The position numbers and the translations under genes are program-made. The notes under the pieces are model-generated. The model did not search any database. It was not told where the DNA came from and was given only the letters and a program-made list of their open reading frames with translations. A stretch of DNA of 64,000 nucleotides from Takakia lepidozioides (taxonomy: Eukaryota > Plantae > Bryophyta): positions 48,174,001-48,238,000 of the forward strand of contig CM060731.1 of NCBI GenBank assembly GCA_030704615.1, read 5' to 3'. Each line of letters starts with the position of its first letter. Position 1 is the stretch's first letter. Positions 1-64,000 of the stretch are shown here, piece after piece.

Positions 1-3000
1 GGTGAATGACTTCCCGGTTTTTCCTAGCGTTTATGGAGGGGAATTGTCTGTGTGAGAGAGAGATCTAGAGAGGAGTGAGGTGCCTGTGTATGAGAGGGGC
101 AGAGGGAGAGGACATGAAGCCTTGCTGCAGAGTTGTGACATAAAGTTTGCAATGGCTTTGTGTGGGTATGGATACAGGAGAAGCCTGATGATTATGACAA
201 GCTGATGAAGAGATGACATTTGAGATGAGAGCACATGCTTCTGATCGACAGAAGACAGCAGAAGAGATCGCCAAAGATGAGCGCACCCGCTGGAAGATCT
301 GGAAGTAAGGAGTTGTGTCAGTTTGCATGTGGTCACTGGCTGTAACCTATTGGCAGACTGAAACACTTGGAGATTTCATGCTCATAATGTTGTCTCTGTG
401 TTTCTATTTCGCTATTGTAGGCAGAGTACCTGCTATGCTACAAAATGTTGAACCCCAAGATATAGCTCCTTTTACTCTGCTAGCAAATAAGATTTTTTTA
501 CAAAGTCAGAACTGAGAACTGTCTTTTCAAAAGAAGCTTATGAGCTGCTCCGACTTTCTTGCAGAAAAAACGTAAGAAACGGATGCTTGGGCAATCAGAT
601 TCTGACGAGGAGGCAAGCGAGGGAAGTGACCAATGAGAATGCAGGTTCGCAGCGCCAGAAAAGGAAAAGGGACCAAGATATCTGTGATGATTTGGGTGAG
701 AACTTTGTGATGGAGTGGATGAGTATCAAGAGAAAGGTGGGTGGATGAAGTGCTAGCTCAGAGGGGGAAGGAGCAAGAAGAGGAAGAATCAGGTGGTGAC
801 TTGGATTCTGGCGATGAATCCGGTGACGATGAAGATTTGCCTGATGATGAGGAGGAGTCGGATGGGGACAGTGATAAGGGTTCTGATGAGGAGAGCTATT
901 CAGAGGATGAGTGGGAGCAAAGTGATGATGAAGCTGCTGCACTAGATAATATTGTGCCGGAGAACTTTTCCAGGAAAGTGCCAAACAACAAGAACAATGA
1001 CCATTCAGCAAGCAAATCCGTAAGGGCTGGCAGAGAGCTGAAGGGAAAAGATGGCTTGTCAGATGAGGAAAAGCGGGGAAAAACAGGCCCAAAAAGGGCT
1101 CCAAAAGTTCCTGTTGAGGAAGTCCAAAATGTGGACAGCCTCCCATATGTGATTGATGCCCCACAGACACTGAAGGACTTTCAGCAGCTGATTGCTCATA
1201 AGAGGACCTTGCAGTTGCAGTACAAAGGATCCGAACTTGTAACGCAATTAGTTTGGCAGCTGAGAATCGAAGAAAAATGCAGGTTTGGCTTGTGTTTCCT
1301 TACTTTCTTGTTGCTGACATGGTACATGGCAGGGTCTGCATTGTGAACTCTTTAAGTTTGATTGACAGAGTGTGCCACTCAAGTGACAGATTCCTTACAA
1401 CAAACTCACCTCAATCTGGTTTTGTTTTACAGGTTTTCTACAGTGTGTTGCTTCAGTACTTCGCAGCCCTTGCTGGTGCTTGGTTTTGTGTAACTTAGTT
1501 GTTATGCCATGATAGAGATGAGTGCAGAGACACCCTATTTTGCTGCTGTCTGTGCACGCCAGCGCATTATCCGGATGCGGGGCCAACTTTCTGAAAAGCT
1601 AAAAGTTCAGGTGCAAGAAGGCAATCTCGAAGGGGGGCGCTCTTGCTGCTGGCTTGCTGACCATTTATTGTGATCGATTTTTAATATCACTGTGTGGGAA
1701 CTATGTTGCCATGAAGTCAGGGGTTTTTTCACCTCTCAATGAGACACTTAGGTTAAGGTTTAGTTGCAAGGGAAGGATTCATGGAATTTAGTTGAGCTCA
1801 AGGGGTGGAAGAGTGCCTGAGGATCAGTAACTTTAGCCAAAAGCTTGAAGCAGAAGCACTTTTGTTGTTGTGATTCTCGCAGAGGACATCAGTTGCTGGC
1901 CCTCCATGCGAACGCTGCTATTACTGAGACTTTGGTCTATGATATTTCCACCGTCTGATTTTCGGCATGGGGTTATGACACCTGCCATGCTCCTTATGGC
2001 TGAGTACTTGCTGCGATGCCCCATCAACTGTGGCCATGATATTGCTGTTGGCTCCTTCATCTGCTCCCTTCTTCTTTCGGTGATTTCTCTTTTTCACCCT
2101 TAGACAATCACTCGAACAATAGTTCTTTCTCTGACTCTGGTTTTCCTATTTTCTCTCATGTTTTCTTCCATTTTGTCCCATAAGCTCTATGAGCTTTCCG
2201 CGGACGTTATAAAGCACCATTTCATTTCATTTCATTTCTCTTACCTTTCAGCACCCTTATCTCCTTCCCTCCTGAGGGCATTGAGGCGGTTCAGGGTGGG
2301 TTCCACAACCTACGGATAGAGACTGGCAGATGGGAAAACCTGCAAGGGAGACCGCCCTTCAGGCGGGCCAGGAAATTGAACTGAAGAACACTTCTTCTTC
2401 TACTGCCCTCTATACTACGAGACCCGTGGGAGATTCCACTGTTTATTCAGTGGGACCTAAACTCTCACTGATGTCTTCCACTATGAGGATAAAAAATGCT
2501 TGGCGCCTACCTGCACGGCCTTCACCCTTAGACAATCGCTAGAACATTAGTTCTTATTCTTGGGTTCTGGATTTGTTCCTCTCTCATGTTTTCTTCCATT
2601 TTGTCCCATAAGCTCTATGAGCTTTCCGCGGACGTTATAAAGCACCATTTCATTTCATTTCTCTCTCTCTCTCACACACACACATTAGGAAATGATTATG
2701 AGTGGCATTCATGGCTTCAGTCTTGTATATAATGGAGTTCTTCTTTTCTTCTTTAAATGACTAAAGACTTTCCTCAAATTGCACTGGAGTTAGTGGAGTC
2801 AATCTAAGTGTGGAGTGCTCATTTGTTGGGTGATTGCAGTTTATGAGGCCAGCACAAAGATTCTGTCCAGAAGCTCTCAATTTTTTGCATGCTCTGTTAC
2901 TCTCGGAACTCAGCGAAGGCCACCTCCAACCTTACTCTTGTTAGTCCACCAGATTGCACACACTACCTCCTCACGGCTTCTTATTTATCGAATACGTAGA

Positions 3001-4514
3001 AGAGTATACTTCCTTGATGTTTGTACTGTTCCCTATGTTTTCCGCTTTGAAAGCTCTTCTTTACTATGTTATCTGAACTTTGGTTACCTCTCAAATGTGA
3101 GATCAGAGTTTTTCAAGAGTGTCACATTGGTGATAGGTTTTCCAATGAAAGGATGAAAAGCGGGTTAGTGGACTTCTATGCATTTCATCACATACTGAAG
3201 TATGTCTTTATCTGGCAGGAATGTCCTGCATATCTCATAGAGTTTGTGGCATCAAGGCCATGGCTGCTGCTGTCAAATTTAGAGTCCAAATCAGTGGAGC
3301 TGCAACCTCTGGACTTTGTTGGCCTGCTCACAGCAGATGACTCATCACCCATTTTTGAGTCCGATTCTTTCAGGTGAATATGTTGACACTTGAGCAGGCA
3401 GCGAGTGGTTGGGTTGTGTGCCTTGCTTTTCCATAACGAGGGTGATCCTGGGTTTAATCCTTCAACCACCAATGGGTCCGTCAGGCTGTGTGTAGTAGGC
3501 TCTGTAAATTTGCTTTACATGAGACAAACTCTATATTTTTTGTGTGTACCTTTCCCTCTGCAACTTTCCAGTATTTCAAGGTGCAAGGTGCCCTCTGTGC
3601 AAGCATCATCAAGAAACCCATAAAAAGCTCTCTGCAGGCCAGAACAGACTATGTTCTGAAAGGTTAGTACCTGGAGACCCTTCGGGGATATTAGACAGCC
3701 ACATTCTGCTGCACCCTCCCTCCATGTGTACTTTTCCCGCTCATGGAGTGAGATGAGAAGTCTTAATGCCATGTGGCTACACCATGTTGAGGTATCTATT
3801 TCCTGGGCGCACTTGTATATAAGTAGTAGAGTAACTGGTTTTCTCTATTGTGCAGGATTGGCATCCTACAGAGTGTTCTGCAGACACTGCAGGGTTTGTC
3901 AGCATCTACAAAGATCTCGTCTCCTTTCCTGAAGTGTTCTCCCCAATCCGTGCAGTAGTAGAGGCAATCTCAAGGGAGAGTGTGCTACCCAAAGGCTTGC
4001 TTACCTTGACCTTGCAGGTAACAGAGTCAATGACGGAGAAAATGAAAGAGCATGAGTTGCGCCAGCCTTTGCGCATGCGAATGCACAAGCCTGTGCCTAT
4101 CAAGCAGTTCAATCCGAGGTTTGAAGAGAAGTAAGTTCTATATGTGACCCTTATTCATTCATACTGGAATGACTTCACCTCATTGTATTATGTTTACAAT
4201 ATTTGGGCACACTTCAACACTTCATGACCCCAAGCATGTCCTACAGTTTTGCGCAAGGGAGGGACTATGATCCCGATCGCGAGAGAGCAGAGAAAAAGAA
4301 GCTGTTGCGGCAGCCAAAGCGAGAGGCCAAGGGTGCTGCCCGTGAGCTGCGGAAAGATAATTACTTTTTGGCTGAGGAAAGGGCTAAAGAGAGAACTGTA
4401 GCAGCGGAGGAACGTGATGAAAAGTACCGAAAGGCTATGTCATTTTTACAAGAGCAAGAATCTGCCTTCAAATCCGGGCAACTTGGTAAAGGAAGGAAAA
4501 AACGGAGACGATAG
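1..4514 (+). pseudogene. NOP14: Nucleolar protein 14 (Nop14) homologue, multi-exon, 5' end outside window; several apparent frameshifts
   Basis: Exon translations: acidic region then LPYVIDAPQTL (741-1200), AAENRRKMQ|VFYSVLLQYF, WPSMRTLLLLRLWSMIFPPSDFRHGVMTPA (1870-2080), RQPLRMRMHKPVPIKQFNPRFEE (3850-4130), DYDPDRERAE...REAKGAARELRKDNYFL...FLQEQESAFKSGQLG (4247-4514). The conserved reading changes frame near 290 (KTAEEIAKDERTR/LEDLE) and near 1200 (LIAH/DLAVAVQRIRTCNAISLAAENRR). Confidence 0.85.
2092..2672 (+). mobile_element. Two tandem 5'-truncated LINE 3' ends with (ATTTC)n tails inside a NOP14 intron
   Basis: About 150-bp direct repeat (2092-2240 and 2521-2662) ending ...ataagctctatgagctttccgcggacgttataaagcaccatttcatttc. 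Between the copies, a frameshifted RFRVGS/HNLRIETGRWENL resembles the C-terminus of RTE/RTEX-type LINE ORF2. Confidence 0.65.
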
Positions 4515-5819
4515 TGGAAGTGTTGTTTTACTAACTTAGTTACCCTGTTCCAAACAAAGCAAGCTATGTCATCTTCACTTTGCAAGAGGATTAAGTTGGG
4601 CTCCAGTTTACAATATGCAGTTCTGAAGGAAATTCAACTGGCTTCTCGCCAGAACAAAGCTCGAACGAACATCTTTTCTTGTCTGGATCTCCTGTGCAGA
4701 GCAGGTCAGGGCCGTCAACGAAGGGAAGGTGAGACTGTTTAGTTGCACAGAATGAATCCAGGAGTTCTAACACGACTGGGTAATCAACGTGGACCCAAAT
4801 CACCATCAATGTAACAATCCTTGTGCACAAGTGTGGGACTAAGTGTCAGTGGAGATTGCTGCTTACCTATTGCTGCAAGTCATGAGGTTTAATTTCATTG
4901 GCGTTCATGCTAGGGAGGCATGCTTAATGGCATGGTTCTAACACTCAAATATGGAACAAGCTGTTTCAGACATTAGGCTACAGGAAAGTCATTTAACTAT
5001 TGTATGATTGCAGGAATCTTTGAGCCCTTACAGTTAGATCTTGATGTGGTTATACTCCCTTATGTTTTCAATACCCATACATTGTGGGCATTCTCCAGTA
5101 CCTGCAAGAGCAGTTGTGTCAGGCTGTCGGAGTACAGTCGGCCCTCCATATGTGTTAATCTTTGGGAGTAAGAAAAACTGTAACACTAAGGATTGTAACA
5201 CTTTAACAGATACAAATTTAGGATCAATGAAAAGTAACATTTGTAAAGTTCATGTTAATAGAACTATGAGAAGGGAAAAGATGCCATCAGGGCTGATGAT
5301 CTAGGCAGTGAAGGCAGGAAGAAAGATTCTATGAGGGTCTGATGTGAATGTTAATAGGTAATAGTTAATAGCCACTTAATAGTTTCCTGCAGCTTTCACT
5401 TAATGTTTGTCCACTGGAGTCTCTATTATTAAGCTCCTCCATATAGTGTATGCCCACTTGAGCTGATAGAGACTTAACTTTGAGTGGATAAGAGCACTTT
5501 AACACATACACATGGTCATTATACAAAGAGGGGAGTAACACTTAAGAGCTAAACACTTGAAGCTTGCTTAGTTCACCCGAGTGGTTCGAAATTCAACGTT
5601 GGACGTAATACATCCCATTCACCGGAAAAAAGTGATTGCCATGGTATCCAGAATTCCAAAAAAGGGTGGGGTATGGTTTAGCCACTCATTGAGTGGAGGT
5701 GTGGGTCCAAAAGCCAAATAATTCAAATACTGTATTTACGGCTATACTCTTGCAGGCGACCTGCCAGACTAGGGAGTAAGAATTATGCTAACACATATAG
5801 TTTTTTAACGCTTATGGAG

Positions 5820-8800
5820 GTCACAGATATGGAGGGCTGACTGTAAGTTTGTCCCTACCACTGGCCGAAGTCATGAGATTACATCCCTGCTTGTTTGTTT
5901 TTGGGAGTCTTGGACCAAGTCCATGATGTCCGATATCCAAGGTTCTTGCCATGGTTACGGTAGTGTGTAGGTCATGCAGTATACTTTTGTTGGGATAGCT
6001 CAAACTACCATTCGAATCTTGTTTGTTCTTGTAGGTTTGTGAGCACTGTCGCAATTCTGGTGTTCCGGTATTTAAGAAAGGGATGAGTGTCAACCACCTC
6101 GACATTCAATAAAGACTGCAGCTGGCTGGTGTATTGCAAATTTTTACTGAAAACTGAACTCAAATGAGATGGCCAACAAAGCGCAAATCAGTCCTGATGG
6201 CGTGCTGACACTCCGTCTGGAAGATGCTTCGTGCAACAAGGAATACAATACAACTGCAATCCCTTCAAATGTTTTGAGGCATCACACCCTACCGCACATC
6301 ATTTCCTGGTAGTAACTAGTTCCGACTGTCTGCACTCTGAAGTCTTGAATTATCAGAAACGCGGATGTCTTCTGTCTTCTGTCTATGTACAGATCTCACA
6401 CTAAACATCACGTAGTTTTGGTCATATGCGAGAAATCTACCATCTCAATGACGTGCAGAGTATCATCACAGATCGATCTAGTTAGCTTCATGGAAAACTC
6501 GGGAAAGTTTCAGTTGCATTCCAACAGTTGGAAAAAAGAGCACCGCCTACAAGCCGCCGATGAGATTTGGTGCTTACTTTGCTGCTGCCTTTAGTGTTGC
6601 ATGGGTTTGACAAAATGCAGCACAACTTGACAATGAGATCCATCGTTATGCTGCTTTTCGGAGTGGCAATTGCACTTGCTTCATTGGAGGAACCCCCAGA
6701 GTTGGAATTTGCAATGAAGAGCGCAGGAAGCGTGGAGACTTCTGGTGTAGTTGTTCACAGAGAGGGGGTATGTGTGGTGCGAGAGGAAGTAGTCAGAGTG
6801 CGCTTCTGTGCGGATCTTTCTTTGAAGGACGTTGACATTGACGCCGGCGTTTTAAGGCATTTGAGCTGGTTGCGCATGGAGAATGTGAATGCCTTGCTTC
6901 CGGTATGAGTTCGTCCCATCTTACTGAGATTCTTCTCTGTAGAGAATGTTTGTGCCATGGGATTTAAGTACACAGTTCCATAACTGTCGATACGTCCTTC
7001 AACTGCAATGTTCAGGTGCGCTTGAAAACAATCTATGTCGCTTCCCAGCATAGGGTTACTTTTAGGGTGTGTGATTGGGAAAAGGAAGAGAGACGGTGCT
7101 GAGTCGAAAGCTAGAGAGATATCTACTCTTTAGACTTCCCTCTTGTTTCTGGTACAGACGATGCTGGTTTGGACATGCTGAAAAGTTGAGAGACGGAAAC
7201 TTTAGCAGATTAAAATAAGGCCATAACACATTATAATGTCCACATGAAGCTCAAAGAGTGGATTGGACTAGACTAAATGAATGCCAAACAAAGAAACCAC
7301 TAGAAAATACACGCGATGGAAGATGGGTACCTTGTGAAGCTAAGCATGTGTGGGCAGAGACAGTCTCTGTCACTCTTGTGGTCTCTGGGATGGGCCTGCC
7401 AGAGTCATCTGGACCCTTAGTTGTTATCAGGAATTGCACGGAAGGAAGTCAACCAACTAGCTGGGAATGATGAAGACAGCATGTTCACTGTTGCAATAAT
7501 TACATTGTCTAAGTCGATGCACAGCCATGGCTTTGTAATGCAGGGTGATGCAAATGGGCCTCTTGGAACACGGTTGGTGTTAAGCTTCAGGAATCAGCAT
7601 GCTTCAGGATCCAACACCAGTGGTACCACGATTTCTCAAATAATCAACACTGTTTCTCCTTCGGATCTAACCAAAGTAGAGTTATTGCTGAAACAAGTTG
7701 TTGGAGGAGCTGCTTTAGGTTGGGAACGAAATGGCCATGCATCACCGGATGATGTTACCGTTGGTGGACTGAAGGATATCAGAGAGGTACTGGACCTCGG
7801 AGGTGATTCAAACTGGGTCATTCATTGTCTCAGTGGCTGTGCAATAGTCATAGTTATGTCAATGTGTACCAGTATTGCACTGCATTTGCCTAATGCACTG
7901 AAGTTCTCACACGTGCATGTCCATCTGGCTTTGTTTCTCCCCTGGAGGCCTTTCTTTCTGCGCAGATCAAGTCCCCCTTGAAGAACATGGTGGTTCTCCC
8001 AGAGGGTGCAGGCCTTGGACTTGGAGAGGTTCTTCAACTATCATCATCATCTTTGAGGACTTTATCCCTGACCTCACCATCAAGAGCAAACAAAGTGGAG
8101 CAGGGGACTCCACTGTAGGATTTTGGCATTGGCTGCCTGGTTTTTTGAGCAATGGCAGACTGAGGAATGATGGATGGCCATCCTTCTTTCCTGTTTTAGG
8201 GCAACCAAAAGCACACCCCAATCTCGAGAGAAGGGGGTCCTATCTTACAACAATGGCTGGTTGGACAAGCGTCTATGTGGGCAAAGGAACTCTCCTCCTC
8301 GCTATGGCAGGTTGCCATTCCCCATATCTGATGCGAGTGATTGTCAACTGCTGATGTATGTATGAACTACTGCTGGCTTTAGAAATTTTCGTGCTCCTTC
8401 CCAATTCCATTCCTCCCTTTTGGTAAGAATTGACGATATATGGCCATGGGCAGCGTTTCAGTTGTTTGAATAGGGGTAGTATGTAAGGCCAGGTGGGGGC
8501 CAACTCAATGCTGTACTCTATAATGGTGAGATAAACAAAACCTTTATTATCTCTTACAGTCACATTGTGTGGATGTTGGCGAGCAGGTGCACCAGCGCAG
8601 CCTTAGCCTAGTCTCCAGTGATGGAGGCAAAGGCCTCTCTCTCTACTTCTGTGAATCAGCTCTTGCCAGCTCACCATCAAAATGGATAACAGAGTCCCAC
8701 AGGGCAACTGCAACCATTGAATCTTCCCAAGATATAAACTCTTTTGCTACAAAGCTCAGTGACTGCAAGAGCTCAGGAATGCTTGGAGGAAAGAAGGACA

Positions 8801-9500
8801 CTATGTACTTCAAGCTATGCAGCGGACCCTCGTGGGCAATGGTGCTCATCGACAATTACGATCAGTAGTAAATTTGGCACAACAATCAAGGGGTTTGGGG
8901 TTCAAGCTGGGCTTGCTATTTGTCAATGCTGAGAGGTTGCCTATTGGGGGTTGCTGTTGAGCTTTGTTTTTGCTGATCAATTTGAGCTACAAGGCCTTCA
9001 ACGGCGTCGTGGAGGTGAGTCTTGTTGAGTTGGATCACTTTCAGGATGGTGAGAAGGTCAGGGGTAAGGGAGACCGTTTTCGAGCTGGGCTGGTTAGTTC
9101 AGAAATCTGTAATAAGGGCTCTCTTATTTGGTGGTTGAGAAATGCGGCAGTTCCAATATAGTATTAGAAGTGTAGAGCGGCAAATTTAGACTGGTGCATT
9201 CTTCTGTGCATGGAGATTCTATTCCTCCTGGTCATACATTGCCATCATCAGGACATCTTACAGCACTGATTTGAGATCCATTTGTGGTTTTTGCAGTGTT
9301 TAAGAAGGCAATGAATTATGGGGACATCAATTTGGAGCAACCGGCTCTCCTATCGGGACAGTCAATTTTGGAGGTATATGTTTCTATGCATGGGACACTG
9401 AGCAACAGCAGTAACGGACTGGCATTATTGGAAGTGAGGTTATCCTCCTTTGCATGCTCGCTATCCGGTATACTGTTTAATTTCACCTCTCGCTTTCTGT
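5820..9500 (-). mobile_element. Possible highly decayed Ty1/copia-like relic
   Basis: Only faint motifs on the minus strand: VRDNKGF...IELAPTWPY (integrase-like, ~8480-8560), GCAFGCPKTGKKDG (~8180-8220), HRRLVGG (RT-like, ~6545-6565). No intact frame and no termini identified. Confidence 0.25.
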
Positions 9501-10877
9501 GGATGTTATGAAGTTTTCTCTCTCTCTCTCTCTCTCTCTCATGGTCCACAAGTCTACGGCAAACAACGTCTTATGAGTACAATCTCTCTCATGGTGCACA
9601 ATCATTTCAGTCGAAATTGGTTTCCATAGTCCTTAATCTCCAACTACCCTTCTCCTCATAGTCTGTTTCGCTGTGGATCACTACATTCTCTGATTTAATC
9701 GTGGTGTGTGTTTACAGCCTTTGAGTGTGGAAAGCCACGGTGTGGTACACATTCCAGCCCACACATGTTGTTTGTCGTTTGTCAACAAGGGGAAGTTGAT
9801 CATGGCACTGAAGAGACTCCCTGGGTATGGATACCAGTCGTTTGGGGAAACACGAGTGTTTCAACAACCACCCCAGAAGTGCTGGAATGGTTTGTTCCTG
9901 CCGGGAACCCTGCACATTTTGAGTATGTGGCCCGTTTCACGGCCATTGCTGCATTGATTGGTGTGTTGGTTATTTTTGCAGCATCTGCCTCCACAGATCG
10001 TGATATTTAATTATTTTTCAAGGTTAAGGCCTATATTGGCCATATATAGAAGTCTTTACTGGATTGTCTGATTCTTATTGTTGTGTGTCTCACTCTCTCT
10101 GGTGTGCATCTTCCATAATGGGTAACACAGGCCAACAGTACCAAGTTGAACTAAATCCAAAAATTAAGTTGCAATGGCCCTACTCTCCCTCTCTATCTTT
10201 GCTTTCTGCTCTATTTCTTTCTTTCAGTAACGGTGGAACAGAAAAAGCACTAGAGGAGCGCCGCGTGCTCTTTCTCTCTCTCGGTCAACTCCCTCAATTT
10301 GTCTCCCTTGACCTTTTGGCCTCCGTGTAATGCGTCTCACTTGAGTTTTCTCTATACTCCCTACACTTGAGGGCTCTTCTGAACCTCGATGCCATGTTAA
10401 CCACTTAAGGAACCAATGCTGTGATAAAATTTGATAGCATGCAGTTCTTTGTGCATAGTTGCACCACTGATTCTGAAAGATGATTGCAGGCACCTTCTAA
10501 ACTAACCTCCAGTCATGCAGATCGCAATCAAAAAAAAATTCTCCCGGCAGCCAACCTCCTTGTAAAGCTGGCTTGTGGGGACGTTGCATCTCAAGTACCC
10601 CTCCATTGCCCTGGCCAGCATTTGCAACTTACAGAGAATTTGTAAGTAGAGAGTGGACATTGCTCAGAGCTGATTTGTTAGGAGGTAGGAATGATCACAG
10701 CTCTCCAGGCCTGTTGGCTTGTGCAGGTAGTATAGCTTCGAGAGAGGGAGAGCGTCTGCTAACAAATGTTTTGAATCTTGTGGCCCCATGAAGACTTCCT
10801 TATCTTGCTGGCACATGAGTTTCCACAGGGTGAGCATGGTTGCATCGACTGCCATGGTGGATGCAAAGCTCCTCCAT

Positions 10878-12436
10878 CTAGCTGTACAATATCTGCTTGG
10901 TCCTTGGGTTCATGGCAGGGGTGAGTTGTTTCATGAGAATGTTGATGGGAACAAAGACGGCTGCCTCTGCGTTGCGTTGCACGCCAGCAGCAATCTGTGG
11001 AAAAGATGAGTTCACACATCGGTACAGGTTTTTGGTATTCTTGGTACTTGTCTCACTCTCTTCAAATGAGCTGTACTGTGGTTTGAAGTCTCTAACAGAG
11101 AGTGATGATATATGAATCCCTTTGAGATGGCCATTGTCGTCAACAATAACAGCCCCTGAGCAATCGGGAAAGGATCTGTAGTCTGCCACCACCTGCTTCC
11201 ATCCTGAGAAACAAATCTTGCCAGAGAAAACGGCTGGGAACTCTAGGCTCTCTTTTACAGATGGAGAGGGCGGTTTTTTGCTTGCACACTCTTTCAGCTT
11301 TGACAGAACTTCAATGTCGATCAGCTTTGGAAATCCAAAACAATGCACAGCATCACCAACAGAGATACCACTTGCTGGCTGTAGATATTTGGGAAAGTGC
11401 CATTGAAATGGAGGAAGAGGTGCTGCTATGAAGAGGTCCAATTCTTTGTTGTACACAGTGATCTTCGCTGGAAAGCATGGCTGTCTGTCATGATTGATAT
11501 ACTTGATATACACATCATACTTATCCGGTGACTTCCAGCCGTTGTATACACTGTGAAAAGCTCCTATGGATTCTCCATTAGCTCCCACCAGCCCCACCGT
11601 GCCTGTGCAATCCTCCAAGCAAATGTTCTCAAAACTCTTGGGAAGCACAAACACGCGACCAACATAAGGTATGACTCCCTCAACAAACAGATCCTCATAT
11701 CGGTTGTGCCATTCTCGAGGAGCTTTCTCTTTCATAGTACCTGAAAGACATCATTGCACTCTTTTACGAAAACAGTGCTGATACACCAACCTGCAGATCC
11801 AAATTTGCCAAGGGGCCCAAGGCAAGGAGAGAAATGAAATGAAATGGTGCTTTATAACGTCCACGGAAAGCTCATAGAGCTTATGGAGAGAGAGAGGGAG
11901 AGAATGCTGTCAAGTCTGACAGAGCTAGAGAAAAGCTCAAAGTTCAACAAACCCGATTATGTAAGTGATGGCCTCCTACCTATTCACAATCATAGCAGAA
12001 AATGACAACATTCTGGATGGGCTGTGGGAGCGAGGACCATGAACGGAAATCTCAGAAAGCCTTTGCTTCTTCCATGATGTATCATACAGGATTGGTGATG
12101 CCCGGACTACAAGCTTGGACCTTGCAATTTGTCGTCCTCGTCTGGGGAGAGAAACTCATCTCCGCGCAATACTTCCACGCACCAGTTCTTTGCAACCCCA
12201 CAGTTGTGCAGCCTCTCTCTCACCTCGCTAAACGTCGGAGATGCTTTGTTCCATTCAATCTTCTTGGTCTCTAGAGGCAGTTGTACCACTATTTCCAGCA
12301 TCTCTTTGGGAGATTCAATCTTCTTGGTCTCCGGAGGCAGTTGTACCTCTCTTTCCAGCATCTCTTTGGGAGATTCAATCTTCTTGGTCTCCAGAGGCAG
12401 TTGTACCTCTCTTTCCAGCATCTCTTTGGGAGACAC
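10878..12436 (-). CDS. Trypsin-like (PA clan) serine peptidase domain protein; last exon 10878-11740, probable upstream exon(s) near 12107-12436
   Basis: Triad-like motifs AFHSV (His), ELDLFI (Asp), FPDCSGAVIVDDNGHLKGIH (Ser), plus VGDAVHCFGFP. Splice acceptor tctttcag at 11741. Linkage to the upstream ORF is inferred. Confidence 0.65.
11829..11886 (-). mobile_element. Third copy of the (ATTTC)n-tailed LINE 3' end
   Basis: Reverse complement matches ccataagctctatgagctttccg.ggacgttataaagcaccatttcatttcatttctc seen at ~2180 and ~2607. Confidence 0.8.
12253..12433. repeat. Three tandem 60-bp repeats (20 aa ESPKEMLEREVQLPxETKKI on minus strand)
   Basis: Unit attcaatcttcttggtctc..gaggcagttgtacc.ct.tttccagcatctctttgggag present three times. 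Confidence 0.95.
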
Positions 12437-14061
12437 CTAGGCACGTCTATTTTCAACGATTCAGCCTTTCAGGACATCCCAAATTGATGAACATGAAGCT
12501 GCCTGCGAGTACCTCAGAAGGATTGCGTATGTTCTCCGTTTCGAGGATCGCGACGAGGAGGCACGCACGAGTGGGATTTGAGGAGTTGTAGAATGAAGAG
12601 CGTGACATCCGCTTGATTTTGGTTAACATTCATCGACCCCTTGGCCGTGGTGTTCAATGGGTCTAATTCCATCGCCAGCATGCGATCACAGAGAGATGAC
12701 TGCAAGAGCCCCTTCCCCTCGCAGGGACTGGGCGAGGGATTTTGCTGTAAGTGACTATGTGAGGTGCCAGAAAGGAGGCAGGGTACAGGTGGGTTGAGGT
12801 GAACAATGAGTCCATGTAGATGACAACTTGCATCCACACAGCCGGACAGATTGTCTGGACTGATGAAGCAGGCCCTTGCAGAGCCCACCAAATAAGGTTG
12901 AGGCTCAAGAAACCTTGTAGAAAGTAGCCTTACCTCCTTTATAGACTTTCTCATGGCCGTGGTGGAGCCTTGGAGAAGGAGGCCCCCACCGGCTCATCCC
13001 ACCTCATTGCAACACTCTAGAAGGATGGCCCACCCCCTCATTTATCCTACTTCTAGGCTCTCCTCTACACATGGCCTCACTTGTCAGCCATTCCAACACC
13101 GAGTGGCCTCCCTCCCCATCGGCCACTCCATTGCTCTCCCTTGGCTTCGACCTTCAGAAATAACCCCGGTCAAAATCCGGACTTCAAATTTGACGGCTTT
13201 TAGACGTTGCCAAGAGGGAGGGATTGTCCCAAAGGAAAATGAGTAGCAGGTCAGCACACAAAAACACTGATCTCTGAAGAACAATCATCAACAAGTTCTT
13301 AAGATGCCTCGGAGCTGCACAACTGTAGTTCAGTACCTGTGCTGTGCGTGGGAGGCAGGCAACTACAGCAAAATCGAGACCTCGGCGAGCACAGCAGAAT
13401 TCTCCACAAAGTGCCATGTTCAGCTGTGTCTTGGATGGGAGCCATCTATTCCAACCTGGAGAAATGGTCAACCACGACAGCAATCTCCAGAGAAATCCAT
13501 GGTCACACGTGCCCTGCATTGGAACCTTGTAGAGAAATTGGGAAGCACACCAGAATCCTTCAGAGATACCATGGTTGCAAGTGCCCGGCGTTGGATCCAT
13601 GCAGGCTCAAGACTGTCATTGACCTTCTACACCGGCAGAGACACAGCAGATTGACGTGCCAGGCTCTGGAGCTAAAATGGACATCCACCTCGGCCATGCC
13701 GGGCCCTGCAGAAGAGTCAAAGATCACCAGACTTCAGACACAAGAGCACAAAAGAGGACCGCTTGATGGAGGGTTGGTTGAACCCTCCCTGGATGAAAGC
13801 AGAGCTAGCTGCCACGATCGAAGGCGAAGCACAATTTGGTGACAGTTCTACCTTCTATCTACACAGCAATGGACCTTCAGGCCCAGAATACAGAGGGTAC
13901 ATGCCAAGGGTCCCATATCCAAACGGATAGAATTGGTATTTTTTATCCTCGAAGTGGTTGACTCGGATAGTTTTGTTATGCTGTTCATATGTAGAGGGAT
14001 CTTTCTTTGAAGCATTCATGGATTTCGAGGGCTTGTAACTGAGAGTTATGAGTCCTGCAGG

Positions 14062-16251
14062 ATGGCAGAGTCGAATCAGGCACACTTGTTTGTTGGACAT
14101 CAGACTGGTGGCAAGGGTACCACCTCCACCATCACCCTTCCTTTTCAAAGACCAAGAGAGGCACTCAGCAGAATTTCTTCTAGCACTTATGGGGATGTTA
14201 GGGCGCTATGCAAGGCAGGACGACTTAAGGAGGCACTGCATGTTTTGGATCAACAAGGCTTCAGAGCAGATTCCAATACTTATGTATGTGTCTTGCAGGA
14301 GGGCATCAACAGGAAACGCCTAGCAGAGGGAAAGCAGGTGCACGCCCACATCGTCCGAACTGAATTTAAGCCAAACATCTTTCTCCTGAACACCCTTCTC
14401 AACATGTATGCCAAGTGCGGGAGCATAATGAATGCACGCAGATTGTTTGACAAAATTCCCGAACGAGATATATGTACATGGAATATAATGATAGCAGGAT
14501 ATGCCAAGCATGGGTGTGGTAGTGAGGACTTTGAGATATATGATGAAATGATACAAAAATCTGTGATGCCCGACAAAGTCACATTCATTTGCATTCTCAA
14601 GGCATGTGCCAGCCTTGGAGCCCTGCAAAAGGGCAAAGACGTCCATGCTGACATAATGACATCTGGAATTGCATCATACATGAAGTTGGAGAACACCCTT
14701 GTTGACATGTATGCCAAATGCAGGAGTATGAAGGATGCACACCAAGTGTTTGTCAACATGAGTAAACGAGATGTGGTCTCATGGAGCACAATGATTTCGG
14801 GATATGCTCAACATGGGCGTGGTAGGGAGGCTTTGGAGATTTATGAGCAAATGATACAAGAGGGAGTGACACCTGACAAGGTCACATTCATTTGCATTAT
14901 CAATGCATGTGCCGGCCTGGCAGCCCTGGAAAAGGGCAAAGATGTCCATGCTGACATCATCAAAGCTGGTATTGGGCAGGATATCATTCTGGAGACTGCC
15001 CTTGCTGACATGTATGCCAAATGTGGGAGCATAAGGGAGGCACGTCAGGTGTTTGACAACATGGCCCAGCGAAACGTGGTCTCATGGAATGCAATGATCA
15101 CTGGATATGCTCAGCATGGGAATGGGAGGGATGCTTTAGACATATACGAGCAAATGTTACAAGAAGGGGTGATGCCTGACAAGGTCACACTCATTTCTGT
15201 TCTAAATGCATGTGCAAGTCAGGCAGCCCTGGAGAAGGGCATGGAGGTCCATGCTGACATCATGAAAGCCAAAATCCCCTTAGATATAATTTTGGAGAAC
15301 ACCCTGGTTGATATGTATGCAAAATGTGGGAGCATTAAGGATGCGCGTCAAGTGCTCAACAATATGGCTGAACGAGATGTGGTCTCATGGAACGCAATGA
15401 TTGCAGGATATGCTCAGCAGGGGTGTGGTACGGAAGCTCTGCAACTATTCGAACAAATGCAAAAGGAAGGCTTGAATCCGAACAGTATCACCTTCATATG
15501 TGTTCTATCTGCATGTAGCTATGTGGGCCTGGTGGAAGAAGGCCATCACTATTTTGACTCCATGACTCGAGATCATGGCCTCACTCCTACCCTAGAACAT
15601 TTTGGCTGCATGGTGGACCTTCTTGGCCGTGCAGGGCAATTAGATGAGGCAGAGGACTTCATTAACAAAATGCCAGTTGAACCAGATATTGGGGTTTGGG
15701 GGGCCTTGCTTGGTGCGTGCAGAATTCATGACAAAGTGGAGGTTGCGAACGTGTGGCGAAAAGATTTCTCACATTGTATCCACAAGAGGCTGGAACTTAT
15801 GTGCTGCTATCAAACATCTATGCTGCAGCTGGCAAGTGGGAGGAAGTAGCAAAGGTGAGAAAAATGATGGAGGATAGAGGGGTGAGAAAGGTACCAGGGT
15901 GCAGCAGCATTGAGGTGGACAACCATTGTTCGCCCAACAATCTTTGAGATGAGTTTGGTGGCCACGTGACAGTCGCCACACACCCGAAGGTTCTTGATGA
16001 TGCGAATAGGCACCCCAGGAGCTGTACTGATGAGCCCAAAAGCAATGGCCAGCTTCTCACTGTGATAGCAAAGAGAAACCTCCTTTCGCTCCTCCTCCAC
16101 ATCATGCAGCACAAAGCGCGTGTCAGGCATATATCCAGCCTCCTTCATCTGCTGATACAACCTCTTCAGCTCAACATGGATTTCTTCAATTTGGGGATGG
16201 AATTTGTCTTCTGCATATGTGTGGTTTTGTTCTTGTGGGGATTACTGGTGA
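14062..16251 (+). pseudogene. PLS-class PPR protein with E/E+/DYW domains (organellar RNA editing factor), disrupted
   Basis: P-L-S triplets (LVDMYAKCGS..DA..VF..M..RDVVSWNAMI.GYAQHG), E domain (VWGALLGACRIH), frameshift near 15750, PG box [12 protein letters not shown], terminal CSCGDYW* at 16228-16251. The intervening DYW segment is inverted. Confidence 0.95.
15924..16230 (-). pseudogene. Inverted internal segment of the E+/DYW cytidine deaminase domain
   Basis: Minus strand reads [13 protein letters not shown]...[20 protein letters not shown]...[14 protein letters not shown]...[22 protein letters not shown]. Confidence 0.95.
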
Positions 16252-16872
16252 ACAAGCAATACCTACGAAAGAAGTGTGTTGTGTCAGAGTTTACCGAAAT
16301 TCGAAAGTGGGTTGGCACTTGGCACACTACACCAGCAACGCATACATCCTACAGTTTTAATACGCATGTTATTTATGCGTAATGCTAGAGAGGGCACTTG
16401 CTAGGTAGTCATTTGTGATGTGTGGAGCGGAGAAGAAAGCAAGTAAGAGCAACATGGAGAAGCAAATGATGGTTTACAGCCATGCATGGTCCATGAAGCT
16501 GGGTGATCATTTCCCATCTTGAGAAGGTGGTGCCATTGTTTCTCGCATCGGGTCGAAGGGACGGGGTGGGTTGTACCGGAGAATATTTTCTGCGTCTCTC
16601 TCACTCACGAGAGGGGATGGCAGCTTGCTCCGACGTTCTCCTGAGTGTGGATGTGGACTCCATACCCAAGGCCCTGTCTTCTCGTCTCGGTCATGCGAGA
16701 GGCCTCACATCATGTAACAGATTAAGACTCTGGGCTCTGGAGCTGGAAGCAGGATCCACCTTGGCAATGTGCCAAGGACCGAGTGCATGTGGTAGCTATG
16801 GCGCCTCCTAAGCTGTCAGGGATGCTAATTGAAGGTAGTAACTGGAAAGATTGGCACCTCTATTCTTTAAAT

Positions 16873-18405
16873 TGTACTCATAAGACGTTGTTTGCCGTAG
16901 CCTTGTGGCCATTGACCCCGCGCCCAGTTTGAGCGGGAACAAAAGGGACAGAACCTACCTCTGTCAGGGGCTGACGTTGGTAGTAAGACTTACCTCCATA
17001 TAAAGAATTAATCCGGGTTTTCCAGATATCCTCTAGAAATCCCTTCACACAAGCATCAATCTGCTGTGTGTGATTAGCCCAAAATCTAGGCCTCAGGAGG
17101 GCCTGGGCTTTTGGCTCAGCCTCGAGACTTTCAAAGTTGGTAAACAGGGGTACAGGCACAATTGCCTTAATAGATTTGAAGAGAGTGTCTCTTTGGTGAG
17201 AGAACCCCGGACAGTGTATCAGAAAATGAATACTGTCTTCAGATTGCCCACACAACGGGCAATTGCACTCTCCCTTTCCTCTCTGCTTCTGTTTGCTGTT
17301 CAAAGGTAGGCTTCCTGCCCTGAGTTTAAATTTCAGTCTAGTGCCGAGAGTGGGTAGACCCTTGAGGTCATCCAAGATGTCCTCCCCCATGTCACTGACT
17401 GGAAACAAGTTCAGGGAAGTTTTCTGCCTAACTTCATTTTCATCAGACAATCTCATGGCAACAGACATGGCTGAGGACACTACAGCCTCTAAGTCAGATT
17501 TACCCAGCAGGGTCAAGACTTGCGGATCCAGGTCCAGGTCCTTGAGGATCTCTTCTACTCTCTTCTGCCAGGACTTGGCCTGTTTGACAGGGCGGTCCTG
17601 TTTCCAAGATATAGATTGTACTCATAAGACGTTGTTTGCCGTAGCCTTGTGGCCATTGACCCCGCGCCCAGTTTGAGCGGGAACAAAAGGGACAGAACCT
17701 ACCTCTGTCAGGGGCTGACGTTGGTAGTAAGACTTACCTCCATATATAGAATTAATCCGGGTTTTCCAGATATCCTCTAGAAATCCCTTCACACAAGCAT
17801 CAATCTGCTGTGTGTGATTTGCCCAAAAACTAGGCCTCAGGAGGGCCTGGGCTTTTGGCTCAGCCTCGAGACTTTCAAAGTTGGTAAACAGGGGTAGAGT
17901 CGATTCCAAGATATAGAGTCGATTAACTTAGGATATCTGGTGTTGGGCATATGTTGCAGCTGACCCCACCATCTGACCTTGAATTCATCTCGTCGGGAGC
18001 TTAAGGACGGAACGCCAAACTCACCCCGAACAGCCACATTGGCTGTTTTGGAGCATGCTGACATACACTCCTTAAGCACCCCCACTTGAATGGATTCTAG
18101 AGACTTAGCCTGGTTGGAGTTATCAACCCATATAGGAGATCCGTACTCCAAGGCAGGTCTAATAACACGACAAAGCATGGTTTTCTTAACCTCAGAGTTG
18201 ACCCCTCTGCAGCGGAAAGATTTAGTGAGCCCCAGAGCTTTGCCCTTGCCAGTTTGAACAACTTTCCGGATATGTGCATCCCAATTACAATTGGAGGAGA
18301 ACTCAACGCCCAGGTAAGTGTAGAAGGGAGGACCGGGATCTCTTGGCTACTCCACTGCCACTTAAGATCACTTCCTCCCTCTCCTCTGTCGTTGAATGCT
18401 ACCAC
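16873..18405 (-). mobile_element. 5'-truncated LINE (RTE/RTEX- or L2-like ORF2 C-terminus) containing a nested copy of its own 3' end
   Basis: IRPALEYGSPIW, AVRGEFG, KLRAGSLPL and CPLCGQSEDSIHFLIHCP (CCHC knuckle). The 3' ~275 bp is present twice (16873-17146 and 17616-17893). Confidence 0.85.
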
Positions 18406-18929
18406 TGCACATTTGCTGACTATTCTTTAAACTTGGAAGTGGAGTTGACCTATCCAGAAACTAACCTAATTTGGCCGAAGAAGCACACACGATGGTCAGA
18501 CAAGGGCTATAATCCCTGCCCTCTTGAAGCTTTGCGTACATCTGGCACGTAGGTCAACGGTGGAGCATGGAACAGGGCTGGCAGGACTTCTTTAGAGACC
18601 CTTCACAACGGTAGGACTACAGCATTGACAAGGTCCGCTATTGTCATGTGGGTCGAGGAAAAGTCTGTCAAGGAAGGAGAGGAGGGACTGGCTCTGACAG
18701 TTTGTGGACTGGATTGTACCCCTAGTTGTTGGGTTTGATTAGAATCCCTGTTTGCTCTGCAACAGAGCGCTTACTGTCGGTATTGTACACCAGGGCATGA
18801 GAGTAGGTTTGCTCAAGGTTTTTTCCCTTGAGTTTGCAAGGTATTTTGGAGGGTTGACGGTTGTGCTTGGTAGTAGGAAGCTGTGATTAAAACTCTGGCG
18901 CTCAGCTACACCTGGTGGTTCTCACAGAC

Positions 18930-19798
18930 CAATCCAAACTAACTGACTACAGACATAAGCAGTGAACACAAGAGATCCTTCGGATCGAGGGTTGGTTGAA
19001 TCCTTTGTCTTTCACTCTAGTTTAGGTTTTTAAATAGTTAAAATCATTCTTTGGATTTGGATTATATAGGCCTCAGGTGAAAGAAAAGCTAGCTGCTGCC
19101 TTGACAGAAGGTCAAGGACAACGTGGTGAGAACATATTTGGGCTCTCTTGTCCTCTTATAGATTTTTCCCTGCTTTTTCATCAGTAAGTTAGCTCATGGA
19201 GTGCATCTATGTGGTTCTGAATTGTTTTGACATGTTATTGCCAGTGGGGTTGCAGGCAAACGTCCAAAACCCGAAAATAGAGACGAGAAGAAGCTTTGGA
19301 AGGACTATTTTTCAAACCTGACTCAATCGTCTGACAATGCAAAATGGTGAACGCCTGGTATGTTACTGAAATCTTGTCAGCAATTCAGCATAGAAACTAG
19401 TGTTTGGTAAGTAGGGATGGGGTGTTTGCTGGTTTTCATTCTCAGCGCAGGATCTGTGCATTATTGTTGTTGAGGCAGGGATAGAGTGCGCGTGCAGATC
19501 CAGTCCAAGGCAACCAGATTTCAAGCACAAGAGTGAGGCATTGTGGATTAAGAGGTACAAGAAACCAGCAATGGTAGATGGCCAACTGGAAGCAGCAGCA
19601 GCACAGCTGATAAAATCAGGCACGTGCACCATGGACCGTACCACTTCCAAACAAAGCCCAATAGAGGGAGTCTACAAGATCTCTGACACTTATCGGCATG
19701 TTCGGAAACAATGTGAGGGAGGACAGCTAAAAGAGGCTCTGCACGTTTTGAATCAATGAGGCATTTCGGCAGACTTGAATACTTATGTCTCTCTCCTT
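18930..19798 (+). pseudogene. Truncated relic of a paralogous PPR gene 5' region
   Basis: 19712-19798 encodes CEGGQLKEALHVLNQ*GISADLNTYVSLL, matching CKAGRLKEALHVLDQQGFRADSNTYVCVL of the 14062 gene. Upstream blocks gagggttggttgaa.cc and agctagctgc (18987-19100) match 13777-13812. Confidence 0.7.
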
Positions 19799-19843
19799 CA
19801 TTCCATACTGATTATGTCAAAAGTTAGCTCGAACAAAGGCTTT

Positions 19844-20958
19844 TTATATTTGAACGGAGTGTTGTGAGGATGACTCAAGACCAGGAGGTAAAAAAGGATA
19901 AGGATGTAAGTGCACCCAAGCAAACTCCTCTGCATAGCCTGTAGTGTTGACACCAACCGCACAAGAGTCCTCACACGAATACACCACAATTGTCCCCCAA
20001 TCCAGAGAATTTGACCCATTGTCAAGTTCCAAAAAGCTAAGCAGTTGGGGCATGATCTGAAGCCCAAACACACGGCACTTGCCACAATGAGGGCATGGAG
20101 GAATGTGAGTTTGGTTGTCCCTTTGATGAAACCCACAAGGGCTTAGCTCCTGGTGAGCTTGAGATCCTCAATACTTGTTCAGGTGCGCTTGCAATTGTCA
20201 TCTCAAAATCTCTTCATCTAAAGACGATTCTTGGACTTCCTCCGTGTCCGTGGCTGTGAATTCCTCACCAGCCTTTTTTCACAGCCTTTTGCACATAATC
20301 TCCTGGAAGCTCTTGCACCCTATCTCTTGTTGATTTCAAACCACACTCTTTGTTGACAACTTCATTTTCTATCCATTCGCACTCGAATAAAAGCTCCATT
20401 TCTGGCCATGATTTCTTCTCTCTTACTGACTTGAAGCCACTTGGGAGGCCTTTGTGCACAACACCACTAGATGAAGAGTTTGTTGGATCCAACAATTGAT
20501 TCCGAACCACTTCAATGCTTCGACAAGGTTTTTCTTCCAACTGCTTGTACTGCTCATGTTGGTCTTGTTGTAAGCATCTCATGTTTTAAGCATCTCATGT
20601 TTGGACATATGATCACAAGTAGAGTGCAATACACATGAGTTGCAGGTTCTTGTTCAAGCATATCATCAGATACTTGCGTAAGGAACTGAAGCGCACCATG
20701 ACAAATCTCACAAACAAAACTTGAAGATGACCATGTGGAATTATTCACATTGTTCAATGGAACCAACCAATTGGGATGCCCACCAACCTTGCTCATAAGA
20801 AGGTGCCCCTCCGCAACTTTCTTTTCTGTATCTTCAATGGAATCTAAGAAACCTAGCAATACATGATTGTCATCAGTCGTCTCCTTGTCACGTTCTAAAT
20901 CTGATTCAACATGATCATGGAGGCTCAAATGGTTCAACTGCTCCAAGGTGCTATTCAT
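19844..20958 (-). pseudogene. PDCD2/PDCD2L-like (PDCD2_C domain) intronless pseudogene
   Basis: SKVGGHPNWL, CEICHGALQFLTQV, PPCPHCGKCRVFGLQIMPQLL, LDWGTIVVYSCEDSC...YAEEFAWV. Frameshifts include a 16-bp tandem duplication at ~20571-20602. Confidence 0.8.
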
Positions 20959-22520
20959 CTTGTATGCAAAATCTAAGGATGTCTATGTGTGTCTGCATCA
21001 ACCTATGAGAACAAAATACCAGTGTAAAGTATGATAGGAACACAATGCTTTGCAAAATTAAATAACAAGTGTAAATATCAGAGTGTTAATTGAAATTTCG
21101 TGTAAGAGAGTGTTAGTATATATATTTTTAAAGTAGCAATCCATTTGGTATATTCCAATATCATCACTTATTCCAAAAGTAACCAAAAATACAATAGTAA
21201 TGTACTTAGCCACTAAGAAGTTTTACTTTTACCTATGATCCACCAATCATAAAGGCTTACGCATGGTTCTACTTTTGTTTAAAATTATCAACCAAGACTT
21301 AACCAAAGTTATACTTGAGTTAAAAAATATCAACCAATAAGAAGTAGCCAATAGATTCATTGGATGGAAAGAAAGCAAATGAATGATGGATGAGGAGAGG
21401 AGGGTGTTTCCATGTGGAATTGTTAGATGAAACTAGGGCAAACATACGAAAAAACATAAAAAACGAGCCAACAACGGAGGAAGAGTAAGAGAAAGTGGTG
21501 GGGAGGAGAGCATTGGGGACACAATTACAACCTAAGAGAATGGACTTCAAGAAACTAAGGGTCCACATCTGGGGACAAATGTACCACGGGGATTACACCA
21601 TATAGAACAGTAGCTCTAGTTAGCTACTCTTTCAAAGTGTAGATAGTCCATGCTCGCAGCTGTTTTCACGATGGGGGTCTTGTGGAGCATAAGACTTACT
21701 TGAGTTCAATAGAAGTCAATATGATCATCGATTTGTGAAATATGAGGATGAATCGCCGAGTGGATGATGCAACTATAGAAGTCGTTGCCGACTACCTAGG
21801 CTTGCCCCACACGCCATAGTCATAGTCGGTGACGACTATTAAGAAGAAGTCGTGACAGATGTTGGAACAATAGTCGGTGCCGACTATTAGAATGGGGTTC
21901 GAGATATAGGTCAATTTGCGAATGGATAGTCTATTGGTTGATAATGAGCGAAATTTCGAGGAAGCCGATTCACGGGTTAAGATAATCATATCAATGGAAG
22001 TAGAAATTGATGATTTGAAGAAGGGGATGGCCGAATTGTGCAGCGAGAGAGCTTTGATACTTGAGGACTTGGACTTGTGAGGGCTGCGATGAAGGTCCAT
22101 GAAAGGGAGGTTGAAGAGCAGAAATATGCTCTTGAAGTGGTAGCTCATAGAAACAAGTATTATTAGATTGGAAGAAAAGTTTCAAGCAAGAAATGGGCAA
22201 TCTTGTATCCCGATTGAGAAAGGAGGAACAGATTGCGTAGATATGTAGATTGTACATGAGAGACCGTTTAGGGGAAAGGTGTAAGACCTTGTACAAGAAA
22301 AAGAATATTATGCACAGAAATGAAATCAGATGCTGCTTTGGAGAAAAGAACAAATCCAAAGAGAAAAAACGTGATAGCAAACTTTATTGCGGAAATGGAA
22401 AACAGTACACTTAGTCCGCAAATAGGGAGGCGGAAAGAAGATTGAAAATCAAAATGCCCGCTTTTTTTGGTTTCATCCCAAGTTTATGGCATAAAAGTTG
22501 CGCTTCTAGAAATCCAGTTT

Positions 22521-25500
22521 TCAAAGCCTCCACAATGCAATCATCCGATTGGACAGTAGAAAAGTCGGACAAATCAGCAAGGGGATACCTGGCTTCTTCT
22601 CCAAAGAAAACCAAATGTGTTCTTGTTTCTTGTGAGCTCTTGAGAACTTGGGTCCTTTTGGATTCACCTCGAACTCGGATATGCGTGTTAATGCTCCCGC
22701 ACTCTCAATCAAATCACACCCGTCATATGTCCTCTCATTCCGTAACATACCTCCCACTTTGCTGAAGAATATTTCACACACATCTGAATCAACAAGGCTC
22801 AAAGGAACTTGCACATGATTAAACTTATCCTTGAACAATTTGATAAGTAGAACCACGTAGTGGCATGCAATTTGTAAATCCAAGTATGCTTCCCTGCTAA
22901 TGAAGAAAGATTTCAGATTATACACCTCGTGGTGGAATAACCACAACTTCCACAATCTGAAAAAAAACGATACCTTCGCAGCAGATTGTACCCTCTCACA
23001 CAATGATATGTGAGGAGACAAAAAAATGTTGATGTAGCATGAAATGATGTATAGGTAAATTTCAGTACCTTTGGTCCTCTCCCTTCGATGATTCACAGTT
23101 GATTGTAACTCCCTCAAACAAGCTTACACCTTCCGAGATGTCAGTCGTTGAGTTGCTGCCCAATTCTGTCGATCTTCTCTTTTGATATCACATTCTCGAA
23201 GTCCATGCTTGTCCACTGAAAATGAATGGTAGACCAATAACACATGATTCAATGTAGCAACCTCATCACCCAACACCAAATTCCGTGATGCACTGTCCAA
23301 GGGATTTACCAATTTTTTTCCATTGTGGATGAAGTCCTGATCATGGAGTCCGTATATATCTCCCCCGTTGCACACTCGACCTGTAAACAACCATCATTCC
23401 CAAGGGATGCAAAATCTACTTCCAGCCCCATTGGCATAATCTTCTAACATCACTTTTCTCCTCCTACTATCTCTGTCTGAAGCATGCCCAATTATAGACC
23501 CAACCACATCCCTCACATATTTGTCCCACAACTGTCTCACCACTTCCCATTGTGATCTCACAAAATTGTTGTCAAATCTATTGCAAGTGAGCTGGATTAC
23601 CAATACCAATCGAGGTAATCGTACATGTAGAGGATTTGCTATCAACACTTTGGCGTAATGGGCAACCACATTGTTTTTGAATTCCTCCACAATATGTCCG
23701 TACCCTGATTCCCCTTCTCCCACTTGCACCACAAAACTTGAAATACATACATGGTTGTCTTGAAGCCCACAGAACCCGAGAAGGGTGTCATCCCTAGCAA
23801 TCCAACGTACCAATCGCTTCACAACAGTTTCATCTTCGGCCACTATCACTGGGATGCTTCCCATTGGAATATTTGCATCTTCCATCACATCTCTATAAAT
23901 TCCAGCCACATGCTGAAATATATCATCCCTTTCTCCCGCTCTATACTTCAAACCTTTCCTCAAAGACCGTCTTATAGTATCAATAGAAGGACCCCCCACA
24001 TTTGAAGCCAAAAAATGATGCAATCTCGGACCCCCCCAAAGCTGCACAGTCTCAAACATTGTTTTTGTGTTAGTACCATACCTCTTCCCTTGTGGAGACC
24101 TGTCAATATTCTTGCCCATATCAACAAGAAAATCCCACAAACTTTCTTTTCCTTCAAAATCCCCCCTCCTATGTGCATCAACAATATCACGACAAAATTT
24201 GAGAACATCTCCTCTTTCAATTGCCTCAATCCCAGACTCCTTCAAACTCCTACATCGCACAGACAAGGATATCACTTTGGTCCTGGCCTCCCACAATTTG
24301 AACCTCAACTGCCTCAACTCCTGTCTGTTTTTGTAAACTTGTTTGACAATCTCGGCATTTCCAAGATATGACAACCTTCTTCCCTTGCCAATATCTCTCT
24401 CCCCTCTATATTCCATGGCACCTCTCTCTCTATATACCCTCATTCTGAAGTCATTTTCCAAGGGAATGGAAGAACATGCTGAACACCTCAAGTTTGGAAA
24501 TGGCTCCCCATCCAATGACACTCTAAAACAATCCGCGTGCCGAAACGTACCAACAACCTTATGCTCTTGATTGTTTAGAGTGATGGTTGCATGTGTCAAC
24601 GGCTCGACATACCACTTCTTTCCTCCCTTGCTATCTTGAAGGAATGGTTTCAGACTTATTCTCTTATGGTTGTACTCCCACCATTCATCCCATAGGCCCC
24701 AACACAAACTGTCTCTTCCTTTGTTGCATTGGGACCTTCGCTATAATTGTCAATCCTCAATCAGATCTGCCCATTGGGCAGCGTCAACACAAGTGTATGG
24801 AGTTTGTGACGAGGATGCTCCCATTGTTGATGCCACAATTGGATTGTCAAGTGGTGGGGACGGCAACACAGGTTGACTGACCAAGAAAGAGCTTAGATCC
24901 CGTTGCTTCACATCTTTGGCAATCATAGGCTTTGGAGGCCTTCCTCTCTTTTTGCACAGTCCTTCACTACTTCCAACCTTCTGGCAAATCTTTGTATCGA
25001 CATGAGTTTTTCCTTTCACATGCTCTGTCAAAGAATATTGCAAAGAACCTGTCCTTGGAAACAAGAGTAGCCACTTCGAATCAAGTGCGCACTTAATCCT
25101 TATGGAACCCAACTGCAAATAGTCTCCAATTGTGGCTTCCACAATCTCAAATCTGTTTCCAGGATTGTCCTCACAAAACCGAGCGACTTCCTCTAATGCC
25201 TCCTTCACCCTGTTCTTATTTGCATCTAATGCTTCATCTGCATTTACAGGGCTGATGACACATTGTGATGAACCCTTCCCATGACGCCTCTCATAGGCTA
25301 TGCGATGTCCCTCACTCCTCAAATGAGATCTCATAAAGTTTGCACATGCATCATATGGTTTGTTTTTCCCAGACCGTGCATAAACATCCTCACACTCAAC
25401 ACACCATATGTGGAATATTGCTTGTCCTTGTTGATCCTTTGTCATGAGCTCAAACTTGTCACATCGTCCTTCTGCAGAGATTTTCCTTTCAACGGCTCTA

Positions 25501-26012
25501 ATATCTTTCTGCCATTTTTGAATATCGCTGGATGTAGCCAACGTGCTGCACAATCTACCATATCTCTGCTGAAGTGCATGCTCATGTTCATTTCCACCAT
25601 CGCCAGCAAAGGGTGTATCAGGGTCCATCCTCATCTTTTTAGACACTGGTGTCGGGTCCTCGCCTGGTCTGTCCTCATGCAAGATCGTAGAACCACTGGA
25701 AGATAGAGGTCTTTTCAATCCTTGGTCCCCATCATTTTGGTCTGAAATCTTAATGTGTACAGTATCTCCTTTCAGAACCATCATCTCTTCCTGCTTGGCT
25801 GAAAGGACACTACCCCCCATGGAAAGGAAATGAATTTTTCCTGAGACAAGCTCATCACCTAGAATTTCTGCTCGGATGCATTTGTATGTGACACCTTGCA
25901 TAGTGAACACAGAACCAAGCCTGTTTGGTGATGCATCTCCTCCAACGAGCAGGACTTTTACTTCCAACTCTTCTTCCATGATGAGTTCACCTGCAAAATG
26001 CAATGAAAACAT
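22521..26012 (-). mobile_element. P-element/THAP9-like DDE transposase relic with N-terminal zinc-finger-like and AT-hook motifs
   Basis: Four track ORFs share one frame and are separated by single stops (24750, 23394, 23124). Motifs: AEDETVV, GHASD, DQDFIHNGKK (DxxH), EDRQNW, SDVCEIFFSKVGG. N-terminal WCVEC...HLRSEGH and KKRGRPPK. Terminal inverted repeats not found. Confidence 0.7.
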
Positions 26013-26658
26013 TTCAAATCAGGCCTTGATAGACCAATAACAAAGCACCCGGGTTGGAAGGTTCCAAAGTCCTATTTTATACAGCCCTATAGGCTGTCCA
26101 AGCAAGGACTACGTTGATAAGAGGATGAAATGTGTACAGAAGCAAGTACCTGATTGATGAGTTTGACGCTGCTAATTCTTGCTGCTACTATTGACCATGT
26201 GCTGCTACTTCCACTGCTGGTAGCCTTCTTGGGTGATCCTGAACCCACAGTCCATCCTTGCATCAGCGGCTAGCCCTCCCTCCACACTAACATATTTAAA
26301 TACAAAGTTATGTCAAACTCCCTACGATGTTGCATGAAGAAAGCTCATCTTGTTGACAATATTGTCCCACCGCTGTGGATCATATTTATAGAACTCCTGC
26401 CATCGCTGTTCCTTGCTCCAAATCTGGCCCTCTTGGATGATTTTGCACCCACGATCCTCTCCCTGCATCAACAGCTACCCCTCCCTCCACACTAACAATG
26501 CGTACATCATGCCTCTGCAGCTGCTACAGTGGCTTCCAGTTGACCATCTACCCATGCAGGTTTCTTGTAGCTATCCTTCCACATGGAATCATAGGTAATC
26601 TGGAGCTTGGAATCCGGCCATCTGGAAATTTAGGGATGACATGATAACAGGGAAAAAT

Positions 26659-27150
26659 AGGCTGAAATGTGTTGAAGAAAGTACCTTCATTAGCAGTCCC
26701 TTGTTATATCAATTGCGCTGCTGCCGCTGCTATTTCCAGTTGACCATCTCCTACATTGTCCCACCACTAACTGGGGTCAGAAAAGTATTCATTCCTTGAA
26801 AGCTTCTCTCCATCTCTGTTATCTTTTTTTAGGTACTGTCATGCTACCACCTCGGCAGTAACTTGCAAAGTCACTCCAAAGCACCGCAGATCCACCCAAC
26901 GAGCTAACTTACAAAATTCAATACATATGCTTCAGGGCTGAGTCTGATGAGAGGGAAAAACGGGGTGAAACAGGTCAAACCAGAAGGTGCCCTCAGGCTG
27001 AAATGTGTTGAAGAAGGTACCTTCATCAGCAGTGCCTTGCTCTATCAATTGCGGTACTGCCGCTGCTGTTTCCAGTTGACCATCCACCCACATTGTCCCA
27101 CCATTGACTGGGGTCAGAAAAGTGTCTCATTCCAAAGCTTCTCTTCATCT
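26659..27150. repeat. Diverged ~155-bp direct repeat (26659-26815 and 26995-27150)
   Basis: Both copies run aggctgaaatgtgttgaagaa.gtaccttcat...ctggggtcagaaaagt...aaagcttctct.catct. Confidence 0.85.
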
Positions 27151-27538
27151 CGGTAACTTCAATGCCCAAGTGGGCAAAGGGCTCCATCAGGACGATATCA
27201 TTGGGTCTTCTGGTGAGGACGAGCTGAATTCTAATGGCAGACGGTTAATTAACTGTCTGGAAGAGCTTCAGCTTTTGACCTTGAATAACAAGACAAGAGG
27301 TGACCAAGTGCAGTGGACTCGTGAGAAATCCCAAACTGGGGAACGTTCCATTGTGGACTATATCATAATGGACAAAAATTTGTTCCCCCAGTGTGCCAAT
27401 GTGTTGATCAATAGAACTGATATTGGTATCTCTGACCACTTCCTGGTTTGGACTGAGATCAAAAGATATTTTCCCAACACCAGAGTAGAAGAGATTCTCA
27501 AGGACCTGGACCTGGATCCGCAAGTCTTGAACCTGCTT
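27150..27538 (+). mobile_element. LINE APE endonuclease fragment joined directly to a C-terminal ORF2 piece (internally deleted copy)
   Basis: GNFNA, NSNGRRL, SIVDYII and SDHFLV motifs, then RVEEILKDLDLDPQVL, whose DNA matches the LINE at ~17512-17562. Confidence 0.8.
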
Positions 27539-28376
27539 TTAGGGGGGGGGCATTGGGCGGGAGATAGATGATCCCCGTCTCCCTGGGCTTGGGATTCGTT
27601 TTGTGAAGGGATTTGAAGGTTCGTCCCGGCTAGAAGCGTGTTGGGAGTCGAGGCATGTAGGAAGTAGTCATAAACAAAGACTTGGAAGGCAATTACGATT
27701 AAAGACGTAGAAAACCCATAAACAAAACGTAGGACTAGGATACGCAAATCGCCATGTGAAGTGGAGTTGTTAAGCTTTGCTTTACCGGTAGGAAGTTAGA
27801 CTATTTAGATCCGTGTAGAATAATAGAAAATTCTTTGTGGAGTAGCATTTAGAATTGGAGTGCAAATGAACAAGAATTGGATGTGAAATTGCACTATGGG
27901 GTTTGATAATTTGATAGAATTGGGTAGGATGCTAGAACGGAAGTAAATTCAGATAATGAGGATGATAATTGGTAGGAATGGGGTTATTAGGATAGATGTT
28001 AGCCCATTGAATCAGTGCTAGGTAGTTATGGTAGTTAAAGTAGGACAATATGAGTTCCGCTGAATCGATGTATTCATGGTCATTCGAGCGAGAGTGCCGA
28101 GGCCCTAGCACAAAAGATGCTAGTTTGTCGTTTTCAGTAGCTTAAGTAAGAGATAAGATGAATATGAGTAGTGTGATGAGACAAAGATCTGATGAAAGAC
28201 TCTGTAAGCTTCATGTTAATGTGATGAGATGTTGGAGTTTAATGGGAAGAATTTTGTGTGAAAGAAAAAGATGAGGATTATTTGATGAAGTGTGCAGATC
28301 AATACGAGAGGAATTTAATTGAGATGAATATTAAGACATTTATTGTTGAGAGACAATTAGATTTAGATATAGAGTT

Positions 28377-28461
28377 TGTCGTGCGCATACGTATCGCTAC
28401 ACAACTACATCGCTGTCCAAACCACACCACACATATATGCACAATAAAGTAGTCTGCCACA
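28377..28461 (-). repeat. Terminal repeat Y, copy 2 (85 bp, 3' terminus of element)
   Basis: Minus strand TGTGGCAG...GCACGACA; 2 mismatches to 28813-28897. Confidence 0.95.
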
Positions 28462-28462
28462 A

Positions 28463-28810
28463 TGATAAGAAAGAACTAAACTCCAATAACAAGAGAAACA
28501 CAAACCAACACCATCACTCTTTAAAATAGAAGTCGAGCCAGGGGCACCCCAAGCTATGGGGACTCCACCCCACAACAACCTATCCTCCCATCATAAACAC
28601 ACTCAGTTCTAAACGCATGCAGGAGCTCGGTCGCGCAGGCTCAACTCGAGAGAGATGAGCTGCGCGACTGACGCTCTCGTGAAGATAAGACGGTTCAGGT
28701 GTCAAACTAAACTTGACACCTGATTTAACACTTCACCTAAATCCAAGTGTTAAATACAAATAACTAGCTTTATTCTAGTTAGTTTCACACTGTGCTTATT
28801 TAACTTGACA
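28463..28810 (-). repeat. Terminal repeat X, internal copy (348 bp)
   Basis: Minus strand TGTCAAGTT...CTTATCA; about 4 mismatches to 44205-44552. Confidence 0.95.
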
Positions 28811-28812
28811 GC

Positions 28813-28897
28813 TGTCGTGCGCATACGTATCGCTACACAACTACATCGTTGTCCAAACCACACCACACATATATGCACAATAAAATAGTCTGCCACA
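28813..28897 (-). repeat. Terminal repeat Y, copy 1 (85 bp), directly after the PPT
   Basis: Joined to X through the palindrome gacagctgtc (28807-28816). Confidence 0.95.
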
Positions 28898-28908
28898 ATC
28901 GCCCCCCT
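28898..28908 (-). promoter_or_regulatory. Polypurine tract (plus-strand primer)
   Basis: Minus strand AGGGGGGCGAT immediately before the TG of repeat Y, downstream of the integrase ORF. Confidence 0.8.
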
Positions 28909-29156
28909 AGCTCGTGGATAGGTCCCTCTAACTCCAGATAGCTACAAGATGTAATAGCCACAGCCGTACTAAGTCCTCTATCACTGTCCCTATTGTACTC
29001 AAACTCTATTGACCAAGAGGCCGGGTACAAGAGTAGCCCCATCGTTAGTCGCCGTCTTGCAATCTGTGAACTTGAGCCAGGACCTCGTGTATTCAAGGTC
29101 TCCTGTAGCTTGGCCTTGCATTTCTTGTTAGCCTTCCATGGTTATATCCACTCCCA

Positions 29157-32100
29157 CTATCCAATGCAATGTGGACATAACCAATCCCCATCCGGAACCA
29201 TCTCAAGAGGTGGAGTCAAGCATCACATATGCCAACCTCTAGAGCATCGATCACACACCAGCATGGTGGCTACCCCTTTAGCAGACCCACACAACATGCA
29301 CCTCAAACTTGCAGATATCACTGCCAGGTTTGGGTCAATCCTGCCATCAACATTCGGAAGGTGACATGGCGCACAATTACGCACATGGTCCTTCCAAGTT
29401 ATGTCATCCCGACCCTCCAAGACCAAGACGCCTGAGGGCAAGACCTCTCGAACCCTGAAAATAACACGTCCTGCAGTCACATCCAAGGTTGTAGGAGCAG
29501 TCTGCTGCAGATAGACATAGTCACCAGGGTTGAATCTCCGAACCCCAGGACGATAGCCCCCACCACGTATGGTAGCATACCTCAACGTATCACGGTGTTG
29601 TGCAATGACAAGGTTCTCGAAAGCCATGTGCATGACTTTCTTGAACAACTCTGCACGCTGCTCACATGCACGTGCCCACACGTCCGGATCGTCAAGGTTA
29701 AGAACTGTAGCAGCTTCTCTGCGAATGGATGTAGGCAAATCCGGCTCTCGGCCAAAGAGAAGAAAGTATGGTGAGAAGGAGGCAAGTGATGCTTGCTTGC
29801 TGAACCTGTAGCCCATGGCTAACCAGGGTAACTGAAGGTCCCAATCTCCTAGGTGTCCCTTCTGCAAGCCATACTTGCGCAAACCTGTTTGAACAACTCT
29901 CTCTGCCAAGCCATCGGCCTCAGGATGATCCCGAGAAGCGGTGCGGTGGTCTATCAAGGCCTTGTCACACAAAGCCTGAAACTCCCCCAAGAACTCTCTC
30001 CCTTGGTCTGTGAGTACCTTAGCTGGAGCACCGAATCGGCTAAGCACACAATCCAAGAATGCATACGCAGCTCCCTCACTAGCCTTATCAGGCAATGGAA
30101 CCAATTCAATCCACTTGGAGAAGTGCTCCACCATCACCAACACGTACTTGTTGTGGCGCATGGTCAGTGGCAACGGCCCTGCGAAGTCAAGACTCCACCT
30201 GTAGCCCAATCCCATGATCGGAAGAGGGTGCAATTGTGGAGTAGGGGCGTTGAATGAAGCACGCACCCTGTCACACACCATGCACCTAGCCACAAATTGT
30301 TGCACCTCTGTGTGCATACCACGCCACCAATACTGCCCCTGCAGTAGGCTATGAGTGCGTCGCACCCCAAAATGCCCCAACTCCTCGTGGGCATGCCGCA
30401 CTAACCGTGCCCGCTGTGTTGGGTGAGGCACAATCCTCACTCGACCATCCTCCCACACTCGGAGCAGGTGTGTCCCCTCCCACTTGAACCTCTTGGCTCG
30501 TTGTAGGATCCGATCCCTCTCCTTGGCAGTCACAGTGGCTGCAGTGTCTCCAGTGCGGAGGTAGTCCAACACAACTGAATCCTCATGTATATCTTTGGCG
30601 CCACCTTGCTCATTGCTGGCCTCAGGGTCCTCAGACACTTGATCTACAGTCATCCCTGTTGCAGGTCCAACCTGGCCTTCCGCTGCCAAGATACACAGAA
30701 ATGCAGATGCATGCCATCCGGGCACCATCTCCTCGTCCGTCTCACCATGCCACCGAGCTCCAGTGTCATCCTGCTGGCTCGTGCATGGATTGCGACTCAA
30801 CCCATCTGCATTGCGATTGACCAAACCCGGTCGATGCACCACCTGAAAGTCATACTCTTGAAGGATGAGTGCCCACCGTGCAAGCTTCCCCGTAAGCTTG
30901 TCTGACTCCATCAACCACTTGAGTGGTTGGTGATCCGTGACAAGGGTGAAGAGATTGCCGTATAGATAGCACCTGAAGTGTGCCACGGCCCACACTGCAG
31001 CTAAGCATTCTCCCTCATATGAGCTATACTTAGACTCTGCAGCGTTGTTCGAGCGGCTAGCATAAGCCACTACGAACTCTCTTCCCTCATCATCCACCTG
31101 TGTGAGCACCGCTCCAAGCCCCAGCATGCTCCAATCTGTATGCAGCTGAAAAGGACGCCCCCTGATAGGTCGTCTCAAGATGGGCGCCGAGGTCAACCTC
31201 GCCTTGAGCTCTTGAAAAGCTTGTTCTTGCTCATCTTCCCACTGCCACTCCTGGTCCACCTTGGTCAGCTTGGTTAGAGCCTTTGCAATGGCACTAAATC
31301 CCTTAACAAACCGTCTATAATAGTTTGCTAACCCCATGAAAGCTCGAACTCGGCTCACATCCGTGGGGCGTGGAACCTGTGCAATGGACTCTACCTTAGT
31401 CTGCTGTACCCCCAATCCTCCAGGATATATCATGTGACCCAGATACTCAATCTGGTTGTGGAAAAACTTGCACTTTCCCGGATGTAACTTCAATCCGTGC
31501 GCCCTCAAGCGCTCAAATACCCCCTGAAGGTGTCTCTCATGCTCCTCCACCGTAGCACTAAAGATGATGATGTCATCTATGTAGCACCGAGCAAACTCCA
31601 CCCCTGCTAGAATCCTGTCCATGACTCTTTGAAACTCAGCGGGAGCGTTTTTAAGCCCAAATGGTAAGAACCGCCACTGGTATAGGCAATCCTTCCCGTG
31701 CTCATTGATCCCCCAGAATGCCGTCTTTTGCTTATCCGCCTCCTTGATCGGCAACTGGTGATATCCGGATCGTAAATCCAACGTGCTAAAGACCTTGGAA
31801 TGCCCAATGGCATCAAAGATCTCCTCTGGTGTCGGCATGGCATACCTATCGGACTTGGTCTGACGATTTACAGGCCGGTAATCACCGCACATACGTCTCT
31901 CCGTCCAATTGCCATAGACATCCTTCTTGGCTGGCATCACTGTGGCTGAAGCATACTCTCCACCAGAGAGCTCCACCAAACCTGCCTCCCAGAGATCTTG
32001 AGTCCTCATCTGAATCAAAGACCTCTCCATGTCACTGTATCTATAGGGTCTCCGAAAGATTGGCGTGTCAGTGGCCAACTCAATACGGATCTCTTGACCC

Positions 32101-32282
32101 TTCAGTGCTCCCAAGTCCTTCAAACTAAAGACAAAGCAATTCCTGTAAGCCCTCAGGAACCGCCGTATACGTGGTCTCTCTCCTCCGGTGACAATGGGTC
32201 CAATGTCAGGCTCCCAATTGTCCTCTATAACTGCAACCTTAAGTCCAGTGGGCTTAGAGGTAGAGGACGCGTCCCGTGGTTG
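29157..32282 (-). CDS. Gypsy Pol: reverse transcriptase, RNase H, DDE integrase, C-terminal PHD finger (one premature TGA inside the PHD)
   Basis: RT (LDLRSGYHQ, LPFGLKNAP, YIDD), RNase H (HTDWS, TDHQPL, ADGLSR), integrase HHCC plus SLDF/TDQG/AERVV. Reading through TGA at 29223 gives CMLC...CDRCSRGWHM*CLTPPLEMVPDGDWLCPHCIG*. 32124-32282 is open and in frame with the DNMT ORF. Confidence 0.95.
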
Positions 32283-34493
32283 CTATGCCGCAACCTCTTG
32301 AGCAGTACTCCCTGCCTGCTCATTCAATGACAAGGCCTCATCCTGCCCCATCATCTCATCATTGAGGACCTCATCAACCCGAGAAGAATCCCCAACCTCA
32401 TCCATCACAGCTGCATTGGCTGCCAACTCCCTCTGAACCTCGAGCACCTCCCACGTGTGCCATGGATGTCTACACCCCGTGGTCCTCACCAGCTCGCCCC
32501 CACTCGCTGCCTGTACCGTCTCGGTAGGCAGAGAGACCGTCAAGGGAAGTGCACTCCGCACTCTACGTTGCTCAGCCATAGCCAAGCTGATAATCCAGGT
32601 CAAGCAATTGAGATCCATTGCTTGCCCCAACACCTGACGACGTGATGCCTCAGAAAGAGAAGGCACTGCCGTGGTCCCAGTGGAAAACCCCATAGCCCGC
32701 TCTCGCTCGTCGGCATTAGGCTCCACTAACTGCTGCAACTGAGCATCCCATAGGAGGCCAGGTCCACCATCCCGAAAAGCATGGGATCCTGGGAAGCTGA
32801 GCAGTGTAGGTAATGCTGCTCGTGGTTGACCCACCCTGTTGACCACTGCCAAAGGCGAACGGTCATCGTGTCTCACACGTTGAGACTGTCTCCCTGTGTC
32901 CAAAATGCCATCCACGGTGAGGTGTGCTGACCGCTGCACCCCATCAAATGCACGCTTGAGTAGTGCGGGTGGCATCAAGTTAGTCCACCAAAGCCGTGGA
33001 CGATGAGCCCGTGACCCCACTGCGGCTACATCCAGCAACACTGCTGACCCAAGCCACGACCGGACTTGATGCACACTGGCCATCACCCTGGCCCGAGAAT
33101 CACCCATCAGTGGCACATTCTCCAAGATGTATGCTGGAGATACAGCTTGATGAAGTTGCAAGTAGCGCAAAATCCGCACCATCTCCCAAAACAGACCCGT
33201 CCTCGAGTCTCGCAATCCATTGCCATGCCCAGCTGATGAATGCCCTTGGCAGGGCCAACCTGCCACTACCAGATCAATGGAGCCAACCTGCTCCAAATCT
33301 TGCGCCCCCAGCAAGGAAATGTCTGCTGGCAAGGCTTGTTGGTATCCACGAACTGCAGACACTGGCAACAAAGCAGGGTACTGCTGTACCAACTGAGCAA
33401 CATGGCGCAGTGAGACGCGTCGTGCAGTCTCATCCCTCTCCACATACAGGTAACGCCTTACCCGCACACCTGCCTGTAGCACAGCAGCCAATCCGGTGCT
33501 GATCCCGCCAAACAAGTCCAGAAGGCAAATGCCTTCATCCGGATACTGCCACACAATAGGTGTGGTATCCAATGGTGACAACTGAGGTGGTCCTGGTGCA
33601 ATATCCGCACTCTCCTCCTCTCCTGACGGTACAAAAGCCTCTACCCAGGCTTGTTGCACCCGTCGATCAGCAACCTGCTGCAAATCCTTGCTCGTACCCC
33701 ACAATGGAGTGTGAGCAACCATGGCAGGCAACTCCGCCATACCATGCATGTCATCCTGCTCTGCTGGAGGTGACACATCTTCTGCATGGGCATTGCCTTC
33801 CAGCAACTCTCCAGGCCAACTAACTGCAGCTGTAAAGGCGGCTAGTGTTGGCATCTTGCCCCGTTGGGCAGCCGCAATACCCCCAATGAATGTCACAGGG
33901 AGCTGTGCACGACGACCATCCCCTGACTGCCATCCAGGCCTGTAGAATGCTGACTCCTCCCAAAAGTCCAGGGTGAAGCCCATGGGGTATAACACTGCCC
34001 CACCAACCAGGACATCGTAAGAGACCGCGTCTGTCACAATGGCCTTGGCTCGCATCACTGAGCCATCTGTAGGGTGATCCGGCTGCAGTCTAATGGCCAA
34101 CTGATGTCGTGTCATGCCCCGAGCCTGCTCTGATCCTCCCAGAGATGTCTGTATCTGGAAAGGACAAGGCTCCATATCCGCCTCCATGAGGCCCAAACCT
34201 GCAATAGCAGCTCTGCCCAACATCAGTGGCTGAGCTCCCGAGTCCAACAAGACCCGCTGTGGCCGGTACTTCTTGCCTGCCGGTCCACTCAAAGAGAAAA
34301 TGCCATCCTCTAACAAGACAACTCCAGGTGTCACCATGGCGCGCTCAAAGGCTGGCCTAGCTGGCAGCTCCGTAAACCTGCTGCAGCTTGCCAGGGCGCA
34401 GCCGTGGCAGTCTTGACCCTCAAATCCGAGGATCCCTCTGCCACTACACCTTCCACTAACTCCGCAGAAGATGAAGTGACCTCCCACTCTCAC
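32283..34493 (-). CDS. Aspartic protease followed by DNMT3-like C5 cytosine DNA methyltransferase domain (~32590-33533), N-terminal part of Pol
   Basis: Protease LLDSGA (34236-34244) and DVLVG. MTase motifs I LDLFGGI, II YVERD, IV AGWPCQG, VI LENVP, VIII HRPRLWWTN, IX ERERAMGF, X QVLGQAM, in canonical order. Confidence 0.95.
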   Translation of the reverse strand: MRVGGHFIFCGVSGRCSGRGILGFEGQDCHGCALASCSRFTELPARPAFERAMVTPGVVLLEDGIFSLSGPAGKKYRPQRVLLDSGAQPLMLGRAAIAGLGLMEADMEPCPFQIQTSLGGSEQARGMTRHQLAIRLQPDHPTDGSVMRAKAIVTDAVSYDVLVGGAVLYPMGFTLDFWEESAFYRPGWQSGDGRRAQLPVTFIGGIAAAQRGKMPTLAAFTAAVSWPGELLEGNAHAEDVSPPAEQDDMHGMAELPAMVAHTPLWGTSKDLQQVADRRVQQAWVEAFVPSGEEESADIAPGPPQLSPLDTTPIVWQYPDEGICLLDLFGGISTGLAAVLQAGVRVRRYLYVERDETARRVSLRHVAQLVQQYPALLPVSAVRGYQQALPADISLLGAQDLEQVGSIDLVVAGWPCQGHSSAGHGNGLRDSRTGLFWEMVRILRYLQLHQAVSPAYILENVPLMGDSRARVMASVHQVRSWLGSAVLLDVAAVGSRAHRPRLWWTNLMPPALLKRAFDGVQRSAHLTVDGILDTGRQSQRVRHDDRSPLAVVNRVGQPRAALPTLLSFPGSHAFRDGGPGLLWDAQLQQLVEPNADERERAMGFSTGTTAVPSLSEASRRQVLGQAMDLNCLTWIISLAMAEQRRVRSALPLTVSLPTETVQAASGGELVRTTGCRHPWHTWEVLEVQRELAANAAVMDEVGDSSRVDEVLNDEMMGQDEALSLNEQAGSTAQEVAA

Positions 34494-36474
34494 AGAGTGT
34501 TGCTGCTAGTCTGAACACTGCAGCTGGTCTTACCCCCGGCGTCGCAATCATGGTTGCCGAGAACAGTGGGGCTTGACACACAGAGGTGGCTGCCCCCAAT
34601 AACACACCGGCTGCACTAGCCTTGGTAGCAGGTGTCAGTGCTGCACGTGTAGCTCTCCCCAATGGCATAGAAACCTCCGCCTCGGTAACAGTCGGGCGAG
34701 AACTAGGTGCCATGGATGGCGTTGACACTGTCTCCGCCAAGGTGAATGACTGAGGCAGCCTCGCTTGACGGCTTGCCTCCCCACGTTGTGGATCCAACTC
34801 CACCTCTGCACCTCGTGGCTCAGGAACTTGTGCTGCTCCTCGAGTCACGGCTGCAGCAGACTCCACCTGCTCTAGTGGTAGTGCTGCTCCGCACATGAAT
34901 CCCATGCCTCCCATATCTCCTCCCTCAGGAGCAGGAGGTGGACCATCCCGCCTGGGAGCCGGTACCGCCTGAGCTATAGCCATGGCAGCGAGCCTCTGCT
35001 CTAGCTGCTGAAGCCGATTGGCCATGCCTTGGTCAACACCCTGACCTCCGCGTCCTTGGCCATGTGGAGCTTGCCCTTGGCCTGCACCTCGTGCCCGACC
35101 ACCTCGTCCTCTCTGGGCTGGTCCACCTCGCCCCCGGCCACCATTATTCCCTTGGAACTGGCCTGGGCGCAACTCAGGATGCAAGTCATAACACTGGGCA
35201 TCTCCATGCCCATACTTGCCACAATGCCCACACTGCAATTGTGCAGGCTGTGCTTGTGCCGGCCTTTTGCCACTCTCTGGGCAATCTCTCTTGACATGGG
35301 GTCCTCCACATGTCCAACATATCACCCCTGGTTGCTGTTGGCTTGCAAAAGATGCCACGGGCCTCTGCACCTGAGGTCCCCTGTAAGCTCCATGGAACTT
35401 GGGCTGGGCAACCTTGCCCCCCTGACCACGCTATTGGGCAGCCCCTTGTGCCTGTGGGCTGACGGCTGTGCCCCGTGCAGGCATGTCCTTGCCAAATCCA
35501 ATTGTAACAACTCGCTCCTCCACCATGTTGAGCTCAATCCGCTCAGCCAGCAGAAACACATCTGCTAATGTGGGTTGGGCTGCTTGTAACAGGGTTGCAT
35601 CTCGCACCCTTCTCTTGAGCTCCTTGTCCAGAATTCCATACCAAAACTGGATTGCCTGAGCTTCAGTAACCCCTTGGGTCACACTTATCAAGCGCCTCAT
35701 ACGAGTGTACGCCTCTCGCAGGCTCTCACTGGGTTTGCGCTGGAAGTCTTGCAAACTTCGCAGCTTCTCTGTCCGTACACCTTGGTAGTTCCTCCGCAAC
35801 TCCTGGAAGAACTCCACCACCAGGTTGAATCTAGGCACATGTGTTGTAGTCGTGGCAGGAGGAGTAGTAGCACCTTTTGAACTGGTACCACCTGCAGAAG
35901 TACCAGCACTACTTGCTCCACTACTAGTGCTGGCAATGGGAGCTACTGGTACTGATGCAGCTACTGGTCGCGTCGTGCCTCGAGTAATGAAGACGTAGTC
36001 AGGTGACCAATACATCCTCCACTCCTCAATCTCTGCTTCATGTCCTCGCCTGAACTCGTGGTAATCGTCCATAGGCGGGCCTTCCAAATGCTGAAACAGT
36101 CCCTTCCACGCCATGAATGGGGTGAATAGCTGTGGATTGCGCATCTGCTGCAAATCACACCAGCTGTCAAACTCCTGGATAAAGTCATCCAACTCGATTG
36201 TGCCCACAGCTCCAGAGTACCTACGAGGCCCCTTGGTAGCTCCATACATCTCCTCGATGTCGTCCCACAACAATGGCGAATGAAACTGCACACCTGTTGA
36301 TGAAGCCTCCGAGTTTGTGTCTGACTCTACAGTAATTGAGGGTGGCGGTGAAGGTGGTCTGAACCGAATACCTCGTCTTGTGAACCCACTCTCACTGTTA
36401 CTGCCTGTAGCCGTACTCCCCTCAAAACCCTTGGGTAACTCCGTAATGACACTCACAATGTGCACCTCCTCCAC
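34456..36474 (-). CDS. Gag with two zinc knuckles (one CAG>TAG stop at 35431-35433)
   Basis: Capsid-like FQRKPSESLREAYTRM...QFWYGIL; CWTCGGPHVKRDC and CGHCGKYGHGDAQC; RGG-rich tail. The two track ORFs are in frame, and the second gag copy has CAG at the stop position. Confidence 0.9.
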
Positions 36475-36993
36475 GTGACACTATAAGGCTCTAGTACTAA
36501 TCTAATAGTGACACGGGTGGGCACCTGTTGCAGTTTAAGGGTCATATCCCAATGGCTCAGGGCACCTGCACCTGCATCCACCGCAAGAACTCCTATGGTT
36601 GGCTGGTCATCAACCCAGCCTCACCATAGAAGAAACACTGGTGGTCTTGCTGGTCATCACTCCAGCCTCACCACCGACAGCATACTCTAGGATTGACCGG
36701 TGATCAAATCCGGCCTAATCCCTATGAAAGCAAGCGCCCACACAAAACCAACATGGTGCACAGTCAAGCATGCAGGTGTTGGGGGGGATCCAAACACAAG
36801 AAATCAAAACATCAACACCCCCACACCAAAATCCAGCTGCAATGCTGATCCTGCAGAATAGCCCAGCCCAAAACCCCGGACTGACTGGCCTCCACCAAGA
36901 GAGGCTTTGGCAACTACAAGTACAAAGTAATGAAAATAGTAAAGAGATGGAGGGGAAGAATAGAAGCCCGACCAAGCAAGATCTAATCCTGAT

Positions 36994-37743
36994 CTATGCT
37001 ATCAACTGCCAGACTTCTCTCAAAGTGCCTCGCTCTGCATGATGGTAAGGTATAGGAGGTATATCTATGTCCAGAAACCTGCCACTAACCTTGTCCCAAG
37101 CTACAGTAGCTCGCTCTAACCAACCCTCCTCCTCTTTCTGCCAGGTAGAGACAAAGCAATACTCCCCTATCTCCCGCTCACTGAATACTAAAGAAAACAA
37201 AGGTAGGGTCTGATAGTCTCTCAACTCAAAAGCTTTGAGACGGTTGCGGGTGTCCTCATTGCGAATGACTGCATCTCCTTCACGCACAACAAACATGTCA
37301 TTGCTGATGAACCCCCGCTCGTGGTTGCCCTGTACAGAGCGTATACGGCTGCAACCATGTCTGATTGCACAAACTTGTGTAGCTCCTGCTCCTCTGCTCC
37401 AGTACACCACGGCCTTGTGGCTGAACACCTTGGTCCCCGGGGCTGTCTTTGGCTGTGTTCCAAGCCTAGCTTTCACCCACTTTGGTATTTCACCTACAGC
37501 TGCAGAACTGCTGGCTCCAACAGAGTTCTGACTGTCCAAGGCGATATTGAGGCCCTCAACGCCAACTACAACAGTTTGTTGTCCAATACTAATGCCTGAC
37601 TCCCAGTATGCAATCAACTCGTCCAACTGTTCTCCACTCAAATCAGTCTGAGTTCCTTGGGAAACATAAATCTTGTCCCCTTTGGTGCACAGGCTAAGAG
37701 AAGAGACTTGCCCTTCAATCACGTCATCATTTCCCCCAGCCAT
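36994..37743 (-). CDS. Extra 249-aa ORF upstream of gag, unknown function
   Basis: ATG-initiated, uninterrupted, same strand as gag, globular-looking composition. It lies in a ~1.05-kb block absent from the second leader copy. Confidence 0.55.
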   Translation of the reverse strand: MAGGNDDVIEGQVSSLSLCTKGDKIYVSQGTQTDLSGEQLDELIAYWESGISIGQQTVVVGVEGLNIALDSQNSVGASSSAAVGEIPKWVKARLGTQPKTAPGTKVFSHKAVVYWSRGAGATQVCAIRHGCSRIRSVQGNHERGFISNDMFVVREGDAVIRNEDTRNRLKAFELRDYQTLPLFSLVFSEREIGEYCFVSTWQKEEEGWLERATVAWDKVSGRFLDIDIPPIPYHHAERGTLREVWQLIA

Positions 37744-40045
37744 ACAAGGAGTACATCCCCAGATTTATCTCTCATGTAGACTAGAACAGGTTCTAGAAAC
37801 AGGATTGTGTATCTTTCATGGCACACTCACACTCTAAAAATTCCATAGATTTTTAGCAGAGTCCCAAAAACAAAAACCAGGTCTAGATAGGTAGATTTCC
37901 CCTTTCTGCAGCTATCCCCTCAAAAACTGAGTCAAACGGAGCTCATTTGACGAAGATATGACCAACCAGGCTCTTTAAACATAACACCTTTTTCTTTTCT
38001 TTCCCCTTTTTTTTAAAAAAAAAAGACAAAACAAATACAAAGAAAACTTTAAAAAAAAAAAAAAAAAAAAATACTTGTCTTGGTTTCCTGTTCCCTGGTT
38101 ATCTACGGGTTCCCGAGGCCGTTCCCCCAACTCTATTTTCCATCAGTAAGGCCTGACGGGAAGGAGGGCCAACTCTTTCCACTTACACAGACATGCCAAA
38201 GGAGCAGGCCCTGACCAGCAAAAGGTTCGCCCACATGCATATCCCCCTGTGTAATGTTCTCTACTCATGCTTGCAATCAACCAACTTCAAAGCGTCCAAC
38301 ACCAAGCCTCGTTAAAGGGTCCAAAGCGCCTCGTTTATCTACAATGAAGGTGCACACCCTGAATAGTAACGGGTTAGCTCCCCTCCAGAGACGTAACCGG
38401 CCTGAATAGAAGCAAGAAACCAATCCTCTTTGATCTGCTCTTCACAGAACAGGAGAAATCTGATCGCCGTAATGCGTTGACACCACGACACGAGGCGTCG
38501 TCGAACGTCCTCCCTTTCTACTTTACAGCCACAGCCGCTCCTTCACAGCAACGATGCACTCTCCTTACACAGCGCCGCTACACACTGTCTTTTCCTCTAC
38601 TGGCTTCACAGACATGCGTCTGCTTTACAACACAATATTATTGCAAGATCTGCCACTCACGGTCGCAAAGACTGAAAGTCTTGATACTACAACAGTGACA
38701 TTGCCTGCACACAAGCCATAGCCACTCCTTCACATCGTACATGAGCAAAACCGCCGCACCTTGACACCTTCATGCGAGAAACTCCAAGTGCATAAAAGCT
38801 TGGACAGGTTCATTCATGGGAGAGTGCTTGCAAGGCACGGTGGCCTCAATCTGAAGCCACACTATTGTAGGTTATGCCAGCATCATCCAGACCGTCCCTG
38901 CATCTTGGATATGCATCCTCCAGCAGGGGCCGCTGCCTCCATTGCTCGACACTTGGGTTATATGCTCAGCCAGACCAGCAATGCCCTTGGCTGCTGCTAG
39001 CCCAGGCCTCAATGCTCCTCCAACGCTCTTAACAGTATGACAGGGAGCTCGCATTCCGATTCCAAAAAGACAAGAGGCCACGACTTGCAGGATTTGGCAC
39101 CTCACCTGGCAATAAACTTGCCGCTGGAATTGACGGGCCACTTACTCAACTCCCAAAGGGTACCCCGGTTGATCCAGCATCAGGCCTATCAATTACTGCC
39201 CTCATAAAACCGCAACTCTGCTCACGTCGTGCCAGTGTAACTGGCCTCGCCGTTATGCCCCAGGAAGTCGTAGCGGAACATGACGTGCTCACGTTAGTGA
39301 CCAAGGGCCTGAATCAGCTCCAAGACGACCTCAAACCAAAAAACAAGGCCACGACTCACTAATGGCAGAAATCAACAAGCGACTAGCCGCTCAGGCCATC
39401 TCCATCAAGACAGATATCAAAGAGGATTGAGTGGCCATGGAAAATAGGGTCTCAATCATCATGGCTGCCCGGCAAGAAGGACATCACACTGACCTCCTGT
39501 CGCTCCAGTATTCCATCACCAAGAATCTAGGTGCTAACTTAGCACTCTTCTACGAGCATGCAAATAAGGTACTTGAAACGCTACCCACCCCCCCCATGCA
39601 GGCTCAATCAACCCACAGGGCAAGGCGCGGCCATTATCGCAGAGAATGCACACCCAAAGGTTCACTAGCCGCTGGCTCTACTTGAACTCCCATTCGCTGC
39701 TCTCATTCACCGCAGCGGGCTCTATGGGGGCCCTAACATCACACCACCACCAGCTGCCATCGACATATCCTCCACAGGCGACGGCGCCCCTACAGTGGAA
39801 ACACACCTCACCAATGCCAACAGGAATCTGGACATACCACCATTACTCTCTCTTCTACCTATACCCCCGGAGTCCCACCATTGCGACTGAGGATGTGAGA
39901 CAAACTCCAGCTAGCGCCATTCTATGCTCATTGCTTGAGCTGTGTACAAGACCATGACCATCTATATTATAATAGTGCTTAAAAAAAACAAAAACATCAT
40001 ATCTAGTTTAGCACTGGAAAACTAGATAGAGTGATCTCTCTCGAG

Positions 40046-40402
40046 TGATAAGAAAGCTTGAAAGGACACACACTCTCAACACAAGAAACAGGTTATCCAT
40101 CAACATCACTCTTTGAAAACATAAGTCGAGCCAGGGGCACCCCAAGCTATGGGGACTCCACCCCACAGCAACCTGTACCCCTACATAAGCACACTCAAAT
40201 CTAAACGCATGCAGGAGCTTGGTCGCGCAGGCTCAACTCGAGAGAGATGAGCTGCGCGACTGCCGCTCTCGTGAAGATAAGACGGGTCAGGTGTCAAACT
40301 AAACTTGACACCTGATTTAACACTTGACCTAAATCCAAGTGTTGAATACAAATAACTAGCTTTATTCTAGCTAGTTTCACACTGTGCTTATTTAACTTGA
40401 CA
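40046..40402 (-). repeat. Terminal repeat X of a second, diverged family member inserted into gag of the first
   Basis: Same TGTCAAGTT start and CTTATCA end with a diverged PBS-proximal part. It abuts gag sequence (ccttggtcaacacc) at 40403 with no Y repeat. Confidence 0.9.
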
Positions 40403-42324
40403 CCTTGGTCAACACCCTGACCTCTACGTCCTTGGCCATGTTGAGCTTGCCCTTGGCCTGCACCTCGTGCCCGGCCACCTCGTCCTCTCTGGGCTGGTCC
40501 ACCTTGCCCCCGGCCACCATTGTTCCCTTGGAACTGGCCTGGGCGCAACTCAGGATGCAAGTCATAACACTGGGCATCTCCATGCCCATACTTGCCACAA
40601 TGCCCACACTGCAACTGTGCAGGCTGTGCTTGTGCCGGCCTTTTGCCACTCTCTGGGCAATCTCTCTTGACATGGGGTCCTCCACATGTCCAACATATCA
40701 CCCCTGGTTGCTGTTGGCTTGCAAAAGATGCCACGGGCCTCTGCACCTGAGGTCCCCTGTAAGCTTCATGGAACTTGGGTTGGGAAACCTTGCCCCCCTG
40801 ACCACGCTGTTGGGCAGTCCCTTGTGCCTGTGGGCTGGCAGCTGCATCTCGTGCAGGCATGTCCTTGCCAAATCCAATGGTAACAGTTCGCTCCTCCACC
40901 GTATTGAGCTCAATCCGCTCAGCCAGCAGAAACACATCTGCTAATGTGGGTTGGGCTGCTTGTAACAGGGTTGCATCTCGCACCCTTCTCTTGAGCTCCT
41001 TGTCCAGAATTCCATACCAAAATTGGATTGCCTGAGCTTCAGTAACCCCTTTGGTCACACTTATCAAGCGCCTCATACGAGTGTACGCCTCTCGGAGGCT
41101 CTCACTGGGTTTGCGCTGGAAGTCTTGCAAACTTCGCAGCTTCTCAGTCCGTACACCTTGGTAGTTCCTCCGCAACTCCTGGAAGAACTCCACCACCGGG
41201 TTGAATCTAGACACATGTGTTGTAGTCGTGGCAGGAAGAGTAGTAGCACCTTTTGAACTGGTACCACCTGCAGAAGTACCAGCACTACTTGCTACACTAC
41301 TAGTGCTGGCAGTGGGAGATATTGGTACTGATGCATCTACTGGTCGCGTCGTGCCTCGAGTAATGGAGACGTAGTCAGGTGACCAATACATCTTCCACTC
41401 CTCAATCTCTGCTTCATGTCCTCGCCTGAACTCGTGGTAATCGTCCATAAGCCTGGATAAAGTCATCCAACTCGATTGTGCCCACAGCTCCAGAGTACCT
41501 ACGAGGCCCCTTGGTAGCTCCATACATCTCCTCGATGTCGTCCCACAACAATGGCGAATGAAACTGCACACCTGTTGATGAAGCCTCCTAGTCTGTGTCT
41601 GACTCTGCACTAGTTGAGGGTGGAGGTGAAGGTGTTCTGAAACGAACACCTCGTCTGGTGAACCCACTCTCACTGCTACTGCCTGTAGCCGTACTCCCCT
41701 CAGAACCCCTGGGTAACTCCGTGATGACACTCACAATGTGCACCTCCCCCACGTGACACTATAAGGCTCTAATACTAATTCTAATAGTGACATGGGTGGG
41801 CACCTGTTGCAGTTTAAGGGTCATATCCCAGTGGCTTAGGGCACCTGCACCTGCATCCACCGCAAGAACTCCTATGGTTGGCTGGTCATCAACCCAGTCT
41901 CACCATAGAAGAAACACTGGTGGTCTTGCTGGTCATCACTCCAGCCTCACCACCGACAGCATACTCTAGGATTGACCGGTGATCAAATCTGGCCTAATCC
42001 CTATGAAAGCAAGCGCCCATACAAAACCAACATGGTGCACAGTCAAACATGCAGCACACTCACACTCAAAAAATTCCATAGATTTTTAGCAGAGTCCTAA
42101 AAACTAAAACCTAGATAGGTAGATAGGTAGATTTCTCCTTTCTGTAGGTCCCTGTGCAAGTTTTGGGTCAAACGGCCTTGGTAGGCCAAAGTTATGGCCA
42201 AACAGGCTCTATCTAATTTAGATTAGATCAAAGAACGAATTTCTTTTAATTTTTCACACCCAAAACGTTGTCGCCATCAAAAACTGTTCCCTGGTTATCT
42301 ACGGTTTCCCGAGGCCGTTCCCCT
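40403..42324 (-). pseudogene. Second, truncated gag plus leader (outer family member)
   Basis: Near-identical to 35027-36775 and 37821-38126, with a ~100-bp deletion at ~41450 causing a frameshift. Confidence 0.9.
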
Positions 42325-42500
42325 CGCACTGTGAGCACACTACTGCCCCATTTCCGGTGCAGTTTGAGCATAGAATGCTAGTGGCTTTACTTGGAGGCAT
42401 GGACTATGATGCCTGGACGCACACACGCCCCCGACCTGTTCTACACTGCGGAGGAGCACCATCACTGCATTTCCGAGCGCACTCCACAGCAGCAGTCTTC

Positions 42501-42503
<3 letters not shown>

Positions 42504-42546
<43 letters not shown>
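42504..42546. repeat. (GA)n microsatellite
   Basis: Pure GA dinucleotide run. Confidence 0.95.
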
Positions 42547-42548
<2 letters not shown>

Positions 42549-42838
42549 ATGGCGGGACTTACAACAATAGCACAGGGCATCACAACGTCCTTGGCATGAG
42601 CGGCATGGCGTGGGTGCCCTCAGATGCAGCTCACAGTAAGGGGCGATCTTGCATGGAGCAACCTCCTCTGTTGCACCAACTGTGCGCCGCCGAGAAGTGG
42701 CTCATCTGGTGGGAGCGACCTCAGGATATGCAGCAGCTACTGCTAGCACCTGTGGTGGAGAGCGGGGTTGGCGCGCTCCACTACGTAGTGAATGCCTGGA
42801 AGTCTAGTACACCACAACACTCTCTCTCTCAACCTGCC

Positions 42839-43045
42839 CTTAGAAAGAAAACCATTCAAAGTGATCCCTCCCACTGCATTTGTCTCCGCAGCGTTTTTAT
42901 AAATTGGATCCTCCCATGGGCTGCCACAAAATTGCAACAATCCATGTGTCTCTCTTTCATTGTCAGAACCACCAGAACTGCATGGTTGGAGGCGGCTGTT
43001 GAGAAAAGCTCCTCCAGCTCCTGAGAACGCAGTGCACCATCCCCT
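42839..43045 (-). pseudogene. Captured fragment of a mitochondrial Rho GTPase (MIRO) gene, second EF-hand region
   Basis: DGALRSQELEELFSTAA, then an intron-like spacer ending ttttgtggcag, then PWEDPIYKNAAETNAVGGITLNGFLSK. This resembles the plant MIRO motif L..xE.E.LFSTAP.SPW...Y..AAE....GG.....FLS as I recall it. Confidence 0.7.
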
Positions 43046-44189
43046 CTTTGAGAATCTTGGACTGCAGACTGATGTGCAGGGCCCTTCTTCAGATGTGCAA
43101 GCTGTTTCATTGACAGCCCCTGTGGAAGTCGACCCACAAAGCTTCATGCAAAGACAGCCCACCGAATCTTGATTTCCTTTTCGAAACCGACTGTATGGTG
43201 CGGATGCCTTGTTTCATTCTTTGAATCTATGTACCTCTTCTTCCTCTTCTTCCAGCACTTGCAGAATTTCACATAAGGCACTTTTGTGCTCCCTTTGGTG
43301 TTGAAATCCTTTTGGAATGTTGAAGTGTCGGTGGAATATCGGTGCCAATGTATGGCCCGTACACAGTTCAGATTTCGTGTCAAAGACTGCTTCCAACACC
43401 TCCCTCAAGGTGAGACCAACCCTGCCCTGAAACGCGAGGACAGCCTCAGCTTCGTCTGATATGAAGTAGACTTTTGACATGTAAAAAGGAGAATCAACAC
43501 CCTCCTCCAGCCGTGCCTACTGCAATGTAATCACAATGTAGTCACAGACACCAACATTCTCTCCTTCGCCACGCATCTTCGCATAGTTCACCATCGGCTA
43601 GGGAGTTGAGCCAGCATTGGAGGATTCATAGTTGGGAGGCATCCGTTTCTTTGCCGCCATGATCTTATATGCTTGTCTTTTCCTTAGCTCCTACTCGTAG
43701 CCGATGTCGAGAAGGCCAGGTCAGGTTCTGCTACGTGCTCACGATAGCCGGATCTCTGATCGTCAAAACAGATTGCTTTGCTCGGCCCTCAGTCCGTTAG
43801 TTGCGTAGGATATCACACTGCGAAGTCATCAACGTAATTCCTGCCCATCATCTGGCAGTAAACTACTTCTCCCGCAGGCCCTGCCTTGTACAATCGTAAT
43901 CATGAATGCCAATGACGACACAGTGTCTATAGCCGCACCCCAGCAAGCTGTTTTCCCCCGTGAGTTCATAAGTTGCTAAGTGGTGATCACAAGTAGAGCG
44001 GCAGCTCCGCCTCTCCTCATAGGCTCAAATCATCAAAAAACAAACAGATGGCATCGTCTCGCCCCACCTACACTTGCACACCCTTCCAAGCATTGCTCAC
44101 CTTCTTTCAACAAATCGCTTCTCTCACTTTTAAAACAAAAACCACAAGTGCTAAAACTAAACTCACCTCTGGCACTCACAGATGCAAGC

Positions 44190-44204
44190 CTCATCTCTCT
44201 CGAG
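44190..44204 (-). promoter_or_regulatory. Non-tRNA primer-binding-site candidate, complementary to a loop inside repeat X
   Basis: Minus strand CTCGAGAGAGATGAG directly after X; perfect inverted copy at 44387-44401. A 12-nt core is conserved at 40034-40045. Confidence 0.7.
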
Positions 44205-44552
44205 TGATAAGAAAGAACTAAACTCCAATAACAAGAGAAACACAAACCAACACCATCACTCTTTAAAATAGAAGTCGAGCCAGGGGCACCCCAAGCTATG
44301 GGGACTCCACCCCACAACAACCTATCCTCCCATCATAAACACACTCAGTTCTAAACGCATGTAGGAGCTCGGTCGCGCAGACTCAACTCGAGAGAGATGA
44401 GCTGCGCGACTGACGCTCTCGTGAAGATAAGACGGTTCAGGTGTCAAACTAAACTTGACACCTGATTTAACACTTGACCTAAATCCAAGTATTAAATACA
44501 AATAACTAGCTTTATTCTAGTTAGTTTCACACTGTGCTTATTTAACTTGACA
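44205..44552 (-). repeat. Terminal repeat X, 5'-terminal copy (348 bp)
   Basis: Starts TGTCAAG at the element end next to TSD AGTT; no Y repeat precedes it. Confidence 0.95.
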
Positions 44553-44657
44553 AGTTCTAATCGCGACATAGCAATTCAATTGTGTGCTTTCCCCAGCGAA
44601 CCTTAGAACTAATTGATCATCTGTTAGGATTGATTCTAGTTTTATTCTACATCTTTT

Positions 44658-44675
44658 TGGCGCCGCTGCCGGGGA
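44658..44675 (+). promoter_or_regulatory. tRNA-Asp-type PBS of the outer element
   Basis: TGGCGCCGCTGCCGGGGA, one mismatch from the Athila-type TGGCGCCGTTGCCGGGGA, 6 nt after the LTR end. Confidence 0.85.
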
Positions 44676-44880
44676 AAAGCCAATCGAGTGGGCTATTTTA
44701 GAACATTATATTATTGGTAAAAAAAATGTTGGATCAAAAGAGAAACTGAATTATGAAGCTTGTGAGGTTAGGGCTTTAAAAAAAAAATTGTCGGGGATTT
44801 TGTGTTTTTAGACTTTTGTTTTTCTTTGGTTTCAATTTTTCAATTTTCTTGGATGTGAAACAATTACATACCAATTCGAG

Positions 44881-45525
44881 ATGGAGCAATTTGTTTCTAC
44901 AACCCCTAGGGAAGCATATCTTTATAATTATTATGTGAACTTTCAAAGTGTGATTCAGCAACTTCAAAGAGAGAATTGTGGTCTTCATAGTGAAGTAAAT
45001 AGGTTGCGAGAGGAAAACTTAAATCTTTCACGGTCTGTAGAGGTAAATTCCTGGATGACACCTATTGAGACAGATCTTGCACTTCGAATTGGTGATTTAG
45101 GCATGGATATTTTGAACTTGGAGGCCAAACTCAAAGAGTTGGAGGGAAGGAATCATGATCTGACTGTTCAATTGAATTTGGCTCAAACGACAAATTTGGA
45201 AGAGATTCGGACAAAAGATCTTGAAGCCGAAGCTTTGCTGCAAAGAAATGAGGAGCATTTTCAAAGTGAGATTTTGACCTTGAAGGCAAAGTTAGATACA
45301 ATCTCAATCAAGAAGGAGAAATCATTACTGGACAATGAAATTTTGCAAGAAGAAAATCAACTCTTATACATGAAGGTGCAATTTCTTGATGATCAAGTTG
45401 TCACTCTCTTATCTCAGAAAGTAAGTTTTGAGCAAGATAATGCAATGACTATTCGACAATGTAAAGAAATTGCTTTGGAGGTCGTGCAAATAAGGGACCA
45501 ATTCACTCAATTGAGGAATTCGTAA
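44881..45525 (+). CDS. Coiled-coil ORF (214 aa) in the internal region of the outer LTR element
   Basis: Open frame rich in L/E/Q/K with heptad character; no recognised domain. Confidence 0.5.
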   Translation: MEQFVSTTPREAYLYNYYVNFQSVIQQLQRENCGLHSEVNRLREENLNLSRSVEVNSWMTPIETDLALRIGDLGMDILNLEAKLKELEGRNHDLTVQLNLAQTTNLEEIRTKDLEAEALLQRNEEHFQSEILTLKAKLDTISIKKEKSLLDNEILQEENQLLYMKVQFLDDQVVTLLSQKVSFEQDNAMTIRQCKEIALEVVQIRDQFTQLRNS

Positions 45526-46941
45526 GAAAACACAAATTTTGAGGCAAAGCTAAATTCTTGCAATTATAAAAAATCGCAAATTTCTTTGGAGGAGATCAAT
45601 TTGGATGTGTGTTCAAATTTTGATACATTGAAGGCCATTGAGGAAAACTCAAGTTGGAATGGTGATTGTGACAAATTGCTATTGTGCTTACAAACAACAA
45701 TGCAAGTGTATTACCATGGAGGTGATGATATTTTCATTTCTTTTGAAATTGATACAATTGTGAAAGTCAGGATCACAAAGAAGACCAAGAAAATGGTTAA
45801 TAATTATCTCATGATTGAAGAACAATTGGACCTTTTGGATGGATATAAGGCCAATATTGCAAAGTGATGATAGTGAATAATTTACAACCAATTGATATAT
45901 CTAATAGCATCATTGATTGTGAAGGACTATGTGTTATAAATCAGCCAAAAAAGTTGGAAGCTGATTTTTTCCAACAGACTTTCATTATGAGACACTTTTT
46001 CAAGAGTTTCTAATTTCTTTTTACAGATGATATTTCAATTTGGGAAATTGAGAACCAAGATAATTTGGACAATTATAAAGTTTCAACGGGATATCAAGAT
46101 TTTGGTGGACTATCCGAGTCTATTGGATGCACAATTGGTGAAGCAACCTGATCGGACAATTGAAGAAAGAGCTTAGCTGGTTTCATGTATGCGGTACATT
46201 TCAAATTTCGAATAATGATCAACAAAAGGTTCACAGTTTTGGATTAGCTGTGATGATACAATCAACAAATGGTGATGCGGTCTTCTCTGAAAACAATTGG
46301 ATTCCTAGTCTACAAGATCATGAAATTGCTTCGGAGTTCATCTCAACATTTAAGAAGGAGCTTGGTGCTAAACATTCATTCGATACTATATCGCTAATTC
46401 CTTCAAGAGATAATCCAATTAATTTTTAAAAAAAATATCTTCATATAAGACATTTTATAAATTGGCAACGATGGAGCTCAAGTATTTGGGATCCTGGAAG
46501 GAAGTGTTTTGGAGTGTAAGGACTTCAAGTCGTGCTTACTATATAAGCATAGGACAATATACCCCACAATACATCCGTAGAAAGTGCGAGGACGCACATA
46601 GATAAGTGTAGGAGTATGTCATGTATGTAATGGTGAAGAAGCTTGGAGGTGATGTAGTTCATAAGAAAAATAGAGTGATTCTACAAGAGTATATAGTTTG
46701 AAATATGAGTAGGGCTCTTTATTAGTTTCTTCTGAAATTATTATCAACAATTTTTTTTTAAAAAATCTTAAGGAAAATGGTGGAGACATTATGATGAAGG
46801 AAGAAGACATGTTCATAGCTGAGAAATTTGTGATTGTCAAGACGATGAAGTGGAGGAACCATATGCCAAGAAGATGATGACTTAGTTTTTTTCTTAAGAG
46901 ATAGTGTTTGCAGGGGCGCTGCACAACTAGGAGTATGGCTA

Positions 46942-47595
46942 TGTAGAATAATAGAAAATTCTTTGTGGAGTAGCATTTAGAATTGGAGTGCAAATGAACA
47001 AGAATTGGATGTGAAATTGCACTATGGGGTTCGATAATTTGATAGAATTGGGTAGGATGCTAGAACGGAAGTAAATTCAGATAATGGGGATGATAATTGG
47101 TAGGAATGGGGTTATTAGGATAGATGTTAGCCCATTGAATCAGTGCTAGGTAGTTATGGTAGTTAGAGTAGGACACTATGAGTTCCGATGTATTCATGGT
47201 CATTCGAGCGAGAGTGTCGAGGCCCTAGCATAGAAGATGCTAGTTTGTCGTTTTCAGTAGCTTAAGTAAGAGATAAGAAGAATATGAGTAGTGTGATGAG
47301 ACAAAGATCTGATGAAAGACTCTGTAAGCTTCATGTTAATGTGATGAGATGTTGGAGTTTAATGAGAAGAATTTTGTGTGAAAGAAAAAGATGAGGATTA
47401 TTTGATGAAGTGTGCAGATCAATACGAGAGGAATTTAATTGAGATGAATATTAAGACATTTATTGTTGGGAGACAATTAGATTTAGATATAGAGTTCTAA
47501 TCGCGACATAGCAATTCAATTGTGTGCTTTCCCCAGCGAACGAACCTTAGAACTAATTGATCATATTTTAAGATTGATTATAGTTTTATTCTACA
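46942..47595 (+). repeat. 3' LTR of the outer element (654 bp)
   Basis: TG...CA ends, near-identical to the reassembled 5' LTR. Confidence 0.95.
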
Positions 47596-47735
47596 ATCCG
47601 TCCATAGCTGCCACGGACCCTTGCACTTACCGCAGCCGGGTAGGCGGTTCGTTTAGCCCAACCTACACCGCAACTTGCCACGACCCCCTAGGCTAGTATG
47701 CCGTCACCCTGGCCGCGCGCGACCAGGGCTCATCA

Positions 47736-48140
47736 CTATGCAAAGGTTGCCTGGAAGAGAAACAACATCGAGGTCAATTTCCTAAAGATGGTGGACAAAG
47801 AGCCACAAGTATATTGGAGATTGTACATTCTGATGTGTGCGGGCCAATGCAAACCACATCACTTGGAAGAGCAAGGTGCTTTGTGACTTTCATTGATAAT
47901 TTGTCAAGAAGGATTGTGGTCAATTTCCTAAGGCAGAAAAGTCAAGTGTTAGAGAAATTCAAGGAGTTCAAAATACTTGCAGAAAAACAAATTGGAAAGC
48001 CTCTTAAGATTTTGAGATCTGACAATGGTGGTGAGTACATCTCAAAGGCTTTCAATCAGTTTTGTCAAGAGAATAGAATAACTCACAACTTACTGTTCCA
48101 TATATACCTGAGCAGAATGGTGTAGCTGAGCGGATGAATA
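47736..48140 (+). mobile_element. Ty1/copia integrase fragment
   Basis: CKGCLEEKQHR, LEIVHSDVCGPM, FVTFID, ILRSDNGGEY and, after a frameshift, PEQNGVAERMNR. Confidence 0.9.
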
Positions 48141-49557
48141 GGCTCGGAGATGTACATGTAGCATATGGAATCTTGACCAAATGTTTCATTCAGCGTCCCT
48201 CATATCTCTTGCGCATTGTTCTACCCAGCCCAGATTTCCTACACCTCTTATTTGAGTTTGATACTACCATGATGACTATCTTTGAGAGATTGTTAGGAGC
48301 AGGAGCTCTGGAGGGTGCTCGAGGACTTTTGCCACGACAGCAAGCCACCCTGCCCGTCTCTTCCGGTGGTGTGGGTCTTTTGTCCACTGCCGCCCCGTCA
48401 GCTTTTCTCGGCGGTTGGGCGTTGGTTGGGCCAGCCTTCGCTTCACGATTTCTCTGTGACCATCGTCCCATCCTTATGGATGCCGTTGCACATGTCGATA
48501 ATGACATTTTACCCTTCTAGCAGCATCTCCGTTCTGCACGAGATCTTCTTTCGGCACCGGCGCGAGCATGTCTACCACCATTTGAGCAGTTGGTTGCTCA
48601 AGGCCTCGACCATCTTCAGGAGTCCATTTTCGAGCGCGTGTACCGTCATTCTTTTTCCGGCATGCTTTCAAGTGTTTTTTCTGAGTTGCATCGAGCCCAA
48701 CTTCTATCATGCGCAGGACCCGGAGCAGGGACATGGTTGACAACACGACCCACTATCGCACCTTTTTGCCTTTCATCCTCTATTTTCACTACTGCGCTCC
48801 GCCTTCGACTCGGTTTGCCTCATCCTTCGGCATTGGGCCTTCAACGCTGCGTCTGTCATCAACCCATCGATGACCTTGCCATCCATCTCCTCCGCTGTCC
48901 ATGTGGTGGTGAGCGCACTGCGTCTCATGATATGGTTCGCGATGCGGTGACATCTATTGCTCGGGAGGCAGGGTATCATGTACTGCGTGAGCAACCACAT
49001 CTACGACCCACGCTCACGTCCCACTCTACACGCCGCCGTGTTGACATCGTCCTATCTAGAGATGGTTTGCGTACCCTAGCGGATGTCGTTCTCGCTGACC
49101 CCACTCGAGCGGATCTGCTATCTCGCGCAGCTACCACACCAGACTCGACAACCACTGTAGCAGCTCAGGTCAAGGAGCGCGACTATAACGATCGCCACCC
49201 CACCGACATATTTCTTCGCAGGCGGTTGAGATATTTGGCTCATTGCACCGGCAGTTCGACGATTTCCTGCGGACATGTGCATATCATGCAACCAAGAGCG
49301 GGTCCATTGGCATCCCACATGCCTCCGTCCTTGTCGCCTACTATTGACAGCATATTTCAGTTGCTTTGCAGAGAGCACAAGCCAAACCTATTTTGCATCG
49401 GGCTGATGTGGCTAGTTCCGCGTCATTTCATCTTCCGCCTATGCCTGATACTTTGCCTATCTCCTTGCCTGATCTCCTCCAGGCTGTTGGCTGCGAGGGT
49501 CGCTTTGCTTGAGTAGCTTACTATAGCTTCTGTTTTCGTCGCTGGTTGAGTAGCTTA
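48141..49557 (+). mobile_element. 5'-truncated CRE-like (restriction-like endonuclease) non-LTR retrotransposon; 3' tail resumes at 50735
   Basis: QATLPVSSGGVGL, AGTWL, ALRLRLGLP, CVC...HLLRC, SHDMVRD, RVDIV...LADV, KERDY. Stop near 48518 and a frameshift near 49215. Confidence 0.8.
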
Positions 49558-50734
49558 GGCCCCGGCCGCACCTGCCAGTTAGGAAGTCAATTAGGTTAGC
49601 CAATTGGCGTTAGCGGCACGACGACGGCTGCACCTGCCGATTAGGAAGCCGGTGAGCTAACCGGCTATTAACTGCCGTTAAATCCTGTAACGGGAAGTGG
49701 CTGATATTTAACACCTCCTCCCATGGAGGTGTTAAACCTCGGGCTGTGATTAAAAATCGGGCAGCGCGAGCTCAAGCCATGCATCGCGTTCTTAAAACTC
49801 GTTCCATTACCATAGAGTGCAGTGCTTGGCGCTTGATTGCTTGGCCCTCTTCGCTGTGGCTACTTGGTATTTTTTGAGTGCAGTGCTTCTTTGCTTTTCT
49901 GCGACAAACTTGATACCTTCCTAGCTCTGCATTGTGGCTTTACGCATCTTCCGATTGTGTTCCTTCATCAGGTGGTGACAAATTTGGCACTTTCTAGGTC
50001 CTTTTGGGAGAGAGTGAGTTGAAAGAGAGAGTCTCTCTGAGTTGAATTCCCTGGAATTTTTGAATGTCCACACAACAAAGGTACTTGTGTGCTGAAGGTG
50101 GAAAATCTGATTGCTCAAGTGAAGCTGCAGATATTGAGAAACAGGTGCTATCAATGCTCGTACACAAGGGAGAGCTTCCTAGGCTATGGACTTGCCAGGT
50201 GGAACATCTAGGCTTGTCTTATCTACATATGCGAATGTTGTTAGATCTGAGAAAACTAGTTACCTCCAACCAGACTTGCTTGAATTGCACCGAATAGTAT
50301 CAGGATAACTGCCCAATCAATTCGAACAAAGAGTCCAAGCGAGGGCAGAGCACACCTCCAACGCAATTTCCCCATAACCAATGCAGCAAAAGAAAAAGGC
50401 TTACATTAAATTAAATTCAGCTGCTCCAGACCGTCATATGCGGGGCTCTTGCTTCTTGCCGTCCCAGTGCCTGCAAGAATGAAAGTCACAGATAACAGAG
50501 AAAAAGGATTCTTCCAGATTGTACAACGCCATAGCTCGTGCGCACGGGGAGAGAGAAGAGGGCGATGCCATCGTGCGGGCAGGAAAGGAATTCGGGCAGC
50601 AGCACGGTTTGTTAACTATGTTGCACCAGTTAACTTAACCAGCAGGTGCGGCTGGGGATTAATTAGCTATCAGGCCAGTCACGTAACTGACCGGTTAACT
50701 GTCGGTTACGTAACCGGCAGGAGCGGCCGGGGCC
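49558..50734. mobile_element. Non-autonomous PIF/Harbinger-type DNA transposon
   Basis: TIR GGCCCCGGCCGC(A/T)CCTGCC(A/G)GTTA (22 of 24 match), 3-bp TSD TTA at 49555-49557 and 50735-50737, subterminal taac/gtta motifs. Confidence 0.88.
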
Positions 50735-51469
50735 TTACTATAGCTTTTGTTTTCTTCTCTAGCTGAGTAGCTTACTATAGCTTTTTGTTTTCTTCTCTTG
50801 TTTCTTGTTTCCCCCCCCCCCTTTTGGGAACTTCTCATCCTATGTACAATGGGTGAACGTACATAGGATAAGAACCTATTTACATGTACCTCAACTTCTC
50901 ATCCTATGTAGCAGCAAATGAGGCAGAGAGGCAAGTTTTCAATGATCAAAACTCGCATCACTCAATACTTTTGCACTGACTCCAAGATATGGAGGACCCA
51001 GACATCACCCAGACATCAGACACGATAGTCACAAGCATGCGAGAGAAAGTTAAAGGACATTGCAGGACAATCTGTGCAACATTATAAATATAATCTCTTT
51101 CCATGTGGCCTGTGATGACCACCATAAGCCTTTGCCTGATTGGCACTGTGTACATCTCAATATTTACAGCATTACCTCACTTACCTCCTTCGATGGAGGC
51201 TGCACACCACAAAGCCACATTTTCATGGGGGCCAGCAGAGAAGAATGAGGGAGAGACAGAGACCACATGCACCCAGCAACAAAGGAAATGAAGCCATGGT
51301 TCATAAAGATAGTTTCTTAACATTTTGGGGAAGTGGCCAAGTTCTCAGCCGCCTTATGAAATGACATGTCTGTCCCTCTCCCTTCTATCAATCTACAAGG
51401 AGTATAATGGATACATCTGTATTGTGCGCATCCACAGTAGGAAACGCTATGTGGTGGAGGAATGGTTAA

Positions 51470-52729
51470 CTATTCACAGTCATCTCTCATGATACCTTCA
51501 TACTTCTCTAAATTGCGCCATTTGTCCTTCAGATCGACCTCAGTACGTTTTTGAAATACAGCAGAGTTTTTGTGGAGAATCACCTTCCAACAACCCTTGC
51601 CATACTTCTGGACTTCTCTCTTGAGAACGTCAACTTCCTCATCAGACCACCTGATACGTTTCCGTCTCTCTTGCTGGCCCCTTGGAGCTGACATTGCTGG
51701 TCCATTTTCAGTAACTGATGGCATCCGTAAAGGGCTCTTGACGACTGGCAAGCGCACCCGTCTTGACGCAGATGGAGAATTGTATGCGGGGCTCTCGGCT
51801 CTCTCATTGTCGTTCCATTCATGAGCTTGTGCGGAGGGGTGAGGATCCAGAAGGCTACGTTTAGCACTTGGTCCAACAGTTTGTTCTCCTCTGTATGTGC
51901 CTGGCAAAACCTGAGCAGCACCATCCAATTTTTCCAAGATTGCAGGAAGTGGGTCCTTCACACTCGACCGAAGCTGGGCACAGCTCTCTAGCAATCCTCG
52001 TCTCCCTCGCTCCAATTCCTGACCAGCCGCATTCATAGAGGAGATGTCAACCTCCCCTTCGGGATTGTACACTCCTCTGGCCACGCCCATCTCAATTTTC
52101 TGAAGGAACACGGTTCCAATCTCTGTCCATGCTTTATCAATAAAATCTCTTAGTCTGCGTTCAACTTCGCTCTGTTTGCCAATACCATCTACTTCCTGGG
52201 GTGCCTCTGCGTCAGCTAGTCCCTGTCGAAGCTCGTCCATCACCTCCTTCGTTAACTTCATGAGACTATTATGCTTACTTTCTACATGTTCTCCATCAAT
52301 TTGGTCCTTATCCCCTCGTCTCCCAGCCCCCGTCTGCCCTGGTTCTCCACGAGAGGCCTTCACTCGTTTTCTTCTCCTTTCCTTATCACCGAAGACGGTA
52401 CCATTTTCTCTGTCTCTCCCTGATTCTAGAAGTTCCAAAAGCCCCTCAAGAGTGTTTAGGGCTTTGTGCAAATCCAATCCTTTGGAAACTTGGCCGGATA
52501 GATCCTTCAGTAATACCATCTGCTTCAGCCGCGGAGCGTCGTTAGGGAAGGACAGGGCATCCATCAACGCCTTCATCACTCTTGCGTTCGAGGAGAACTT
52601 GAGCACATATTCCCATATCCAAGCCCTAATGAATTCCTCGCGTTGTATGTCGTCCTTCGTCAGCTTTCTGTGTGCTGAGATGTCCGAACTCTGCCCACCT
52701 GCCATCACTGTCCTCTCATGCATAGACAC
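51470..52729 (-). CDS. TRF-like telomere repeat-binding protein (C-terminal telobox Myb domain), intronless
   Basis: RIRWSDEEVDVLKREVQKYGKGCWKVIL...RTEVDLKDKWRNL telobox at the C-terminus; N-terminal WIWEYVL...PRLKQMVLL resembles plant TRFL proteins. First ATG at 52723. Confidence 0.9.
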   Translation of the reverse strand: MSMHERTVMAGGQSSDISAHRKLTKDDIQREEFIRAWIWEYVLKFSSNARVMKALMDALSFPNDAPRLKQMVLLKDLSGQVSKGLDLHKALNTLEGLLELLESGRDRENGTVFGDKERRRKRVKASRGEPGQTGAGRRGDKDQIDGEHVESKHNSLMKLTKEVMDELRQGLADAEAPQEVDGIGKQSEVERRLRDFIDKAWTEIGTVFLQKIEMGVARGVYNPEGEVDISSMNAAGQELERGRRGLLESCAQLRSSVKDPLPAILEKLDGAAQVLPGTYRGEQTVGPSAKRSLLDPHPSAQAHEWNDNERAESPAYNSPSASRRVRLPVVKSPLRMPSVTENGPAMSAPRGQQERRKRIRWSDEEVDVLKREVQKYGKGCWKVILHKNSAVFQKRTEVDLKDKWRNLEKYEGIMRDDCE

Positions 52730-52992
52730 ACTGATGAATCTCCGTTCCCCTCTGATTCGTTCTGGTTCGACACATCTCTCTCTCTCCCATATGCTTTTTG
52801 GGATTTCCCTGGACCTTTCAGGATTCTTCTCTCTACCCGAGTCCTATCGAAATCAAAAGACGGAGACCTGTGATTGCGATCAGAATGTGATTAGGGTTAC
52901 ATAAGTACAATTTGTGCGCTGACCCATGGGTAGGTCAACTCGGGCCACTTTTGTGGAACCGGATTTTCAACTCTGGCTATGGCGTGAGAACG

Positions 52993-54735
52993 ATGCTTGC
53001 TAAGATCAGTATGCCTGGCAGTTACTCTCTTCAAGGGGCGTACTTGGGGAATGGACGAAGTATACAACAGACATATGAACAATCTCTATGCAGATTTCGA
53101 GAAAAACATTCCGTAGCCTGCAAGCTACAGTTCCTCCCACGGTGCAGAGCTGTTTTCAGCTACTTGATTCGAATTCAGCATCCAAGACGAGGCTTCACGT
53201 TGAACTGCGGCAATGTTACGAGGAAAAAAGCGACGGCAGAGGATTATCATTTTGAAGCGCATAACGGTCACGGATTTCAGGAGAATGTAGGTGCCAAAGG
53301 GGATAATAACATCCAGGAAAAGGCAGGGAGCGAGATGCAGGCAGCTGAAGATGATCGGGGGGGCCTCGTACCTGACGAGGACTATCAGATGCTTGTAAAA
53401 TTTAGAAGCAGGTGAGTCCAGTGGGGCCGTCCCTGAGCTTACACTAACCAGGGTTTCAATGTTAAACGGATCAGCTCATGTTTGAGGCTCCTTTCATTCA
53501 TTGAAGTAGAAAAGATGCTGAACGCACCTGCGAGAGTTGCAGTTCTTAAATTCTGCACGACTAGATGAAGGTTGGATCCCCCCCATTCACTTTTGAATGT
53601 TGAACATTACGATGTTTTATGACAGGTACAATTTGGTACAAGTTCTGGAGGTAGCAAGAAGAGCTGACCATCCACTAGCTGGAGCCCGACTTCTTCTCCT
53701 GGACACACCTGGTAATATTCAAAGTGTCTATCTTGAATACAAAGTGCTCACAAATTCGTATTATGATGTGTTTGCAACCCTTCCTCCCCTCCTCCCCCAA
53801 GGCCCTGTGGGGATTCTTGGACTAGGAGCAGGCACTGCTGCCCGTATCCTGCATTACTTTTGGCCCACTGTAAACATGCATGGGTGGGAGCTTGACCCAG
53901 CAGTAATTTTGGTGGCAAGACAGTTCTTTCATCTGTCAGAGCTGGAAGAGGGGAATGAAGAAATGCTAGATGAGAGAGAGTCTGCATTTGGAATAGTGGA
54001 CAGACCTCGTTTTGAAGGATACAGATCTGGAAGAATGTCTGGGGCCAGTGAAGATGTACAGGAGGAAGATGGGGACCACCCACACAGATCAACTGTTTTC
54101 AGAGTGACAGAAGAATGTGCAGCGGAAAATTGGACCCGACAAAGGCTTGGTGGTAGAAAGTCTGGAAGGCTAGTGGTGCACATAGGGGATGCCCTGGGCA
54201 GTGATGCAACAATAGAGGGGGGATTTGCAGGTTTGTTAGTGGATATGTTTGCTGAAGGGGCAGTCATCCCAGCCCTTCAACACCCAGAGACATGGCAGCA
54301 ACTGAAGGACAGACTGCGGCCTGAAGGTAAGGTTGCACTCAATATGTACTATCTGTGATTGTACCGAAACCTCATTGTCCTGCATGCCACATATTCTAAG
54401 ATCGAAAGGGAAGCAAGTGACACATACATAGGGGGAGCGTATCTACATGCATCTCACATACTGTGTTGGCATTTGAAGGTCGCATAATGGTAAACTGTGG
54501 AGGCTCCTGCGTTGAAGCAGAGGGTGTAAGTAGAAGGGACGGCCAGGTTACTATGGAGGAGACAATTGCTGCCATGGCTAAGGTTTTCCCTGGTAAGCTC
54601 TGCATACGATCTTTAGGTGGGAAGGGGAAAAATTCATTGGCCCTGACTGGGCCTCACCCTGTTCTGCAGACTTGGAAGGGAGCACTGCCTGAGTGCTTGC
54701 AAGTAGGTATCTCAGATTGGGTGCTTGTTCCCTAA
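52993..54735 (+). CDS. SAM-dependent methyltransferase-fold protein (spermidine synthase-like), 3 exons: 52993-53411, 53626-54326, 54479-54735
   Basis: GILGLGAGTAA, GWELDPAVI, LLVDMF, RLRPE|GRIMVNCGG; GT-AG junctions preserve the frame. Confidence 0.88.
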
Positions 54736-57700
54736 TGTTTTCCGAGCAAATGTGGTACTCATCTTTCTCTCCAGCCGTTCACTCTGGTACAACACACTCA
54801 TGAGATGACCATGCCCTTCAGAAAGTGTCCACCAAATTTTGTATAACAACAAAATTTACTTGAAGCTAGACTTTCAAATTAGATGACTGACTGAACTTTC
54901 TAATTCCACTGCTGAGGGTGCATATGGTGATGTAACATAGTAAGAATCTAGGCCTCTCATTTTATATTGATGATTACCATAGGCCTATCCAATCAAGATG
55001 GTATTACTAACCACTGGGTAATACTGTCAAGTAGATATTTCACTTTGATAGCTCCATGGTGAAAAGTCTCCTTTCGCTTGCATGGTCATGACATAACACT
55101 TATCATGACCTAAGGAAGGGATAGGTGTCTGACAAGGACTAAGAAGCAAAAAAAGTGTACAAGTCTTTTTCAAAGCAGATTTACCAAATCTTTCAGAATT
55201 TGACAATTTCGTGTCAATCTGAAACCTGTCATTGGAGAACTTATCATGTTGAGCAGATTTAGTAAATGTCAGACTTTACGAAGACTCCCAAGTTATTTGT
55301 TTATCATACTTCCGAAGTTGTTCATCCTTTGTCATTGTGCTTAGGAGGATCAAAACTGTAATAGTACTCTCTCTTTTGGTAAGTCAGGTTCAAAGGAGTG
55401 ATGTTGCTGATTGTTTGCAAATCAATGCTCCATGTTATTACTCCTCTTACCTGACATGAAATGCAAACTTATCATGGTAAGATTCTTGTCCCTAAATCCA
55501 GTGAGTGGATAAATCTTGAATGGTCAAGAGCCAAGTGGAGGATACCACAATTACAAGTGATGTATCTTCATGAATGTAGATTCATGAAATCGTGAGAAGA
55601 AGCAGACATGTTGAACCTGGGCATTGTTGTATGCCCACTGGTTGGCAGAGGCTGCGACCCTGCAACCCCTGTGCAAGTTCCATGGTCCATCTACAAAGCT
55701 TTGAGGGTTGCCAAGGTTACATGATACAGACGTCATGATACTGCATTGATAGTGATAGCAATTGCCTGTTCTGTGAGCTGGACTGTGCCGAGGTAGCTTG
55801 ACATTGGTGGACCTGACTATTGAGCTCTTACGCAAAAACCATTACCCCACTGGTATTAAAAAATTATGATACTAATACAACACTGGTCTCAGCTATACCG
55901 TTGGTTGGAAGTGGGTCGAGTACCCAACCGTCAACCTCGACCATTGCGACTTCCATGGCATCTACAACGACATTCTCACCGACCCAGAAGACCAAAGTGC
56001 AACTCATGCCCTAAATTCAAAGCACCAGTAAGTCGTCTTTTTCTAAAGTTGCCTTGTCTTGTCTTTTCAAAAGTTCAAACTACAAGCATTCATGGTACAG
56101 TACTTGAAACGGAGAAAGAATCGAAGATCTACCTGGAATTTCTGAAAGAGCGTCGAAGTACAGATCGATCACCTGACGAAGAAACTCGAAACAGAAGAAC
56201 AACATCCTAAAAATGCAGCCTCGAAGATCAGAGATACTTCAGTGCCACAAAGACGAGCACCTGGTGCTCAAGTACAAGGTCGCAGTGGAGACAAAAAGCT
56301 GAACTGTATCCATTTCTTTCCCTGTCTGTACCCTTTGTTCTACTGCGTGGCTTGTGTTATCATCTCGGTGGGCCATGATGATCAAGGTACAGCACTCGAA
56401 GCTTTACCGAATCATGGTGGTTGCACAAACGATCTAAAGTGCTCACCGTATCATCTTTACGCTTTACCGATTGTCCTTGGTCAAGAGTTTTCTCGGAAAC
56501 CTAATTGATCTGCGATGATGCTTTCAAGGTGCAACCCCACTGGCATTGAACTTTTCTCCTAATAGCTCCATTCGCAACAACCATGAAAGTTGTGCTTGAG
56601 GCTTTTCATGCAAAAAGAGGTTTCGAAGTGAAGTGCAATTGCTTCGTTACTCTGTGGCTCCTCACCATTCTTGTCCACCTGTGTATCAATCTGCTTACGA
56701 TGGCCTTTCTCTACCTGTGTCTTGTGATAAGATGTTAGCGAGCATTACCCTCATCTACATTACGCTAATCTGCAATTAAGCTTAATTCATACTGAGCACT
56801 ACTACCCTCTGTCTTGCTTCCCTTACTCTCATGTTCTCCACATGGATCCTTCAAATAATCCATCCCTACACTAAACACAGTATGCAGGCTTTGTGAAGCC
56901 ACTGTTTCCAAGGGAGTGCCTGAGAAATATATGTGATCCAGATAAGCTTATGCTAGTACAAGTGTGCATGCTTGCAACTTGATCTGTAGACTACTGAAGG
57001 GCAGTCGACTAGTTTTTCTAGATACTTGCACTTATTTTCGGGCCATCATTAGACTTAGGAGTCAATTTTTGTGTGACCAAATAGATTTGCCATCCCCCAA
57101 GGTAGTGGTCTTCCTCCTTACAGTGTCTCCACGATCCCCACCACCACCAATGACAAGTATTTTGACCCATAAATTAGTGTAGGAGGCTTCCCTGTTTGGA
57201 AGCGCGATCCCCTCATATGGAGGCCCTTAATCTGACCATGATATTAAATGCATGAGCATGTACTGAAACCTCAAACAGAAAGTGAGAAAGATTAACTTTG
57301 GATAAAGCTTCCAGGGCAAAGTCCCTGTTATCTAGAAAAAAAAAAAACTTTGGATTTGGTTCTAGGGTATCGATGACTCAGTAAGCACAGATAATATGAT
57401 TGTAGGGGTATTGTTTTAGATGTATGAAATTGATTTGTTATGTCCTTTCGAAGCATGGAAGAGAAGGATCATTCATGGACACAGCAGAACAAGAGTTGTG
57501 AAAGATAAGTTCAGTTTTCATGGGAAAAATAAATGAAACATCCTCGATACATCCTCAGACACCATATAATTCACTAAGATTGACGGTGACTGTCACACTT
57601 TGCATTAATCATCTATTGAATCTTGCAGACTCTTTGGAAAAACATCCCTAGGGATCAAGTGTTGAGGGAAATTGTAGATTATCTTGGATTGATCTTAACA

Positions 57701-58109
57701 TTAAAGAGACTGGCCACTGACAGTGACATGAAGCTTCCTGATTTGCGCTCATGAATGAGTCATGAATATCAACTACATATAAACATTTCTAAATTGTTTA
57801 GTAGGCACTCGTCAACTTTTGATGAGACGTGCCCAATCTCTAGTCGCACCCAAGTTCATGCATGTACCAAACTGGAGACCTCCATCACTAAACTGATCTG
57901 ACTGGAAAACCCTTATCACTGTCCCACAAAGTGCTTGAGCACCACATGTACACTTGGGCCTGTGCCTGAAAAAAGCATAGATGTGATGCAGTTATGCAAA
58001 GGGAAACTTTTCGATTGCCCTAGAAAATTTTTGAAGCTGGAAAGAGTGATCAGTCTTTTGCAGTTCCGCTCATATGCAGGGAGAAATAGCTGTTCAACGA
58101 ATCCTGCTT

Positions 58110-59456
58110 TTAGCTGGCCCTCTCTTTCGTACGCAGTAGAACTCTTCCGACTCGGTTGGTGGAGTTTTCCTCTTTCCAGTGACTGCTTGAAACATGAGAA
58201 GATGTCACACGAATATTTGTATCTTCAGATTCAGACTCGTGATCGGAAAGATCAATGTAGGCCGCCCCTATGGGTGGAGCTTTCCTCTTTCCACTGCTTG
58301 AAACAGTCTCTTGAGAAGATGTCACACGAATATTTGTATCTTCAGATTCAGACTCGTAATCGGAAAGATCAATGTAGGGCGCCCCTTTCATAGACCTAAC
58401 ACCACCTGACTCATGTTGAACAGTCATGTACAGATTACCTTCTGTCTTCTTCTGCACCTCTCCATATGAAGCGCCAGATTCACTGTCGAAGGTGCTACTA
58501 GTGGAGTCCCCGCAGGATTCGTCGCTGGTGGAGTCGCAGGATTCGCTGCTGGTGGAGCAGCAAGATTCAACGCCTTGAGCGGGTCTCATTTGCTGGAAAG
58601 CGTGCTTGTCCAATTCTGCAGCTTGACAAGGATACCGACCAGTTAAAGCTTCGACAGACTCACAGTCTGAAAGATCGATGTAGAGAGTAGGCCGAGTTGT
58701 TCCTGAAGCAGATTCACACTCCGAAAGATCGATGTAACAAATATGTCGAACACCAGTGCCACTAGTTGCATCATCATCTTCTGCATCAACAGTGTGCAAG
58801 GGAACTCCTTTCTTCATCAACGTGCAGCTCAATTGCGCCGCTGCACACGAATACTCCCCACTTGATTCTTCACAGTCATATCCCTCCGAAGCTAAAGCTC
58901 CAACACCACCCACGTTATCCATATTCATGCCTACTTGAGCGCTGCGATCATCATCTTCTGCATCAACAGTGTGCAAGGGAACTCCTTTCTTCATCAACGT
59001 GCAGCTCAATTGCGCCGCTGCACACGAATACTCCCCACTTGATTCTTCACAGTCATATCCCTCCGAAGCTAAAGCTCCAACACCACCCACGTTATCCATA
59101 TTCATGCCTACTTGAGCGCTGTGATCATCATCTTCTGCATCAACAGTGTGCAAGGGAACTCCTTTCTTCATCAACTTGCAGCTCCATTGCGTCGCTGCAC
59201 ACGAATACTCCCGACATGATTCTTCACATGAGTCATATCTCTCCGAAGCAAAAGCTCCAACACCACCCACGTTATCCATGTTCATGCCTACTTGAGCGCT
59301 GTGATCATCATCTTCTACATCAACAGTGTGCAAGGGAGCTCCTTTCTTCATCAACTTGCAGCTCCATTGCGTCGCTGCACACGAATACTCCCGACATGAT
59401 TCTTCACATGAGTCATATCCCTCCGAAGCAAAACCACCCACGTTATCCATATTCAT
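58110..59456 (-). CDS. Acidic tandem-repeat protein of unknown function with four YIDLS-acidic motifs
   Basis: 448-aa open frame across repeats whose indels are multiples of 3; coding status unproven. Confidence 0.45.
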   Translation of the reverse strand: MNMDNVGGFASEGYDSCEESCREYSCAATQWSCKLMKKGAPLHTVDVEDDDHSAQVGMNMDNVGGVGAFASERYDSCEESCREYSCAATQWSCKLMKKGVPLHTVDAEDDDHSAQVGMNMDNVGGVGALASEGYDCEESSGEYSCAAAQLSCTLMKKGVPLHTVDAEDDDRSAQVGMNMDNVGGVGALASEGYDCEESSGEYSCAAAQLSCTLMKKGVPLHTVDAEDDDATSGTGVRHICYIDLSECESASGTTRPTLYIDLSDCESVEALTGRYPCQAAELDKHAFQQMRPAQGVESCCSTSSESCDSTSDESCGDSTSSTFDSESGASYGEVQKKTEGNLYMTVQHESGGVRSMKGAPYIDLSDYESESEDTNIRVTSSQETVSSSGKRKAPPIGAAYIDLSDHESESEDTNIRVTSSHVSSSHWKEENSTNRVGRVLLRTKERAS

Positions 59457-59477
59457 GCCTACTTGAGCGCTGTGATG
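58768..59477. repeat. About four tandem repeats of ~177-180 bp
   Basis: Unit catcatcttctgcatcaacagtgtgcaaggga...ccacccacgttatccatattcatgcctacttgagcgctg. A second ~120-bp pair lies at 58195-58390. Confidence 0.95.
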
Positions 59478-61313
59478 ATTCGAGTACTGTATCTAGATTC
59501 AGCCGGAGGCAAACATAAGTGCTGGTCCAAAGCAAGAATGCTCACTGAAAGAGAACACAGAACAGAGTGTCCAAAAGTATGGGGCACCCAACAAATAGGG
59601 TAGCAAATGCTCTCTACGAAGCCACCTTTCCACTTTTAATAGATAGCTTTTTGCAGCTGGGTGAAAACTTTTCCTTCAAGATATCTCTAAATTGGGCAAA
59701 AGAGTCTTTACAAGTTCTGTGTGTATATTTTGATGAGGGCTAAGTTATTTCTTGGAGCTTCCCGCTGCCAACACGCGCCAGATTCACAGCGTAGGGAAGG
59801 TTCCACATTTTTCTCCTTGTAAGGGAATTGTGAGCTGTCCGCTTTGAGGGTTGGGATTTGGATTGAGAGAGGATGGCATGGGTTTCTCGTTTTCTCCCTC
59901 CAACTCTACTTAGATTCCGAGTTGTCAGATGGTCGCAGAAACCGGACGAACTGAATCTGAAAATGGGTTCTCTCCTCCAACCCTTCCATTTCAGGTGCCC
60001 AGTGAAAGATTATTGCAGAAAACAGGCAAGAGAGGAATCCAAAAGTTGAGTTTGAGGAACCAATTCGATGTTCGCGTTGGAACTAAATCCAGAAGTGTGA
60101 CACTTCGCACCCAATACACTGTTTTATCAGCAGAGATGCGCCAGCAACAAGCGATCCTTAGAGCGGTACAGGTTGCTATCCATTCTTCTGGCTCACCGGA
60201 GTCCCGCCATAGCGGAGTCTGTGATGTTCAGATGTGTACCTATTATCCTTGTAAAGCAAGGATAGGAAAACATCTCTCTCACTGTGGCAGATAGAGACAT
60301 TCAGATAAAATTCTCGCAAATGCTACCGCCGCCATTCAAGCCAACCTTGGAGAGAAGAGTAGACAGCTAAACACCGAGCCCTTGTCCTAGGTGATGCAAC
60401 CTGGCCAATCTTAGGAATCTCTTGAAGGCCACCAAGTAGGTATGAAGAATTTGGGGGAATTGAGCAAATTAGGGGTCCACAGTCTTTGAAGAAAATATGT
60501 GAAGAAGAGCCATGTTATAGATCTGCGCCGCTGAAGCTCAACAAGTCGAACAAATGCACAAAATCCTCCAAGTTTGTGTGCCCATAACAAGGTTAGATTC
60601 AAAGTGCATGTGTAAGACAGTAGTTGGCTGTGTCTTTCAGAGTTAAGAGCCTCTGCTGTTCGAAGAGGATGACATAATAGTAACACTACCATACAATAGG
60701 AATCTAAAAATGTTCAACTGAAATGCCTATGTGGTGTATTGAGGGTACTATGTATCCGCCCCACTCTAAGACACATTTCTCTTTGTGAAAGTCTGTAATA
60801 CTGTACAGTTCAGCTACTATATGTCTGACATTGCCCCAGTCAACCAAAATGAGGGTGGCCTCATCCTAAATATGTGTGTAGGTGAATGTCTCAGTCTGCA
60901 TCTCTGCCTACAATGTCTACTAAGAGTGCTGTATAACCAAAACAGTGGCAGCTTATAGGTGAGACTACAATTTCTGTACAGGTTCAGAATCCCATGCCTC
61001 GCAAGTGGAGTATCATGGCACCCTTGACACTGTGTGTATATGAGAATATGTGCAGCTCCAACATTGCAGTGCTAATTGATCATTCTGCCATCCGGAGCAT
61101 GGTTAATTCATGGTGCACATTTGCTGCTCATGCTCTTACTCCAGAGCAAATTATAAACACTTGGTTGATGTCTTACTCAGCAGCCGGGGCTAAATGTCCT
61201 GATGTCACCTCATCCTGCAATGCAAAGACAATCAAACATTGTTGTCAGACCAAAAGTGTTTCTTCATGGATCTCACATGCAGTATTGAAATACTCATCTG
61301 GAATTCAAGTCCT

Positions 61314-63965
61314 TCATCCCTCACTTGGGTTTTCTCCATTGACACTCAGATGCTCATTTTTCACAACCGTTGAAGTGGACTTGCCTTCACGAGGAGAGTG
61401 GCTTTCAAAGGCAAGGTTGAGCTTGCTGCGTAGACACATTCCATAGTTTCCTTGGACTGCACCCTCAGCCCTCCATGTTAGAAGTGACCACAAACTTGAA
61501 TCCTCACTGTTGCTCTTTTCTTGGCTGTTCTTCCAACCCACCTATCCTGCTGTACTCTATTATCTAGAGTGAGGAACTTACGTTTCACATGCATCTCCAA
61601 TCAAACATACTGTAAACAATCTGTATACCATTCAAATCCAACATTGAGGATCTAGTGTTTGACTGAGACTACAGAAAAGGGGCGAGACAAAAGTGTATTG
61701 AAGGTAAAAAGCACAGATAATCAAAGCAAGAGAGAAGAGATTCCCCGTACCAATTTGTCCCAGTTGGTGCAGAGTGTGATGCAGACAAGCGCCACAGTCT
61801 GTGTTGTCACCCCACATAAAAGTCCTATCCACAGCCCCTGCATCCATCAAAATCTCAGCACTGCAAATTCAATTACATCTTATCATCAAGGGCTTATAGT
61901 TAAAAATCTCATTTCCAAAGGAAACGTCTCCTCATTTGCAAATAGGATCTACTGCCAGTGCACAAGCACAGTAAAATTTATATGCCCCTGGCATCAACTC
62001 ATTTCCTCATGCTCAGTCTGGAATCTGGACATCTGACATGCACAATGTGAAATTATATGTAAGACAAGCAGCACACATGAACCATATCCAAACATACCCT
62101 TCCATCAAAGTGATACACAAAGACGAGGACAACAGCTACGGGAAGGCCAACACCATAATACGCCCCCAAACCGACATATGCTCCAAACTTCTGCCACCCA
62201 CTTCCTCTCATCACACCTTCAAGAGCAACATTCAAAGTTAGAATATCGGCACGGTATTGATGCATAATCTCCATGTACACTCGAATCTACAAAGTGAGCA
62301 TGTCCCTATCATTGTGAAATGTCTGTGAGAAACATGTTCAATTGGTTTTGAGAGAGAGGGACCTGAAAGAACGCCTTGAATGCCATTGAGGCAGGCCAAC
62401 ATCGCAGGATACACTGAAAGTTTGGCTACGTACAGCACAATTTCCTCTTCATTACTGAAAATCTTCCCCCATAGATTGCGAAGTGAAAACACCAGGCCAG
62501 CCATGACCACACCCTCCATCAACCCAATTCCCACTGCCACTGCCACTGCTGACTGCGCCGAGCGCGGTCGCCCTGCTCCAAGCTCATTGGACACCCGCAC
62601 ACTGTAATTGGATCAAACACTTGAGTTACCCATACAAACACTTTAAGAAGGATCTTTTGCTAACCTCCTTACAATGTGTGTGTCCTCATGTCAGTCAATG
62701 CTTGCACGAGTCTTCAAAATCTGCCCCTTGTATTTGTACTGTGATCAAACCAAGGCACAGATGCGCAAATATGAGACAGAAGGATATGTAATTCTTGAGG
62801 GAGCTAGAGGCTCTAACCTTGCAGCGATTCCCAGACCCATTGGTACCATATTCGTGAGTCCCACAATATAAAGACTGCGCCCATTAAGACAGATCAACAC
62901 AACAAATTAACATAATCAAATACAGAGAAGGTAAGTGGGTAAGCCATAATTACAGCCTATTTCTATGCCACTTCAAAACGCAAGAATGAAGTTCAAGCTG
63001 CATAGAACCCACTATACACCAGCAGTGAGGCATACCAAATTGAAAGGGCGGACACCTCCAGTTGTGGGTTCGGAAGCACTCCAGACAACAATGTCAGCAC
63101 CTCAAGTGACCCAGACTCCATGCTGCTTGTTGCACCCCGGTATCAAACGTATAAGAAAGAAGAAAGGAGCTCTATAAAATCCGTTAAGAACCTAGATTGT
63201 TATCATTTTCGGATCATAAGGAACAGTCAACTAACATAGCCCTCCCAATGGCTGCATGCAAGAGCAAAACCTGCTCTGCCTGATTGCATAACAGCAATCT
63301 GTCGGGCGTCTTCTTTTATCGTCACCTATAGCTACTATGGCACTAAATGTGAACATTTGCATACATATGCTTACAGCAGTGCAAAAAAAGATTTAGAGAC
63401 CTGGATCAAGAATCTCACCAATACATCACAAGGGAGGGGACAGCCAGCTTGCAAAAACCACCTAAATCACGAAATGCCTCCTTTGACAATGGCATTAACG
63501 TCTTCTCAAAATGCGAAGAAAACCTTACAAACGTGGCATTGAGGACAACGCTGAATGTATACGTGATGCTGGTGGCTGCTGCACCGCCCAGGTATCCCAT
63601 ATTGAACTTGATAATCAGCAACCAACACAAGGGGACATGCATAACTAAGCTCCCCGCGTAAAGCACCATCAGATGGAATACTACACGCTGGCTTTGGCAG
63701 AACTTCACTAATGTGGTGGCACAAGCAACGGAAAACAGGGCCGGGATCAACAAGCGAGCATAAGATTGCGCCTTGCTTGCAATGACAGGGTCTTGGCCTA
63801 AGGCCACAAGAAAGGTTCCCATGTAGAACCAGACGACGGAGACGGGTATGGCTGCGACCAAGAGGATGAAAGTCCCTCGCTGCAAATAGATCCCGAGCAT
63901 GTGATATTGCTTAGCCCCGTATGCCTGCCCGCAAAGCGTCTCCAGTGCGTTTCCCAAACCCATCT
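61314..63965 (-). CDS. MATE/DTX efflux transporter, multi-exon, 5' end beyond window
   Basis: Exons MGLGNALETLCGQAYGAKQYHMLGIYLQR (63418-63965), LLSGVLPNPQLEVSALSI (~63039-63125), VPMGLGIAA, VRVSNELGAGRP...GIQGVLSG, GVMRGSGWQKFGAYV, GLWIGLLCG...TNWDKL (61751-61837). Last exon boundary uncertain. Confidence 0.92.
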
Positions 63966-64000
63966 GTACGCCCCAAACAAATCAATTTGAATAGTGTAGG

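What the first reader, a model, noticed from the sequence alone, without database searches (positions are those of the whole stretch)
29157..34493. Gypsy retrotransposon with a DNMT3-like DNA methyltransferase inside Pol, in a land plant
Seen: one minus-strand frame runs protease (DSG) - complete C5-MTase (motifs I, II, IV PC, VI ENV, VIII RxR, IX, X) - RT - RNase H - integrase - PHD. Only a TAG at 32283 separates the MTase from RT, and the 53 codons after it are open. Known: short-TRD MTases with RxRxxWxN and ExERxxGF motifs are DNMT3/DRM-like de novo enzymes; DNMT-carrying retrotransposons have been reported from Symbiodinium and the charophyte Klebsormidium (de Mendoza et al. 2018, from memory). 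I do not know of a characterised land-plant example. Inference: the MTase would be packaged with RT and integrase and could methylate new cDNA, for self-silencing, camouflage or competition with other elements.
Basis: partly seen in the sequence, partly recalled or inferred. Interest (0 to 1): 0.93.

Follow-up and report, generated by a model that had tools for sequence, protein, structure and literature searches.

The report
Bryophyte retrotransposons carry a DNA methyltransferase
A jumping gene found in many copies in this seed-free land plant, with close relatives in liverworts and peat moss, carries its own DNA-methylating enzyme just before a conserved stop codon that is likely leaky, so the enzyme is predicted to be made in bulk with the capsid protein and would mark the element's new DNA copies.

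Summary
Real, and richer than reported. One minus-strand frame holds protease, a complete unrearranged DNMT3-type methyltransferase, a TAG, then RT-RNaseH-integrase-PHD. The methyltransferase is a family trait: read depth matches RT, relatives occur in Marchantia, Calypogeia and Sphagnum, catalytic PC/ENV are kept, and dN/dS between lineages is about 0.1-0.2. The TAG is not decay: 38 of 46 sequences keep TAR-CAR there, and four distant lineages have the plant read-through context TAG-CARYYA. The enzyme therefore ends the abundant Gag-protease product rather than lying in Pol (read-through inferred). The element has the A-coding-B-A-B repeats of Klebsormidium KnitGypsy-Dnmt3, 4-bp target duplications, a covarying self-priming site and a palindromic B|A junction; this suggests integration of a circular copy cut at an internal site. 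This copy has three further breaks. Methylation of its cDNA is untested; the Klebsormidium domain gave no activity in yeast. Ten literature searches found no land-plant report. The scan noted a similar stop before on other DNA, there placed upstream of the methyltransferase.

The parts
44205..44552 (-). 5' repeat A (TGTCA...CA, 348 bp); left end of the insertion
   Evidence: 4 mismatches in 348 to the 3' A
44386..44401 (-). 16-nt stretch inside A complementary to the primer-binding position: predicted self-primer
44190..44205 (-). primer-binding site, pairs with A itself
   Evidence: covaries in L001 and L023
42210..44190 (-). low-copy 5' region with scraps of host genes (BSD2-type zinc finger 42302-42403; weak EF-hand-associated piece 42746-43213)
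40403..42054 (-). first, truncated gag copy (96% to the second)
40055..40402 (-). nested second repeat A (89-93% to the other two) with its own primer-binding site at 40046-40034
36994..37764 (-). 256-codon ORF of unknown family upstream of gag, high copy in the host's reads
34456..36480 (-). gag with two zinc-knuckle-like motifs; copy-specific stop at 35433-35431 and a frame break near 34480
33900..34340 (-). aspartic protease (LDSG at 34247-34236)
   Evidence: (weak Pfam match)
32586..33539 (-). C5 cytosine methyltransferase, DNMT3 type, unrearranged, all motifs intact
32277..32285 (-). conserved in-frame stop with read-through context TAG CAA CCA
30800..32282 (-). reverse transcriptase and RNase H
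29330..30430 (-). integrase (zinc-binding domain and DDE core)
29157..29330 (-). C-terminal PHD finger, broken by a TGA at 29225-29223 in this copy
28900..28912 (-). polypurine tract
28813..28899 (-). repeat B, first copy (87 bp)
28807..28816 (.). palindromic B|A junction GACAGCTGTC, predicted integrase cutting site on a circular cDNA
28463..28810 (-). 3' repeat A
28377..28463 (-). repeat B, second copy; right end of the insertion (...CGACA)
28373..28376 (-). 4-bp target-site duplication AACT (other copy 44556-44553); the insertion splits a repeat whose intact copy lies at 47595-46942

Best explanation
This is a high-copy bryophyte Gypsy retrotransposon whose DNMT3-type methyltransferase ends the Gag-protease frame at a conserved stop that is likely read through to make RT-integrase, so the enzyme is predicted to be packed in bulk into the particle, where it would methylate the new cDNA. 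Shown: domain order, intact motifs, family-wide presence, selection, conserved stop and context, A-coding-B-A-B repeats, 4-bp target duplication, covarying self-pairing at the primer site. Inferred: (1) read-through gives Gag-PR-DNMT in excess over the RT-integrase fusion (about 0.85); (2) reverse transcription is self-primed (0.85); (3) the true LTR is B+A, the cDNA circularises and integrase cuts the internal CGACA-NN-TGTCA junction, giving A-coding-B-A-B from two-LTR circles and A-coding-B from one-LTR circles (0.55); (4) the enzyme writes 5mC on cDNA before integration, so new copies arrive pre-marked like host heterochromatin (0.55-0.6).
For: Family trait: in run X1 depth over the MTase bins (0.73-1.15 million) equals that over RT-integrase (1.0-1.24 million) against 0.5-3 thousand in low-copy bins, and one contig of organism B spans 28893-33841 (depth is not a copy number). 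Named relatives: Marchantia, Calypogeia (75%), Sphagnum. MTase and RT trees agree. Catalytic C and ENV kept in 35 of 35; dN/dS 0.12 for L023/L024 and L023/L063. Fold: DNMT3B Z 29.1, DNMT3A 27.8, HhaI 21.9. Stop: 38 of 46 TAR-CAR; 5 of 6 MTase-before-RT lineages under 75% DNA identity, 4 with exact CARYYA; CARYYA is 0.2-0.4% of other in-frame positions; L023 has two ORFs, 1369 and 1047 codons, joined by that one stop; five Marchantia proteins of 1278-1281 aa end at the same place; none of the 46 has CAG, CAA or TGG there. UAG-CARYYA is the plant type I read-through signal (PMC5382211, PMC2754532, passages); Tj1 needs such a stop (PMC4600332, passages). Self-priming and ends.
Against: No enzyme activity was tested; the isolated KnitGypsy-Dnmt3 domain showed no methylation in yeast, called inconclusive by its authors. 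The largest lineage has CAA CCC, not CARYYA (30 of 38), followed by ATG, and 13 of 38 have TAA. Seven deeper-branching relatives (P0015, P0018, P0019, P0046, P0050, P0052, P0229) run from MTase into RT with no stop, and a 38-row clade with its MTase after RNase H makes it part of Pol, so bulk production is not required for keeping the domain. Three named gene models (P0001, P0201, P0231) also run into RT with a shortened junction. dS against the window is near saturation, and within the decayed L001 family dN/dS is 0.63-0.75. The catalytic loop (CQGHSSAG) differs from DNMT3A (CNDLSIVN), so the target context cannot be read off. A-coding-B could also arise by recombination between the two B copies after insertion. 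This copy has three further breaks. The 45 loci are not independent: most belong to one family.
Confidence: 0.6

Rival explanations
1. The MTase works after integration or on other DNA: released from the polyprotein, it methylates genomic copies or competing elements and so limits transposition or remodels the insertion site.
For: Production at Gag level would give much free enzyme; a PHD finger points to chromatin contact; de Mendoza et al. list host-benefit and insertion-site models. Moss host DNMT3 is a de novo and CHH enzyme.
Against: Selection on a trans-acting enzyme would be diluted among copies, yet the domain is kept with RT across lineages; proteins in the Gag frame normally end up in the particle (established knowledge).
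Confidence: 0.2
2. The stop is real but Pol is made another way: splicing to the AG of the TAG, or re-initiation at a nearby ATG.
For: TAG CAA CCC ATG in the L001 family; an early ATG also in L002, L024, L022, L063.
Against: In the window, L023 and L046 the first ATG is 85-117 codons on, in two cases past the RRPYR start of RT; upstream pyrimidine share is only 0.37-0.6; the conserved letters are CAR after the stop, as read-through predicts.
Confidence: 0.12
3. The domain is kept for a non-catalytic or RNA-directed job in the particle (nucleic-acid binding, genome RNA methylation).
For: No activity of the Klebsormidium domain in yeast; position at the end of the Gag-level product.
Against: Catalytic C, ENV and the SAM-binding F are invariant in 35 of 35; the fold is closest to DNA enzymes DNMT3B/A, above DNMT2 (Z 20-22).
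Confidence: 0.12
4. A one-off capture of a host DNMT3 in a dead copy, with the TAG a random deamination.
For: This copy has other stops and CpG depletion; the family does pick up host-gene scraps.
Against: Searches show a widespread, selected domain and a conserved stop.
Confidence: 0.01

Closest known systems
KnitGypsy-Dnmt3 of Klebsormidium nitens (de Mendoza et al. 2018, PMC5890265; parts 1, 3 and 4 of 7 read plus passages, three supplements searched by term, main supplementary PDF and figures not readable)
   Same: Gypsy domain set with an unrearranged Dnmt3-type MTase, purifying selection, DIRS-like repeat arrangement (A-coding-B-A-B as defined there for DIRS).
   Different: Land-plant hosts and high copy number; MTase ends the Gag-PR ORF at a conserved read-through-type stop, whereas the paper places it in the Pol ORF; self-priming, 4-bp duplication and the B|A junction are not in the text I read.
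SymbioDIRS-Dnmt3 of Symbiodinium (same paper)
   Same: Dnmt3 domain in a retrotransposon polyprotein, split direct repeats; shown to methylate CG in yeast.
   Different: DIRS with tyrosine recombinase; this element has a DDE integrase and target duplications.
Tf1/Tj1 of fission yeasts and plant Tcn1 (PMC4600332, PMC6317226; passages)
   Same: Self-priming; Tj1 needs an in-frame stop with Pol lacking its own AUG.
   Different: Tj1's stop is at the end of Gag; normal two-LTR ends; no MTase described in the passages read.
Type I read-through of tobamoviruses, UAG-CARYYA (PMC5382211, PMC2754532; passages)
   Same: Same signal; about 10% read-through in TMV.
   Different: Here in a nuclear retroelement, after an accessory enzyme.
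Green-algal PHD Gypsy elements (Gypsy-7a_cRei, PMC9940879 passages; REM1 seen only as a reference, paper not held)
   Same: Gypsy polyprotein with PHD finger; related elements with the MTase between RNase H and integrase include Chromochloris, Hariotina and Scenedesmus entries.
   Different: MTase position and the stop.

Membership tests
Ty3/Gypsy LTR retrotransposon | Order PR-RT-RH-INT | tested here: met
Ty3/Gypsy LTR retrotransposon | TG...CA ends, target duplication, PBS and PPT | tested here: met
   4-bp duplication exact in the window and 4 of 7 loci with both ends, one mismatch in 2, unresolved in 1
Ty3/Gypsy LTR retrotransposon | Two identical full LTRs at the ends | tested here: not met
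   A-coding-B-A-B or A-coding-B
DNMT3-type C5 MTase | Motifs I-X in unrearranged order with PC and ENV | tested here: met
DNMT3-type C5 MTase | Closest solved sequences and folds are DNMT3A/B | tested here: met
DNMT3-type C5 MTase | Groups with host DNMT3 in a tree | not tested
   no host DNMT3 sequence came back; tree has no such rows
DNMT3-type C5 MTase | De novo DNA methylation activity | not testable with these tools
   needs an assay
DRM | Rearranged motif order | tested here: not met
   DRM2 aligns over only 120 residues, Z 9.5
KnitGypsy-Dnmt3 lineage | Gypsy domains plus Dnmt3 domain under purifying selection | tested here: met
KnitGypsy-Dnmt3 lineage | DIRS-like split repeats | tested here: met
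   against the legend
KnitGypsy-Dnmt3 lineage | MTase inside the Pol ORF | tested here: inconclusive
   same frame but upstream of a conserved stop; the Klebsormidium figure could not be seen
KnitGypsy-Dnmt3 lineage | Clusters with K. nitens sequences | tested here: inconclusive
   no hit named Klebsormidium; most hits are unnamed
DIRS/tyrosine-recombinase elements | Tyrosine recombinase, no DDE integrase | tested here: not met
   rve and H2C2 present, no recombinase hit
Type I stop-codon read-through | UAG followed by CARYYA, downstream ORF in frame | tested here: met
   window and 5 loci exact; 31 of 38 have CAA CCY instead
Type I stop-codon read-through | Read-through product detected | not testable with these tools
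   needs reporter or proteomics

The most novel reading that the evidence does not exclude
An ancient green-plant retrotransposon lineage, alive in liverworts and mosses including the model Marchantia, loads a DNA methyltransferase at capsid stoichiometry by stop-codon read-through, methylates its own cDNA inside the particle, and integrates with a DDE integrase from circular cDNA cut at an internal palindrome rather than from linear ends.
Probability: 0.3. Interest if true: 0.9.

Novelty: new variant of a known kind. Interest (0 to 1): 0.72.

Why it matters
Why retrotransposons carry the enzyme class that silences them has been open since 2018, and the known cases are algae without genetics. 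Marchantia has many copies annotated as hypothetical genes, with methylomes and mutants at hand, so the question becomes testable. The stop tells how much enzyme is made and where. If circles are the integration substrate, this breaks the rule that LTR circles are dead ends for integrase elements (recalled textbook rule). Counts of DNMT genes in bryophytes are also inflated by these copies.

Tried and rejected
No own genome held, so copies were judged from reads and from metagenome loci. Viral contigs: 0 of 32 pattern matches were relatives. No tRNA gene in the window. No RNA holder listed; X7 is only guessed to be RNA, so nothing is said on expression. Variation at the stop among the host's own copies stays open: the difference table is cut (1057 rows not shown). 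The careful MTase tree did not finish; both trees are quick trees without host DNMT3 or MTase-free Gypsy rows, midpoint-rooted, so origin and direction are not claimed. Atlas: generic C5-methylase clusters for the domain, nothing for the 256-codon ORF. 253 representatives at E 1e-30 or better are unnamed and show breadth only. Earlier notes of the scan by sequence and place: none. Literature: searches found no land-plant MTase-Gypsy report and no mention of Mp6g11220; two later papers say 'streptophytes' citing the 2018 work (passages), and their supplementary trees were not seen, so a bryophyte mention there is not excluded. PMC10952607, PMC6673714, PMC6453930, PMC11982613, PMC10508981: passages only, nothing on this family. 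REM1 paper not held; it may describe similar repeats. No complex prediction was sent. Rejected: DRM, DIRS, one-off capture, random stop.
Full report
Observation. The minus-strand frame 34505-29157 reads protease, methyltransferase, TAG (32285-32283), RT, RNase H, integrase, PHD, confirmed by Pfam. All catalytic motifs are present and in unrearranged order. The best solved relatives by sequence are DNMT3A then DNMT3B, ahead of DRM2 and HhaI. A model with mean pLDDT 94 matches DNMT3A/B best by Foldseek and by VIA-align (Z 29.1 and 27.8; M.MpeI 25.5; HhaI 21.9). The host is a seed-free land plant, likely a bryophyte: PLS-PPR and DYW genes, MATE exon closest by identity to a moss. No genome is held.

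The methyltransferase belongs to the family. Contigs of run X1 cover it as deeply as RT and integrase, about a thousandfold above low-copy bins, and one contig of a second organism spans methyltransferase to PHD with 243 differences in about 5 kb. Protein searches gave 52 long and 58 mid-length relatives, among them many Marchantia polymorpha entries (61-73% for the full-length matches), Calypogeia fissa (75%), Sphagnum and Closterium; one Marchantia cluster alone has 18 members. A scan of metagenome contigs gave 71 loci. In the 35 sequences with a near-complete domain the catalytic C, ENV and motif-I F never change; the two motif-VIII arginines are kept in 24 and 27 of 35, with changes of the CpG-decay type (retrieval used a motif-IX or protease pattern). 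dN/dS is 0.12 for L023/L024 (dS 0.26) and L023/L063 (dS 1.33), 0.08-0.22 for the window against 18 of 20 loci (dS near saturation, two not computable), and 0.63-0.75 inside the decayed L001 family. Quick trees of the methyltransferase (101 rows) and of RT-RNase H (42 rows) both put the window with Marchantia and the L001/L010 loci, next to L023/L063; a separate clade has the domain after RNase H.

The stop is conserved. Of 71 loci, 45 showed the domain followed by the start of RT; with the window, 38 of 46 have TAR-CAR at the same place (18 TAG CAA CCC, 12 TAA CAA CCC, 6 TAG CARYYA, 1 TAA CAA CCA, 1 TAG CAA CCT). Four have TAC or GAG, one letter from TAG; four are shifted or decayed. Most rows belong to one family; at under 75% DNA identity there are six lineages with this domain order, five with TAR-CAR and four with exact CARYYA, and the sixth reads TAG TAG CCA. 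CARYYA occurs at 0.2-0.4% of other in-frame positions. L023 has exactly two ORFs, Gag-protease-methyltransferase (1369 codons) and RT-PHD (1047), joined by this stop. Thirteen unnamed proteins, five Marchantia proteins of 1278-1281 aa and the Calypogeia cluster end at about the same point. UAG-CARYYA is the plant type I read-through signal, about 10% efficient in TMV, and the Gypsy element Tj1 needs an in-frame stop. Against: seven deeper relatives have no stop, three gene models run on into RT, and the largest family has CAA CCC ATG, which allows re-initiation; but in the window and L023 the first ATG lies inside RT. I infer read-through, so the enzyme would be made at Gag level.

Ends and replication. 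Self-comparison gives A (44552-44205), coding, B, A, B (to 28377), flanked by AACT, inserted into another element's repeat. The outer A copies differ at 4 of 348 sites, so the insertion is young. This is the arrangement reported for KnitGypsy-Dnmt3. Of 17 loci with B, 4 end B-A-B, 11 end in a single B, 2 are cut by the contig end (L066 re-scored; some loci are the same insertion). Ends are TGTCA and CGACA or one-letter variants; 4-bp duplications are exact in 4 of 7 loci, one mismatch in 2, unresolved in 1. The sequence after the 5' A pairs with a stretch inside A: 16 nt in the window (0 of 969 random stretches reach it), 10 nt in L001 (2 of 1000), 16 nt in L023, with different letters in each: self-priming as in Tf1, Tj1 and Tcn1. 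With the PBS after A and the PPT before B, ordinary reverse transcription would yield B-A at both ends. The integrated forms are circular permutations of that, opened at the B|A junction, which is CGACA-NN-TGTCA in four lineages and a perfect palindrome in the window, L001 and L063. I infer that integrase cuts circles there; recombination between B copies is a rival for the single-B form.

Mechanism. Most likely the Gag-protease-methyltransferase protein builds the particle, a minority read-through product supplies RT and integrase, and many enzyme copies methylate the cDNA before it enters heterochromatin-rich DNA. The last step is untested: the related dinoflagellate enzyme methylates CG in yeast, the Klebsormidium one gave no signal, and the catalytic loop here differs from DNMT3A.

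Known and new. Methyltransferase-carrying Gypsy elements are known from Klebsormidium. Ten searches found no land-plant report; supplements and figures that I could not see may bear on this. An earlier AI note of this scan describes a stop upstream of a methyltransferase-Pol in another genome; it gave the Tj1 lead and is no support. Verdict: new variant of a known kind, interest 0.72.

Noticed in passing
window 42210-44190 and 37975-40034 (-): The two 5' regions behind the primer sites differ from each other, are low copy, and the outer one holds host-gene scraps (BSD2 zinc finger E 2e-8; EF-hand-associated piece E 1e-3): likely transduced host sequence.
   Followed up: partly
window 36994-37764 (-): 256-codon ORF upstream of gag, high copy in the host's reads, no Pfam or atlas family, absent from the 71 loci.
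   Followed up: partly
window 40402: A second element starts inside the first gag; its own 3' end is missing, likely lost by recombination between the two gags.
   Followed up: partly
window 14011-15849 (+) and 15813-16241 (-): PLS-type PPR gene whose DYW deaminase piece lies on the opposite strand right behind it: a local inversion or assembly error.
   Followed up: no
window 44651-44553, 28376-27814, 47595-46942, 47697-48122: Another LTR element (integrase core at 47697-48122) whose one repeat is split by this insertion.
   Followed up: partly
window 23394-26018 (-): Two ORFs of 448 and 422 codons without Pfam match; transposase-like by eye.
   Followed up: no
window 58110-59518: 177-bp tandem units in an ORF; weak RING match on the + strand.
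   Followed up: no
window 723-4511, 19847-20167, 51470-52843, 62241-63981: Host genes: Nop14, PDCD2_C, Myb-domain ORF, MATE transporter.
   Followed up: partly
L048:2-4732 and P0016-P0049 in part: A large sister group carries the same MTase between RNase H and integrase with no stop; named members are green algae.
   Followed up: partly
P0214, P0035: Family members are filed under bacterial MAG names in NCBI: likely eukaryotic contamination of bins.
   Followed up: no

Follow-up and report, generated by a model that had tools for sequence, protein, structure and literature searches.

To our knowledge, self-priming of reverse transcription has been demonstrated experimentally only for fission-yeast elements, and everywhere else it has been inferred from sequence. 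It is established for Tf1 and has been inferred for Tf2, Tj1 and the fungal and vertebrate Tf1/sushi elements (PMC4600332, PMC7175516). In Tf1, the primer-binding site (PBS) anneals to bases 1–11 of the RNA, and RNase H cleaves directly after them, between bases 11 and 12 (PMC7175516); cleavage of the primer is reported to need structured RNA (work cited in PMC4600332 and PMC7175516). A survey of plant genomes predicted self-priming for 12% of the LTR elements, including 83% of the Tcn1 chromoviruses of mosses and clubmosses, which carry 5-bp target-site duplications (TSDs) and a chromodomain in 100% of cases each and have a mean length of ~6.4 kb, and 89% of the Ty1/copia lineage TAR (Neumann et al. 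2019, PMC6317226). Neither Marchantia nor Sphagnum is mentioned in its text or accessible supplements (PMC6317226). The same survey describes half-tRNA primed elements, each lineage of which has a conserved PBS that corresponds to an internal segment of tRNA-Met or tRNA-Ile (PMC6317226). KnitGypsy-Dnmt3 from Klebsormidium nitens is a gypsy element with a Dnmt3-type methyltransferase inside its polyprotein (de Mendoza et al. 2018, PMC5890265), and priming is not discussed in the paper that reports it (PMC5890265).

We analyzed a stretch of 64,000 nucleotides from the genome of Takakia lepidozioides (the window), which harbors a Ty3/gypsy-type retrotransposon on its minus strand, and the site under study is the 5′ end of this element. 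A first-pass annotation had proposed there that the element primes itself as Tf1 does. Our comparison points the same way: the element probably primes its own reverse transcription with the 5′ bases of its own RNA, in the manner of Tf1, and not with a host tRNA. The mechanism itself is already known, and what is new is very probably its occurrence in this plant gypsy lineage, which would extend self-priming to a plant gypsy lineage outside Tcn1 and TAR, the two for which it was already predicted.

As in the self-primed Ty3/gypsy elements of fission yeasts (Tf1 and Tf2 in Schizosaccharomyces pombe, Tj1 in S. japonicus), the PBS directly follows the 5′ LTR and complements the presumed 5′ end of the RNA, a helix adjoins the predicted cleavage site, and the PBS has no tRNA match, which is judged here by the absence of TGG. 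The duplex is 12–17 bp long, compared with 11 bp in Tf1, and Tf1-type cleavage and priming are predicted here. Unlike these yeast elements, the integrase ends in a PHD finger and not in a chromodomain, the target duplication is 4 bp, a DNA methyltransferase is part of the polyprotein, the repeats are split (A1...B1-A2-B2), and most relatives carry a mimic of the PBS upstream of the primer. With Tcn1 and TAR, the element shares the character of a plant LTR element whose PBS lacks tRNA complementarity and matches its own LTR, and Tcn1 also occurs in mosses; it differs from both in its 4-bp TSDs, PHD finger, DNA methyltransferase and family length of about 10–11 kb. The chromodomain and the 5-bp TSD, both traits of the Tf1/sushi-Tcn1 clade, are absent, and four independent insertions have TSDs of 4 bp, namely AGTT in the window, GGTT in L001, AGGT in L002 and CCGG in L003 (loci in Table 1). 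The half-tRNA primed elements (copia, Ty5 and the plant Osser, Bryco and Bianca) likewise have a PBS without a TGG start, but the PBS studied here varies and follows the element's own repeat. The split A1-internal-B1-A2-B2 layout is shared with the DIRS/Ngaro/PAT-type elements, which combine it with a tyrosine recombinase; the present element differs from them by its DDE integrase (rve) and 4-bp TSDs. Its nearest described relative is KnitGypsy-Dnmt3, which likewise holds a methyltransferase in the polyprotein.

Structure of the Element and Its Split Repeats

Copy alignment and self-BLAST revealed a 348-bp unit, termed A here and X in the first-pass annotation, with three copies in the window (X44, X40 and X28), as shown in Table 1. 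In sense orientation, the unit starts with TGTCAAG and ends with CTTTCTTATCA, the last bases being TTATC(A). X44, the 5′ copy (A1), carries the promoter, the primer site and U5, while X28, the 3′ copy (A2), holds an unused copy of the primer site at 28644–28659 and is not followed by a PBS.

The element sits in one copy of another dispersed repeat (27814–28376 plus 44553–44651), and an uninterrupted copy of this repeat at 46942–47595, 97% identical and 2.4 kb away, served as the empty site. Comparison with the uninterrupted target (47480–47500) placed the inserted DNA at 28377–44551, with the 4-bp duplication AGTT on either side. It also ruled out a plain LTR structure for X, in which the 87 bp repeated around X28 would be a target duplication. 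In sense order, the integrated element reads A1 - PBS - internal - G-run - B1 - GC - A2 - B2, that is, with split direct repeats.

A PBS is defined by its position, and a polypurine plus-strand primer is expected directly before U3. The G-run AGGGGGGCG upstream of B1 is likely to be this plus-strand primer (PPT) and would mark the start of U3, and an identical G-run precedes B1 in L001, L002 and L003. Since the G-run precedes B1 and the complementary 16-mer follows A1, B marks the start of U3 in terms of reverse transcription and the last base of A that of U5, and the candidate PBS therefore lies exactly at the place where a minus-strand primer is required to anneal. From the same two positions, the LTR at the level of reverse transcription would be B.GC.A, so that the ends belonging to the DDE integrase form the conserved internal palindrome GACAGCTGTC.

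The split-repeat layout is conserved from liverworts to Sphagnum (Table 1). Integrated copies start at A and end at B, not the reverse, and their integration ends read TGTCA...CGACA; L002 has one extra unit (B-A-B-A-B). The distant relatives L014 (7262–7420), L011 (8440–8500) and L008 (16251) keep the G-run and the B-GC-A palindrome, which is extended to CATGACAGCTGTCATG in L014, a metagenome contig, and takes the variant form GACAGTTGTC in L008. The arrangement resembles what a 2-LTR circle would give if it were cut open within one of its LTRs.

The gag region occurs twice in the window, at 35027–36775 and 40403–42054, with 96% identity, and X40 directly adjoins the first gag copy (40403–42054). 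The X40 copy looks like a second copy that was nested in the gag of the outer copy and then lost its 3′ part by recombination. A (GA)n microsatellite (42505–42547) lies within the long leader of the element.

Table 1. Features of the Takakia element (window coordinates) and corresponding sites in related loci (coordinates of each locus).
Feature	Coordinates	Strand	Sequence	Remarks
5′ repeat unit A1 (X44)	44205..44552	-		348 bp; alignment of three copies, self-BLAST, empty-site comparison
TATA-like motif	44423..44429	-	TATCTTC	28 nt upstream of the 5′ edge of the primer complementarity; putative function
Hairpin around primer site	44372..44410	-	GTCGCGCAG (44410–44402) / CTGCGCGAC (44380–44372)	encloses primer site; −30.9 kcal/mol, z −4.9
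Self-primer site	44386..44401	-	CTCATCTCTCTCGAGT	exact complement of PBS; covariation in 8 elements
TGAGTC motif	44380..44385	-	TGAGTC (TGAGCC in relatives)	immediately 3′ of primer; conserved
Partner of TGAGYC motif	44274..44281	-	GGCTCGAC	conserved; GGCTCG at 44276–44281
PBS	44190..44205	-	ACTCGAGAGAGATGAG	abuts U5 end; straddles end of 5′ repeat unit
Second 5′ repeat unit X40	40046..40402	-		93% identical to X44; copy alignment, self-BLAST
Second-copy primer site	40236..40248	-	ATCTCTCTCGAGT	
Second-copy PBS	40034..40046	-	ACTCGAGAGAGAT	13 bp duplex; sequence downstream unrelated to that of X44
C-5 DNA methyltransferase protein	32283–34493	-		PF00145, E 4e-12
Pol	29223–32123	-		Pfam order RVT_1, RT_RNaseH, Integrase_H2C2, rve
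G-run	28900..28908	-	AGGGGGGCG	immediately upstream of B1; likely plus-strand primer (PPT)
Repeat unit B1	28813..28899	-		87 bp; joined via GC to A2, giving palindrome GACAGCTGTC
3′ repeat unit A2 (X28)	28463..28810	-		99% identical to X44
Repeat unit B2	28377..28463	-		3′ terminus of integrated element (...CGACA), beside 4-bp duplication AGTT
Split-repeat element, L001	6826–17657			
Split-repeat element, L002	6855–16429			
Split-repeat element, L003	5007–17662			
Split-repeat element, L007	7222–18921			
Split-repeat element, L009	7913–17113			
PBS / primer site, L001 and L007			ACTCGAAGAACTG / CAGTTCTTCGAGT	
PBS / primer site, L003			ACTCGAAGAACT / AGTTCTTCGAGT	
PBS / primer site, L002			ACTTAGAGAACT / AGTTCTCTAAGT	
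PBS / primer site, L009			ACTCAAAGAACTATGTT / AACATAGTTCTTTGAGT	
PBS / primer site, L006			ATTCAAAGAACTATGTT / AACATAGTTCTTTGAAA	

Complementarity between the PBS and the Repeat of the Element

On the minus strand, the 16 nt at 44205–44190 are the exact complement of 44401–44386. The first-pass annotation had stated that X is not followed by TGG, as a tRNA-type PBS would be, and that the sequence found there complements 15 nt inside X. Both statements are correct: X44 continues as CTCGAGAGAGATGAG (44204..44190), which a scripted check identified as the exact reverse complement of 44401..44387, and the terminal A of X (44205) also pairs with T 44386, bringing the duplex to 16 bp. A 12-nt core was likewise said to be kept in the second copy, and indeed 40046..40034 pairs there with 40248..40236 over 13 bp while the flanking sequence diverges.

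The 12-mer core CTCGAGAGAGAT has five matches in the window against 0.02 expected from shuffles, and all five are the three primer sites and two PBS sites of the element copies. The expected number of exact 12-mer complements arising by chance somewhere in a 340-nt repeat is ~2e-5. As the core is CT/GA-rich and the same element contains the (GA)n microsatellite, the complementarity might be taken for an inverted repeat that arose by chance or from low-complexity (GA)n-like sequence; the excess of matches speaks against such an origin, as do the relatives, whose cores at the homologous position are non-repetitive, e.g., CAGTTCTTCGAG. We consider this origin hardly credible, and chance complementarity is refuted by the comparative data below.

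Covariation of Primer and PBS in Liverworts and Sphagnum

Relatives were located via the methyltransferase ORF, and their genomic loci were then compared. Six of them have a complete 5′ repeat unit with downstream sequence, of which three are from Marchantia polymorpha (L001, L003 and L007) and one each from Calypogeia fissa (L002), Sphagnum fallax (L006) and S. jensenii (L009). Together with X44 and X40, these make up the eight elements of the covariation analysis, which represent about five lineages, and the pair counts are not eight independent events. Outside this comparison stood the loci with a missing 5′ end, from Klebsormidium (L012), Closterium (L013), a metagenome (L014) and GCA_0178840xx (L010 and L011), as well as those with no usable 5′ repeat plus PBS (L004, L005 and L008). 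The PBS of L004 is unusable because of a 1001-bp tandem duplication (4778–6778). Such an exact or near-exact 1001-bp duplication is also present in L007 (13269–15269), and both, which belong to the Marchantia assembly GCA_003032435.1, look like assembly artefacts.

In all six relatives, the sequence after the 5′ unit complements a site 110–170 nt into the unit, while the letters differ. The complementarity starts at the repeat/PBS boundary in 8/8 elements, and at positions 1–11 counted from this boundary the pairing is Watson-Crick in 88/88 cells, with two-sided changes at nine positions. Pairing decays beyond position 12–16, and the duplexes are 12–17 bp long across the elements. The own PBS is the best fit for each primer site; in the window, the primer site fits its own PBS at 13/13 positions and those of other genera at 4–7/13. 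Even the single-base difference between the two Sphagnum copies, GAA versus GAG, is mirrored in the PBS as TTC versus CTC. L006 shows an A-A mismatch at the 3′-terminal position of the primer and may be a dead copy.

Compensatory changes across subfamilies had been named as a check on the first reading. When RNAalifold was run on the alignment from primer to PBS, the primer:PBS pairing formed the closing helix, and 10 of its 13 pairs were changed on both sides across the eight elements, with 99% of the cells paired. None of 500 shuffles matched the observed pairing values, and partners slid by 1–3 columns paired in 34–49% of the cells. The Tf1-like reading is thus supported by six diverged relatives that keep the complementarity, their PBSs differing from one another and yet being matched by their own repeat. 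If the element is self-primed, the PBS is copied from the primer via the plus strand in each cycle, so the agreement between the two is partly regenerated mechanically; the covariation therefore supports priming and is no independent measure of selection.

Land-plant tRNAs are nearly invariant. With differences at 9/11 core positions between genera, the PBS varies more than a conserved host tRNA would allow. No tRNA gene was detected by ARAGORN in the window or in 13 fetched loci. Nevertheless, a host small RNA or tRNA fragment might be the real primer, with the internal site merely masking or regulating the PBS, and the 12-nt PBS core does not differ between the two Marchantia subfamilies, which a shared host primer would also predict. 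This reading is unlikely, given that every PBS tracks its own repeat and that 0/8 PBSs start with TGG (the starts being ACTCGAG, ACTTAG, ACTCAAA or, in L006, ATTCAAA); the Rfam scan of 44100–44600 also returned nothing but a chance-level snoRNA match (E 0.53).

Promoter, Leader Fold and Predicted Course of Priming

In 8/8 elements, the 5′ edge of the complementarity is preceded at 26–31 nt by a TATA-like motif, the aligned variants being TATCTTC, TATATTC, TATACAG, TATACCA and TATAAAA/TATAAAG, and in three elements (X40, L003 and L002) the complementarity begins at an A after a pyrimidine. This spacing and the pyrimidine-A step place the putative transcript start near the 5′ edge of the primer. 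The genomic RNA would accordingly be expected to begin at or within a few bases of the first nucleotide of the primer, as in Tf1, and the 5′ end of the window RNA would fall at or near A 44398.

These positions also bear on the possibility that the pairing has a purely structural role in the leader, for example in packaging, dimerisation or translation control, while priming takes place at another site or by a different route. Retroelement leaders often contain long-range stems, and a fold alone cannot separate a primer duplex from a structural stem. However, the 3′ edge of the complementarity coincides in 8/8 elements with the repeat/PBS boundary, which is the position required of a minus-strand primer if it is to set the end of U5, its 5′ edge is found at TATA + 26–31 nt, and the repeat is followed by no other conserved candidate PBS. 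A purely structural role is therefore quite improbable, and self-priming is the preferred reading.

When the leader RNA of the window copy was folded from the primer start to the PBS, as the first-pass annotation had recommended, its 5′ end was placed on the PBS (−79.7 kcal/mol, z −4.0), and the RNA of L001, folded over the same span, also had its 5′ end on the PBS (z −3.6). The TGAGYC motif next to the primer has its partner GGCTCG ~100 nt downstream, and the two form helix 2 of the RNAalifold prediction, with 6 pairs that are 100% paired and either invariant or altered by G-U changes only. This predicted 6-bp helix stacks on the primer:PBS duplex exactly at the predicted cleavage point, which recalls the structured RNA of Tf1 primer cleavage. 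A further predicted hairpin between TGAGYC and GGCTCG contains four covarying pairs.

From these sites and folds we infer the transcript start, the cleavage and the priming itself. Within the 5′ repeat unit, transcription would start ~30 nt past the TATA-like motif and no more than 3 nt from the 5′ edge of (CUC)AUCUCUCUCGAGU. The first 13–16 bases of the RNA would fold back over ~180 nt of U5 and pair with the PBS ACTCGAGAGAGAT(GAG) abutting the repeat end, and the conserved adjoining helix of UGAGYC with GGCUCG would stack on the primer:PBS duplex. The RNase H of the element would then cut the RNA between ...GAGU and UGAGYC, presumably after T 44386 in the window copy, and the freed 3′-OH would be extended through U5 to yield minus-strand strong-stop DNA. 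The lineage offers an unusually clean comparative case, in that one homologous primer/PBS pair can be traced through liverworts and a moss, with compensatory changes at most positions and a conserved helix at the predicted cleavage site.

Hairpin and PBS Mimic Upstream of the Primer

The first-pass annotation had described the primer target as enclosed by a hairpin with an inner CTCA/TGAG pairing, and the fold bears this out (Table 1). It had also supposed a regulatory switch between this hairpin and PBS pairing, which was not borne out for the window copy, where the predicted fold still pairs the primer with the PBS when the upstream arm is included. The 5′ arm lies between the TATA-like motif and the presumed transcript start, and since it is upstream of that start, it is probably absent from the 5′ end of the RNA.

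Most relatives (Marchantia, Calypogeia and Sphagnum) carry, between the TATA-like motif and the primer, 10–13 nt that repeat the PBS exactly, and this PBS mimic forms a perfect hairpin with the primer. Being identical to the PBS and paired with the primer, the mimic co-varies with both, so that three sites (mimic, primer and PBS) change together. In the window element, the mimic has decayed to 8/10 positions and a different, GC-rich stem brackets the primer. When the mimic was added to the L001 RNA, the predicted fold shifted the primer from the PBS into a local hairpin, suggesting that in the relatives such a mimic, positioned directly 5′ of the primer, can hold the primer away from the PBS.

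A transcript that starts at the primer would lack the mimic at its 5′ end but carry it at its 3′ end, and plus-strand strong-stop DNA would carry it as well, since both contain U3. With the mimic upstream of the presumed start, the primer would be accessible at the 5′ end of the genomic RNA alone, and the mimic may thus mask the non-priming copies of the primer. With such a gate, the primer would stay hidden in the hairpin both in the RNA 3′ copy and in the plus-strand strong-stop DNA, so that mis-priming would be prevented and the new PBS kept from folding back on the primer. We put forward, as a tentative suggestion, that a U3-encoded PBS mimic gates the primer and that, in combination with a B.GC.A LTR at the level of reverse transcription and integration ends at the internal palindrome, this may constitute a distinct replication variant among integrase-encoding LTR elements.

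Coding Content and Distribution of the Lineage

The same-strand ORFs downstream of A1 encode a gag-like protein, a methyltransferase-bearing protein and Pol. The window Pol has the domain order of Ty3/gypsy elements (Metaviridae), RT - RNase H - integrase, and its best PDB match is Ty3 Gag-Pol (E 4e-92). According to Pfam, most close relatives have the C-terminal PHD finger of the integrase, which gives a weak match in the window copy (E 0.019), and Pol contains no chromodomain. No tyrosine-recombinase family was reported among the eight minus-strand ORFs scanned.

The nearest proteins are from Marchantia, Calypogeia, Riccia and Sphagnum, with 55–78% identity, and a K. nitens protein that shares the domains of the window Pol matches it at 48% identity. 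Of the best 120 Pol matches listed, those with an organism name are from the green lineage, except for two from an arachnid. Relatives with both methyltransferase and PHD domains were found in liverworts, Sphagnum, Klebsormidium (KnitGypsy-Dnmt3), Closterium and metagenome contigs, and thus the gypsy lineage bearing a DNA methyltransferase reaches beyond Klebsormidium. Apart from its priming, the lineage is remarkable for a DNA methyltransferase of its own, a PHD-finger integrase and circularly permuted repeats. As the PBS is not of the tRNA type and the repeats are not paired identical LTRs, LTR finders that require both will miss or mis-delimit these bryophyte elements.

The window also contains two tandem arrays, one of four 303-bp units that are 62–70% alike (14319–15527) and one of four 177-bp units (58770–59480).
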